Assembly: GCA_002269645.1 (NCBI GenBank) | Contig: NIVC01002949.1 | Span: 1-64,000, forward strand | Origin: Macrostomum lignano | Taxonomy: Eukaryota | DNA: 64,000 nucleotides | Direction of reading: 5' to 3' | Shown here: in pieces, positions 1-64,000 of the stretch | Layout: every line of letters starts with the position of its first letter | Position numbering within the stretch: the stretch's first letter is position 1 | Notes under the pieces: model-generated | What the model saw: the letters and a program-made list of their open reading frames with translations, nothing else | Databases searched by the model: none | Told to the model about the DNA's origin: nothing | Program-made: the position numbers and the translations under genes

Positions 1-691
1 TTTTGCTTTTTCTTTTTGAATAAGACTTTGTTTCAAAATAGGACATCAAATGGTGTAGTATTAAAAATGTGATAAATTATAAAAATAAAGATTATATTAA
101 ACTTTGACTTTTTGTGATAGAAATAAGTATCTTGAGTAATTTTATTTAGTATTCAAAATTTAGGATACCAAACTAGCATTGATTTAGTGCCTCCTATTAA
201 GGGACCCAACAAAATATTTTTTAATAAACTTGTGTAGCTTCTAAGCTATCAGCCTTGAAGTCTTAGCATTTCCTCCTAGTAGGCCTAAACCTTTTATATA
301 TCTTAGCAATTCCCTCTATAAACTTTGAAATCTTACCAATCCTCCCTTTCCCTAAGCTTTAACATCCAAATAGCAGTTATAATCCATTTTTGTCATTTAC
401 TAAATAATATTTTTTCATTATGATTATGACTCTATCTATATAATTTTATTTATAGACACCTATAGTACACTGAGTATTTATGGCAGCAACAAATATAATA
501 TGCCTATGGAAATTATTGACTGTGGTTTAAAGCTTTGATTATTAGAAAAGTTAAAATCATCAAAATGTTACAAATATGTATATATTAGTTAATAAGATTA
601 AGATCCAAAGAACTGTTTCAAAAAATTCACAAAAGTAGTTTTGTTATATATATATATAATATATAATGGTGGCCATATTATATTAAAATAA

Positions 692-1448
692 TATAGCTTT
701 TTGCAGCCCATTCGGCTAATGCACATTTAATTTAATCCAAGATATGTTTGCCAATGTAATGGAGCTTTTGTCTATGGTAGCAAGGCTGGCACAGCGGCAT
801 TTAATTTGGTCCAACAAGCATTCAGTTTAGTCCATAGTTTCATTTGCAACTGCTGCGGAGGAGCTAGATCAGCCCCAGAATTGTGGACCATATGCTAGGC
901 TGTCAAACGAATGCCATTGACTTGTGATCGAAGCACTCGACAGAGGTGAACACCCAAAGGCTGCTGAATGTAAAAGAAAATATGGTTTACAGCATCCAGC
1001 AGCGCGTTGAAAATCTGCCGGCAGAGATCGCCTGCGAAAGGGTGGCAATCGCCAAGGCAAATTGCTCGAGAGCCTCAGGTCCAACTGCTGCTCGATGCAG
1101 TTGAGACGAACCCTTTGTTGACGGTGCCGAAAATGCAGCAGAAGTTGAAGGAACAGTTCCAGTTGGTTATCAGAGTTCGGCTATCAGCAGAGCTCTGGAA
1201 CAGCAACAGAAAATTGTCGGTAGAGACGCTGACATTCTAGTGGTACGCAACAACCCGCAGACGGTAGCGAGAAGGCAGGAGTTTGCCAAATGGCTCACGA
1301 GCATTTGGACCAAATTGATGCTTGTTGGACCAAATTAAATGCTGCTGTGCCAGCCTTGCTACCATAGACAAAATCTCCGTTACACTGGCAAACGTATCTT
1401 GGATTAAATTCAATGCGCGTTAGCCCAAATGGGCTGCAAAATGCTATA
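692..1448 (+). mobile_element. Internally deleted IS630/Tc1/mariner-type DNA transposon with ~130-bp TIRs
   Basis: 692-821 is the diverged reverse complement of 1318-1448, and both ends carry TATA. The interior translates, with stops and shifts, to GPYARLSNECH*LVIEALDRGE..KGGNRQGKL..QVQLLLDAVETNPLLTVPKMQQKLKEQF..VRNNPQTVARRQEFAKWL, which resembles the N-terminal HTH region of IS630/Tc1-type transposases. No DDE domain remains. Confidence 0.75.
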
Positions 1449-1759
1449 CAATGGCTATCAGTCTATCACTATCTAGATCTACTTTAGTTTATAGCAACTA
1501 TAGTTAAATATGTAACTTATAGCCTCTGTGAATGCCTATGGAATAACTGCTTTTATAGCTACAAAACTACAGAAATATGGTGATTTAGAAAAAAAGCTGT
1601 TAGTCTTGCCTGACTAGGCTTATGGTAGAAGGACCTGTATTATAATGGAAGGCTAGTGAACAGTATCTAGTTGTTTGCTAGTTAAATTGCAATATATTGT
1701 GTACATATTGTAAATTCAAATTCACACTGAAGTAAACAAAGAAATTACTCAATTCACTG

Positions 1760-4700
1760 ATGAGTTTTATGCGCAGCCAGCAGTCAAACAACACAAGCCT
1801 GTACACCCTGCTGCAGTCCCGTCGAGCTCCAGCGCACTCTATTGGCAGCCAAACCGCCATAACGCCAGGCAAATCCCAGGATCGCATCACCCGGCACGCG
1901 CAGGCCAATCATTATCTACCAACCGATGCCCCAGTGTCCTTCCTTGATAGTCGTAGCAGTCCGGCCAGGCCGAAACCTTCCAGTAAGCCGAATTCGTTGA
2001 AAGCGGCCAACAATCTGGCCGTGTCGGCCGCCTCGCTCGACCAGCCGTCCGTAGCAGCAGCGTCCGGTCCGGCCGCCGAGTCCTCTTTAGGCAGCTTGGA
2101 GCTGCTGAGCTCCCGCCTGCAGACCATGATGGCAGAGAGACGCGACGAGCTCAACAAGGAGGCGGCCTACCTGCTCAAATGCCAGGTGGCAGCGCCTGGC
2201 AGCGCCGACGTCAATAGCGAGGACGCTCCGGCGCCGCCTCCGCGTCGACAAAGCGCCGCAGCGCACAATCAGAAAAGGCAAGAACAGAAATCTGACAGCT
2301 CGCGTCTAAGCCGAAGCCGATCAGCCGATGACACTTTGAATCTGTCCGACGATATTGACGTTGAATTAAACGAGAGCGTCTCCAACGATTGTGTACTTGA
2401 TGAAGGCGCAAGACCGTCCGGCAGCCTGGCGCCAATCAGGTCGGCAAAGCAGCCTAGCAGCGTTGGCGAATCCAGCGGCGGCAAAAGAGGAACATTCGGC
2501 TTCCTCAGCCGGTTCAGATCCGGCCAGCAGCAGCAGCACCGTCAAGACGGCTCCTCCGGCGCCGCCGCCGCCACCGCCACCGCTTCTCCGAAAAAGTCGC
2601 ACAGTTCGCGCTTCCCCAGCTTCAGAAAACTGTTGCGAATGCCTAAAAAGATCAAACGATCGCCGCTTGATGAGAATAAATTTCAGTCGACGGATTCGAA
2701 GAATGAGGCGGCGACTGTTGTGCCCGATGGAAATGGAGGTTAGTCATCTGGGAGGGGGCTGTCGTTTCGTATTCTTTGAATTTCATACCGGTATTCCTAA
2801 GATTTTAATTATTTAATCTCTGAACTCCCAATGCCCACCTGAAAGACTGAGATTAGTATCCCAATGCTCACCTCAAAGGACCACTTTTAGAATTCCAATG
2901 TCCACTCCGAAGGCCAGGATTAGAATCCCAATGTCCACCTCGAAGGACCAGGATTAGAATCCCAATGTCCACCTCGAAGGACCAGGATTAGAATCCAATG
3001 TCCACCTCGAAGGACCAGGATTAGAATCCCAATGTCCACCCCGAAGGACCAGGATTAGAATTCCAATGTCCACCCCGAAGGCCAGGATTAGAATTCCAAT
3101 GTCCACCCCGAAGGACCAGGATTAGAATCCTAATGTCCACTCCGAAGGCCAGGATTAGAATTCCAATGTCCACTCCGAAGGCCAGGATTAGAATCCCAAT
3201 GTCCACCTCGAAGGACCAGGATTAGAATCCCAATGTCCACCCCGAAGGACCAGGATTAGAATTCCAATGTCCACCCCGAAGGCCAGGATTAGAATCCCAA
3301 CAATGTCCACCCCGAAGGCCAGGATTAGAATTCCAATGTCCACCCCGAAGGACCAGGATTAGAATTCCAATGTCCACCCCGAAGGACCAAGATTAGAATA
3401 CCAATGTTTACCCCGAAGGACCAAGATTAGAATACCAATGTTTACCCCGAAGGACCAAGATTAGAATACCAATGTTCACCCCGAAGGCCAGGATTAGAAT
3501 CCCAACAATGTCGACCCCAAAGGACCAAGATTAGAATCCCAATGTCCACTGGGATGGACCTTAATTAGAACTCCAAAATGTCTACCACAAATGACCTTGA
3601 CTGGAATCCCAATAAGCGCTATAAGCTAAATAATCAGAGAGAATTTAATTACTCAAAGCTATTGCTTAGCGCTATGCCATAAAATTTCGTAGAGAAGTTT
3701 TGAGCCGGCATCCTGTTTTAAAATCTCAGACGGTCGGTGTTTAATAAATAAAGCTGCGTATAGTTTAAAGAAAATTTTGCAACAGAAATAGTTTTTTTGT
3801 TTTAGTCGCACGACTGAACAGCCCGTCTGCTGGCTGCAATTTGATACACACAGAGATGCATGGGTGTTCACCTCGCACAGGTTTCACTTCATTTGCTTAG
3901 TCAGTGGAACTTCCGTTAAGCTCTCTCGCTCTCTCTCTCTCTCAGCGCGGCTTGTGTAACAAAATTTTACTTTGGGTATCCATCGAAACTAGTTCCAACC
4001 AACCATATAAATGGAAAGTGGTTGATCTGATTCGCAAAATTGTCGCCTTACATGTATGCAGCTGCGGGGATGCACTTGGAAAGCTTCAATATGGCTTTAT
4101 TGGCTGGTAAGAGTGTATAGACCAATAATCAAATAAAACTACTTAAATTATCGATACTTTTTTTAGAGAACTACAGAACTTCAACTAACTTGGACCAAAT
4201 TCAGATTGCCGGAATAAAAGTTAACAAAGTTGTTCATAACACGGACGCCATAAAAAAAGAACTAGAACTATTTTTTAAACCTTCACAAGCTGGTTGCCGA
4301 TACAGAACAATTCAAGCAAACTAATGCCTTTTGAAGGTCATTTCCTACCAATATTATTTTTATCTCTGTGCTGTAGCTGAGGAGAAACTCCGCGAAGCTT
4401 TTAATTAACCAAAAGAGACTGCAGATAATAGATTTTTTTCGATGGGCCGCGATTCAATGATGGAGAAGCTGCGATAAGATACTCGCACTGGGGTATAGAA
4501 TAAGTCCAAGCCCTCATCGCGTATTCCCGGCCAGTCAGGTTAATAATTAAGTCGATCAGGTCGGGAATGCCCCGTTCGCTGCAACAGCAGCAGCCACTGC
4601 CACAGAACTGCATTAGGTCATAGACAATAAAGCCAATCAAAGCCACCACCACAGAGCTGCTCTCAGCCATAGATAATGAGGCCGATTAAAGCCGATGTCA

Positions 4701-7700
4701 CAGAACTGCACTCGGCCATAGACAATAAAGCCGATCAAAGCCACTGCTACAGAGCAGCTCTCGGCCATAGACAATAAAGCCAATCAAAGCCACCGCCACA
4801 GAGCTGCACTCGGCCATAGACAATAAAGCCGATCAAAGCCACTGCTACAGAGCAGCTCTCGGCCATAGACAATAAAGCCAATCAAAGCCACTGCCACAGA
4901 ACTGCACTCGGCCATAGAAAATAAAGCCAATCAAAGCCGCCACCACAGAGCTGCTCTCAGCCATAGATAATAAGGCCGATCAATGCCGCTGTCACAGAAC
5001 TGCACTCGGCCATAGACAATAGCCAAAAAAAGCCACTGCCACAGAACTACACTCGGCCATAGACAATAAAGCCGATCAAAGCCACTGCTACAGAGCAGCT
5101 CTCGGCCATAGACAATAAAGCCAATCAAAGCCACTGCTACAGAGCAGCTCTCGGCCATAGACAATAAAGCCAATCAAAGCCACTGCCACAGAACTGCACT
5201 CGGCCATAGACAATAAAGCCAATCAAAGCCACTGCCACAGAACTGCACTCGGCCATAGACAATAAAGCCAATCAAAGCCACTGCTACAGAGCAGCTCTCG
5301 GCCATAGACAATAAAGCCAATCAAAGCCACTGCCACAGAACTGCACTCGGCCATAGAAAATAAAGCCAATCAAAGCCGCCACCACAGAGCTGCTCTCGGC
5401 CATAGACAATAAAGCCAATCAAAGCCACTGCCACAGAACTGCACTCGGCCATAGACAATAAAGCCAATCAAAGCCACTGCCACAGAACTGCACTCGGCCA
5501 TAGACAATAAAGCCAATCAAAGCCACTGCCACAGAACTGCACTCGGCCATAGACAATAAAGCCAATCAAAGCCACTGCCACAGAACTGCACTCGGCCATA
5601 GACAATAAAGCCAATCAAAGCCACTGCTACAGAGCAGCTCTCGGCCATAGACAATAAAGCCAATCAAAGCCACTGCCACAGAACTGCACTCGGCCATAGA
5701 AAATAAAGCCAATCAAAGCCGCCACCACAGAGCTGCTCTCGGCCATAGACAATAAAGCCAATCAAAGCCACTGCCACAGAACTGCACTCGGCCATAGACA
5801 ATAGAGCCCATCAAAGCCACTGCTACAGAACTGCATTCGGCCATAGACAAGTTTCGGTAAATGCCCAATCGGGCGGATAATTTCATTAGAAATCAATTTA
5901 GGATTCTCTACTTGATTTTTTCTTCTAATGAGAGACAATAGCTTTCAAGAATTTGCTTGGCTTGCAGGTCTGATCAGCTTGGTTGGCTTTATTGTTTTTA
6001 GTCAAGTCACAAGCACGCGACTTACATAGGACAGGAAAACTCGTTTAACTATATCTTTGTGGATATAAATAGAAGGCTTGAACTTTTATTTGTAAACAAG
6101 ATGCATAGCCATATTCTTAAATCATATTTGTTTAAATTGATTTGAAGGGACCATATTACTTTAAATGCATTATTTTATCAAGAGAAGGGCCTTTAATTTA
6201 AGAGATTTTCTGGTCTACAAGACATGCATGTTTCAATAAACTCGTAGTTTTTATGTCAAAAAAATCTGAAAGTTCCTGTCTTCGTAAGTATATTTTGGTG
6301 CTAAACCAGCCTCCAGTATGTTTTCTAAGAAACGTGGAACCGGTAGTTACTGCTGGAGCGAATGTGAATTCTCGACTCGATCGGTTTAATTATCAACTTG
6401 ACTAAAATTACCAAGTCTAATTGCTTATTGTAGGGATAAAAATAGCATCGAGTTATCTAAATCTGACTGTTTCCATCCCGCAGCCGCTGATGCAGCGCAT
6501 AGCAACGGCCTACCAGACACAGCAACGGCGGCTAAAGCTCCATCAGATTCGCCAGATGATTCTTCATCCGCTTACTTAACTGCCAGTATGACCAGTCCGG
6601 CTGCGGACTCTGGTGCAACAGTTCCGACTGCCAATGGAGTTGCCGATGGACCATTTGCTGGGACTGAGTCTAATAGTAGTAGTGCAAAGCCTGCTCTGCT
6701 CAGCCCCATTGTTACAGGTGAGGTATCAAAGTGAACTGTTAACGGTAAAAATACCAAGCCTATATAATTCGCCCGTAGAACTACCAAGTATGATGGCTAC
6801 TACGGGCTGATTGCTTGAGAGTAGCTGAGGATGTCCAGCATATGAGGTGTCCGTTATCACCTAGTGCTATCTGTTGAAGGTCCAGAAGCTCCGCCTGGGT
6901 GAAGGCCAGTGACCAAAGAAGTCAGAGCTGATGCAGACACATGCGGTCAATGTGCTGATGAAATTTGGAGGCTTGGCAAGGCACTTGGAAAACACTGGCG
7001 CTTATCGGAAAAATCCGACCTGTTGGCAGAATTGTCGAATATCTCGACGGTCCAAAAGGCTAGCAGCGACTTTATTCTTGTTACGCTCAGACAGGGTGTA
7101 CAGCGTCCCTGATTTTGTCATCGTCGGTGCATGTACACTCTGCGTCTTGGGGGGGGGTCTCAATCGCCAGAAAAGCTTTCAAGGCCAATTTTGGTGTCTA
7201 TTGGCTAGCTGACAAATTTAAAAAAAAGTTCTTATTTAAAAATTGATACTTCTTGCTTAACAAATTTCTCTATTCTTATCTCAGCAATAATAAACTGGTT
7301 ACATGCTCGTATTTTTACTGCCAAGTCTAGTGTAATGCAATCGCAATGGCGTGTTATCAAAATTTGCGCAGTATTAATTATAACGGATGCTATTTATATT
7401 AAGGAATGATTGTGTGGCAAATCATATATAGTCCTTAGCTTTATCAAGCTGGCTTCTATATAATATTTAATATGCATACATTTTTCTAGCTTCTTGCCTG
7501 TCTGTTTCTTTAATAGTGACAATACCAAATTGTTTACTTCAGTTACCATGGCTACAGCCGATGGCAAAGCTTTGCACAGTGAAAATCTGCCTAACAAACT
7601 GCTGACAACTTCAATTGATAGCAACGGCAACGCTGACGAGCCCAATGTTGTTAATGATGCTGCTAAGGAGCCTGGGAAAGCTGAGGATTTGCCCACTGGT

Positions 7701-10700
7701 AAGCTGGTTGAATTAATAATAGTTTTATATTAATTGATAGGACCGGCTATATTGCACCGTTAATAAGATAGATTGATTGTTTGACTGGTAGAGACAGATA
7801 GGTAGAAAGAAAGTTACTATCTTAATGTAAATTAAGATACGTTTGACCAAAGATCATGTATACACAAGATGGGCCACTCATTAACCGCTTATGTGCCCAT
7901 AGAAGCGTATGTGAAAAAACTTGAAAAAAAAACTACTGAACTCTATTTCACCAGTAGTTTCTGCAGTGCATGCATCATTCTTAGTTTGATTGAGTAGCTT
8001 CTTATTTGATTCATGGGAAGTTCTATCAAATTCTCAGAAAAAAATAGCGTCTATGTCCCTAAGCTACTGAACTCTATTTCACCAGTAGTTTCTGCAGTGC
8101 ATGCATCATTGTTAGTTTGATTGAGTAGCTTCTTATTTGATTCATGTGAAGTTCTATCAAATTCTCAGAAAAAAATAGCGTCTATGTCCCTAAGCTACTG
8201 AACTCAAAATTTAAGCAACCCATGTCCAAGTATGAAAAATCAAATTTTGAGTTAGGACTCGCTTGCATTTATTATAACAGCATTACTATAAGACTTTTCT
8301 TGACAAAAACTACTAAAATTCGCAGTACAAGTGTCCACCGAGGCACCGATACCGCCGCCACCGGAGCCGGCAACTAGCGAAATTGTTGAAGTTCCCGCAC
8401 CCGAAGCCGCTGACGTCCCAGTGACTCTTCGCGGCAATCGCAGCGGCGGCTCGCCTAGCGGCGTCAAAGTGACAGCAATGCCGGCGGCAGGGGCTGCTCA
8501 GCAGCAGCAACTGTTGCTGCCTCTACCCGTTGGCACGTCAACGCCAACTCGGGGCTCGCCAGGCAGAGGCCGACTAGGCTACAATAGGAGAAAGGTATAA
8601 CTATTATGCAATGTCAATACAATGGACAGGTATTTCAACAGAGATAGAAAAAAGGTTGTGGGCAGCATAGATAATGGGCAATGTTTAATACATCTATGTT
8701 TATTTATATCAATATCGTATGCGAATGGCATAGTGCTGAGTCATGGACAGGGAGCGCTTGGTAACATAGAGCTTGCCAGCTACAGAAGGGGTGCCATTTA
8801 CAGAAAGGGCGCCAGCTACAGAAGGGGCGCCAGATACAGAGAGGGCGCCGATGCAGAGAGGGCGCCAGCTACAGAAGGGGCGCCAGACACAAAAGAGCGC
8901 CAGATACAGAGAGAGAGAGCGCCGATGCAGAGAGGGCGCCAGATACAGTAGGGGCGCCAGTTACAAATGGGGCGCCAGCTACAGAGGGGGGCACCAGCTA
9001 CAGAGGGGGCACTAGCTACAGAGGGGGCGCCAGCTACAGAGGGGGCGCCAGCTACAGAGGGGGGCACCAGCTACAGAGGGGGCACTAGCTACAGAGGGGG
9101 CGCCAGCTACAGAGGGGGCGCCAGCTACAGAGGGGGGCACCAGCTGCAGAGGGGCACCAGCATCAGAGGGGGCACCAGCTACAGAGGGGCACCAGCTGCA
9201 GAGGGGGCACCAGCTACAGAGGGGGCACCAGCTGCAGAGGGGGCACCAGCTACAGAGGGGGCACCAGCTACAGAGGGGGCGCCAGCTACAGAGGGGGCAC
9301 CAGCTACAGAGGGGGCGCCAGCTACAAAGGAGTATCAGCTGCAGCAAAAAATTTTTATACATTAAAAACCGCCCCTCGGCCGCAGACTAAGAGCTGCACC
9401 GAATGCGACGTGCCTGTCAGCTCCGGCGGGGTCGACAGTTCAGCAGCCGAAGCGTCCGATTTGGTCGCCGCCGTCGTGTCAGCCTCCGCATCCGCCGATG
9501 CCGCTGGGGTCAGCGCGGCCGCTCTACTCGCTGACGCCAAGGCGCGGGAGCGCTCCTCTCTAATAATGATTAGCGCGGCGATGCGCGGCGCCGCCATCCT
9601 GGCCGCCGGCATGACCCGGTCGCTTAACTTCGACGCTTTGCACGCCGCCGAACTCGACGGCGAAGATGCCGACGCCGATGCCGCCGAGCAGCAGTCGGAC
9701 GGCGACGGTGAAAAATGCGCCGGCCGCTACTTTTTAATGCTTGCCGACCGGGAGGAGAAGAAGATTCGGACCGAGACAGACTGGATTGAAGCCGCTCTGG
9801 CCGACCGGCCGGACTTGTCCGAAGAGGGTCAGTTCCGTACCTGTCTGATCTGCATATCTATCTTATCTATCTATCTATCCGTATCTAGTCTAGTATCTAG
9901 TCTAGCCCGTCTATCTTCGTATCTAGTCCATATATCTCATTTAGTCCATCTATCTCAGTGTCTAGCCCATCTATCTTAGTGTCTAGCCCATCTATCTCCG
10001 GGTCTAGCCCATCTATCTCCGTATCTAGTCCATCTATCTCAGTTTCTAGCCCATCTATCTCAGTTTCTAGCCCATCTATCTCAGTTTCTAGCCCATCTAT
10101 CTCAGTTTCTAGCCCATCTATCTCCGTATCTAGTCCATCTATCTCAGTTTCTAGCCCATCTATCTCAGTTTCTAGACCATCTATCTCAGTTTCTAGCCCA
10201 TCTATCTCAGTTTCTAGCCCATCTATCTCAGTTTCTAGCCCATCTATCTCCGTATCTAGTCCATCTATCTCAGTTTCTAGCCCATCTATCTCAGTTTCTA
10301 GACCATCTATCTCCGGGTCTAGCCCATCTATCTCCGTATCTAGCCCATCTATCTCAGTTTCTAGACCATCTATCTCCGGGTCTAGCCCATCTTTAATCCG
10401 TGTCGATGCTCAACAAGCACAACAGCTAGTGCTCAACACGTATAAACTTTCAGTCGCCGGAATATTTCGCGTGGCCGTCGGCAAGGCGAAGCTGTTCCTA
10501 GCAGAGAAGCTGGCCCAGTTCCGCGGCCTGTGCGAGGACAACCTCTCTGGCGGGGTCACCCAGTACTGCGACTTGAACGGCTTTTGGGCCATCTGCGGCC
10601 TACAGATTGACGATCTGAATAACAAGCTGCTGCAACAGTGCCGAACTATTCGCGACGCTGGATTTGTTGTCATAGCAACCAGCTCGAAGGCTTCGGCGGC

Positions 10701-10943
10701 GTCCGGCTCGCCGGAGCAGCAGGCCTCGACGGCGCCAACAACGAAGGCAGCCGCGAGACGGCCGACCGCGGCAAAGAAAGCGACAACTTCCTCCGCGACG
10801 GCAAAGTCGGGAGCGGCGGCGGCGGCGAAGGCGATCGGCAGCGCCGGGAGCGGCTGGCGGAGATGAAGCGCCAGGCTCGCAAGAAGATGCTGGCAGCCTC
10901 GGCCGGTGCGGCTGACAACGGAGACGATGTGATTTTCATGTGA
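1760..10943 (+). CDS. DLGAP: DLGAP/GKAP (SAPAP/HURP/Mars family) protein, multi-exon
   Basis: Phase-compatible GT-AG exons: 1760-2738, 6484-6717, 7543-7698, 8326-8594, 9386-9827, 10454-10866/10943. The last two exons give YFLMLADREEKKIRTETDWIEAALADRPDLSEE|VAGIFRVAVGKAKLFLAEKLAQFRGLCEDNL..QYCDLNGFWAICGLQIDDLNNK, which matches the GKAP homology domain (IRTAVGKAQLLMSQKFQQFRELCEENL..DLAGFW). Linkage of the 5' low-complexity exons rests on splice phase only. Confidence 0.8.
2825..3610. repeat. Intronic minisatellite, 33-34 bp unit (atgtccacctcgaaggaccaggattagaatccca)
   Basis: Direct tandem copies visible in DLGAP intron 1. Confidence 0.95.
4377..4538 (+). pseudogene. Possible decayed or poison exon within DLGAP intron 1
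   Basis: Pyrimidine tract plus tgtag acceptor, 162 bp, phase 1 to phase 1, weak donor gttaat. Reads AEEKLREAFN*PKETADNRFFSMGRDSMMEKLR*DTRTGV*NKSKPSSRIPGQS, with stops TAA, TAA and TAG. Confidence 0.3.
4595..5850. repeat. Intronic minisatellite, 49 bp unit (catagacaataaagccaatcaaagccactgccacagaactgcactcggc)
   Basis: About 25 tandem copies with alternating variants. Confidence 0.95.
7933..8205. repeat. 131-bp direct tandem duplication
   Basis: The block ctactgaactctatttcaccag...gtctatgtccctaag starts at 7933 and 8064, with a partial third start at 8195. Confidence 0.9.
8770..9340. repeat. Intronic minisatellite, ~18 bp unit (gcaccagctacagagggg)
   Basis: Tandem copies ending about 45 bp before the acceptor at 9385. 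Source of the GAPATE pseudo-ORFs. Confidence 0.95.
9855..10392. repeat. Intronic minisatellite, 21 bp unit (tctagcccatctatctcagtt)
   Basis: Tandem copies. Source of the SSPSISV pseudo-ORF prefix. Confidence 0.95.
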
Positions 10944-11644
10944 AGCTGTGCCTGGCAGATCATCACTGACTCTAGCCAATGGCAGTCGTCAAGTATTAAA
11001 TTCAAAATAATGTCGAATTTGTCAGCTACACAATTTTTGTAAAAATTATTTTTCTCTTGTTTAAAAAACACACGCTCGGTTTTAAGGTCAATGAAGTTGG
11101 ACGTTATTTTAGTCCTCCTATGCAATGTCTGTGCAAGTGATTCCACTTTAGCTAACATAAGAATATAGCCTAATAAATAGCAAACATGGGCTTTTTAGAT
11201 AGACTTTAGATAGAATTAATTAATGATTCATTATGGATTAGAGCAATATAAGTGAGTCATATTGCTATGCAGTTGCACCAGGGTATCACAACCAATTAGC
11301 AAAGCATTAGTAATGAGAAACACATGATTGCTTTTTTATCGTGCTTCGCCTGAGTATTAGCCTCCACCCTTTCCGCTTTCTCAGTCGGGTTAACCTCGAC
11401 TTAATCTATTTATCTACAGTCTTATTATATCTGCGTGCCATGCGGCCTTTTTTCTGTTTATTTATTTTCAATTTCAAACACAAACTATCAGTTTTTGCAC
11501 CCTGGACTTACAGCTTCTCTTTGACGGAGTGTTGGAAAAGTATTTTTTAAACTACTTACGTTCCCTTTTTCCTCAATGTTGAAGCACTGAGTACTGAGTT
11601 TTGCTTAAGTTTCTGTTCGTCATCTATCATCAGCATCTCCCTGT

Positions 11645-13210
11645 ATTGTCTCTACCCCTCTCTCCCACTCTTACCCCTCACTTTATCCCACACCCTCTCC
11701 CACTCTTACCCCTCACTTTATCCCACACCCTCTCCCACTCTTACCCCTCACTTTATCCCACACCCTCTCCCACTCTTACCCCTCACTTTATCTCACACCC
11801 TCTCCCACTCTTACCCCTCACTTTATCCCACACCCTCTCCCACTCTTACCCCTCACTTTATCCCACACCCTCTCCCACTCTTACCCCTCACTTTATCCCA
11901 CACCCTCTCCCACTCTTACCCCTCACTTTATCTCACACCCTCTCCCACTCTTACCCCTCACTTTATCTCACACCCTCTCCCACTCTTACCCCTCACTTTA
12001 TCCCACACCCTCTCCCACTCTTACCCCTCACTTTATCTCACACCCTCTCCCACTCTTACCCCTCACTTTATCCCACACCCTCTCCCACTCTTACCCCTCA
12101 CTTTATCTCACACCCTCTCCCACTCTTACCCCTCACTTTATCTCACACCCTCTCCCACTCTTACCCCTCACTTTATCTCACACCCTCTCCCACTCTTACC
12201 CCTCACTTTATCTCACACCCTCTCCCACTCTTACCCCTCACTTTATCTCACACCCTCTCCCACTCTTACCCCTCACTTTATCTCACACCCTCTCCCACTC
12301 TTACCCCTCACTTTATCCCACACCCTCTCCCACTCTTACCCCTCACTTTATCTCACACCCTTTCCCACTCTTACCCCTCACTTTATCCACACCCTCTCCC
12401 ACTCTTACCCCTTACTTTATCTCACACCCTCTCCCACACTTACCCCTCACTTTATCTCACACCCTCTCCCACTCTTACCCCTCACTTTATCTCACACCCT
12501 CTCCAACACTTACCCCTCACTTTATCTCACACCCTCTCCCACACTTACCCCTCACTTTATCTCACACCCTCTCCCACACTTACCCCTCACTTTATCTCAC
12601 ACCCTCTCTCTCTCTCTCTATCTCTCTCCCACTCTTACCCCTCACTTTATCTCTCACCCTCTCCCACTCTTACCCCTCACTTTATCCCACACCCTCTCCC
12701 ACTCTTACCCCTCACTTTATCTCACACCCTCTCCCACACTTACCCCTCACTTTATCTCACACCCTCTCCCACACTTACCCCTCACTTTATCTCACACCCT
12801 CTCTCTCTCTCTCTATCTCTCTCCCACTCTTACCCCTCACTTTATCTCTCACCCTCTCCCACTCTTACCCCTCACTTTATCTCACACCCTCTCCCACTCT
12901 TACCCCTCACTTTATCTCATGCCCTCTCCCACTCTTACCCCTCAATTTATCTCACACACTCTCTCTCTCTATCTCTCTCCCACTCTTACCCCTCACTTTA
13001 TCTCTCACCCTCTCCCACTCTTACCCCTCACTTTATCTCACACCCTCTCCCACTCTTACCCCTCACTTTATCTCACGCCCTCTCCCACTCTTACCCCTCA
13101 ATTTATCTCACACACTCTCTCTCTCGATCTCTCTCCCACTCTTACCCCTCACTTTATCTCACACCCTCTCCCACTCTTACCCCTCAATTTATCTCACACC
13201 CTCTCTCTCT
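11645..13210. repeat. Minisatellite, 35 bp pyrimidine-rich unit (caccctctcccactcttacccctcactttatctca)
   Basis: About 44 tandem copies with (TC)n interruptions toward the 3' end. Confidence 0.97.
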
Positions 13211-13999
13211 GACCCACCGCTGCCATTACTCTGTTCCCCTATTCTTAAAATCAAGCAGCCAATCGATTCCTGTCTCTAAGCCATCTCTAAGCCACAGCTA
13301 GTGTACGGTACAGTCAGTCTAGCTCGATAGTCTTCCCTTAATTGTGTGTATTTTTTACCCATCTGGCGTGCTTCGTCATCAATATAAATATATCGATCGA
13401 TCTGATAAGTAAATACCCGGCTGTATCACTGACACTTTGCTATAATTATATAATAATTTTTTGACCCCAGCCCTCTTGTCTGTCGTGGTGCTGCCGACTT
13501 TATATTTTCTACTTTACCGCCAGCCCCGTGTGGGCGGTTCGCAGTTATTTATTTATTTATTTGCTTAACCTTTAGAGTCTCTTGCTGTTTAACTCACAAT
13601 TTCCCGGACGGTATTTTTGTTACTTAATTAGGATCGTAGTATAGTTAAAAACTTTTTTCCTAATTTTTATTATTCAACCTGATTGATCTCTCTTGCATCG
13701 GCAGGTGGAGTAGTGGCTGCCGCTGCGATTTTATGATAATTAATTGCTACATCATTTTGGTTATTTGTTTTATATAAAACAGCTGCACGCTCATGTCATG
13801 GACTCTGTATTGATTGACCTTTTACACAAGCTTTGTTTTTTTAATCTATTGTAAGTATTAGCAGTGCGGGTTTAGCTACTCAAATATTTATGCAGTCGGC
13901 TGTTTAAAGAATCTCGGCAGTTTTATTTTTACTTTGTCGGTAAGAAAGCAATAAAAAATTATCAAATGCTTCTGACTGTTTTCTTGTGAGTAGATACAT

Positions 14000-14400
14000 T
14001 GCGTGCTGTTGCTATGTGGTCGCTATGTTGTTGCTACGTGGTCGCTATGTTGTTGCTAATGCTATGCTGTTGCTGTGGGGTCGCTATGTAGTTGCTATGC
14101 TGTTGCTAATGCTATGCTGTTGCTGTGGGGTCGCTATGTAGTTGCAATGCTGTTGCTATGTAGTTACTATGGGGTTGCTATGTAGTTGCAATGCTGTTGC
14201 TATGTGCTCGCTATGTTGTTGCTATTCTGTTGCTACTTGATCGCTATGTTGTTGCTAATGCTATGCCATTGCTATGTGGTAGCTATGTAGTTGCTATGTG
14301 GTCGCTTTGCCGTTGTTATGTTGCTATGCGGTTGCTATCTGGTCGCTATGTGGTTTCTATGATGTTATTATCGTTTCAAGACCAATCGTTGCTATGCGGC
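14000..14400. repeat. Degenerate low-complexity repeat (ttgctatgt/gtcgctatg)
   Basis: Recurrent gctatg motifs. Confidence 0.8.
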
Positions 14401-14984
14401 TTAATAAATTTTTTTCTCGATTAGCTAAAATATTTACCCACACAATAAATTACAATACAAGATATATTCAGTGTAAATCTTGCCGTTGTTTTATCAATAA
14501 TTCTAGCCTTCCTTTAAATATGCGATCAAGGAGCAGCCGTACTGAGCATGACAACTAAGTTTTAGTATTCAGCTTAGCCTTTCGCTTGCTGGGCTGTATT
14601 AACTGTATTCATAGCGAGCAGCGGTTTGGCTGCAGCCGATATCTGAGTATCTTGTTTGGGTTTGAAAGCAAAATGTGTTTGATTTAGCACCTCTATATCC
14701 TGCGCATTAGTGCCGTGTACTTCTGTAGACATTATACTTAATAGCTGATCCCACTGTTTCATATGCTTATTTGTTCGCTATAGTGTGTACGCTTCATAAG
14801 TGAAAGAATTTTTCTCTAACAAAAAATTACAATAAAACCTTGTACAATGCCTACTTTAGGCTTGTTTGACATGTTTGATCGCTCTTAAAAGTGCTGGCTT
14901 GCTTAGCCTATGTCGCTAAGCGTGTAAAAAGCTTTGGATATGTCTTAGTTCATTAGCATACTTGTTCATTAATAGATTTGACAT

Positions 14985-15925
14985 GATGGGAGCGGCCCTA
15001 CTGAGTAGATATGAAATGTGAGCGGCCCTGCTCAGTAGATATGAGATGGAAGCAGTAGATATGAGATGGAAGCAGTAGATATGAGATGGGAGCAGTAGAT
15101 ATGAGATGGGAGCAGTAGATATGAGATGGGAGCAGTAGATATGAGATGGGAGCAGTAGATATGAGATGGGAGCAGTAGATATGAGATGGAAGCAGTAGAT
15201 ATGAGATGGGAGCAGTAGATATGAGATGGAAGCAGTAGATATGAGATGGGAGCAGTAGATATGAGATGGGAGCAGTAGATATGAGATGGGAGCAGTAGAT
15301 ATGAGATGGAAGCAGTAGATATGAGATGGGAGCAGTAGATATGAGATGGAAGCAGTAGATATGAGATGGGAGCAGTAGATATGAGATGGAAGCAGTAGAT
15401 ATGAGATTGAAGCAGTAGATATGAGATGGGAGCAGTAGATATGAGATGGAAGCAGTAGATATGAGATTGGAGCAGTAGATATGAGATGGAAGCAGTAGAT
15501 ATGAGATGGGAGCAGTAGATATGAGATGGAAGCAGTAGATATGAGATGGAAGCAGTAGATATGAGATGGGAGCAGTAGATATGAGATGGAAGCAGTAGAT
15601 ATGAGATTGAAGCAGTAGATATGAGATGGGAGCAGTAGATATGAGATGGAAGCAGTAGATATGAGATTGGAGCAGTAGATATGAGATGGAAGCAGTAGAT
15701 ATGAGATGGGAGCAGTAGATATGAGATGGGAGCAGTAGATATGAGATGGAAGCAGTAGATATGAGATGGAAGCAGTAGATATGAGATGGGAGCAGTAGAT
15801 ATGAGATGGAAGCAGTAGATATGAGATGGGAGCAGTAGATATGAGATGGAAGCAGTAGATATGAGATGGGAGCAGTAGATATGAGATGGAAGCAGTAGAT
15901 ATGAGATGGGAGCGGCCCCTGCTCA
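14985..15925. repeat. Minisatellite, 20 bp unit (gagatgggagcagtagatat)
   Basis: About 44 copies, flanked by longer ancestral-looking units containing gagcggccc. Confidence 0.97.
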
Positions 15926-16447
15926 GTAAGTACATGTATGAGACGGATTTATTTTAAAACTTTATTTCTTGTATATGCCATTTACTGAGTAGGTGCGTAA
16001 AAATATGAGTTTACGTGTCAAGCTTCCATAAAATTAACAATAATCTTGCAGAAAACTACTGCAATAAGAGTACGAGTAGTAGTAGTACTAATAGTAGCGC
16101 GTTAGGCGTTCAGTCAAGCGTAATTCTTTGGCGGCAGAATTCAGCGAACCAAAATGTTCGCCAGTAGCATGACGTAGAGAAGGCCGAAAGCGCTTTTGAT
16201 GGTAGTCTGAAAAATTATTGCGGTTTTTTCGGCGGTTACCTTTACATATTGCAACTGCAGATGGCTAAGCTGGGGCTCTATAAGGTATTAAACCGACTAC
16301 GCCTATATTATATTACTAAGTTGTTTATAAGCTTAGTGAACCGCCAAACAAGGCTGCAAATATTGGCGCCCCTCAATGAAAATCCCAGCGTTCAGGTACG
16401 CCACTGATGAGCTTCAATAAAAGTTGCTTGATGCCAATAGTCGGGTA

Positions 16448-16976
16448 TTAGACGGTTTTGCTCACCGATCCGCATGGGATATTGTTCCCGTTAAGTCTCA
16501 TGCAGTTCTCGCTGTTAACTGGCTCGCAGATGCCTGGGTGGGTGATGCCGTCAGTTCGCTCCGGGGTGCCGCCCTCGGTCCAGACGCACTGTGGGTCGCC
16601 GAGCTCTTCGCCGTTGCTCCGGCCGTCTTGGTCAGAGTCTAACTGGCAGATAGTGGAGTTCCACACCTGCGTGTGAATGATCGTGTAACATGCATGCATT
16701 GCGTGTGCCTATGCAATACAATGCCAATCCAGTGATTAAAGTGCATATAGTTACAAATCCGTTAGACTTGAAGGCTATTCCAAACGGGTTCCTCTCGCCG
16801 CCGCCGTCCTTGTTCCAGTGACCAACTCCGGGCCACTGGGTGCCGGCCTGGCACGGATTGTTCACATTGGCGCCGTTGGGGATCTTGGCCTGCAGTGTCT
16901 TGAACGCGTCTACTGTTGCCGAGCCGAGCAGCAGTAGCAGCAGAGCTGCCGGGGCCAATCCTAGAAACAGTTTCAT
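16448..16976 (-). CDS. Temptin-like secreted protein (2 exons)
   Basis: Exons 16976-16755 and 16666-16448 (GT..AG, phase 0). Signal peptide MKLFLGLAPAALLLLLLGSATVDA, then KIPNGANVNNPC..WPGVGHWNKDGGGERNPFGIAFKSNGF|VWNSTICQLDSDQDGRSNGEELGDPQCVWTEGGTPERTDGITHPGICEP. These are hallmark motifs of the Aplysia temptin family. Confidence 0.9.
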
Positions 16977-17717
16977 TGCTGGAGTAGCCAAGGTGTTAAA
17001 GCAGAAACTCGTACAAAATTCTGCAAGTTTCTCGGCAAAAACGATGCAGAGAACGTCAATTTATGGCCGCGGTGCAGTCGAGTCAAGCGGGCGAAATCAG
17101 CCAGCGATAAGCTAAGATAAGATCGCCTTCTGCCTTTGACACCAGGTGCAGGCAGTGCCTGGCTACGAGCAAAGTCCAGGCTCAACTGACTGACTAACTT
17201 AACTGCTCCAAACGTCGCGAAGCGTCAGCAAAAGCGGCACGATTGCCGAGCGTGTGCAATGCAGTTTGTTGAACTCGACAGGCCTCACTTCATAGGTATT
17301 ATATCTGCTTTTGTTTCTATAATGGCGAATTGTACATTCTGCATTTTGTTTCCTTCAGTAGACTGCAGCAATGGTAAGGACTGAACGCACATTGGTCTGA
17401 ATGGCTGCAGCTAGCCTTCTACTATAAAGATCTTGCTTGTGAAGCTCACATGATAAAACCCAGTGAAGGAGCCTGCATCAATTTTCAGTGTACTTCACTG
17501 ATAATGAATACATGCACAATGAGGGTTAGGAAAAGAGAAGTGAGGTTTTAACACAGCTAGGCAGTTGTCCCGATCTCTCCCACTTTAAAATAGCTGCATT
17601 AGACAGGCGGACAGCCGCATAGAATTCCTAGCTATTGAGCGAATGTTGGCCTGCCCTGCACTCTGATGGGACGGCCTTACACCTCTACCTCTCTTTCTCT
17701 GTAGTACTCCGCAAATG

Positions 17718-18258
17718 ACGGCAGCTCATTAATCAGGACTGGGTGCAGGGCGGCAGCTCATTAATCAGGACTGGGTGCAGGGCGGCAGCTCATTAATCAG
17801 GACTGGGTGCAGGGCGGCAGCTCATTAATCAGGACTGGGTGCAGGGCGGCAGCTCATTAATCAGGACTGGTGCAGGGCGGCAGCTCATTAATCAGGACTG
17901 GGTGCAGGGCGGCAGCTCATTAATCAGGACTGGTGCAGGGCGGCAGCTCATTAATCAGGACTGGGTGCAGGGCGGCAGCTCATTAATCAGGACTGGGTGC
18001 AGGGCGGCAGCTCATTAATCAGGACTGGGTGCAGGGCGGCAGGTCATTAATCCGGACTGGGTGCAGGGCGGCAGCTCATTAATCAGGACTGGGTGCAGGG
18101 CGGCAGCTCATTAATCAGGACTGGGTGCAGGGCGGCAGCTCATTAATCAGGACTGGGTGCAGGGCGGCAGCTCATTAATCAGGACTGGGTGCAGGGCGGC
18201 AGGTCATTAATCCGGACTGGGTGCAGGGCGGCAGCTCATTAATCAGGATTGGGTGCAG
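17718..18258. repeat. Minisatellite, 32 bp unit (gcagctcattaatcaggactgggtgcagggcg)
   Basis: About 16-17 near-identical tandem copies. Confidence 0.97.
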
Positions 18259-19461
18259 TGCATATACGCTCGCACACACCGTTTTAAAATTTCCCAAAAG
18301 TACACTTCTGCAGTCCGCATATTATCGGGACACGGCACTTTTTTGTTTATCGCACCCTGCAGGACCGATAAGCACTGCTGCTCATACTGAAAACGTTTGC
18401 AATCGTTTCAATTAAGAAAACCCATGCTTATCTACGAGTTGCTAGGGGCGAATTTTTCAACAGCTGATTTTGAACAGAGTGTTCGCTCTAGATAACAAAA
18501 CCAGTTCCAAAAAAATCTAGAAAATTCTGTCCTAAGCTGCACTTGGTCGCGCAGGTGCGCCGCATGTACAAAGTGCACTGACCTTGGTCTTTAATTGTTT
18601 CCGCTTTTTGCCTTGCGCGTCTGCATCGAACCTATGGTGGATTTCCTCAATAATCACCAATTTGATAGACCTTATGGGGACATTTATTTTTAAAATAATT
18701 GTAACAGCTTGTAAGTGTTTATATTTAACCAAGAAATCAGCTTAGTAAATAATTTTACAAACTAATAATAACGATTATTTATTTGAATAATGCTGAAAAA
18801 TTGTATTTTAACATGCTAAGTCCATAACAATTAGGGACATTGTGCAGTTGGGACGCATTAGTTTAAAGGCTGATATTTTGCATGATGTACCGAATTTTAA
18901 TTAGAAACCAATGAGCTTACTTTTAAGTAATCAGAGGTGGAAAAATATCTCTAAATAAATTGTTACATTACTTAAATGAATTTACAATTGATTACAGTAA
19001 ACGTAATAATATACAATAAATATAGCAAACTTAAATACCAATATTGCATAACTAGCAATGCACTTTAGTAAGGAAATAAAATAAATTTGAATGATGAAGA
19101 ATTTCAACATTTAGAAGCGACCGATTTTTCTTGCATGCTAGAGTGAGAAGACTCAAGTGGCACAGCGAGACACTGGCCTACTTGGCTTAAGCAAGATACA
19201 TACAGTAAACAAGCAAACGAATGCAATCCTCTGAAAGACAAAGCATGCAAATCAACTGGGATAGGCATAGGAGAAGACCCTAGCACAATATGACAACTTA
19301 GATCTGGGCCGGGTCCGTTCTTTTATGCCATGTGAAAATTTAAAGTTTTTTAAGTTTTCGTTAAATAGTCCTACTGTTTTCTAACTAATCTACTACAAGT
19401 AGACCGGAGTGGGAATTTCTTTCTAACCAGAAGTGCGGGGGCGGGGGAACTGGACAGTTCG

Positions 19462-20877
19462 TCAAGACGCGGACAAGGTGTGGCCAGCGGCCGACATGCC
19501 GGCAAACAGCAGGCGCACCTGGCCAACATGGAGCAGGCAGCAATCAGCTGAGCAGTATTCACCGTCCCACTGAGGATGATCTATAGCCGGCTTCGAGCAG
19601 CCGTGTCTGGCGCAGAAACCGGCCTCTTCCGTAATCACCTTCTTCGGCTTTTTTATTGGCAGATTCTTTTGCTTTTCTTGTGTCTCTTTCTTCAATCTTT
19701 TCACCTTTTTAACTTCGGCAGATTGCTGATGCTGCTTTGGCTTTCGCTGGGTTTTTAGTTGGACTTTAGCCGGTTGTGCTTTAGGCTTAGCGACAACTTC
19801 GCTAAGCTGGTACTGCGGCTCGTGCAGCTGCTGCTGCGGCCTGTGTCCCAAGTTTACTGGCACAGGCAGAGAGTACGGCTTGTTAGAGCGGAGCGCCGAA
19901 CTCCGCTTGGCATAGGCAGCCTTGCCGGCCTGGCCCAGCCGCTGCCACATTCGTTCAATAGCCTGGCTGGCCTCGCCAAACGCCATGGCAGGCTGGTCGC
20001 GTTTCACCTGTGGCAGCGTGTCTTTAAAAAATAACGCGTAGGCCGATTGGACGGCTAAGGACGGAGCTGGGCGAGAGCCCTGACGATGACTCGTCAATAA
20101 TTGGCTAATAGGAGCGTCAAGCTCGGGCTCCGATTCGTCATCGCTATTCGAATCTTCATCAGCAGAATCATCGTCATCATCATTGCTATCTTCTTCCTCA
20201 TAGTCTTGAACGTAGTCGTCAACGCGACTTTGACGCGGTCGCTTCTGACTATTGGCATTGTTAGCAGAGTTGCCTGTACTGTTGACCGCCACTGAGTTGG
20301 GACGATTGTTGCCATTGGCAACAACTAGACTGGATAAATCGCCGTCAAAATCGTCGAATCGATAACATTGGATTAGCAATGGTTGCTGCTTCTGCTGTTG
20401 CTGTTGTCCAAATTGTTGGACCTGTAACTGCGGCAGAGGTTGGTGCAACTGCTGTGGCAATTGCCTATAGGCCTGCTGTGGAACTTGCTGTTGTTGTTGC
20501 TGTTGCGACACTTGGCCGCTAAAAGTTTGCTGCGGCAATTGCTGCTGGTAAATTTGCGAAGGCATTTGCTGCTGGTAGGTTTGCAAAGAAATTTGCTGTG
20601 GCTGATAAACTGGCTGTGGCTGCTTCTGCTGATAGGGTTGCTGAATGGCTTGCTGATAAAGCTGTCTGGGTGCTTGCTGGTACAGATGCTGAGGGATTTG
20701 CTGGGGAACTGTTGTTGTTTGTTGGGGAACTTGCTGGTTGGGATGCTGCGAGGCAGGTTGGTAAAGCTGCTGAAATGGAACCAGTTGACTTGGCTGCTGC
20801 TGAGCTGGTGCAGCTGGGGCCTGCCGCGGCCCAAGAATTATCATTGGTGGAGATACACTAGACCGGTTGTTCTCCAT
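19462..20877 (-). CDS. TOX: TOX-family HMG-box protein (TOX4-like)
   Basis: 471-aa ORF with a Q-rich N-terminus and an acidic tract. HMG box AVQSAYALFFKDTLPQVKRDQPAMAFGEASQAIERMWQRLGQAGKAAYAKR resembles TOX PVSAYALFFRDTQAAIK..ATFGEVSKIVASMW. The C-terminal motif CARHGCSKPAIDHPQWDGEYCSADCCLLH resembles TOX4 CVRSGCENPP..DWDNEYCSNECVVKH. Confidence 0.85.
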   Translation of the reverse strand: MENNRSSVSPPMIILGPRQAPAAPAQQQPSQLVPFQQLYQPASQHPNQQVPQQTTTVPQQIPQHLYQQAPRQLYQQAIQQPYQQKQPQPVYQPQQISLQTYQQQMPSQIYQQQLPQQTFSGQVSQQQQQQQVPQQAYRQLPQQLHQPLPQLQVQQFGQQQQQKQQPLLIQCYRFDDFDGDLSSLVVANGNNRPNSVAVNSTGNSANNANSQKRPRQSRVDDYVQDYEEEDSNDDDDDSADEDSNSDDESEPELDAPISQLLTSHRQGSRPAPSLAVQSAYALFFKDTLPQVKRDQPAMAFGEASQAIERMWQRLGQAGKAAYAKRSSALRSNKPYSLPVPVNLGHRPQQQLHEPQYQLSEVVAKPKAQPAKVQLKTQRKPKQHQQSAEVKKVKRLKKETQEKQKNLPIKKPKKVITEEAGFCARHGCSKPAIDHPQWDGEYCSADCCLLHVGQVRLLFAGMSAAGHTLSAS

Positions 20878-22985
20878 GGCAACTGCAGATTAGTGCAGCC
20901 AGTGGTGTAGCAATTCAATTCAAATTCTTTATAATTGATAGAAAACCATGAAATCATATAAATCAAAGTAAATTATTATTTATTAATGCAACCAGACAAA
21001 TCTTGCATTGATTAACATAAATATAATTATCAGAATAATATATAAACATATATAACCATTATGGTCAAGTTAGTTGATAATGCAATTAAGTCTTAATTGC
21101 AATTTGCAGTGTTGGGTAACTTCCAGCACTTATGGCACTCTTAAAGTGTTAAAGGCTACTTTGTTGTAAGTCTAGCCCTACTAGAACTATATAAATAAAA
21201 AAAATAACAGAACTATTTTGTCAATTTAACTATTTGCATTTTTATGTTAAATTGAAACATTAAAACATTTTTATACTACTTCTACTAATATTTAAAACTT
21301 TTATTTCTAATATTTTCAAATCAAATCACTTTTACAATTGTATAACTAAGCAAAGTAGAGAGTAAAGAGACTAACCTTGGTAGCCAATGGCCATATTAGG
21401 CAATTTTTGTATTAAAAATATAGGCCAAAGATGACAATTTAAATCTTATGAGATGTTTGTTCTATTTACTTTTAGAAAAAGAATACCAATTCCTATATAT
21501 CAATAATTCAAAATTTAAAGAAGTATATGTGACAGGCCTTTTGGCTCTGTCTTTCTAAACTCCTAACTATTGATGCTAGTATTTATTGAATATCCTACGG
21601 GCTGCCACTAAAGTTGTTACAGGGCTAAACCTTTTGTCTCTCTACTTAATGTACCTTTGCATAAATGTACTATTATCACTAGTAGCGTCTACTTATCTAC
21701 TTCTATTGGTAGCGTCTACTTATCTAATGGTAGCGGTTGTACATGTACTATACTTTTTGCCTGAGCAGTCTATTGGCACTGTCTACTCTTTTTACTCTTA
21801 TAAGTTCTCTCTCAGTCCTAGGCGTTCCCTGGATCAGAGGATCACAGCTCTATATTTTCCCTGCCCTGAAGCGATCTTCTCTCACTATGAAGCGGTTCTC
21901 CTACCCTGAGGCAACTTTATACACTCTCTTTAGGCTATTGCCCTAAGGCGATTTCTTGCTTTTAGCAGTTTTGAACTCTCCCAATATAGGGGTTTTTACT
22001 ATAGAAAAGAATAAGTCACTTGAACAATTTTCTTATCAAGTCTTAGCTATTGAAAGCTTTGCTAATAGAGCACACGAACGAGTTAGTCTTCTTGGCTTAT
22101 TCAGGGCTTCTATTTATACCAAAGCTTCTCATCATTTCAAACAAATAATAATTGCAAAAAATATTTTTGTAACTTACAACATTTAAACAAAAGATTCATT
22201 TTTAGCGTGGATTTTTAGTATATGGATTTGAACTAGAGTTTTCTAAGAAACAAAATGAGTATCTATTAGAACTATCATATAGTATCATACTTTTATTAAT
22301 GCATTGTCCCATATATCACCTTAGAATATCCATTAAAAGTTAAAAAAGCAAAAAATGATTTATCAATTTAATGGCAAATTATTTATAGTTTTAAAATATT
22401 TAAATAAAATTTTTAAATTACTCATTACTAAAGCTTAAGTATGCATATTGATTGTATACTGTTAGTTTTTTTATTTTCATATCTATTTTTTAAAGCACTG
22501 GCAAAATTTATATTTTTTTAGTTTAAATATTAGAAATATTTTATATTTAATCTGCTTAGGGCCTATTATAAAAAAATTAAACTTGAACATAATGTAAGGC
22601 CCAGATTAAAACAATTCATTTTATTAGATACTTATATATAGCATAAAACTAAAAAACAAATAAAATTGAAAAATAACGTTTTATACCTTTATAGCCATAT
22701 CTAATCCAAAAAAAATTGATTGAAGAGTTTTGTTAATGACTAGGGATTTTAACCATAGGGAGTCCTCCTTAAAGACCGTAGAAAATTTTGGGGGTTTTAA
22801 CCTTGGGGTTTTGGTTTGGACCATGGGCAATTGGGAATTAAAAAGGATAATTAAAGTAAAAGTTTTGCTTTTAGAAGCTTTTAATAAAATTTATTATAAT
22901 CTTTGGTAGTAGAATATGTAATTTTGTTAGCAGGATTCTTTCTAAGCAAAGTGCTCTATGATTTAGCAATGACATTGTCAAAATG

Positions 22986-23011
22986 TTAGGGTTAGGGTTA
23001 GGGTTAGGGTT
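22986..23011 (+). repeat. Short interstitial (TTAGGG)4
   Basis: Four exact TTAGGG units. Confidence 0.85.
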
Positions 23012-23360
23012 TGATTATTCTGTATATCTACTTCAATCACTGATAATAGGATCTTATTGTGAGCTTCAAGTTACAAGCAAACTGTCATCTAAACTATAAC
23101 AATTTTTCTTGACAAAATGTATAGTAGATAGATAGACATATACATATATGCAAGCAGACAAAGAGACAGATAGATACAGACAGACAGACAGAAATAGATG
23201 GACATAAATAGACTAATAGACATAGATAAATAGACAGATAGATCAACAAGCATTCAAGTAAAGGCAGATGGGAGAATAGATAAGTAGTCTGTCAAATCAC
23301 ATTTTCTAAAATGGTATTTAACAATGTTTTTCTTTTGTATATTTTTTTATTAGTGAGTTG

Positions 23361-23685
23361 GTAGTGCTTATCCCCATGGTACCATAGGAATAATTTCTGT
23401 CTTATTCTAATGGTACTATGGGAATCATTTTCTGCTTATCCACATGGCACACTGACGAGATAGCTGGCCCATCTTCTACATATGCCATGGGAATAATTTA
23501 GTTTAGTACTTACGGTTTAAATGCAGTATAACATAACATTGCTTGACAATTTGTTTAATAGAAGTAAAGATTTAATGTTTTTTTTATGCAAAAAAATGCT
23601 AGTCGTGGTGTTGATCCAAATCAATAGCTTCTTAGTATCCTCAATTCAAATTCCTTTTCAAAAAGCTATAAACTATTCATGTATA

Positions 23686-23739
<54 letters not shown>

Positions 23740-23920
23740 AATATGGCAGCTATCTCGTCAGTGTGCCATGCAAATAAGCAGAAAATTATTCCGACGGCAT
23801 ATGTAGAAGATGGGGCAGCTATCTCGTCAGTGTGCTGTGCGGATAAGCAGAAAATTATTCCCACGGTACCATTGGAATAATACAGAAATTATTCCTATGG
23901 TACCTGGGGATAAGCACTGC
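23361..23920. mobile_element. MITE-like element: ~150-bp inverted repeats enclosing a (TA)n tract
   Basis: 23361-23508 is the diverged reverse complement of about 23780-23920. The right arm has an internal partial duplication, and (TA)n lies at 23688-23735. Confidence 0.7.
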
Positions 23921-24129
23921 CTAGTGGGCATGAGTTTTACTTGTGATACTATTATTATACTAGCAGTTACATAGTAAATTATATAGTCATAGAAGCATAT
24001 ACTTTATGTATATCATAGGTAATGTCATTGATATAAAAACTGACAAACTTGCAATTGCAAAAAAACAAAACTGTATCAATCAACAATATATTATCCTTTA
24101 ATAGTAATTACCCTCTTATATAGCATCTT

Positions 24130-24340
24130 TATATCAGCTGCCTATAGCTATTTTTCTTCTAGCTGCTAAAACCAATGCAATGCTGTTTGCTTAACTTATT
24201 CATAATTTGCAAAACTCCTCTTGGAAAAGCCAGCCTTTGTCTTTTAGCCATTTGAACAAAAATCTATTGTACAAGTTAAAGTCTAGGGCTCTAGTCTAGG
24301 CTATAAGGACACTGCTAGAGCAGATTCACTCACTGTCTAG
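24130..24340 (-). mobile_element. Possible decayed Helitron Rep fragment
   Basis: The minus frame LYNRFLFKWLKDKGWLFQEEFCKL*..YKDA loosely resembles the Helitron GRLFQ motif region (CGG->TGG would restore R). Weak, by-eye similarity only. Confidence 0.25.
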
Positions 24341-25924
24341 TCCTATTGGAATAAGTGTGGAAAACCTGCAAATGCGTTATGCACAATATAGGGTCTAAAA
24401 TTATAGTTCAAAAATGTGATTTAACATAGAACATGTTAACTTTTTGCACTGAATACAAGCATAGTACTAATTAGATAATGAAGCATTTAGCCTTAATAAG
24501 ACAGTCATAGTTATTCTTGCTATTTATCTAAAATTGCAACATGCTGTGATACTACCTACCTTGACTCCAGCATCGAGTCTTTACGTGACACTTGAAAATT
24601 TTAAAATTACAATGGATGGTTAGATAGGGCCTATCTTTTGTCCACTTATTTCAATAGGGCTATCTAGACAGAAATCTGTAAGACTACAATAGCCTAATAC
24701 ATGTGTGACTGTGTGTTGTCTATTCAATGCTAGAAAATTAGCATAGGGCCTATACACTATAATACTACACTTAAGATTATATAATATATATGCGTATGCC
24801 TAAAAATTTGGGCTTGCGTTGGTTGCAAAACACTGGCTTAACACTAGTGTAGCTTTGAGAATATAAGCATGTACTCAAAATTTCTTAGGCGTGTATTTGT
24901 AATTATTCAATTTCATTTGGGCATGTACCTTTGTACCCAGTACCAAGTATAGACCTATTATATGATCTAGAGTATGGCTACAATAATAGACCTGAAAATA
25001 GGACTATGCTTTCAATATATTTGGGATACCACAATTATAATAGGCATGCCGATGGTAAATTATTAAATTTGTGCACTATGTAGGGGTAGGCCTAGGGAGT
25101 TGAAAGACAATGTCCTTGTACTTATAAGCAAATAAGATAAAATAGAATAGGCCTAAATCAAATGAAATGGAAAAAAAACACAAAAAAATAACGTTAATTC
25201 AAGAGGCATATATTGTCTCTAAATTGGATCATATTTTATAAGATACTTACAGGCTACTAATATATTTTATGGCCTAAGTCAATTAGTCAAGTTATCAATA
25301 TTTTCTATCTAAATCTAAAGAAGCCTAACAATTCAACTGTTGCAATTTTAGATAGCTCTATGTGGCTTGGCTATGTTATGTAGAAAGTGTATCTGCCTTT
25401 ATTGGGTTTGCCTTAGTTTAGTTTATTGCAAAGGAGGCTAATCGTTTTTATGACAAAGGTTAAGCTGTGTAAAGGTTTAGCTACAAATTAAATACAAGGA
25501 CTTCTAGACTAACAAGGTCTAGAAGTCCTTGATTAAATATTGTTAATATTTATTGTAATTCAATCAATATCTAACAAACAAAAACATTTACTAGATTCAA
25601 AAGTATGTAAATGACATTACTAAATGCTATGTTGTATGTATACTATTTTAAGTTATATACTTCAAGTAGTTAAGTTAAATTATTAAAATCATCTCATTTT
25701 AAGTTATTTTAAGCCATTTAAAGCTCAAACGAACGCGACCGCACCCTTGGTCCGTAAAAAAGAGATAGTGAAATAGGTATTAATTTAAAACAAACCAGCA
25801 ATATATTGTGTACTTAAAATAAAATATAAGTACGTTGAATATCTTTTGCTAAACATATTTTTTTAAAAACGTTTTTTTTGTTTTAATGTTTTGTTTCTTA
25901 TAAATCGGATTAAACGAACAGTAT

Positions 25925-25965
25925 GGCTCAGATCGCGCGGGCCCGATACGTCTGAGTGCTCTAGT
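25925..25965 (+). mobile_element. Candidate Helitron 3' terminus (GC hairpin followed by CTAG)
   Basis: ctcaga-tcg-cgcgggcc-cga-tacg-tctgag forms a hairpin, followed by tgctCTAG|t. CpG-rich, in contrast to its flanks. Confidence 0.35.
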
Positions 25966-27132
25966 ACAGGTAGTAGACACATGAAGCTGCAATTATGAAT
26001 GGCGACATTTCTACTTAACTTTCAAGAATTTAACTGATGCCAAAGATTTTACTTCTTATTAATATTAGCCATATACTTTTAAATGTACTATAGCTTCAAA
26101 AAGTCTAAGAAGATAATTTAGCCTTTAGAAAGGGGCCTTTCTTAGGCTTAGTAGGCTAAGCTAATTTTGTGATAACAAAATTGAATGTTAGGATGTGTTA
26201 TGACTCGTATGAAGATCAGAGAATTAATTAATCTCAATATGTAGTGGCATAAAATTTACAGAAAGTAGAAATATTTCTGTTGTCTGTAAAATCTGTAAAA
26301 TCTATTGTCTTGTCACCACTAGCTAGAAGCTAGTGCTGCCACTTAATAAGCTAAGTAATGATAAAAGGCCTACTATTATTAATAAGGTAGGCCTAGTTGA
26401 TATTTACTATTTAGCAAAGTTTTTAAATTGGTTGGTTGCCATTTTTCTAAATAAAAATCATCAAAATCAATCATGAAGTCAATCAAAATTCAACTAGGTC
26501 TAAAGAAGGGTTTCTTAATTCAATGCAAGTCAGTATGCAAAATGCAAATTTAAATTGTCTTTCTAATGACAATGACAGCCATTTGTATTGAACTTTATAA
26601 TTGCCATGCTTGTATATAGGCCCTAAGAGTTTAAATTCTAATTATCTTATTAGCATTCTACTAGGCCTACTAAGCCTAATTGTCACTAATTATTAGGGCC
26701 TAGCCTGATATATAGCATAGGCCTAAGTTATATTTACCATCATAAATATATAAACTACTAGAGAGAAAATTATGATAATTTTTTTAAATACCCATTAACC
26801 ATATTATTCACAAGAGTACCTATATTCATTACTTTGAGTAGGCCTAATAGATGCTACTATTTCTAGTTCAGTTTGGTTTAATATAGAATCATATTAAAAA
26901 ATTTTTATATATCTTTTTCATAGTTAAATTGCTATAGGCGTAGCTGTATATATCAAAAATTACAATTCTTTGATTCTTATATTTTGCATTTTACTTCAAT
27001 TTTATAGATTCTGCAGTTGATTCTATAATAATTTACTATTCTACTGAAGATTCTGCTCCAGATTCTACAATTTATTGGGTATTCCTTTTTGTATGCTAAT
27101 ATGATTATTTTTTTGTTTCCCATTAAAATGTT

Positions 27133-28268
27133 GGCAACCGATCAAAAGGGCGACAGATGAAAAGGGCGACAGTCAAAAGGGCGACAGGGTATTAGACCAA
27201 GAACTACTTAAGTGGAAGGACGGGAAACCTCGTTTCTTAGAAAATCTTAGAATCTTAGCAATAACAATTTTTGTGCTGACAATTTGTACTTGTATGTTAG
27301 AATGGGGTTCTAATATTTAATGTACGCTCATACATTGTACATTGAAACATAGATCAGTGGGGTTTATTTATTTCATTCACTGAAATCACTATACCATATA
27401 AGTGCTGAGTGTGGTTGCCACGCCTGAATTTAAAATTCATTGCAATCTTGGAGAGAACTTGGAAAAGACAGTACAATGCATGTAAAAAGTACATGTACAA
27501 GTAAAGTGCACATGTAGGAGTAAAAGTGCACATGGACGCAGAGTACTAATTAAGGTGCATATCATGGTGTACACGTATATGTACCTGAAAATGTGTACTT
27601 TCCATAGAAAAAAAAGAAAAAATCAAACTCGACGGGGTGCGCGCGCCCTGTGCGCCCCCTTTAAATCCGCTACTGCTAGGCAGCCAGAAAAATATTTTTT
27701 TCTTTACTTCAACAGGCGGTTAGGACCAACAACGACTTAGAGAGCTGGCATCGCGCTCTAAACTACAGAGCCCAGCGAGGAAACATCCAATTCTACCTGC
27801 TCATCAAGCTCCTATTCAATGAAGCGCGAATGATCCCCGTAGAGGTGCAGCTCCTCTCCCAAGGAGTAATGCGCCGCGTACAGCGCAACAGATACCGAAG
27901 TATGCAGGCCCAGTACTTCAAATACTGGAGAGAATTCAGGCGTGGTTGCTCGGCGGATGATCTACTGAAGGCGGTTAGTGAAATAAATGGACCTCACTGA
28001 ACCACATTTTAACATTTAATAGTGTGTCCAATACGTGTCCAGCTTTTATACAACCCCATTTTAACTGCTCGTACAATTTTAACAACGCATTTTAACAAAT
28101 ACAAGTATGATACATGTTTACTGCTTTTCACAAATACTTTTAATGTACGTGGAACTCGTATTTTCAATATAAATACACTGTAACTGTCGCCCTTTTGACT
28201 GTCGCCCTTTTGACTGTCGCCCTTTTAACTGTCGCCCTTTTGATCTGTCGCCCTTTTGACCTGTAGCC
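27133..28268 (+). mobile_element. Young non-autonomous Mutator (MULE) element with 9-bp TSD
   Basis: TSD taaaatgtt at 27124-27132 and 28269-28277. Termini GGCAACCGATCAAAAGGGCGACAG and the reverse complement GGCTACAGGTCAAAAGGGCGACAG, with inverted subterminal aaaagggcgacag repeats. The interior at 27722-28000 encodes the transposase C-terminus RTNNDLESWHRALN..QRNRYRSMQAQYFKYWREF..DDLLKAVS. Confidence 0.9.
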
Positions 28269-28639
28269 TAAAATGTTAAAGTCTATAAGCCATATTAATA
28301 TTTGTAAAAACTTGGAATTCAAAATTCACCAAGTTTTAGTCTTGCTAAGGCCAATATACTGTTTGAATGATTTTTATATTTCTTTTAGATCTTCTTAGGT
28401 AAAATAACAACTGGGTTAAGAAAAGGTTCATAGCTTATCAAATTCAAGTTAGACAATGTAAAGAGAAGTTGCTAATTGTAAAATTATTGTTATAGGTTAT
28501 AATACGAGCTATTTGTTAGGTTATAGTATTTGGGCTAGCTAATTAAAATGTAAAGTTAAAATACATTGTACGTCAAACGTTAAAAGTAGAAAGATTTTAA
28601 GTTAGTGTAAGTTAAAGTAAAACAGCCTTGTTACAACAT

Positions 28640-29640
28640 TGCAGATCAGTTGCAATAAGACAACTAGCCTAAATAGCTATCTATATAGCTTTTAATGTAG
28701 CAGAATGACATCTGCCACCTTGATTTAAATGTGGTATTAGTAAAGGTACAAGGCTATAAAGCCCTAGTAGGGTTATGCTCTGCTAGGATGCCAATTAGAG
28801 AAAATTAATATATGCAGTAATAAGTCTCTTCAATCTTAAGTGCCAACCTTTAACAACATTGTTCATCCTGTCAATAAGCAGGTACTGAGAAAGACTAAAC
28901 ACTTTACAGATAGAATATAGCAATCATGTTGAATTGTTATAGTTGTATAGGTCTATATGCACTATATGCACTATGCACTATAGTTATATAGTGCATATGA
29001 TGTTATCAATGGCCACAGGCCTTCCAATGAGCTTTAATTTTGCCAGCTGACAAATAAGGCAAGGCCATTAGCTAGCTGCACAAAGTGTGCATCTAGGTCT
29101 ATATGTTGCATATGCTAGGATAAAAGGCAAATTCTGCAATAAACTGCTTGGCTATAATAAAAGATGTAGCCATTTAGTTCCACATTTAGGAAGACTCCCA
29201 AGGTGCCTATCAGGCTGCAAGTTTAAAGTCTAACATTGCATGTATGATAGCAGCTTCAATAAGCATGCAATGAAGAGCAGTAGATATAGCCACATAACCA
29301 GCTACTGTGTGTTTAGACATTATTACCTAAGCAAATGCATAGATCTATCTTGTTCCACCAGATTTAACTGTACCATGTGTTGCTATATAATTGTACAAAT
29401 GGTTCCTTAACTATACTGAATATCCTATCAAGAAACCAGTCCATGTAGTATAATAGTGCATTCAGCTACTCAGGACTTGACAGCACAATGTGCTTCTTCC
29501 TTTGTCTGTGCAACTGCCATATCTGCATGCAGAAAAGGTTGAGGGATATAATTGAAAGCTAAGGTTGAGAGCTATAATGCAAGTGTTGCTGGGTGCTCAT
29601 GCTGTTGCCTTTGCTTTTATCAAAGCCTATTTGCATGATA
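28640..29640 (-). pseudogene. Heavily mutated MULE transposase relic
   Basis: Minus-strand frames give, in the correct order, FLHADMAV..WFLDRIFSIVKEPFVQLYS..HGTVKSG..VIMSKHT..MLDFKLAA..GVFLNVELNGYIFYYSQAVY..LMALPYLSAGKI..RMNNVVKGWH. These correspond to the MULE motifs DGTF, DFE, GCxFH, LMALPYLP and RTNNxVEGWH. Many stops and frameshifts. Confidence 0.8.
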
Positions 29641-30263
29641 TGCTAACTAGTCTAAGTTTGGAGGCAAGTATATTTAGAGCTTAAGTTCAAATTAGCTTAA
29701 GAAGCAAAAAAGAATAAGAATCAAGTTGAAAATAGGGAAAAATAAGTTACATTTTTTAGTCCAAACTAAGTCATAATCCTAGTGTAATTTCAACTAAAAC
29801 ACAAAAGCTGTTTGTATTTGCAGTAACTTCACTTTTATACTATTAGTTGAAAGGGGGATTTTAGTTACTAATAAAGTAGCAACTGCACAGTGTGAATCGA
29901 ACATACATGTGCAACCTCCCTGGTTTACACTGGCTTCTGTGCAACTTACTTTTTGATAAAAATGAGACTTGCCTATGAAAGACACCTAAGCAAAATTACC
30001 GGTTTTCGGGTAAATGACAGGAGTAACTATAGATGTACTATCTAGGCTAAATACCTCGTCATGTAATTAGTACCACGTCTGTATTTATTCTGGTAAGCAT
30101 TTTTGCGACTTACCTTTAATCTTCATTTCAATGAAACTACCAACGACAATTTGCTGTCATCCCCGCTTATTGAATCTGTTTAAGCTGGACTGCTCTACTA
30201 AATCAAAGTCCTATCTGCTAGCATAGTAATTGCTAATTGAAAGATTAACAAATCAATCTAAGC

Positions 30264-33200
30264 ATGACGCGCAGCCGTAAGCGAGCAATTAGCGAGACTG
30301 AAAACAACAACAATGCCTCCATGGCCGACAGCGGCGCTGGTGGCCCAGCCCGTAAAACTGCCCGCGCTGACACTGCCGCGGCTGCTGGCGCCTCATCGTC
30401 AGGCGCTGACTCGGCTGCTGTTGATAAAGTGCGACTGCACTTTAATAGTACGCCTGGTCAAGTGCTGACGCTGGGCGAGGGCGACACTGGCCAGCTTGGC
30501 CTGGGTGACGAAGTGCTGGGTAGAAAGCGGCCGGCCAAGGTTGACGGGCTCTCCAATGTTGTACAGGTGAGCCTTTTTCTAGCTTGAATTCAAGTAGCTC
30601 AAGGTTGAGTTGACAGGTGAGCATGATTTACAGGAGAATGACATTTATAAATTGTTTATCGAGTGAAGTGCAATTATTAGGGTTGAGAAGTGAAAGCATT
30701 TTCTGATGAGTGGAACATCATTATCGGGTGATATTGAAATGATTATTAGGTGAGTGAAATTATTATCGGGTCAGAGTGAAATGATTATCAGGTGAGAGTG
30801 AAATGATTATCGAGTGAGAGTAAAATGATTATCAGGTGAGAGTGAAATGATTATCGGGTGAGAGTAAAATGATTATCAGGTGAGAGTGAAATGATTATCG
30901 GGTGAGAGTAAAATGATTATCGGGTGAGAGTAAAATGATTATCAGGTGAGAGTGAAATGATTATCGGGTGAGAGTAAAATGATTATCAGGTGAGAGTGAA
31001 ATGATTATCGGGTGAGAGTAAAATGATTATCAGGTGAGAGTGAAATTATTATCGAGTGAGAGTAAAATGATTATCGGGTCAGAGTGAAATGATTATCGGG
31101 TGAGAGTAAAATGATTTTCGGCTGAGATTAAATTGATTATCGGGTGGGAGATTAGAGGGAAATAATTAGTGGGCGAGAGTGATGAGGCCAGAGGTTGGAA
31201 TGTATGCTTTGAGCTCCAACTCCAATCCCACAGGCAGTGGCAGGCGGCATGCACACGGTCTGTCTAACAGCCGACGGTGTTGTGTACACATTTGGCTGCA
31301 ATGACGAACAAGCGCTTGGCCGATCCACCAGCGAAGACGGCAGCGAATACCTGCCCGGCCAGGTTGGAGAGGGCCTGCCGGACCCGGCCGAGGATCCGGT
31401 GGTGCACATCTCGGCTGGGGACAGCCACACCGCGGCAGTGACCCGCACCGGCCGGCTGTACCTGTGGGGCACCTTCAGGGATAGCAACGGCATTATTGGT
31501 AATGTTGGAAATCGGGGCGCTGCTGCACATTGAGATCTGTTCAAATCCAGAGTGCTACCCCTATACCCTGTTGGGCCAGAGTGCTACCCCTATACCCTGT
31601 TAGGCCAGAGTGCTACCCTTATACCCTGTGAGGCCAGGGTGGTACCCCTATACCCTGTTGGGCCAGAGTGCTACCCTTATACCCTGTTAGCCCAGAGTGC
31701 TACCCCTATACTCTGTGAGGCCAGGGTTGTTGTGGACAAGTTCTGCTATTTGTACGCTTTGTACAAGTGCGAATTCACATGTGCTTATGCTACGCTTGTA
31801 TGCAGCTGGGAAGCTGTCTATGGTGCTGACGGCGCCTTGGGTACAGGCCCTCGGATGTGATCTGAGGCAAACAGCCCATAGGAAATAAAAGGAATAAGAA
31901 ATAGCCAGAACTAAGGCTACAAGCAGACCAAAATCGGCTGCATTTTATTTTCTATCAAACCTCCGCCTTTTATTTGTTGGTTAAAGACACAACAAGGGTG
32001 GTACCCTTATACCCTGTTAGCCCAGAGTGCTACCCTTATACCCTGTGAGGCCGGGGTGGTGCCTCTCTCTCAGGCCTTAACCTTCAGTAAATTATCCCCC
32101 TCTCAATACTGAGCTCTCGAACTGAGCGACACTCCTAAAAATAAAGCAACCTGCTCCACCACTCCGCCATGCCCTCCAGGCCTGACCCGCGCCAAGGAGG
32201 TGTCCGCCCGACCAATTCAATTGGAATTTCCCGAGCCCGGCGTCCGAGTGGCCAAGACCGCCTCCGGCGCCTGCCATGTTGTCTGCCTGACCAGAGACGG
32301 CCGCGTGTTCACCCTGGGCTGCGGCGAGCAGGGCCAGCTCGGCCGGGTGAACGAACGCCTGGCCGGCGCTCACGGCGGCCGCAATGGTATGCAACTGTTT
32401 CTGGGGCCGCGCGAAGTTCGAATCCGCGGCTCGCCTTATTTCACAGACGTCTGGGCCGGGGCCTACGTCAGCTTCGCCAAGTCGGCTAAGAAAGGCGCCA
32501 TCTACGCCTGGGGACTCAACAATTATTACCAGCTGGGCACGGGCGATTTGGAGAACAAATTCTTTCCTGCGTTGGCTACCGAGTTCTCTGGTAAGCTTAT
32601 GTTAGTGTATTTTGTATGACTAATTAGCTGACGAGGTATTATAATATTCATAAAGAATTGTCATACTCATAAACCAAAAATTGCCCATAAACCACCCCAG
32701 AATCACCCATAAACCACCCCAGAATCGCCCATAAACCACCCCAGAATCGCCCATAAACCACCCCAGAATCGCCCATAAACCACCCCAGAATCACCCATAA
32801 ACCACCCCAGAATCGCCCATAAACCACCCCAGAATCACCCATAAACCACCCAGAATCGCCCATAAACCACCCCAGAATCACCCATAAACCACTCCAGAAT
32901 CACCCATAAACCACCCAGAATCACCCATAAACCACCCAGAATCACCCATAAACCACTCCAGAATCACCCATAAACCACCCCAGAATCACCCATAAACCAC
33001 CCCAGAATCGCCCATAAACCACTCCAGAATCACCCATAAACCACCCTCAGAATGGCCCACGAGGAAAAAAATTTACACTACAGAGATGGTACTTCATTAA
33101 TTTCTTATTAGATTTATTCATATTAGACTTAATTTCGTATATTGGATTTCAGATAGTATACATTTTGCAAAGGTGTTGGGGCCCCTTGACGCAACGCCTT

Positions 33201-34347
33201 CTTCGACATTCGATTTTGTTATCCATCCTCTGCAGGCAAGCAGTGGCGAGAGGTGAGCACCGGCCAACACCACACCGTGGCCCTGGACGAGGCCGGCCAA
33301 GTGTACTCAATTGGCCGGGGCGAGTACGGCCGGCTTGGCCGCGGACCCGACCGCCAGGAGTCCAGCGGCCGGCTGGAACCGATTGGCGGAGTTTTGGCTT
33401 CGCTGGCTTGCCGTCAGGTCAGCTGCGCCACCGCCTGCAGTTTCTGCGTTGCGGAGACTGACGGCTCGGCCTACGCCTGGGGCATGGGCAGCAACAAGCA
33501 GCTCGGCCATGGCGACGAAGACGAAGACGCCTTCCTGCCGGGCAGGATTGAAGGCAAACAGTTGGAGGGAGTCCGGGTGCTGTCTGTTAGCGGCGGCGGG
33601 CAGCACACCGTAATGCTGGTGGCACCGAGAGCGGCCAAGGTTGATGCACCTGCTGGCGCAGTATCTGCTGCGGCGTCTGCTTCTGCTGGGGATGATGCTA
33701 CAAGACCATCTGCTCCGTCTACGGCTTCCGGTGTAGTTTCCGCAACACCGACTGTAGCTATCACTGCGCCTGCTGCAGTTTCTGCTACACCGACTGCAGT
33801 TTCTGCTGCACCGGCTGCAGTTTCTGCTACACCGGCTGCAGTTTCTGCTGCACCAGCTGCAGTTTCTGCTGCACCGGCTGCAGTTTCTGCTACACCGGCT
33901 GCAGTTTCTGCTGCACCGGCTGCAGTTTCTGCTGCACCGGCTGGAGTTTCTGCTGCACCGGCTGCAGTTTCTGCTACACCAGCTGCAGTTTCTGCTACAC
34001 CAGCTGCAGTTTCTACTGCACCAGCTGCAGTTTCTGCTACACCAGCTGCAGTTTCTACTGCACCAGCTGCAGTTTCTGCTACACCAGCTGCAGTTTATAC
34101 TGCACCAGCTGCAGTTTCTGCTGCACCGGCTGCACCTTCCGCCGCAACTGCTTTAGCCTCCGCTGTGCCTGCTATAGCCTCCGCTGTAACCGCTGTAGCT
34201 TCCGCTGCTCCGGCTGTAGTTTCCGCAGCGCCTTCAGCAGCTTCGGGTGTTCTATCTTCAGCTCCCGCCACAGACGCGTCTGTTGCTGCTTCTTCAGCGG
34301 AGGAATCTTCGGCCACTCCGGCCTCCGATGCGCGCTCGGGAAACTGA
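30264..34347 (+). CDS. RCC1: Regulator of chromosome condensation 1 (Ran GEF) with Ala-rich C-terminal extension
   Basis: Exons 30264-30566, 31234-31498, 32180-32590 and 33236-34347, all phase-compatible. RCC1 repeats include [76 protein letters not shown] and SVSGGGQHT. The N-terminal tail is basic. Confidence 0.92.
30715..31150. repeat. Intronic minisatellite, 22 bp unit (gagtgaaatgattatcaggtga)
   Basis: Tandem copies in RCC1 intron 1. Confidence 0.95.
31545..32060. repeat. ~29 bp repeat (gccagagtgctacccctataccctgttgg) in two clusters
   Basis: Copies at about 31545-31720 and 31995-32060 in RCC1 intron 2. Confidence 0.85.
32685..33058. repeat. Intronic minisatellite, 21-22 bp unit (cccataaaccaccccagaatca)
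   Basis: Tandem copies in RCC1 intron 3. Confidence 0.95.
33770..34130 (+). repeat. Coding 21-bp tandem repeat ([14 protein letters not shown])
   Basis: In-frame heptapeptide repeat inside the last RCC1 exon. Confidence 0.9.
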
Positions 34348-34587
34348 GAAATTGTTCCAACGATTTTTCCAATTAACTACCGATCTATTATTGACTGTCA
34401 ATTGTCCTATAAATAGTGTTCGTATAATCAATATGATGCAGTCAATCGTATTGCAACCAATGCTTGCACTTTCAGCATTCGTGCAAATATGTGCTTTTGT
34501 TTTTAACTAAGTCGTTAATTTAACCATATGCGTACCTTGCTAACTTGTTTAGCGGTCTGAGTTTATTGTTTTTTGGTTATCTTTGAA

Positions 34588-34905
34588 CCGGGGTTAGTGG
34601 TGACCCAGTGAATGGTTGAATTGGGGTTAGCGGTGACCCAGTGAATGGTTGAATTGGGGTTAGCGGTGACCCAGTGAATGGTTGAATTGGGGTTAGCGGT
34701 GACCCAGTGAATGGTTGAATTGGGGTTAGCGGTGACCCAGTGAATGGTTGAATTGGGGTTAGCGGTGACCCAGTGAATGGTTGAATTGGGGTTAGCGGTG
34801 ACCCAGTGAATGGTTGAATTGGGGTTAACGGTGACCCAGTGAATGGTTGAATTGGGGTTAGCGGTGACCCAGTGAATGGTTGAATTGGGGTTAACGGTGA
34901 CCAAG
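34588..34905. repeat. Minisatellite, 33 bp unit (cagtgaatggttgaattggggttagcggtgacc)
   Basis: About 9 tandem copies downstream of RCC1. Confidence 0.95.
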
Positions 34906-36246
34906 TGGAATTCCCCAGGGCATCTTTGCTCATTGCTCTGATTTCCAATCGTTGATTTCATTAACAAAATCAAGCCGTAATTTAAAATTCTAAATTTTTG
35001 ACTATCTTCTAATCCTGCTTAAGTTTTTGGTGATTTTGCAATCATATTTCATAATTTCGCATCTTAGCTATTAGATTGCAGTGTTTAGTTTTGTTTAATT
35101 CGTGTTGAGCCTTTTACAATTCTTTAAAATATGAATTGTCATATTGATAAATATTAAATCTGTTTTCAGCGTGGCGTCCTGTAGTGCTTCAGCCTCATTA
35201 CCGCACTAATTGGTTGTCAAATTAAACTTGACAATTTATTATATTTATTAACTTATTAAACTTGCAGCGGGTGCCGCTTTGGCTTTTTGGTGCTTATCAA
35301 AGTCGCGTAAATAAAGTTACTTTTAACTGTCTCAGCAGCTCATGTCAACTTTAACTTCTGTAATGGATTAGCAAAGAAAACTGAGCATCGGTGCCTTTCA
35401 ACATTGTTTTCTGCTTTTTTTCATCTGACCGAGACACATCTGAGAGAAATCGAGTTTCATTTTCGTAGCTTCTTGTGTTTGTGCGGCCCCGATAGAAAAA
35501 AGATCACTTACAAACTCAAAAGTTTGCACAGTTTAAGGACTGCTATAATAATACTTGCTCTCGGCAATCTAAGCGAGATTGTACGCTTGTAATTGCGAAC
35601 TGAAAGAGAGATATTGGCACTTGTAGAAGATATGAAGACCCGAGCAGCAGAAACTCTGTCCCCCCCTCCTCCTGTCCAATAGCGCTGGCCTGGCTGACTT
35701 TCTATTATTGCTTTGCCAAAGTGTACAGCGCACCCGCCCCCAATCTGGCTCTGTACTTTTGGTTCAGGCTTGGCCAAACAAAAACGAATGGCTGTGGGCG
35801 TTCAGGCGCGTGTCTTCATTGCTTCTTTTGGTCGCATTGGGGTTAGAGAATGCAGTGCTCAGCGAGACGGCTATGAGCACAGGGCAGCGGGGGTGGCGGG
35901 TGTTGAATCGCTACTCGCTTTCCCATTGGCTGTGCGGTGCACACCTGACACCTCGCTACGTGCACTTAACTCTCTAGCCCGGCCCTGTCCCCCCACTAAT
36001 TCTCCTTCTCTACGCCCGCCCTGCTCAGCAGGCCCTTGCCATACGGAAGAGGTCTAGAGCAGAGCTACATAGAGGCAGCAAGCACATTAGCGACTGCCAG
36101 AAGCAAAGCTTACAGGCCGCAGGTCACCATAGAGGTCTCTTGTTGCAGCAGAATTTTTCTCAGCCAGGAGGAACAAGCGTCTTTTGACTGAGGCACCGCG
36201 AGCTGCTCACTGACAGCAAAGCGCCTGTCTGTCACGGGCTGTCGTC

Positions 36247-36953
36247 ATGTCTGTCGCCGACAATCCGCAGCTAGCCCTGTTCCGCTCGGTTGCCAAGGGC
36301 GACTGCGCCTCGGTGCTCGAGCTGATCCGCCAGGGCATACCGGTGAACTGCAAAGACGAGGCCAACTTCAATTTGACGCCGCTAATCCGGGCCGCCTGGT
36401 CGGACAATGAAGACATGATCCGGCTGCTCATCGTCCACGGCGCCGCTCTGAACGACTGCGAGAACCAGACCGGCGCCACGGCGCTGCACATCGCCGCCCA
36501 GCAAAACAACCAGCGCGTGGCCAAGTCGCTCATTGAAGCGCAGGCTCACGTCGACGCTGTAGACAAGAATCAGCAGACTCCCCTGATGGCCTGCGCCGCC
36601 CTGAGCCATCTGGAGATCGGCAAGGAGCTGCTCAAGGCCGGAGCTGACACCGACATGCAGCAGAAGAAAGGATTCACAGCGTTGCACTTCTGCGTCGAGC
36701 ACAACCATCTGGAATTCGCCAGGCTGCTGGTGGAGTTCGACGCCAAGCTGGACGTGGCTACAAAGCCGGAGGCCGACAGGCACACGCCGTTCACCATGGC
36801 GGCTCTGATGGGCCAACTGGAGCTGCTGCAGCTGCTGTCGAACGCCGGGGCCGACATTCACATGCGCTGCAGCCGGGGCAACGCGTTGGAGCTGGCCAGG
36901 CAGAGCGGCGTGCAGGAGGCGGTCGCCTTCCTTGACGTTCTCTACAAGCAGAG
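36247..36953 (+). CDS. Ankyrin repeat exon
   Basis: ORF 36247-36957 with repeated TPL/TALH ankyrin motifs. Its TGA lies inside a GTGAGG donor site. Confidence 0.9.
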
Positions 36954-37777
36954 GTGAGGCGGATGGCTCACCACTTTCACTGGTTGCTAAAGTAGGTGGT
37001 AATTTAAGCCACGAGGGCCAACCCTCAAGGCACAGAGGCACAGAGAGCCTGACGATTAGAAAGACATGGCCGCTGTACATCCTGTGTGAGTGTGTGTATG
37101 AGAGCGTGCCTGTACTCAGTGACGCAGGACTCAGAGCAACCCCTGGCATCAAGACTTCGAGAAACCTCATTCATCAATAAGTTTGACCAGTTTGCTAAAA
37201 ATTTACCGAAATGCCAATCGAATTGTTTGCGTGACAAAAACTTTTGGATTGGTATTTACACGAGTACAATGTTGCTACATTATGCTACTCTCGCCAGGCA
37301 CATCGAGGAGAGCACGATGAGCATCCCGCGGCAATTGGATCGGCCGCAGCAGCAGTCGGAGTCGGACACCGAGACTTCCGAGACCGAGACGGAGACCTCC
37401 GAGGACGACACGGATGGCGAGACGGCAGCGGCAGGCCAATCTGGCGCCATCCACAGCTCCGCCCAGCTCAGGGTGCCGGCCCGGGGTCAGCCGGTGCACC
37501 GGGTCCAGTCAGACCGTCGCCTGGCGCCCTCTGACCAGGCCGAGGAGCATCGGACAGGCCGCAGCCGAACTCCGGAGAATCGCTGGCAGCAGCGCCAGCA
37601 GCAGGGAGCCGCCGCCGTGGCCGCCGTAGCCGCTGCAGCTGAACAGCAGCATCAGCAGCCTCTCGGCCACCGCCGCCAGATCAGCGCCGGCGGCTCCCCG
37701 GCGCCGTCCGCTCGCACTCCTGCGCGACGGCACAGGGAGCATCCGGCTGATCAGGTGCGCAACCTCCGCCTGGATGC

Positions 37778-37819
<42 letters not shown>

Positions 37820-39089
37820 ATCCCCTCGTCAGCGCTCAGCCACCGGCGGCAGCGAGCTCGGCGCAGTCGAGGGCATCAGCAACAGCTTCCGCACCTGGAA
37901 GATCAAGCGAAACGACAAGCCAATCGGCTCCGGCTCGTTCGGCGTCGTCTACCGGGCATTCACGGACAAGAACCAGTTTGTAGCTGTCAAGGTGGTGAAG
38001 GTGGCGAACAGCGCCAACCCGCAGCAGCTCAAGCAGGCCATCCGCAACGAGGAGAAAGGCGTCCGGCTGCTCAGCCGGCTCAACCACCGCAACATCCTTC
38101 GCTTCCTGAAGACCGACCGCGACCATCTGGGGAATTTTCTCATCTTCACCGAGCTGCTGTCCGGCAACAGCCTGTCCGGCATTCTGGAGGAGTACGGCGT
38201 GCTCACCGAGGACGGAATCGTGAACTTCACCAGACAGGTTGGAATTGGGGAGAGTCTGGGATCTCGTAGAAATTTTCGGAGCAACAACGTTTAGGTTTTG
38301 CTGACCGAAGTTTTAGGTTCTGGCGACCGAAAAATGGGTTGTATATTTAAGAAGAATGGCAGCGGGGGGATTCCCGCTGATTTCAAAGTTCAATTGGCCT
38401 TTGACAATGTTCAATACTTGCTACTTATTAATTACTAATTACCGCAATGTTTTTTACGTACTCACTAGTCGCTACTTGCTAATTACTACCTACTAATCTA
38501 CTACTTACTACTTACTACCTACTACTTACTACTTACTACTTACTACTTACTACTTGCTACTCCCTGTTTACTATAGGAGCTCCCATTCAACTGAACTTCC
38601 CCGCAGATCTGCTCCGCCCTGGACTACATTCACACCTGCAACCCACCGGTGCTGCATCGCGATCTGAAGTGCTCAAACGTGATGCTGACTAACGAGGGCA
38701 TCATCAAACTGATCGACTTCGGCCTGGCCAAGGAGATCCTCACCTCCATCGCCTACAATCCCACTGGCATTGTTGGCACGCCGTGCTTCATCGCGCCCGA
38801 GATTCTGGACGGCCGGCATTTCACGGACAAATCGGACATCTGGTCGCTGGGCTGCACCCTGTTCGAGATGGCCACCGGGGCGCCGCCGAACGCCGACAAG
38901 CAGAGCGTCAACGCCGTGATGTTCGCCATCTGCAACAAGCCGATGCCCAAGATGCCGGTGCGGCACTCCCGCAACCTACACGCCTTCTACAATGCCTGCG
39001 TGCAGAAGCAGCCCAGGCTGCGGCCCTCAGCTGCCGAGCTGCTCAACTCACCGCTATTGAAGGCCGCTTCTACGCACACCGAAGTGTGA
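36247..39089 (+). CDS. Ankyrin-repeat + STE11/MAP3K-like Ser/Thr kinase (predicted single gene, 3 exons)
   Basis: Exon 36247-36953 encodes about 6 ankyrin repeats ([35 protein letters not shown]) and ends at donor AG|gtgagg (phase 2). It joins cgccag|G at 37298 (R-HIEESTM), runs to 38237, and continues at 38607-39089. The kinase has [30 protein letters not shown] and [14 protein letters not shown]. Confidence 0.8.
38465..38560. repeat. Microsatellite (ctactta)n
   Basis: Located in the kinase intron. Confidence 0.85.
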
Positions 39090-39274
39090 CGCAACCATTG
39101 ATTTCGCTTTGGTTGATTGAGGAAGATGCTGTTTCTCAATTGGTCACTCTTTGTCCTCCACGATGGAGTCTTTGTCAAGCCTACATTATTTAATTGTCTT
39201 CGTCGGGGGGGGGGTCTTTTCTTTCGAGATATTTGATCAAATAGTTTGGTCTTCGATTTTTCAAACCTAGAAAC

Positions 39275-39660
39275 GAATCAACAAAGGTCTTTGTCGGGCT
39301 ACTGTAGGTCTTTGTGAGAAACTTCAAATCAACAAAGGTCTTTGTCGGGCTACTGTAGAGTCTTTGTGAGAAACTTCAAATCAACAAAGGTCTTTGTCGG
39401 GCTACTGAAGAGTCTTTGTGAGAAACTTCAAATCAACAAAGGTCTTTGTCAGGCAACTGTAGAGTCTTTGTGAGAAACTTCAAATCAACAAAGGTCTTTG
39501 TCAGGCAACTGTAGAGTCTGTGAGAAACTTCAAATCAACAAAGGTCTTTGTCGTGCTACTGAAGAGTCTTTGTGAGAAACTTCAAATCAACAAAGGTCTT
39601 TGTCGGGCTTACTATAGAGTCTTTGTGAGAAACCTCAAATCAACAAAGATCTTTGTCGGG
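39275..39660. repeat. Minisatellite, ~52 bp unit (caaatcaacaaaggtctttgtcgggctactgtagagtctttgtgagaaactt)
   Basis: About 7 tandem copies. Confidence 0.93.
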
Positions 39661-40414
39661 TGTAGAGTACAAAGCGAACTTGATGTTGAAATAGGCCCAC
39701 TTCTTGGGCACCATTGTTGAAATCATATTAAAATTAGAAAAAATCTTCTAAACGTCTTCAGCCTACTTATCTTACCCTCTGATTTCTAGAAATTTCTATA
39801 AGTTCAACTCGATCTTGCTGGGAACTACAGTGCAATCAAACCCCCGCAGTGTCTTGCTGTGTCCTGTCATGCTTAACCATTTGACTGAGCAATGAGTATC
39901 AACTTTGCTTTCCTCTAACCCGTTTTCTCTCAATCCGCACTTGACTCGCTTCCTCAGAGAAAAGATGCACAAAAGACACCCGCCGATGTGCCTTCATTTT
40001 GCACCGTCAAGGTCTTTTAATTAGTGTTGAATTTGTCCAGTCCAAGGTTCACCCTATGGCTTACAGTAGCTGTGTGCTTGTTCGATAATTGAGTCTTATG
40101 CCTCCTTTTTTACTTGATACTCATTCCAACCTGTTCCATCCATCATTATTTTTGCTTTTTCGTCGTTATCCAGTTAGCAAATCCTTTTAATGAATCGATT
40201 TTTAAGCTTCTAACTTTGACTTAGTATAAAAGCAAGCAGTTCTCTGAGATAGTTCCTGTGCTAATAGACAATAAGTGCATCGGAAATATAGTCTTTACAG
40301 AACAGTTTTCAAGCTTACAATTGCGAGTGAAAATGCAGTACTTTACCAAGCAAACTTCTGCCTTAAGTAATGCTTCTGTATAATGCACTGACTGCCTCAG
40401 GTCTTTCCACAAAG

Positions 40415-42570
40415 GACCCTCACCCTCTGAATGTCCCCCAATCACCCTCACGCTGAATGTCCCCCAATCACCCTCACCCTCTGAATGTCCCCCAATCACC
40501 CTCACCCTCTGAATGTCCCCCAATCACCCTCACCCTCTGAATGTCCCCCAATCACCCTCACCCTCTGAATGTCCTCCAATCACCCTCACCCTCTGAATGT
40601 CCCCCAATCACCCTCACCCTCTGAATGTCCCCAATCACCCTCACCCTCTGAATGTCCCCCAATCACCCTCACCCTCTGAATGTCCCCCAATCACCCTCAC
40701 CCTCTGAATGTCCTCCAATCACCCTCACCCTCTGAATGTCCCCAATCACCCTCACCCTCTGAATGTCCCCCAATCACCCTCACCCTCTGAATGTCCTCCA
40801 ATCACCCTCACCCTCTGAATGTCCCCCAATCACCCTCACCCTCTGAATGTCCCCAATCACCCTCACCCTCTGAATGTCCCCCAATCACCCTCACCCTCTG
40901 AATGTCCTCCAATCACCCTCACCCTCTGAATGTCCCCCAATCACCCTCACCCTCTGAATGTCCCCCAATCACCCTCACCCTCTGAATGTCCCCCAATCAC
41001 CCTCACCCTCTGAATGTCCCCCAATCACCCTCACCCTCTGAATGTCCCCAATCACCCTCACCCTCTGAATGTCTTCCAATCACCCTCACCCTCTGAATGT
41101 CCCCCAATCACCCTCACCCTCTGAATGTCCTCCAATCACCCTCACCCTCTGAATGTCCCCCAATCACCCTCACCCTCTGAATGTCCCCCAATCACCCTCA
41201 CCCTCTGAATGTCCCCAATCACCCTCACCCTCTGAATGTCCCCCAATCACCCTCACCCTCTGAATGTCCCCCAATCACCCTCACCCTCTGAATGTCCCCC
41301 AATCACCCTCACCCTCTGAATGTCCTCCAATCACCCTCACCCTCTGAATGTCCCCCAATCACCCTCACCCTCTGAATGTCCCCCAATCACCCTCACCCTC
41401 TGAATGTCCTCCAATCACCCTCACCCTCTGAATGTTCCCCAATCACCCTCACCCTCTGAATGTCCCCCAATCACCCTCACCCTCTGAATGTCTTCCAATC
41501 ACCCTCACCCTCTGAATGTCCCCCAATCACCCTCACCCTCTGAATGTCCTCCAATCACCCTCACCCTCTGAATGTCCCCCAATCACCCTCACCCTCTGAA
41601 TGTCCCCCAATCACCCTCACCCTCTGAATGTCCTCCAATCACCCTCACCCTCTGAATGTCCCCCAATCACCCTCACCCTCTGAATGTCCCCCAATCACCC
41701 TCACCCTCTGAATGTCCCCCAATCACCCTCACCCTCTGAATGTCCTCCAATCACCCTCACCCTCTGAATGTCCCCCAATCACCCTCACCCTCTGAATGTC
41801 CCCAATCACCCTCACCCTCTGAATGTCCCCCAATCACCCTCACCCTCTGAATGTCCCCCAATCACCCTCACCCTCTGAATGTCCTCCAATCACCCTCACC
41901 CTCTGAATGTCCCCCAATCACCCTCACCCTCTGAATGTCCCCCAATCACCCTCACCCTCTGAATGTCCTCCAATCACCCTCACCCTCTGAATGTTCCCCA
42001 ATCACCCTCACCCTCTGAATGTCCCCCAATCACCCTCACCCTCTGAATGTCTTCCAATCACCCTCACCCTCTGAATGTCCCCCAATCACCCTCACCCTCT
42101 GAATGTCCTCCAATCACCCTCACCCTCTGAATGTCCCCCAATCACCCTCACCCTCTGAATGTCCCCCAATCACCCTCACCCTCTGAATGTCCTCCAATCA
42201 CCCTCACCCTCTGAATGTCCCCCAATCACCCTCACCCTCTGAATGTCCTCCAATCACACTCACCCTCTGAATGTCCCCCAATCACCCTCACCCTCTGAAT
42301 GTCCTCCAATCACCCTCACGCTGAATGAAGTTCCCCCAATCACTCTCACCCCAAAAGAATCCCTCTCACCCCCAATCACTCTCACCCCAATCACTCTCAC
42401 CCCAATCACTCTCACCCCAATCACTCTCACCCCCAATCACCCTCACCCCCAATCACTCTCACCCCCAATCACTCTCACCCCCAATCACTCTCACCCCCAA
42501 TCACTCTCACCCCCAATCACTCTCACCCCCAATCACTCTCACCCCCAAAATCCCTGTCACCCCCAATGTC
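40415..42570. repeat. Minisatellite, 28 bp unit (ccctcaccctctgaatgtcccccaatca), collapsing to a 16-17 bp unit at the 3' end
   Basis: About 68 copies of the long unit, then ccccaatcactctcac units from about 42340. Confidence 0.97.
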
Positions 42571-43642
42571 CTCACTGTCACCTTTTGACCAGATTTGACT
42601 GTGTATAATTGTTATGTTGTTGTCAATGTTTAAATAAAAATGTCAATAGATTACTCGTACACTCAACAGACTACTAACAGTACAAACATGTGCATTTGAG
42701 GCCAGTATAAATATAGAGATATCATGTGCCGCAAATGATGAAGCATGAATTTGAAACTGCTTGTCTCCTCCACTCCGCATGCAGCCAGCCTCGCTCGCAA
42801 AGAGCTGCTCGAAGCCCCATTATGTCTGTCAGTCAGTCCCTCTCCGTTTCCCCAGTTTTTTGTCTCTGTCTCCCCTCCTCCTCTCTCTCTGTCTGTCTGT
42901 CTGTCTCCTCTCCTGTCCAAATCTGATTGGCCTGGCGGCTGCCATTCACGGAGAGGCGGGTTGGCGAGACGCTGGGAATGGCGAGACGCCGGACAGGCGG
43001 GAATAAAACTGTAGGGGGGGGGGGGTGGCCGCTAATGCACGCATAGACCTATTATTGAGAGATACAGCGGCTCAGAGCCGGGCATAGGTAGGGTAGGAGA
43101 GAATCCCACCACTGTCACCGCGTATTCAGTAGCCAACCTGCCAGCGTAAGAAGACAGCGACACGGAGGGACGGAGAGCACGCGTCAGGTAACTCAATCCC
43201 CTTCGTTTCCATCACCCCTGTTTCACCTGCAGCTCGCCTGGCCCCAGAAAGCCAGCCAGCCTGCCGCCTGTTTTTTCTCTACTCAAGCCTCACTACTCTC
43301 ACTGCCCCCATTCCTGAATTCCCCTTCGCATTGTTGCCTCTGTTTGCCAAGCCCGCACGGCCCATGCAGACGCCAGCTCAAACAAAGCAGCTGCATCTCG
43401 CGCACCTGTTCGCCGTACCGTCCAACCCCCCCCCCAAATCCTCTCTAGCTATTCACCTCACCTGAATCCTTCTGTCTTCTGACTCTGCAAGACTCCCCTC
43501 ATCCACCCCCTCCACCGATACTCAACTCGCCAGCCTGCACCTGCCGCCCGGCGATGCCGAAAGAGCTCCCGAAGCAGCAGCAGCAGCAACCGGAGACTGC
43601 ACGTCGTTGACGACTTTGCGTGTTGGACTTGGCAACTCGGCA

Positions 43643-44449
43643 ATGGCCTGCCACTGCCACTTGCCTGTTGTTGCTTTTGCAGCTCTCTGTCTTCTGACAA
43701 CGGTTTGCTCTGGTGAGTAGCTCGTACAGCTGGCTTCATGGATAATTGGGACTCGGGTATCGAGACTCGGGTATCGGGACTCGGGTATCGGGACTCGGGT
43801 ATCGGGACTCGGGTATCGGGACTCGTGTATCGGGACTCGGGTATCGGGACTCGGGTATCGGGACTCGTGTATCGGGACTCGGGTATCGGGACTCGGGTAT
43901 CGGGACTCGGGTATCGGGACTCGGGTATCGGGACTCGGGTATCGGGACTCGGGTATCGGGACTCGGGTATCGCTCGCAACGTCCTACTACCTCAGCTGTT
44001 CCCATCAATTATTTATCAGGGCAGGCCAAAACCGATTCTGCACTCGTAGCTCAGATTTCAATCTCGAAATTAATCTTTCGAATGCATTCAGAAAGCTCGA
44101 GAGAGAGGAGGGAAAAGCGGTTCGTCCCAAAAAAAGTACATTGAATGCCCTGTCAAGCTGCTAGTCGAATTTTCCTCGCCCCCCCCCGATTTGGAGATCC
44201 CCGCCTTCGCCTGTCAAGCAAAGAATAAATCTCAAATATTTCTCCCCCACTCGATAATCCCCGATCGTGCCATTCCTCTTTCAAGCCGTTTCTACAGTAA
44301 AATACGCATTTAAACGAGAAAAAATTCTTTTATAACCTTGGCATGGCAACTGGGTCCTGCCTTTATCCCCCTCACCATTCCTTTTCTCCTCTCTCCGCTG
44401 CTCTCACTTTCGAATTTGGGGGGGGGGGTTCGAGCTATGTGCGCATGTG

Positions 44450-44484
<35 letters not shown>

Positions 44485-47400
44485 CTGGTCCTCATAAAAT
44501 ATGGAGGAAAAATGCCTTTCTCAGAGTCCCCCTACGGCAAGAGTTATAGTACGCTGTAGCAACCTGTAGTGAGGGAAGCATTGACCCGCTGCCTGTCCGG
44601 CCCTTTCAGCTTCTTTATCGTCTGGTTTATTGCGGACTAAAAAAGGGGCACAGAGTATTAAGATACACAATCCTAAGGCTTCCTGTCCTAGCAACTAAAA
44701 GCACCAATTACTTGGGGACTAGGCCAATTACCGGAATTACCTCCGTTTGGTAAATCAATTGATATTTCTTAGAAAATGTTTACAGATTACAATTCAACCT
44801 AATATTGGTGCAGATGGACGCTGTGAATTGTGAATTGCTCAAAGGCAGAGTTTTCCCTAGAATCAAAGAGTTTAATCAAACTACATAAGCTATTTATAGG
44901 CTTCGAGGCCACTATATAGCTGTTGTCACGCCAACTTCCCTCCAGAGACTGCGGACTAATCAGTGTGAGTTTGTCCAACTCAGATTTTCTTGTTGAATTC
45001 GGGTACAAAATTAATCCTACTACAAAAATGGTGACATCTATACGCTAGGGCTTGCAGAGTAAGGTTAGAGAAAAGCAATGATTGCATGTAGTTTGCAGCA
45101 GAAAGTTTTTGCCTATTCTGTACCTTCCCAAGAGAATTGTTCCGGCCCTTATCCCTTTGGTCTCTTGTGAAATTTCCATTCTTCATTTTTATCTTCCCGC
45201 TCTCGCTTCGATCGGTTCAAAAGTAATACGCGATCACGCACTTGGCGAGTGGGCGCGACCTTGAGAGCGGATCACGTGATTTGCTAAGATTCGCATTCTT
45301 AGAAAACACTACTGATTGTGTGTATAGTACTTTGTTGTTCAAGTTTCAGTCCCTTGTTGCTTCTGAAAACATGCGTAGCTGCAGCGCCTCCTAAGTCATT
45401 AATAATTAATTACCCCGCAGTAGATGAGAAAAGAGTGGAACAGATCCCAGCCGAGGTCAGTAAAAACTTGTTGACTCCCAGGTCAGTCGGTAGTCGCGCT
45501 CACAATGCTGAGGTCGCTCTCAGGTGTCAGACTGTTGGCACCTTGGCTTGGCTTGGCTATGACGGTCTGAAGTGTCGCTGAAGAGCCACTCCTAGCTGAA
45601 TAATTGGATCCTCAGCTGACTGACTTTCTGCATGGAAGGTTGAGCAGTGGAGCCGTGACTCTATCGTCTTCTTGGGCTCGATTCTGCATTCATTTCACGC
45701 ACTTTGGGGGCCAAGTGATAAGTGTAGGGATTTTTTATTTACAGTATGCATACCTGACGATGAGAAGGTCAAGGTAGTCATGTACACCCTGTACACCCTG
45801 TAACACACTGTACACCCTTGTACACCCTGTACACCCCTAAACCCTGTACACCCCTATACAACCCTGTACACTCCTATACACCCTGTACACCCTGTAAACC
45901 CTGTACACCCTGTACACCCTGTACACCCTGTACACCCTGTACACCTTGTACACCCTGTACACCCCTATACAATCCTGTACACCCCTATACACCCTGTACA
46001 CCCTGTACACCCTGTACACACTGTACATCTTTTACACCTTGCACCCTGTGCACCCTGTACACCCCTGTACACCCTTTAGACTCCTGTACATCCTGTAAAC
46101 CCTGTACACCCTGTACACCCTGTACATCTTGTACACCCTGCACCCTGTGCACCCTGTACACCCTGTACACCCCTGTACACCCCTGTACACCCTCAAAACT
46201 CACAGGCCTCGAGGCGGACTTCGCCTGCGGCGGCTCGAACACGCCGATCCGACTAGTTGGCGAGATGGACGAGTCCCGGTTCTCCGCCAGCTCGAGCTAC
46301 GCCAACTACCTGCCTTATAAGGCCAGGTGAGAGCTGAATGGGATTATGCCTGAACCTATTCGATCGCCATGGTAACTACCTGGTGATAAGTCAGTGAGGT
46401 GTCTTTAAAACTTTATAAACTCTCGATACCACGTATCGTCAGAGTCGAAAATTCTCGACAACACCACAGGGATTGTAGCCTAGTGGTTAGAGCGTCAGAC
46501 TCACGACTTGAAGGTCGGGGGTTCGATTCTCGAATCCACTCGGAACAATTTGTGTCCTTGAGCAAGACACTTAACTCCCACCCAGCTGTAAAATTGGGTG
46601 CCAGCATTAGCTGGGGTAATTGAGGGTGTGTGTGGCGACTCCCCAGTCCTTGGACTGAACAGCCTTCTAGTTGTCCTTGGATTCATGCCCATGAGGGCAA
46701 CCCCCCCCCCCCAAGGCACAGAGAGAGTACATTCCTGACGATTGGAAAGTCAGGACCGCTGTACACCCTGTGTGAGCTGTTTGTATGAGTGCGTGCCTTC
46801 ATACAGCATTGGCGCGCTTGTGTATGCTCAGGAACCAGCGAAGGCGTTTCACCCAAGTGCCCACAGGTCTACTGAGGTATTTTTTATCCTATGAGATCCA
46901 GCCAGAGGGTTAACCAGAAGGTTTCCCGACACTGCTCAACATACAGGGTGACCAATGACGGCAACATCGACAAAGCCTGGTGCCCCTCAGTGAGCTTGCA
47001 GCCGCACCAACTCACCGAGTGGATCAGCGTGCAGTTCGACTCGGTCAAGATTATCAACAACCTGCTGACTGTGCCCAGGCAGCACCGGTCTGTTGAGCTG
47101 GTGAGCCCGCTGCGGTTGATTGCGGATGATAATGCCCCCGATAGGGGTGTTTAATTCCCTCGGCAAAAGTGATAATTCCCCCGATAGTGGTGTTTTATTC
47201 CCCCAGCAAGAGTGATAATTCCCCCGATAGTGGTGTTTTATTCCCCCGGCAAAAGTGATAATTCCCCCGATAGTGGTGTTTCATTCCCCCGGCAAAAGTG
47301 ATAATTCCCCCGATAGTGGTGTTTAATTCCCTCGGCAAAAGTAATAATTCCCCCGATAGTGGTGTTTTATTCCCCCCGGCAAAAGTAATAATTCCCCCGA

Positions 47401-50400
47401 TAGTGGTGTTTAATTCCCTCGGCAAAAGTAATAATTCCCCCGATAGTGGTGTTTAATTCCCTCGGCAAAAGTAATAATTCCCCCGATAGTGGTGTTTTAT
47501 TCCCCCCGGCAAAAGTAATAATTCCCCCGATAGTGGTGTTTAATTCCCTCGGCAAAAGTAATAATTCCCCCGATAGTGGTGTTTAATTCCCTCGGCAAAA
47601 GTAATAATTCCCCCAATAGTGGTGTTTCATTCCCTCGGCAAAAGTAATAATTCCCCCAATAGTGGTGTTTTATTCCCCCGGCAAAAGTGATAATTCCCCC
47701 CGATAGTGGTGTTTTATTCCCCCGGCAAAAGTGATAATTCCCCCGATAGTGGTGTTCAATTCCCTCGGCAAAAGTGATAATTCCCCCGATAGTGGTGTTT
47801 TATTCCCCCAGCAAGAGTGATAATTCCCCCGATAGTGGTGTTTTATTCCCCCGGCAAAAGTAATAATTCCCCCAATAGTGGTGTTTTATTCCCCCGGCAA
47901 AAGTGATAATTCCCCCGATAGTGGTGTTTTATTCCCCCAGCAAGAGTGATAATTCCCCCGATAGTGGTGTTTTATTCCCCCGGCAAAAGTAATAATTCCC
48001 CCAATAGTGGTGTTTTATTCCCCCGGCAAAAGTGATAATTCCCCCGATAGTGGTGTTTTATTCCCCCAGCAAGAATGATAATTCCCCCGGTAGTGGTGTT
48101 TTATTCCCCCGGCAAAAGTGATAATTCCCCTGATTAATGGCCATAATTTATCCTGATAACGGTGATAATTCCCCTGATGATACTGATAATTCCCTGGTAA
48201 TGGCGATTATTCCCCTGACAAATTGATAATTCTCCTGATAGTAGTGATAATTCCCTAATAATAACGATAATTCCCTTGAGTATGTCCTTAATTCTCTTAT
48301 CAAGTTGATAATTCCTCTGACACGATGCATAATTCCCCGATATAAATTTGAATCACCATTTATTGCGAGTACTTCGATAAATTTCGACAATTACCCTGAC
48401 AGGATAAAACCGACAATTCAAGGCAGAATTTTCTTGTACATGTAGCTGGTCTCCTAGAATTTGACTCATTCTTGTACATGTAGCTGGTCTCCTAGAATTT
48501 GACTCATTCTTGTACATGTAGCTGGTCTCCTAGAATTTGACTCATTCTTGTACATTTAGCTGGTCTCCTAGAATTCGACTCATTCTTGTACATGTAGCTG
48601 GTCTCCTAGAATTCGACTCATTCTTTTCTGATCTTGTCTGTTGATGGTCGCCGCCCGAATCGCCATCGCTTCAAGCTGTCAACTTCAATGCAGGCTGAGA
48701 CTGACAGTGTCTCCGGGGCAGACAGGCAGTGAGTCACTGCGGCCTGACGCGGCGCTAATAAATAATTATCGTGCACAGACCATCAAGCCAACCAGCCAGT
48801 TGATCGAGCGGAATTTGAACAATAATTATATTATCATAATAATTACTCAAGTTAACAAATATGCTTAATTCTCTACTTTTTCCCTGTCTCCCCAGTGTTG
48901 TAATGGATAAATAATATAGGAAGAACATTGTAGCATGCCGGCAGCAGCTGCTGGAGCTGACAGGCTTAAAAGAAGATTATGTTTCTCCCTTATTTTCCTG
49001 GCACGACCTGGGGAAGAGAGGCGGAGGCCCTCTGGTGCTATGGATATTTTCCCCTATTATTTCTTCCCATATAACTGCTGGCGGTCCCGGCTGGCTGAGC
49101 AGCAATCGGCCATTTTCCATGGCGGCAGGAGCTCAGAGGGGGGGAGGCTGGGGACTACCGGAGGCTCCGCCCAGTGCCCCATCTTTATTCACTGCTCTGC
49201 AGCATCTGTAGGCAGATGGATTATCGCCTAAGGGCTTCTCAAGCCCGCCTGTCTGCTCTGCTGTCGGCATCTCCTCCTCCCGCTCTGCCTTACCCTCATC
49301 GTCTCACTCTCATATCTCCATGCCTACAGCTGCAGAGATAAGAACAAAACAATCACTTCTGCCTTCGCCCTCCTCCCCCCGCCTGTCTCAGAAGAATTCG
49401 CTTCAGGGTTGGGGATGTGCGGGCTTGGGAACTGTGGATGCAGGATTTATCTGACTGGGATTTCTGCTGAGCTGTAGAAATGAATTTTCAAATCAGCCGA
49501 GCGTCGCCACAGATTTTATGGTGGGGGGGGGGTGCCGAAGTGACGCCCAAAATTGAGAATTTTTCTTGCCTAACAGGTGCATTGCCAGCTGGATGCTGAC
49601 TTTCGCTACAAAATGATAGTAATAGTAATCATAACAAGGAACTTAACAACTCAGGACGCTACACTCGCGAATGGTAGAAATTCTAGAAAAGGCCGCTTGC
49701 TTTAGCTGTGTCTATGGCAATGAAGCCTTTTCACTAACATTTTTTCATATTCTCAATGCTGGTTCAGACCAGCACTGCTGGTTTGTAGCAATAATTTGTT
49801 TCGTCTAAAATCTTGATAAATAGCAACACTCTTTTCATCAAAATGTCAATGAAGTGCTGCATCCCTGGATGCAGAAGCAATTATAAGAGCGGTGAAAAAT
49901 GCACTGTTTTTGGCTTTCCAAAGGAAGAAGCTGAAGCTGTGGCATGGCTCAATGCGTTGCCTGTGCAAGTTAAGGTAATTTATGTAGCCTTTTGAACCTA
50001 ATTTTTCGTTTCTACTATGAAGATACTTATATTAACTGAATTGTGATGATCATTTCATTCTATCTGTAGAAGGCTAGCATCTACATGGGAGTCTGCAAAA
50101 ATCACTGGCCTGAAAATGCACCACTGAAACGAATTAACCGCCATACACGCCCCATCGACCCAACCTTTTCTAGAATTTCTACCATTCGCGAGTGTAGCGT
50201 CCTGAGTTGTTAAGTAGTCCTAGAATCATAATCATAATCATGATCAAAATCATAATCAAAATAGTTGATTGCACCTGCCCCAATTCGAGCAGATATGCAA
50301 CCGACAGCTCAGCCGCAGCTATTTGCGCGGCGCATCTGAAGGCTGCGTACGGCTGTTCAGTCCAAGGACTGGGGGGTCGCCACACACACCCTCAATTACC

Positions 50401-53400
50401 CCAGCTAATGCTGGCACCCATTTTACAGCTGGGTGAACTGAAGCAATGCAGAGTTAAGTGTCTTACTCAAGGACACAAATTGTTCCAGTGGGATCGGGAA
50501 GCGAACCCCCGACCTTTCAGTCGTGAGTCCGATGCCTTGATCACTAGGCTACAGCCCATGGTTTGGCCATAGACAAATCCAAGAGAGAAAAATCTTTCTA
50601 TAAAAAAATAGAACAAGCTGATTGAAATTTGCTTGCTTGCCTGTCCTCATTGCCTAATCTCCGCCTCCGGATGGTAAGATAGTTGAGACATTTATGAGTA
50701 TTTTCAGCGAGATTGACACCATTTTTTACTCTTTCTGCTTTGGCTGTCCTGGAAAGGCGAGAATTCACATTTTTGTTCCTCTGTTACAGTCACTGTAGCT
50801 TATAAGCTTACTGACAGAGTTCTTTTGAGTCTTCACAGGAGGTAAAATTTCAGGACTCAGAATCAGATCCTGACCGAACTGTTGCCTGCCGCTCTCCTCC
50901 CTTGCTCGGTCTGGTAAACAGAGGACGGAGAGAAAAATAATTAACTAGCTACCTTCACTTCTCGGGCGCGACCTGTTTGCTTAATCCTTGTCTTGGCCCT
51001 GCCCGCCTGTCACCGTGGCGAAGGGAAATTAAGTCTGCGCAGGATCGCTAGAGAGGCTACTCAATGGGCGCCCCTGTGCGCGGTTGGAGAGCGAGCAGGT
51101 GCGGCATAATAGAGCCGAAGCAGCTCCCGCTTCCTGCGGATAGCAAACAGCCAAGGGCTTGCGGCCAGCTGTGAGCACTCGAGAGCCGACTGACTGGCCA
51201 GCTTGACTGACTTGAGCAAAATTGACTCCTTCCAGGCTGAGATCTGCACTCGGATTGCAGCCAGCGGGGTCTGGAGTTTCTTCCGTGCCAAATTTAATTA
51301 ATTATTTTTATTCTGAATTTTGAAGACAAAAGTGGACATTAATTCCCGATTGCCAGGGCGAGTTCACCAAGCAGCTGTTCATCCAGTACAGGCGCTCTGA
51401 CTCGGAGGACTATCGAAACTATTCGCTGATTTCCACTCGGGATGGCGAACTGAAGGCTAGCAAGGTGAGTTCACCTGAGTTCACCCGGGTTCACTTGGGT
51501 TCATCTGGGTTCACCTGGGTTCACCTGGGTTCACCCGGATTCACCTGGGTTCATCTGGGTTCATCTTGGTTCACCCGGATTCACCTGGGTTCACCTGGGT
51601 TCACCTGGGTTCACCCGGATTCACCTGGGTTCACCTGGGTTCATCTGGGTTCGCCTGGGCTCACCTAAGTTTATCTGAATCTGGGTTCACCTAAGTTCAC
51701 CTGGGTTCACCTGGGTTTACTTGGGTGCACATGGGTTCACCTGGGTTCACCTGGGTTCACCTGGGTTCACCTGGGTTCACCTGGGTTCACCTGGGTTCAC
51801 CTGGGTTCACCTGGGTTCACCTGGGTTTACCTGGGTACACATGGGTTCACCTGGGTTTACCTGAGTTTATCTGAACCTTGGTTCACCTGAGTTTATCTAA
51901 ACCTGGGTTCACCTGGGTTCACCTGAGTTCACCTGGGTTCACCTAGTTCACCTGGGTTCAACTGAGTTTATCTGAGTTCAATGTAGGTCTCAGGTTGGGC
52001 CACCGACTCTCTTGGACCCTCTCATGGTGGGTCTCAGGTTGGGTCATTGACCCTTCCTGAGGTCTTGGGTTGAGAGAAAGCCGCTCTCAAACCCTCTATG
52101 AAGCATCAATGGGCCACCATAATGCTACCATATTTGATCTGCTGTCGTGAATCTTGCAGCTCGTGAAGGGAAACTCCGACCTGAAGGACCGGCGCAACTA
52201 CGTCACCCTGCGGCCGCCGCTGGTGGCCAGCCAGATCCGCATGTACCCGGTGAACCCGGATCGGGGCGAGGTGAACGCCTGCCTCAAGTTCGAGCTGTTC
52301 GGCTGCCCCGACTACCAGGGCGTCATGGCGTACTCGGCCGCCGTGGGCCACGGCCGCCAGTTCCAGGACGCATACTACGACGGCAGGCGCGGCCAGGACG
52401 GCGTCCTTCGCGACGGCCTCGGCCAGCTGACCGACTGCATCGGGGCTGACAGCGGCGCCGAGGCGGCCGCCTACGCCAACGGCGACCCGCTGACGCCGTT
52501 CGTTGGCTGGGACCGACGCCGGCTTGGCCGCGACTACATCGATTTGCAGTTCGACTTTGACAGGGTGCGCCTGTTCGACGGCTTGCGGCTTGACGTCAGC
52601 AACGACTTCGTCGGCTGGGACGCCCGGCTGTTCAGCCTGGCCAACGTGTCCTTCAGCATCGGCGGCCGCCGGTTCCCCAAGTGGACAGCCACCCGGGTGC
52701 GGCCCGACCCCAACCGGCGGGGAGCCAGGGTCATCCAGCTGCAGCTGCACCGCCACATGGCCCGCTTCGTGCGGCTCAGGCTGCACTTTGACCCGGCGGC
52801 CAACTGGATACTGCTGGCTGAGGCCACGTTTCAGTCCAGTGAGTTGCTCTGCTGCTCTAATCCTCTGCTGCTCTGATCCTCTGCTGCTCTGATCCTCTGA
52901 TCCTCTGATCCTCTGATCCTCTGATCCTCTGATCCTCTGATCCTCTGATCCTCTGCTGCTCTGATGCTCTGATCCTCTGATCCTCTGATCCTCTGATCCT
53001 CTGATCCTCTGATCCTCTGATCCTCTGATCCTCTGCTCCTCTGATCCTCTGCTGCTCTGATCCTCTGCTGCTCTGATCCTCTGCTGCTCTGATCCTCTGA
53101 TCCTCTGATCCTCTGATCCTCTGATCCTCTGATCCTCTGATCCTCTGATCCTCTGCTCCTCTGATCCTCTGCTGCTCTGATCCTCTGCTGCTCTGATCCT
53201 CTGCTGCTCTGATCCTCTGCTGCTCTGATCCTCTGCTGCTCTGATCCTCTGCTGCTCTGATCCTCTGCTGCTCTGATCCTCTGCTGCTCTGATCCTCTGC
53301 TGCTCTGATCCTCTGCTGCTCTGATCCTCTGCTGCTCTGATCCTCTGATCCTTTAATTCCCCTCAAGTAGGGACGCTACCACTCTCCGATTCCCCTCAAG

Positions 53401-56400
53401 TAGGGACGCTACCACTCTCCGATTCCCCTCAAGTAGGGACGCTACCACTCTCCGATTCCCCTCAAGTAGGGACGCTACCACTCTCCGATTCCCCTCAAGT
53501 AGGGACGCTACTACTCTCCGATTCCCCTCAAGTAGGGACGCTACCACTCTCCGATTCCCCTCAAGTAGGGACGCTACCACTCTCCGATTCCCCTATGGCA
53601 CACGCGGCTCTCAAGTGTCTGTAGCTACTACGAGCTATTATTAACGTTACCAGACACGACATGCAGCAGCTCTCGCAAATCTGTGTCACACAGATGCTTT
53701 TCAACGAGTAACTGGCAAATGCCAAATATTCAGCACCAGTAAGCATATAGGTCTCTAGAAAAATCCTAAAATTTCAGATCGCGACTTCTCTTTCAATGGG
53801 ATGAAGCAATTAGCAAATGGAGCGTCAGCGTTTTTAGCAGATTAAGGGCTTAGCAGACTCACTGTGGCAGTTCGAGTTACATAAAGGTTGCCTGACGCAT
53901 TAGCGGATCGAATAATTCTCTAGCTGCTAAAAATTTTGCTCACTCAAAAACTGGCGACGATGAAATCAGAGAGTTCCTCTCCCTCTCTCCTCCTGCCCCC
54001 GTCATCTGGGGCATTGAGTCATCTACTGGAAGCATCTACTGCGTATAGATAGCTATTGAAAGAAAATGTCTCAACAAAGTCTCACGGATTCTGTATCGAC
54101 TTCCCACTCCTTCTCTTCCCTTACCTAAATAGGCCGTTTTCTCCACTCGTCCCCGCCCCCCCGAGCTGCTCTCTGTCTGCTCCCAAACACAGATAAACAC
54201 AGAGCTGCGTGTATTGGGACTGCAAAGACAGGCCGACCAGCACGAATGCGTCATCATCATCCTTAGCATCATCAGCTGCGCGTCCAGCTTCCCACAGGCC
54301 GCGTGTGAAACACACGCATAAACACACGTATAAACACACGCATAGAAAACACCCGGGAGAGAGAGACTGCTATATACACTACTCTTTAGTCCCCTGCTTT
54401 TTGTCTTGCCGCTTTTCGCCCTGTTGCCGTGGGCCCTCGTTTCCCGTCATCTCTACTTCTCTCTCAGCTTCCTCCTTTGCTTCATCCCGCTCAAGCAGTC
54501 GCCTAGCAAACTAACCTCTGTAGCCTCTGGCGCACCTTGGCTTTCATCCAACTCGAGCCTGTAGCTATAACCTTTTTTTCTCCCGCTCGTCTGCTTCCGT
54601 AGAAGCAGAGAAAAAAGCCGAAAATCTCCGCGTCTCACTGACGGCAGTTACAGAGAGTTGGGGAGGAGGGCGGGGGGGGGAAGGAAAATACACAAGAGCG
54701 CACAAATACAACATCAATGCAAACGCTGGCAATGATGAAGTGCGCATATTCGGCTATTCTATTCATTCAGGCAGTCCACAGGAATGAGGGGGATTAGCGC
54801 GTTGAATTTGCCTCCCACTAGACTGTATACAGAGAAATGAATGCCCCGCAACTGCTGATTGTTGCTCTCAGGTCAACCTGGCCCACTCCCCGAGGCCTGA
54901 ACACCTCATTCCCATCCCAGGGGCAACAGCAGGATGAGGCAGCAGGCCAGCTTAGTGCAACTGCAGCATCCAATGCAAAGATGCCTTATCTAAGCACAAT
55001 CTACAAGATTCCCCAACCACACTTAGTTATTATTTTTAGTCACTTGTATATTACTATCAATATTACCTACGCTCGTATAAACCTATATCCGCAAATATAA
55101 ACTTATAAACAGCACTACACGCTGAGTCTTATCTGCTGCATTGGGAAAGAAAATGTCATAAAAAAGCTCGCGACCGCACAGCTTACTTAAGTGCCGTGAC
55201 CCTCCCGCTAAGCCATAACTGTTGGGCTGGGTTGGCAGTAAAACAACATTAGGCGGCAGTCTAGCCAACCCAAGTATTGTAAGTAACCTTTGTTTGGATC
55301 GGCGGGGCCAAGTGTGCTCAGGAATGCCTTGAAGCTCAGCTGACATAGGTTAGAGTCGGTCCCGAATCCGCTGGTCTCAGAGCGATGGCATGTCCCGGAC
55401 TCATCAATCATGCCGGGAGTCAGAGCCGCCCACTTCCCCCCCTTCCACGGTGCGGCTTCATATCTGTCCAGGTTCAGACTGGCCAAGGACTACTAGATGT
55501 ATAAAGTATCTCGATTAGAAACTTGCTCAGATTGGCCAAGGACTACTAAATATATAGAGAACCTGGATTGAAAACTTGCTTAGATTGAGCAAAAACGACT
55601 GATATAAAGAAAGTTTTCCACTCCAGTTTCTATATTTAGAACTCCTGATACGGACTTTGGCAGAGTTAATGCACCCCCTCCCCCTTGTCAGTCGGGTCAG
55701 CCACAGCGGCTGACACAGGGAGAAGTGGCATTTTAGACTGGAAAAAGCGAATGAGGGAAGGGCAGTCCGAGCTAATAAATCAATAATAAGCATCAGGGCC
55801 TCTCTGGGGGGGCAATAGTGCATCTTACTAATTATTCGATAGTGAAATAGACGGCTAATGCGGCTCACCTGGAAACTGCAGCCTGCCTGGATTCCTAATA
55901 CGAGTAACCTAAGCTAACTTTATTGGAACTCGGCCTTTTTCTTCCCAGAGAGAGAGAGAGAATGCCAGAGAATGCTGCAAGATGTATTATACGAATATTC
56001 CCCATTTTGTCAGTAGTTTTTCCCCATTCTAGCCAGCCCTGGCCATGGCCTTCTTACTTCTCAGAGTCATTGGGAAGCTCTGTGAAGCCTTGGAGACGGT
56101 CTCTGTTCCCCATCTCCCTCCTCAGACCCCTCCATTCTCTTTCTCTCTCTCTGCGGGATTCGAGCGGAGTCGGGATTAATTCTGCCTGATGCCTTTCGGG
56201 CAATTTATCCGCATGGCCGAATTTCAGCGGCAGGGAGAATATCTCGATGCAGCCTGGCCCTGCTCAGTGATTATAGACAGTCATTTACAAGGCCGACCAG
56301 GGAGCATATTTAGTAATAGTAAGTTCTCCGGGGGCTTAGTGAAGTTTATTATAAACTTTCCAGTATGGCCGCCAGGAAGTTTGCCTAATTTAATTAAACT

Positions 56401-58984
56401 GGCACGGCTCCTGGCCTTTGATCTTTTTTGAACCATCAGCTGAGCTGGCGGCGGTACTTTTTTGGATGCCAATTTGACTTTTATTTAGTAAAAAATGTTA
56501 ACGAATTTGTGAAAGAAATTTTCGATTCAGAATGAGGCCGAGAGAGGATTTCAGAATTGGGAAGTCTATTTGAGAGGATTTCAGAATTGGGAAGTCTATT
56601 TGAGAGGATTTCAGAATTGGGAATTCTATTTGAGAGGATTTCAGAATTGGGCAGTCTATTTGAGAGGGTTTCAGAATTGGGAAGTCTATTTGAGAGGATT
56701 TCAGAATTTTGGAATTCTATTTGAGGGGATTTCAGAATGGGGAATTCTATTTGAGGGGATTTCAGAATGGGGAATTCTATTTGAGAGGATTTCAGAATGG
56801 GGAATTCTATTTGAGAGGATTTCAGAATTTTGGAATTCTATTTGAGGGGATTTCAGAATGGGGAATTCTATTTGAGGGGATTTCAGAATGGGGAATTCTA
56901 TTTGAGAGGATTTCAGAGCGGGGAATTTTATTTGAGAGGATTTCAGAATGGGAAATTCTATTTGTGAGGATTTCAGAGCGGGTAATTCTATTTGAGAGGA
57001 TTTCAGAATTTTGGAATTCTATTTGAGGGGATTTCAGAATGGGGAATTCTATTTAAGAGGATTTCAGAGCGGGGAATTCTATTTGAGAGGATTTCAGAAT
57101 GGGGAATTCTATTTGAGAGGATTTCAGAATTGGGAAGTCTATTTGAGAGGATTTCAGAATTGGGGAATTCTATTTGAAAGGATTTCAGAATTGGGGAATT
57201 CTATTTGAGAGGATTTCAGAATTGGGGAATTCTATTTGAGAGGATTTCAGAATGGGGAATTCTATTTGAGAGGATTTCAGAATTGGGAAGTCTATTTGAG
57301 AGGATTTCAGAATTGGAAAGTCTATTTGAGAGGATTTCAGAATTGGGGAATTCTATTTGAGAGGATTTCAGAATTGGGGAATTTTATTTGAGAGGATTTC
57401 AGAATTGGGGAATTCTATTTGAGAGGATTTCAGAATCGGGGAATTCTATTTGAGAGGATTTCAGAGCGGGGAATTCTATTTGAGAGGATTTCAGAGCGGG
57501 GAATTCTATTTGAGAGGATTTCAGAGCGGGGAATTCTATTTGAGAGGATTTCAGAGCGGGGAATTCTATTTGAGAGGATTTCAGAATGGGGAATTCTATT
57601 TGAGGGGATTTCAGAATTGGGGAATTCTATTTGAGAGGATTTCAGAATAGGAACTGGGAAAGGTGAAAAATGCGTTTCAAAATGTCTACGACGCCCTTCG
57701 AGTGCAGGTGAACAGTGGCACATGCCCCCTGGCCCCTACCAAAGTCAGACTCGGCCCTCCCCAAGCCCTGGGGGCAAACATACACAAATGAGTCATTTCT
57801 ATCAGCTTGTTTTCTGGATTGCAGATGCAGGGAATTGCTGCTAGGCCAGGGTTCAAGAGAGCCGGAGCCTGGCCAAGTTGACAACCCCGATAAAACCAAA
57901 ACCGATTATTACTGATGCGACGTTTTTAGCGCAACGGGATGGCTATTGCGGCAGGGACAGCGATGGGATGAAATCCACGGGAATTAGCCGTGTTTATACG
58001 GCTTGGCCAGCGCTGATTGATGCCTGAAGGCAAGTCGAGGAGCCACCGCCCCCTCTGCGACGAGATTTTTTTAGTCATTTTTTCAGTCTTTCGGCTACAG
58101 CCGGCTCGCTTTTTTAGGCTTTAATTAGCACGAGTTTTTGTGGGAGAAAATATCCCGCTGCGAAGCATTGATTCCCAGATCCCTATGCTTGCCTCCCGTT
58201 CATCAACAAATTAGTTACTGTTGGACACGAGGGAGTGGGGGAGTTTGTTTCAATGTTTCAATCTCGCCAAAAAATTGGAACTGCAATCATTGAATTACTG
58301 CTTCATTAACTTTCCTTCTCGTCTCAGAACAGCTTTCTCATACTAGTGCGCTCGTACTCATGCTCATCGCTCATGTTGTTCATGTTCATGCTCATGCTCA
58401 TACTCATGCTCATACTCATGCTCATTGCTTATGTTGTTCATGTTCATGCTCATGCTCATACTCATGCTCATACTCATGCTCATACTCATGCTCATACTCA
58501 TGCTCATACTCATGCTCATGCTCATACTCATGCTCATTGCTCATGTTGTTCATGTTCATGCTCATGCTCATACTCATGCTCATACTCATGCTCATGCTCA
58601 TACTCATGCTCATACTCATACTCATAACTTATATTCATACTCATACTCATACTCATGTTCATGCTCATGCTCATGATGTTCATGTTCATGCTCATGCTCA
58701 TACTCATGCTCATACTCATGCTTACACTCATGCTCATACTCATGCTTACACTCATGTTTATACTCATATTCATACTCACACTAATACAGGCATCGTTCGG
58801 TCTCCGCCGTCGCCGGAACGCGACGACAGCTGGCTCGGCTTTGACGACAACGTCAGCAATCAGGCGGCTGCGGTGCCACCTCAGCAGCCGCATCCGCCGC
58901 GGCAACCGCCTCCTAAGACGCCAGGAGATGCGGAGATTCCAAACACAAACACGAACAGCGGTGAAGCGCACATGGACGACGGGA

Positions 58985-59031
<47 letters not shown>

Positions 59032-61777
59032 AGCGAGCTGGCTTACATTGCTTTGATCTCGGCCTGCCTGCTGGGCTCAACTCTGCTGCTTCTGGTCGTC
59101 GGTTTGTTCTGCATCCGCCGTCGACGCCACTGCCGACGCAGGCGCCTGTTCGGCAAGGCGATCGGCTTCGGCTTCATCGGCGCCGGCAACGGCGGAAGCG
59201 GCGGCTGCTCGATGTCCGGCTTGCCTAGCAAATCGACCACCGCTTCTCCGGCCGCCGGAGCTGCTGGAGCTGCCGCTGATTCGACCGATGCCACAATCGG
59301 CGCCGCCGTCCACCTCGACTTCGGCGGCAGCGGCCGTCCGGCCGTCCTCGGCACCTACAACAGCCTGCCGGAGTCCGACGAGGAAGAAGAAGAAGACGAG
59401 AAGCGCCTGGAGGCGATGGACAACTTCGACGAGGAGGAGGAGGATGAGATCGGCGACGGAGTCGGCGACCGGCGCGCGCTGCACCGAGTCGCGCAGAACG
59501 GCGCCGAGCGGCGTCGGAGGCGAAAGCAGCAGCAGCAGCATCAGCCGCGGGGCCACAAGCTGCACAGCCGCACCAGCCACGAGTACGCCAGCGCCTCCCT
59601 GTGCGGCCCGCGCTTATCGCAGATGCACTCGCAGACGACACAGCAGCAACAGCAGCAGCAGCAGCCGCTCTACTTTCACTACGCCAGCAGCCCTCTGCCT
59701 CCCTGCCCGCAAGCCCCGCTGCTCTTGCTGAATGCAAACGGCGGAGGCGGAGGCGGTGGCGGCGGTGGCCAGCAGCCGCAGCAGCCGCTGTACGCCAGAG
59801 GCCTCTGCGGCGTTCCGCTTCTTGGCAGCAACGGAGCGGCGGGCCCCCTTCTGCCGCCGCTGCCGCCGCCTCCTCCGGTGCCCCGGTTCCCGTCAGATCT
59901 CAACATTCAGGGTGTGCAGCGAATCTTGTCGGGGTCGTCGCTGGAGGGCTTTTAATTATACCTGCACACAGGGAGACTGTAGATTGCACACAGGGAGACT
60001 GTAGATTGCACACAGGGAGACTGTAGATTGCACACAGGGAGACTGTAGATTGCACACAGGGAGACTGTAGATTGCACACAGGGAGACTGTAGATTGCACA
60101 CAGGGAGACTGTAGATTGCACACAGGGAGACTGTAGATTGCACACAGGGAGACTGTAGATTGCACACAGGGAGACTGTAGATTGCACACAGGGAGACTGT
60201 AGATTGCACACAGGGAGACTGTAGATTTCACACAGGGAGACTGTAGATTGCACACAAGGACACAGTAGATTGTACACAAGGACACAGTAGATTGCACACA
60301 AGGACACAGTAGATTGTACACAAGGACACAGTAGATTGCACACAAGGACACAGTAGATTGCACACAAGGACACAGTAGATTGTACACAAGGACACAGTAG
60401 ATTGTACACAAGGACACAGTAGATTGCACACAAGGACACAGTAGATTGCACACAAGGACACAGTAGATTGTACACAAGGACACAGTAGATTGCACACAAG
60501 GACACAGTAGATTGTACACAAGGACACAGTAGATTGCACACAAGGACACAGTAGATTGTACACAAGGACACAGTAGATTGCACACAAGGACACAGTAGAT
60601 TGCACACAAGGACACAGTAGATTGCACACAAGGACACAGTAGATTGTACACAAGGACACAGTAGATTGCACACAAGGACACAGTAGATTGCACACAAGGA
60701 CACAGTAGATTGTACACAAGGACACAGTAGATTGTACACAAGGACACAGTAGATTGCACACAAGGACACAGTAGATTGCACACAAGGACACAGTAGATTG
60801 CACACAAGGACACAGTAGATTGTACACAAGGACACAGTAGATTGCACACAAGGACACAGTAGATTGTACACAAGGACACAGTAGATTGCACACAAGGACA
60901 CAGTAGATTGTACACAAGGACACAGTAGATTGTACACAAGGACACAGTAGATTGCACACAAGGACACAGTAGATTGCACACAAGGACACAGTAGATTGTA
61001 CACAAGGACACAGTAGATTGCACACAAGGACACAGTAGATTGTACACAAGGACACAGTAGATTGCACACAAGGACACAGTAGATTGCACACAAGGACACA
61101 GTAGATTGCACACAAGGACACAGTAGATTGTACACAAGGACACAGTAGATTGCACACAAGGACACAGTAGATTGCACACAAGGACACAGTAGATTGTACA
61201 CAAGGACACAGTAGATTGTACACAAGGACACAGTAGATTGCACACAAGGACACAGTAGATTGTACACAAGGACACAGTAGATTGCACACAAGGACACAGT
61301 AGATTGTACACAAGGACACAGTAGATTGCACACAAGGACACAGTAGATTGCACACAAGGACACAGTAGATTGCACACAAGGACACAGTAGATTGCACACA
61401 AGGACACAGTAGATTGCACACAAGGACACAGTAGATTGTACACAAGGACACAGTAGATTGTACACAAGGACACAGTAGATTGTACACAAGGACACAGTAG
61501 ATTGCACACAAGGACACAGTAGATTGCACACAAGGACACAGTAGATTGCACACAAGGACACAGTAGATTGCACACAAGGACACAGTAGATTGTACACAAG
61601 GACACAGTAGATTGCACCTTGCGTAAATTCGCCTACGAAGTTTTCGTACAACTTCGTCTATTTAGACGCTCTACGCTCGTATTACTCACAGTAGTATTCA
61701 AACTGCGCCTCGCAGGCTGCACCGGCACGGCAGTGTACGCCTGCCCGCCCGCCATCGACTCGGAACGACCCCATGCG

Positions 61778-61812
<35 letters not shown>

Positions 61813-62833
61813 AGCCGTTCCGGCTGCCGAGCGCCAGGTCCTGGCCGACCTGGAGGTGCCCGCCGAAGCCGTGACGCTGCGCGACCGCCTCGGCGTTGGT
61901 CAGTTCGGCGAAGTCCGCCTCGTCGACTGGCGGCCCGCGCCAGCCTCCGCTCCGGTGCCGGCTGCCGCGAAGATTCTGCGACCGGACGCCGGCGCCCAGG
62001 CTCGGCGCGACTTCCGCCGGGAGACTCGGCTGCTGGCGCGCCTGCGCGATCCCAACATTGTCCGCCTGCTGGCCGTGGTGTCCGAGTCGATGGCCAACGG
62101 TGACGGTACGACGACGGCGACGGCGAGACGGCGACAAACGATGCTGCTGGTTGAGTTCGCGGAGTTCGGCGACCTGCATCAGCTGCTGCTGCGCCGGACA
62201 CCGGCCGAGGCCTTGGACAGCCCGGCCAAGTGCCACGGCTGCCTGGTGCACCTGGCCAGTCAGGTTGCCAGCGGCATGAAGTACTTGGAGGCCATGCAGG
62301 TTGCCCACCGGGATCTGGCCTGTCGCAACTGCCTGCTGGGCGCCGGCTGCCAGGTGAAAATCTGCGACTTCGGCATGTCCAGGCCGCTGTACTCGGCCAG
62401 CTACTGTCGGGTGAACGTCGCCGGCGACGGCGCGTCCAACGCCGGGGCGACTGTCGCCCTGCCAGTCCGCTGGATGTCCTGGGAGGCGGCTCTGCACGGC
62501 CGGTTCTCCAGTCGTAGCGACGCCTGGAGCTTCGCCGTGCTCCTGTGGGAGCTGCTGACCTTCTGCCGGGAGCTGCCGCTGGCTCAGCTCACCGACCAGC
62601 AGGTGGTTGAGAACTGCCGCCGGGTCATGGATGGCGAGCAGAGCGCGCTGCGACCGTCCAGACCGACGGACTGCCAGCGAGAGCTGTACGACCTCATGAG
62701 CGAGTGCTGGCAGCGGGACGAGAGCCGGCGGCCGCGGTTCCGCGAGATGCACCTGTTCTTGAGGCGCAAGTGCATCGGCTTCTGCGCCGAGACAGACTGG
62801 CTGATGCGACACCTGACTCTGGCGGACGGCTGA
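43643..62833 (+). CDS. DDR: Discoidin domain receptor tyrosine kinase (DDR family)
   Basis: Exons 43643-43712 (signal peptide [23 protein letters not shown]), 46206-46326, 46947-47100 (DKAWCP), 51357-51464, 52160-52838 (end of DS domain plus DS-like domain), 58790-59911 (TM segment [26 protein letters not shown] and juxtamembrane) and 61716-62833. All phases are compatible. The junction NIQ|[11 protein letters not shown] resembles DDR NLQGVTGGNTYSVP. The kinase has [24 protein letters not shown] and LPVRWMSWE. Confidence 0.9.
43748..43971. repeat. Intronic minisatellite, 14 bp unit (gggtatcgggactc)
   Basis: Starts about 35 bp after the DDR exon 1 donor. Confidence 0.95.
45775..46192. repeat. 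Intronic repeat, 9 bp unit (tgtacaccc)
   Basis: Ends about 13 bp before the acceptor at 46205. Confidence 0.95.
46469..46810 (+). mobile_element. tRNA-derived SINE
   Basis: A-box tagcctagtgg and B-box ggttcgattc, followed by gtgtccttgagcaagacacttaac. A second copy lies at about 50290-50557 (-), and a related 3' fragment at about 37005-37110. Confidence 0.8.
47135..48390. repeat. Intronic minisatellite, 43-44 bp unit (cccggcaaaagtgataattcccccgatagtggtgttttattcc), degenerate after ~48130
   Basis: Starts about 35 bp after the donor at 47101. Confidence 0.95.
48430..48625. repeat. 38 bp tandem repeat (ttcttgtacatgtagctggtctcctagaatttgactca)
   Basis: About 5 copies. Confidence 0.93.
49635..50223 (+). 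mobile_element. Internally deleted P-element-like transposon with 8-bp TSD, retaining a spliced THAP domain ORF
   Basis: TSD aatcataa at 49627-49634 and 50224-50231. Termini are CAAGGA and TCCTAG, with a perfect 52-bp inverted repeat at 49641-49692 / 50164-50215. The ORF 49843-49974 plus 50070-50213 reads [33 protein letters not shown]|[19 protein letters not shown], a C2CH THAP signature. Confidence 0.85.
50290..50557 (-). mobile_element. tRNA-derived SINE (second copy, inverted)
   Basis: The reverse complement matches 46469-46665 (gggctgtagcctagtg..gtgtccttgagtaagacacttaac..ggactgaacagcc). Confidence 0.8.
51465..51980. repeat. Intronic repeat, 10 bp unit (gggttcacct)
   Basis: Begins at the donor gtgagttcacct itself. 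Confidence 0.95.
52845..53352. repeat. Intronic compound repeat (tgatcctc / ctctgctgctctgatc)
   Basis: Begins immediately after the donor at 52839. Confidence 0.95.
53355..53592. repeat. 33 bp tandem repeat (ttcccctcaagtagggacgctaccactctccga)
   Basis: About 7 copies, abutting the previous array. Confidence 0.95.
56545..57650. repeat. Intronic minisatellite, 30-31 bp unit (gagaggatttcagaattgggaattctattt)
   Basis: About 35 copies. Confidence 0.96.
58345..58780. repeat. Hexamer microsatellite (ctcatg/ctcata)n
   Basis: Ends just before the acceptor at 58789. Confidence 0.95.
59962..61617. repeat. Intronic minisatellite, 22 bp unit, two subtypes (cacacagggagactgtagattg then cacacaaggacacagtagattg)
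   Basis: About 75 copies, with a subtype switch near 60250. Confidence 0.97.
61716..62833 (+). CDS. DDR: DDR tyrosine kinase domain exon
   Basis: [34 protein letters not shown] and [11 protein letters not shown] are DDR-type kinase motifs. Confidence 0.93.
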
Positions 62834-62877
62834 GCATGAAGGAGAGGCGTATCTATGACATAGTGGGATGACAAAGG

Positions 62878-63180
62878 GTTATTTCTAAGGGTATCTGAGC
62901 ATATTGAAAAAAACGGGTATTTCTAAGGGTACCTGAGTACAATCACTAAGGGGCATTTCTAAGGGTACCTGAGTACAATCACTAAGGGGTATTTCTAAGG
63001 GTACCTGAGTACAATCACTAAGGGGTATTTTCAAGGGTACCTGAGTACAATCACTAAGGGGTATTTTCAAGGGTACCTGAGCAAATTGAAAAAAACGGGT
63101 ATTTCTAAGGGTACCTGAGTGTATTGACGAAGGGTGCCTGAACATGATGAAAAATGGGTATTTCTAAGGGTACCTGGGCA
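62878..63180. repeat. ~36 bp repeat (gggtatttctaagggtacctgagtacaatcactaag)
   Basis: Degenerate tandem copies 3' of DDR. Confidence 0.85.
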
Positions 63181-64000
63181 TAATGTCGAAGGGGTATTTC
63201 AATTTGTAACCTAAGCATGATGATACATGTGCATGCGTAAGTACAAGTACACTTTTGAAGTACATGTAGATAACCGAGCATGAATAACAAAGGTGTTATT
63301 TCTTAAGAGCTTTTACACGCGATGATAATGTAAATTACTTGTATTTTATGTACCTGAACATGATGTCAAAGGTGTATTTCTCTAGTATAGATTGGTATGA
63401 GGATGTCCCGGCAAACACTGTCTGTTCAGTCATTCCAGAGTTGCTAGTCAGATGTCTTAAATAAGGCAGCCTGGAAGAGATTAATGCAGCCATGCAATTT
63501 ACTTGCGCTATTAACTTTGTGATTCTGATTGTTCCACCATGACAAAATGATGTACACAATTTATGCACACTCTTAATTTCATAATTCTACCTGACATTTA
63601 AAACAATTGGTAAAAAACAATTACAGAACTTCTCCGTTGTAAATCTGAAATTTATTGTCTTTTTGTTCAAACTGTTTCCATATCATCTTACTAGCAGTAG
63701 ACGCTATTGAAAATTGTTGTACGAGTATATTTTACAGCTTGTCTGTCTGCTTCGCAATTGCAGGAGCATTTAAACTCTACTGTCTCAGTTGTGTTGTATT
63801 TTTTTTGCTGGAAAATTTCGTGTCCAAGTCTGGATTTTTTTGTTAATTATGCTCGCAACTTTCCGGAGTAATTCGAAGCAATCTTGTGACTATAATTATC
63901 TGCGTCTCGCGTTTCTATGCGCAGAGCAATGCAATAAATTTGCGGCAAGTGACTTGTCACCGCTAGTGCACTGCAAAATCGCTGATTTTGGGTTTTTCTT

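What the first reader, a model, noticed from the sequence alone, without database searches (positions are those of the whole stretch)
28580..29897. RIP-like C-to-T hypermutation (CpA and CpG to TpA) of an old MULE transposase in an animal genome
Seen: by manual reading there is no CpG between about 28580 and 29897 (~1.3 kb), although GpC is common and TpA is abundant. The minus strand still encodes the ordered MULE motifs. Inferred: the deviations from conserved residues are mostly single transitions in CpA/TpG context: DGTF->DRIF (GGG ACA->AGG ATA, 29421-29426), DFE->DFK (TTT GAA->TTT AAA, 29222-29230), FPN->FLN (CCA->CTA), GCxFH->GYIFY (TGC->TAC, CAT->TAT, 29157-29168), Q->stop (CAG->TAG) and VEGWH->VKGWH. 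Classic CpG losses are also present (RTNN->RMNN, KRT->KHT). Established: CpA->TpA bias in repeats is the signature of fungal repeat-induced point mutation, whereas animal 5mC decay is normally CpG-restricted. This suggests a genome-defence mutator or heavy germline non-CpG methylation of transposons. The ancestral codons are inferred from family consensus, not observed.
Basis: partly seen in the sequence, partly recalled or inferred. Interest (0 to 1): 0.85.

Follow-up and report, generated by a model that had tools for sequence, protein, structure and literature searches.

The report
CpG-free decayed MULE transposase relic
This is an old, broken copy of a Mutator-like transposon gene in the flatworm Macrostomum lignano that has lost every CpG; it carries only a mild CpA-to-TpA bias that the neighbouring DNA shares, so it looks like ordinary methylation-type decay and not a fungal-style RIP defence.

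Summary
The window is Macrostomum lignano, assembly Mlig_3_7. There is no CpG in 28579-29897 (about 41 expected from base composition, 10-14 at the local CpG-poor background). The minus strand carries a collinear, frameshifted, stop-ridden MULE/FLYWCH transposase relic.

At conserved residues, all 8 non-CpG G:C>A:T transitions sit in CpA/TpG context. Two are directly confirmed by a duplicated copy of the locus that still reads DFE and FH.

The RIP-like reading fails for these reasons:
- CpA/TpG are enriched, not depleted (O/E 1.3). The substrate index is 1.43 and the composite RIP index is -0.26.
- About 75% of obligate CpA/TpG codons (H, Q, W, C) survive, against 0% of CpGs.
- The same 1.5-2.8-fold CpA bias appears in flanking non-relic DNA.
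- The relic does not diverge faster than its flanks between the duplicates.
- A young MULE inserted 300 bp away is unmutated (CpG O/E 0.89).
- A toy simulation fits strong CpG decay with a 1-3-fold CpA bias, and does not fit a bias of 10-fold or more.

Best explanation: a neutral pseudogene with saturating 5mC-type CpG decay (M. lignano keeps DNMT1 and DNMT3) plus AT-biased drift. Interest is low to moderate. TE-targeted methylation in a flatworm remains an open residual question.

The parts
28579..29897 (.). CpG-free zone (1319 bp, GC 35%, GpC O/E 1.97, CpA/TpG O/E about 1.3, TpA O/E 1.08)
   Evidence: Shuffles gave a mean of 40.6 CpG and never 0. The duplicated copy L002 is also CpG-free over its 1300 aligned bases.
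28707..29535 (-). Decayed MULE/FLYWCH-family transposase pseudogene: 15 in-frame stops and 5 frame changes in my stitched reading. The extent is approximate and the N-terminal FLYWCH part was not detected.
   Evidence: Stitched unrepaired translation scores 45.0 bits against a profile of nine PF10551/PF04500 proteins; best of 2000 shuffles is 9.7.
29382..29495 (-). Relic fragment holding the DGTF...QL motif, now DRIF (profile positions 164-201)
   Evidence: hmmsearch i-E 8e-4; tblastn E 0.003-0.035 with three proteins.
29207..29326 (-). Relic fragment LLpnKt...Y...DFELA, now DFKLAA (profile positions 216-255). L002 still reads DFE here.
29103..29195 (-). Relic fragment vFPN..GCfFH.sQAvyRk, now VFLNVELNGYIFYYSQAVYCR (profile positions 260-290). 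L002 still reads FH.
28813..28872 (-). Relic fragment RTNNvvEGWH, now RMNNVVKGWH (profile positions 370-389)
27133..28268 (+). Young 1136-bp non-autonomous MULE-type insertion. It has terminal inverted repeats with 15-bp subterminal tandem repeats and CpG O/E 0.89. It is absent from the duplicated locus, which shows an empty site.
27124..27132 (.). Left 9-bp target-site duplication TAAAATGTT of the young MULE
28269..28277 (.). Right 9-bp target-site duplication TAAAATGTT of the young MULE
27668..27979 (+). C-terminal MULE transposase fragment (RTNNDLESWH...) inside the young element
   Evidence: hmmsearch i-E 1e-7, profile positions 353-451
21000..27132 (.). AT-rich, CpG-poor intergenic block used as comparator (GC 30%, CpG O/E 0.35, GpC 1.63, TA 1.06, composite RIP index -0.08)
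   Evidence: divergence spectrum
30264..30566 (+). First coding exon of an RCC1-family gene. The relic lies about 370-1700 bp upstream of its ATG. The exon end is inferred from a GT donor.
   Evidence: the L002 gene call carries PF00415 RCC1

Best explanation
A MULE (Mutator-like, FLYWCH-type) DNA transposon inserted upstream of an RCC1-family gene in the Macrostomum lignano lineage before the recent duplication of this region. It lost function and has since evolved as neutral DNA.

1. Saturating CpG>TpG/CpA decay, the signature of germline 5-methylcytosine deamination. This removed every CpG and left an excess of TpG/CpA.
2. A general G:C>A:T-biased drift with a modest neighbour effect, CpA > CpT > CpC by roughly 2-3-fold. 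This bias also operates in adjacent non-relic DNA.

Because several invariant transposase residues (H, C, W, and T/P/E/G next to A or T) can only change visibly through CpA/TpG transitions, the decay reads as 'CpA>TpA everywhere' at the motifs.

Shown: the CpG absence, the MULE identity, the context counts, the duplicate comparison and the compositional indices. Inferred: that 5mC was the cause of the CpG loss, and that the element itself was more heavily methylated than its surroundings.
For: - Zero CpG with reciprocal CpA/TpG excess: O/E 1.32/1.27, against 1.05/1.01 in the neighbouring AT-rich block.
- M. lignano retains DNMT1 and DNMT3 and has low-level 5mC (PMC11292947, PMC9246332, PMC10658182).
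- CpGs in the adjacent AT-rich block are still more mutable than other Cs: 9/29 vs 92/693, p=0.013.
- Internal control: no conserved Arg codon keeps CpG, but 8 of 10 conserved H/Q/W/C codons keep CpA/TpG.
- The CpA bias is present outside the relic: YA 0.130, YT 0.089, YC 0.050 overall; YA vs YT p=0.02 and YA vs YC p=0.0009.
- Relic divergence equals flank divergence between the duplicates.
- The toy forward simulation reproduces CpG of about 0-2, CA/TG O/E 1.2-1.3, TA O/E 1.0-1.05 and composite index -0.1 to -0.4 only with CpG rate >=30x and CpA rate 1-3x.
- The young MULE 300 bp away is intact in composition: CpG O/E 0.89, composite index -0.01.
Against: - All 8 non-CpG transitions at conserved residues being CpA-type is still somewhat more extreme than the background bias predicts (P about 0.008 with a 0.54 share). 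The bias may have been stronger in the relic's past.
- Recent CpG hypermutability in the flanking block is only 2-3x, whereas reaching zero CpG in the simulation needs about 30x. This requires element-specific heavy methylation or a CpG-poor founder.
- No methylation data for this locus were available.
- The comparator block may itself be old repeat DNA.
- The homeolog spectrum is unpolarised and small (156 transitions).
- The model does not explain GpC O/E of about 2.
Confidence: 0.7

Rival explanations
1. RIP-like, homology-triggered or TE-directed cytosine deamination: a dedicated mutator hits CpA and CpG in repeated DNA and inactivated this MULE.
For: All 8 inferred non-CpG transitions at conserved residues are CpA/TpG-type, and 10:1 G:C>A:T over A:T>G:C in the strict set. 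Two CpA>TpA events are directly seen against L002. The locus sits in an AT-rich block that recalls fungal AT isochores.
Against: - CpA/TpG are enriched, the substrate index is 1.43 and the composite index is -0.26.
- About 75-80% of obligate CpA/TpG codons survive.
- The simulation with CpA bias >=10x gives CA/TG O/E <=1.07, a positive composite index and leftover CpGs.
- The same moderate bias occurs in flanking DNA.
- The relic shows no excess divergence between the duplicates.
- The neighbouring young MULE transposed after the duplication and is unmutated.
- In my literature search RIP turned up only in fungal papers.
Confidence: 0.04
2. TE- or heterochromatin-targeted DNA methylation that includes non-CpG (CpA) sites (DNMT3-type). 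Deamination of 5mCpG and, less often, 5mCpA in AT-rich TE-relic blocks gives CpG extinction plus a CpA>TpA bias.
For: - CpG depletion is confined to AT-rich blocks and is most extreme in the relic. Exons and GC-moderate non-coding DNA keep CpG O/E 0.7-1.1.
- CpG is hypermutable in the AT-rich block but not in the GC-moderate region (1/252).
- The CpA bias is strongest in the AT-rich block (0.19 vs 0.10 vs 0.07).
- DNMT1 and DNMT3 are retained, and genome-wide methylation patterns in free-living flatworms were reported as unknown in 2022.
Against: A 2-3x CpA effect needs no methylation, because neighbour effects of this size are common (my own knowledge, not tested here). Within the relic's recent divergence CpA equals CpT. 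The GC-moderate region has too few differences (20) to be a fair control. There are no methylation data.
Confidence: 0.16
3. The element was already CpG-poor when it inserted, either as a family adapted to a methylating host or after horizontal transfer from a heavily methylated genome. Only ordinary AT drift followed.
For: The CpG-free zone coincides roughly with the transposase remnant and ends sharply. Background CpG decay (2-3x) seems too slow to erase about 40-55 CpGs.
Against: Three or four conserved-residue changes are best read as in-situ CpG decay: R>C CGC>TGC, R>Q CGA>CAA and T>M ACG>ATG. The CpA/TpG excess indicates that many CpGs were converted within this sequence. The only other MULE in the window is CpG-rich.
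Confidence: 0.1

Closest known systems
5-methylcytosine deamination decay of CpG in old transposon copies (as in vertebrate and other methylating genomes)
   Same: CpG loss is complete, with a reciprocal TpG/CpA excess, and is confined to a dead TE in a genome that keeps DNMT1 and DNMT3. Both strands are affected equally.
   Different: M. lignano is reported to have only low global 5mC, and its methylation map is undescribed. Depletion here is in AT-rich intergenic/TE-relic DNA. The exons seen in this window show no gene-body CpG depletion.
Fungal repeat-induced point mutation (RIP; Neurospora-type CpA>TpA)
   Same: G:C>A:T transitions, many creating TpA, inactivating a transposase with stop codons. 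The context ranking CpA > CpT > CpC is the same.
   Different: The substrate dinucleotides are not depleted and the composite index is negative. The bias is only 2-3x, is not restricted to the repeat, and shows no evidence of multi-hit bursts. CpG is the saturated target. The organism is an animal, and no RID-type enzyme is known there (not tested).
Animal MULE / FLYWCH-domain Mutator-like transposases (Pfam PF10551 + PF04500)
   Same: Ordered motifs DGTF...QL, DFE, FPN..GC.FH..QA..R and RTNN..EGWH, with about 30% identity to nine such proteins.
   Different: It is a pseudogene with 15 stops and 5 frame changes. No TIRs, TSD or FLYWCH finger were recognisable.
APOBEC-type editing of mobile elements
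   Same: C>T / G>A transitions in a mobile element.
   Different: There is no strand asymmetry (5 G>A and 3 C>T among the CpA-type events on the coding strand). The context is CpA/CpG, not TpC/CpC. The element is a DNA transposon with no cDNA stage.

Membership tests
RIP / RIP-like hypermutation | Depletion of the target dinucleotide: (CpA+TpG)/(ApC+GpT) < 1.03 and composite RIP index > 0 | tested here: not met
   Substrate index 1.43 and composite index -0.26 in the zone; both halves alike.
RIP / RIP-like hypermutation | Product excess: TpA/ApT > 0.89 and clearly above unaffected DNA | tested here: inconclusive
   TpA/ApT is 1.16, but it is 1.10 in the neighbouring block and 1.06 in the unmutated young MULE. 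TpA O/E is only 1.08.
RIP / RIP-like hypermutation | Mutation restricted to duplicated sequence, sparing adjacent unique DNA | tested here: not met
   The same CpA>CpT>CpC ranking occurs in flanking DNA, and relic divergence equals flank divergence between duplicates. Caveat: the flank may itself be old repeat DNA.
RIP / RIP-like hypermutation | Strong preference for CpA over other contexts (Neurospora roughly 10-fold over CpC) | tested here: inconclusive
   8 of 8 polarised non-CpG transitions are CpA-type. The larger unpolarised sample gives only 1.5x over CpT and 2.8x over CpC. Simulation excludes >=10x.
RIP / RIP-like hypermutation | RID/DIM-2-type cytosine methyltransferase-like machinery acting premeiotically | not testable with these tools
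   There is no way to search the M. lignano proteome here. The literature reports only DNMT1 and DNMT3.
5mC-driven CpG decay | CpG deficit with matching TpG/CpA surplus | tested here: met
   0 CpG against 40.6 expected; CpA 1.32 and TpG 1.27 O/E against about 1.0 in neighbours.
5mC-driven CpG decay | Host has maintenance and de novo CpG methyltransferases | not testable with these tools
   Literature only: DNMT1 and DNMT3 conserved, low 5mC (PMC11292947, PMC9246332, PMC10658182).
5mC-driven CpG decay | The locus is methylated in the germline | not testable with these tools
   No methylome data are accessible. Indirect support only: CpG is 2.3x more mutable than other Cs in the adjacent block.
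MULE / Mutator-like transposase (PF10551) | Collinear DDE-domain motifs matching family profiles | tested here: met
   Four collinear fragments; 45.0 bits against <=9.7 for shuffles. Pfam itself did not report it on raw or stitched translations. The profile members were retrieved with a repaired query.
MULE / Mutator-like transposase (PF10551) | Long TIRs and a 9-11-bp target-site duplication | tested here: not met
   None was found for the relic. They are present for the neighbouring young element: 9-bp TSD TAAAATGTT and TIRs.
APOBEC-like editing | Strand-asymmetric clusters in TpC or CpC context | tested here: not met
   Events fall on both strands, none in CpC/TpC-defined classes. TpC/GpA O/E is 0.6-0.7, but this holds across all non-coding DNA in the window.

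The most novel reading that the evidence does not exclude
In M. lignano, whose methylome pattern is undescribed, germline DNA methylation is aimed at AT-rich TE-relic or intergenic blocks and not at gene bodies, and it includes some CpA methylation. This would drive CpG extinction and a CpA>TpA mutational bias specifically in such blocks. It would be an animal analogue of a methylation-based, slowly mutagenic transposon defence, though not RIP.
Probability: 0.15. Interest if true: 0.55.

Novelty: new member of a known kind. Interest (0 to 1): 0.22.

Why it matters
A real RIP-like mutator in an animal would be a major finding, and this evidence argues against one. What remains is smaller.

First, it is a clean example of how codon structure makes ordinary decay of H/C/W/Q-rich catalytic motifs look like CpA-targeted mutation.

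Second, it gives a hint from one 64-kb window plus one 21-kb duplicate. CpG depletion in this flatworm is mosaic. It affects AT-rich TE-relic DNA and spares exons. That pattern could guide the first proper methylome analysis of a free-living flatworm that still has DNMT1 and DNMT3.

Tried and rejected
- Pfam on raw six-frame and on unrepaired stitched translations: no MULE hit.
- Word-indexed homolog search with the unrepaired stitched piece: nothing.
- tblastn of single real MULE proteins gave only weak collinear hits, E 0.003-0.15. This is why a profile and a shuffle test were used.
- I tried to collect other genomic copies for a consensus through exact-protein look-ups of ORFs in the young MULE and of an ankyrin ORF: none on record.
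- Only one duplicated locus was reachable. The divergence spectrum is therefore unpolarised, except at conserved codons.
- Wasik et al. 2015, the primary methylation report, is not held.
The repeat or unique status of the comparator block therefore stays open.
- APOBEC-type editing was considered and rejected, for lack of strand asymmetry and the wrong context.
- Rfam and ARAGORN found nothing relevant at the locus.

Full report
**Origin of the window**

A 471-aa HMG-box ORF (19462-20877, minus strand) is recorded on contig NIVC01002949.1 of GCA_002269645.1. The literature identifies that accession as the Macrostomum lignano Mlig_3_7 assembly. The window is 46% GC and very heterogeneous. It has GC-rich exons, many minisatellites, and AT-rich blocks at 1-1000 and about 21000-30000.

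**Observation**

- CpGs lie at 28578 and 29898, with none between them.
- The 1319-bp zone has GC 35.2%, GpC O/E 1.97, CpA 1.32, TpG 1.27 and TpA 1.08.
- Mononucleotide shuffles give 40.6 CpG on average and never fewer than 21.
- At the CpG density or O/E of the neighbouring AT-rich DNA (O/E 0.35), 10-14 CpGs are still expected. That gives P(0) between 7e-7 and 4e-5, or about 2e-3 after allowing for the number of gaps.
- The longer CpG-free runs elsewhere in the window are strand-skewed tandem repeats.
- The absence of CpG is therefore real, non-random, and more extreme than the local background.

**MULE identity**

1. Pfam and a word-indexed homolog search see nothing in raw or stitched translations.
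2. I repaired stops, frameshifts and six motif residues. That query retrieved nine proteins annotated PF10551 (MULE), six of them also PF04500 (FLYWCH), at about 30% identity.
3. The repair makes that retrieval partly circular, so I tested the unrepaired DNA against a profile built from the nine real proteins.
4. Four minus-strand pieces match profile positions 164-201, 216-255, 260-290 and 370-389. They are in the right order and spacing: 682 nt against 225 profile positions.
5. The unrepaired stitched translation scores 45.0 bits, against at most 9.7 for 2000 shuffles.
6. The relic carries 15 in-frame stops and 5 frame changes. No TIRs or TSD were found for it.

**A second, young MULE**

- At 27133-28268 there is a 1136-bp element with inverted termini, 15-bp subterminal repeats and a perfect 9-bp TSD, TAAAATGTT.
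- It holds a C-terminal transposase fragment (i-E 1e-7).
- It is CpG-rich (O/E 0.89, composite RIP index -0.01).
- It is absent from the duplicated locus, which shows the empty site.
- MULEs have therefore moved here recently without being mutated.

**Duplicate locus**

The HMG protein has one 96%-identical paralogue, on NIVC01003703.1 (L002). This fits the known redundancy of the assembly.

- L002 carries the same relic, also with 0 CpG. The insertion and the CpG loss therefore predate the duplication.
- Divergence is about 7% from 28270 to 29225. It then drops abruptly to about 0.3% from 29226 through RCC1 exon 1.
- This is a conversion or recombination boundary inside compositionally uniform relic DNA. 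Divergence differences along the locus therefore reflect history and not composition.
- Left-half relic divergence (about 6.5%) equals that of its flank (7.8%) and of the AT-rich block (7.1%). There is no ongoing relic-specific hypermutation.

**Test of the CpA claim at codons**

I aligned the stitched relic to the nine proteins and took conserved columns.

- 39 of 71 conserved residues have changed.
- Single-step G:C>A:T transitions number 8 in CpA/TpG context: G>R, T>I, E>K twice, P>L, C>Y, H>Y and W>stop.
- A further 3-4 are at CpG (R>C, R>Q, T>M), and none is at CpT or CpC.
- There are 3 A:T>G:C transitions and 21 transversions, mostly conservative I/L/F swaps that may predate inactivation.
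- A codon-aware null puts only about 33% of non-CpG nonsynonymous opportunities in CpA/TpG context. That gives P(8/8) of about 1.6e-4.
- L002 still has GAA (E) at 29224 and CAT (H) at 29159. These are two directly observed CpA>TpA events.

**Why it is nevertheless not RIP-like**

1. Composition. The target dinucleotides are enriched. (CpA+TpG)/(ApC+GpT) is 1.43 and the composite RIP index is -0.26 in both halves. TpA O/E is 1.08, like the neighbours.
2. Internal control. 8 of 10 conserved H/Q/W/C codons, whose CpA/TpG is obligatory, are intact at that dinucleotide. No conserved Arg codon retains CpG. CpG is saturated and CpA is not.
3. Background. Across alignable intergenic DNA between the duplicates, transitions per conserved C are 0.217 at CpG, 0.130 at CpA, 0.089 at CpT and 0.050 at CpC. 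CpA vs CpT gives p=0.02 and CpA vs CpC gives p=0.0009. In the non-relic AT-rich block the values are 0.31, 0.19, 0.10 and 0.07. Inside the relic CpA equals CpT (0.059 vs 0.060). The CpA bias is a moderate property of the local neutral spectrum. With it, the expected CpA share at conserved codons rises to about 0.54 and P(8/8) to about 0.008. That is still a little extreme, but the sample is small and was noticed post hoc.
4. Toy forward simulation. It started from a 45%-GC proxy and ran down to 35% GC. It reproduces the observed CpG count, CA/TG O/E, TA O/E and indices only with CpG rate >=30x and CpA rate 1-3x. A CpA rate >=10x gives CA/TG O/E <=1.07, a positive composite index and surviving CpGs. 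The ancestor is assumed, so this is illustrative.
5. The neighbouring young MULE is unmutated.

**Mechanism**

The most economical reading is a dead transposon under neutral evolution. It combines 5mC-type CpG decay with AT-biased drift that has a 2-3x CpA neighbour effect.

M. lignano is reported to retain DNMT1 and DNMT3 and to have low 5mC.

- That the relic is more CpG-depleted than its surroundings suggests it was itself a stronger methylation target, or that it arrived CpG-poor. Neither could be tested.
- CpG depletion in this window is mosaic. AT-rich blocks have O/E 0.15-0.36, while exons and GC-moderate non-coding DNA have 0.7-1.1.
- CpG is hypermutable in the AT-rich block (p=0.013) but not detectably so in the GC-moderate region (1/252, with few events).
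- This pattern is the basis of the residual 'novel' reading: TE/AT-block-targeted methylation, perhaps including CpA.

**Limits**

- Other genomic copies of the family could not be fetched, so no family consensus spectrum exists here.
- The duplicate comparison is unpolarised and modest in size.
- The comparator block may itself be old repeat DNA.
- The methylation evidence is second-hand.
- The model does not explain GpC O/E of about 2.

**Verdict**

Its headline, RIP-like hypermutation or a genome-defence mutator, is not supported.

Noticed in passing
27133-28268 (TSDs 27124-27132 and 28269-28277): Young 1136-bp non-autonomous MULE with TIRs built of 15-bp subterminal repeats (CTGTCGCCCTTTTGA), a 9-bp TSD TAAAATGTT and a C-terminal transposase fragment. 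It is absent from the duplicated locus L002 (empty site), so it inserted after the duplication or is polymorphic.
   Followed up: partly
about 29226 (window) vs L002: Divergence between the two duplicated loci switches abruptly from about 7% (28270-29225) to about 0.3% (29226 to at least 30660, covering the RCC1 promoter and exon 1). Elsewhere it is 0.7% (10.8-19.4 kb) and 7% or more (AT-rich block). This suggests a mosaic of gene conversion or recombination between homeologous or extra-chromosome copies.
   Followed up: partly
whole window, non-coding parts: GpC O/E is unusually high (1.5-2.2) and TpC/GpA low (0.6-0.8) across non-coding DNA. In the duplicate comparison, Cs preceded by G show about half the transition frequency of other Cs (0.053 vs 0.10-0.14). 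This context effect is unexplained.
   Followed up: partly
exons e.g. 2001-3000, 36001-38000, 59001-60000, 62001-63000 vs 21000-27000: Exonic windows keep CpG O/E 0.85-1.1, while AT-rich intergenic blocks are at 0.15-0.36. This is the opposite of the usual invertebrate gene-body-methylation footprint. The sample is only this one window.
   Followed up: no
11618-13076, 40451-42319, 59939-61622; also 14916-15935, 30664-31235, 31518-31749: Large strand-skewed minisatellite arrays, some completely lacking CpG or G, and 22-bp and 29-bp tandem arrays in the first RCC1 intron. Copy number differs between the window and L002.
   Followed up: no
46469-46538 (+): Weak Rfam tRNA hit (32 bits, gathering 29, E 0.009) that ARAGORN does not call. 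It sits in a repeat-rich region.
   Followed up: no
29880-29925 (-): The translation ...GGCTCMFDSHCAVATLLVTK... upstream of the detected MULE domain might be the remains of the FLYWCH zinc finger (C-x6-C-A...T). If so, the relic would extend to about 29990, past the first CpG at 29898. The profile does not support this.
   Followed up: no
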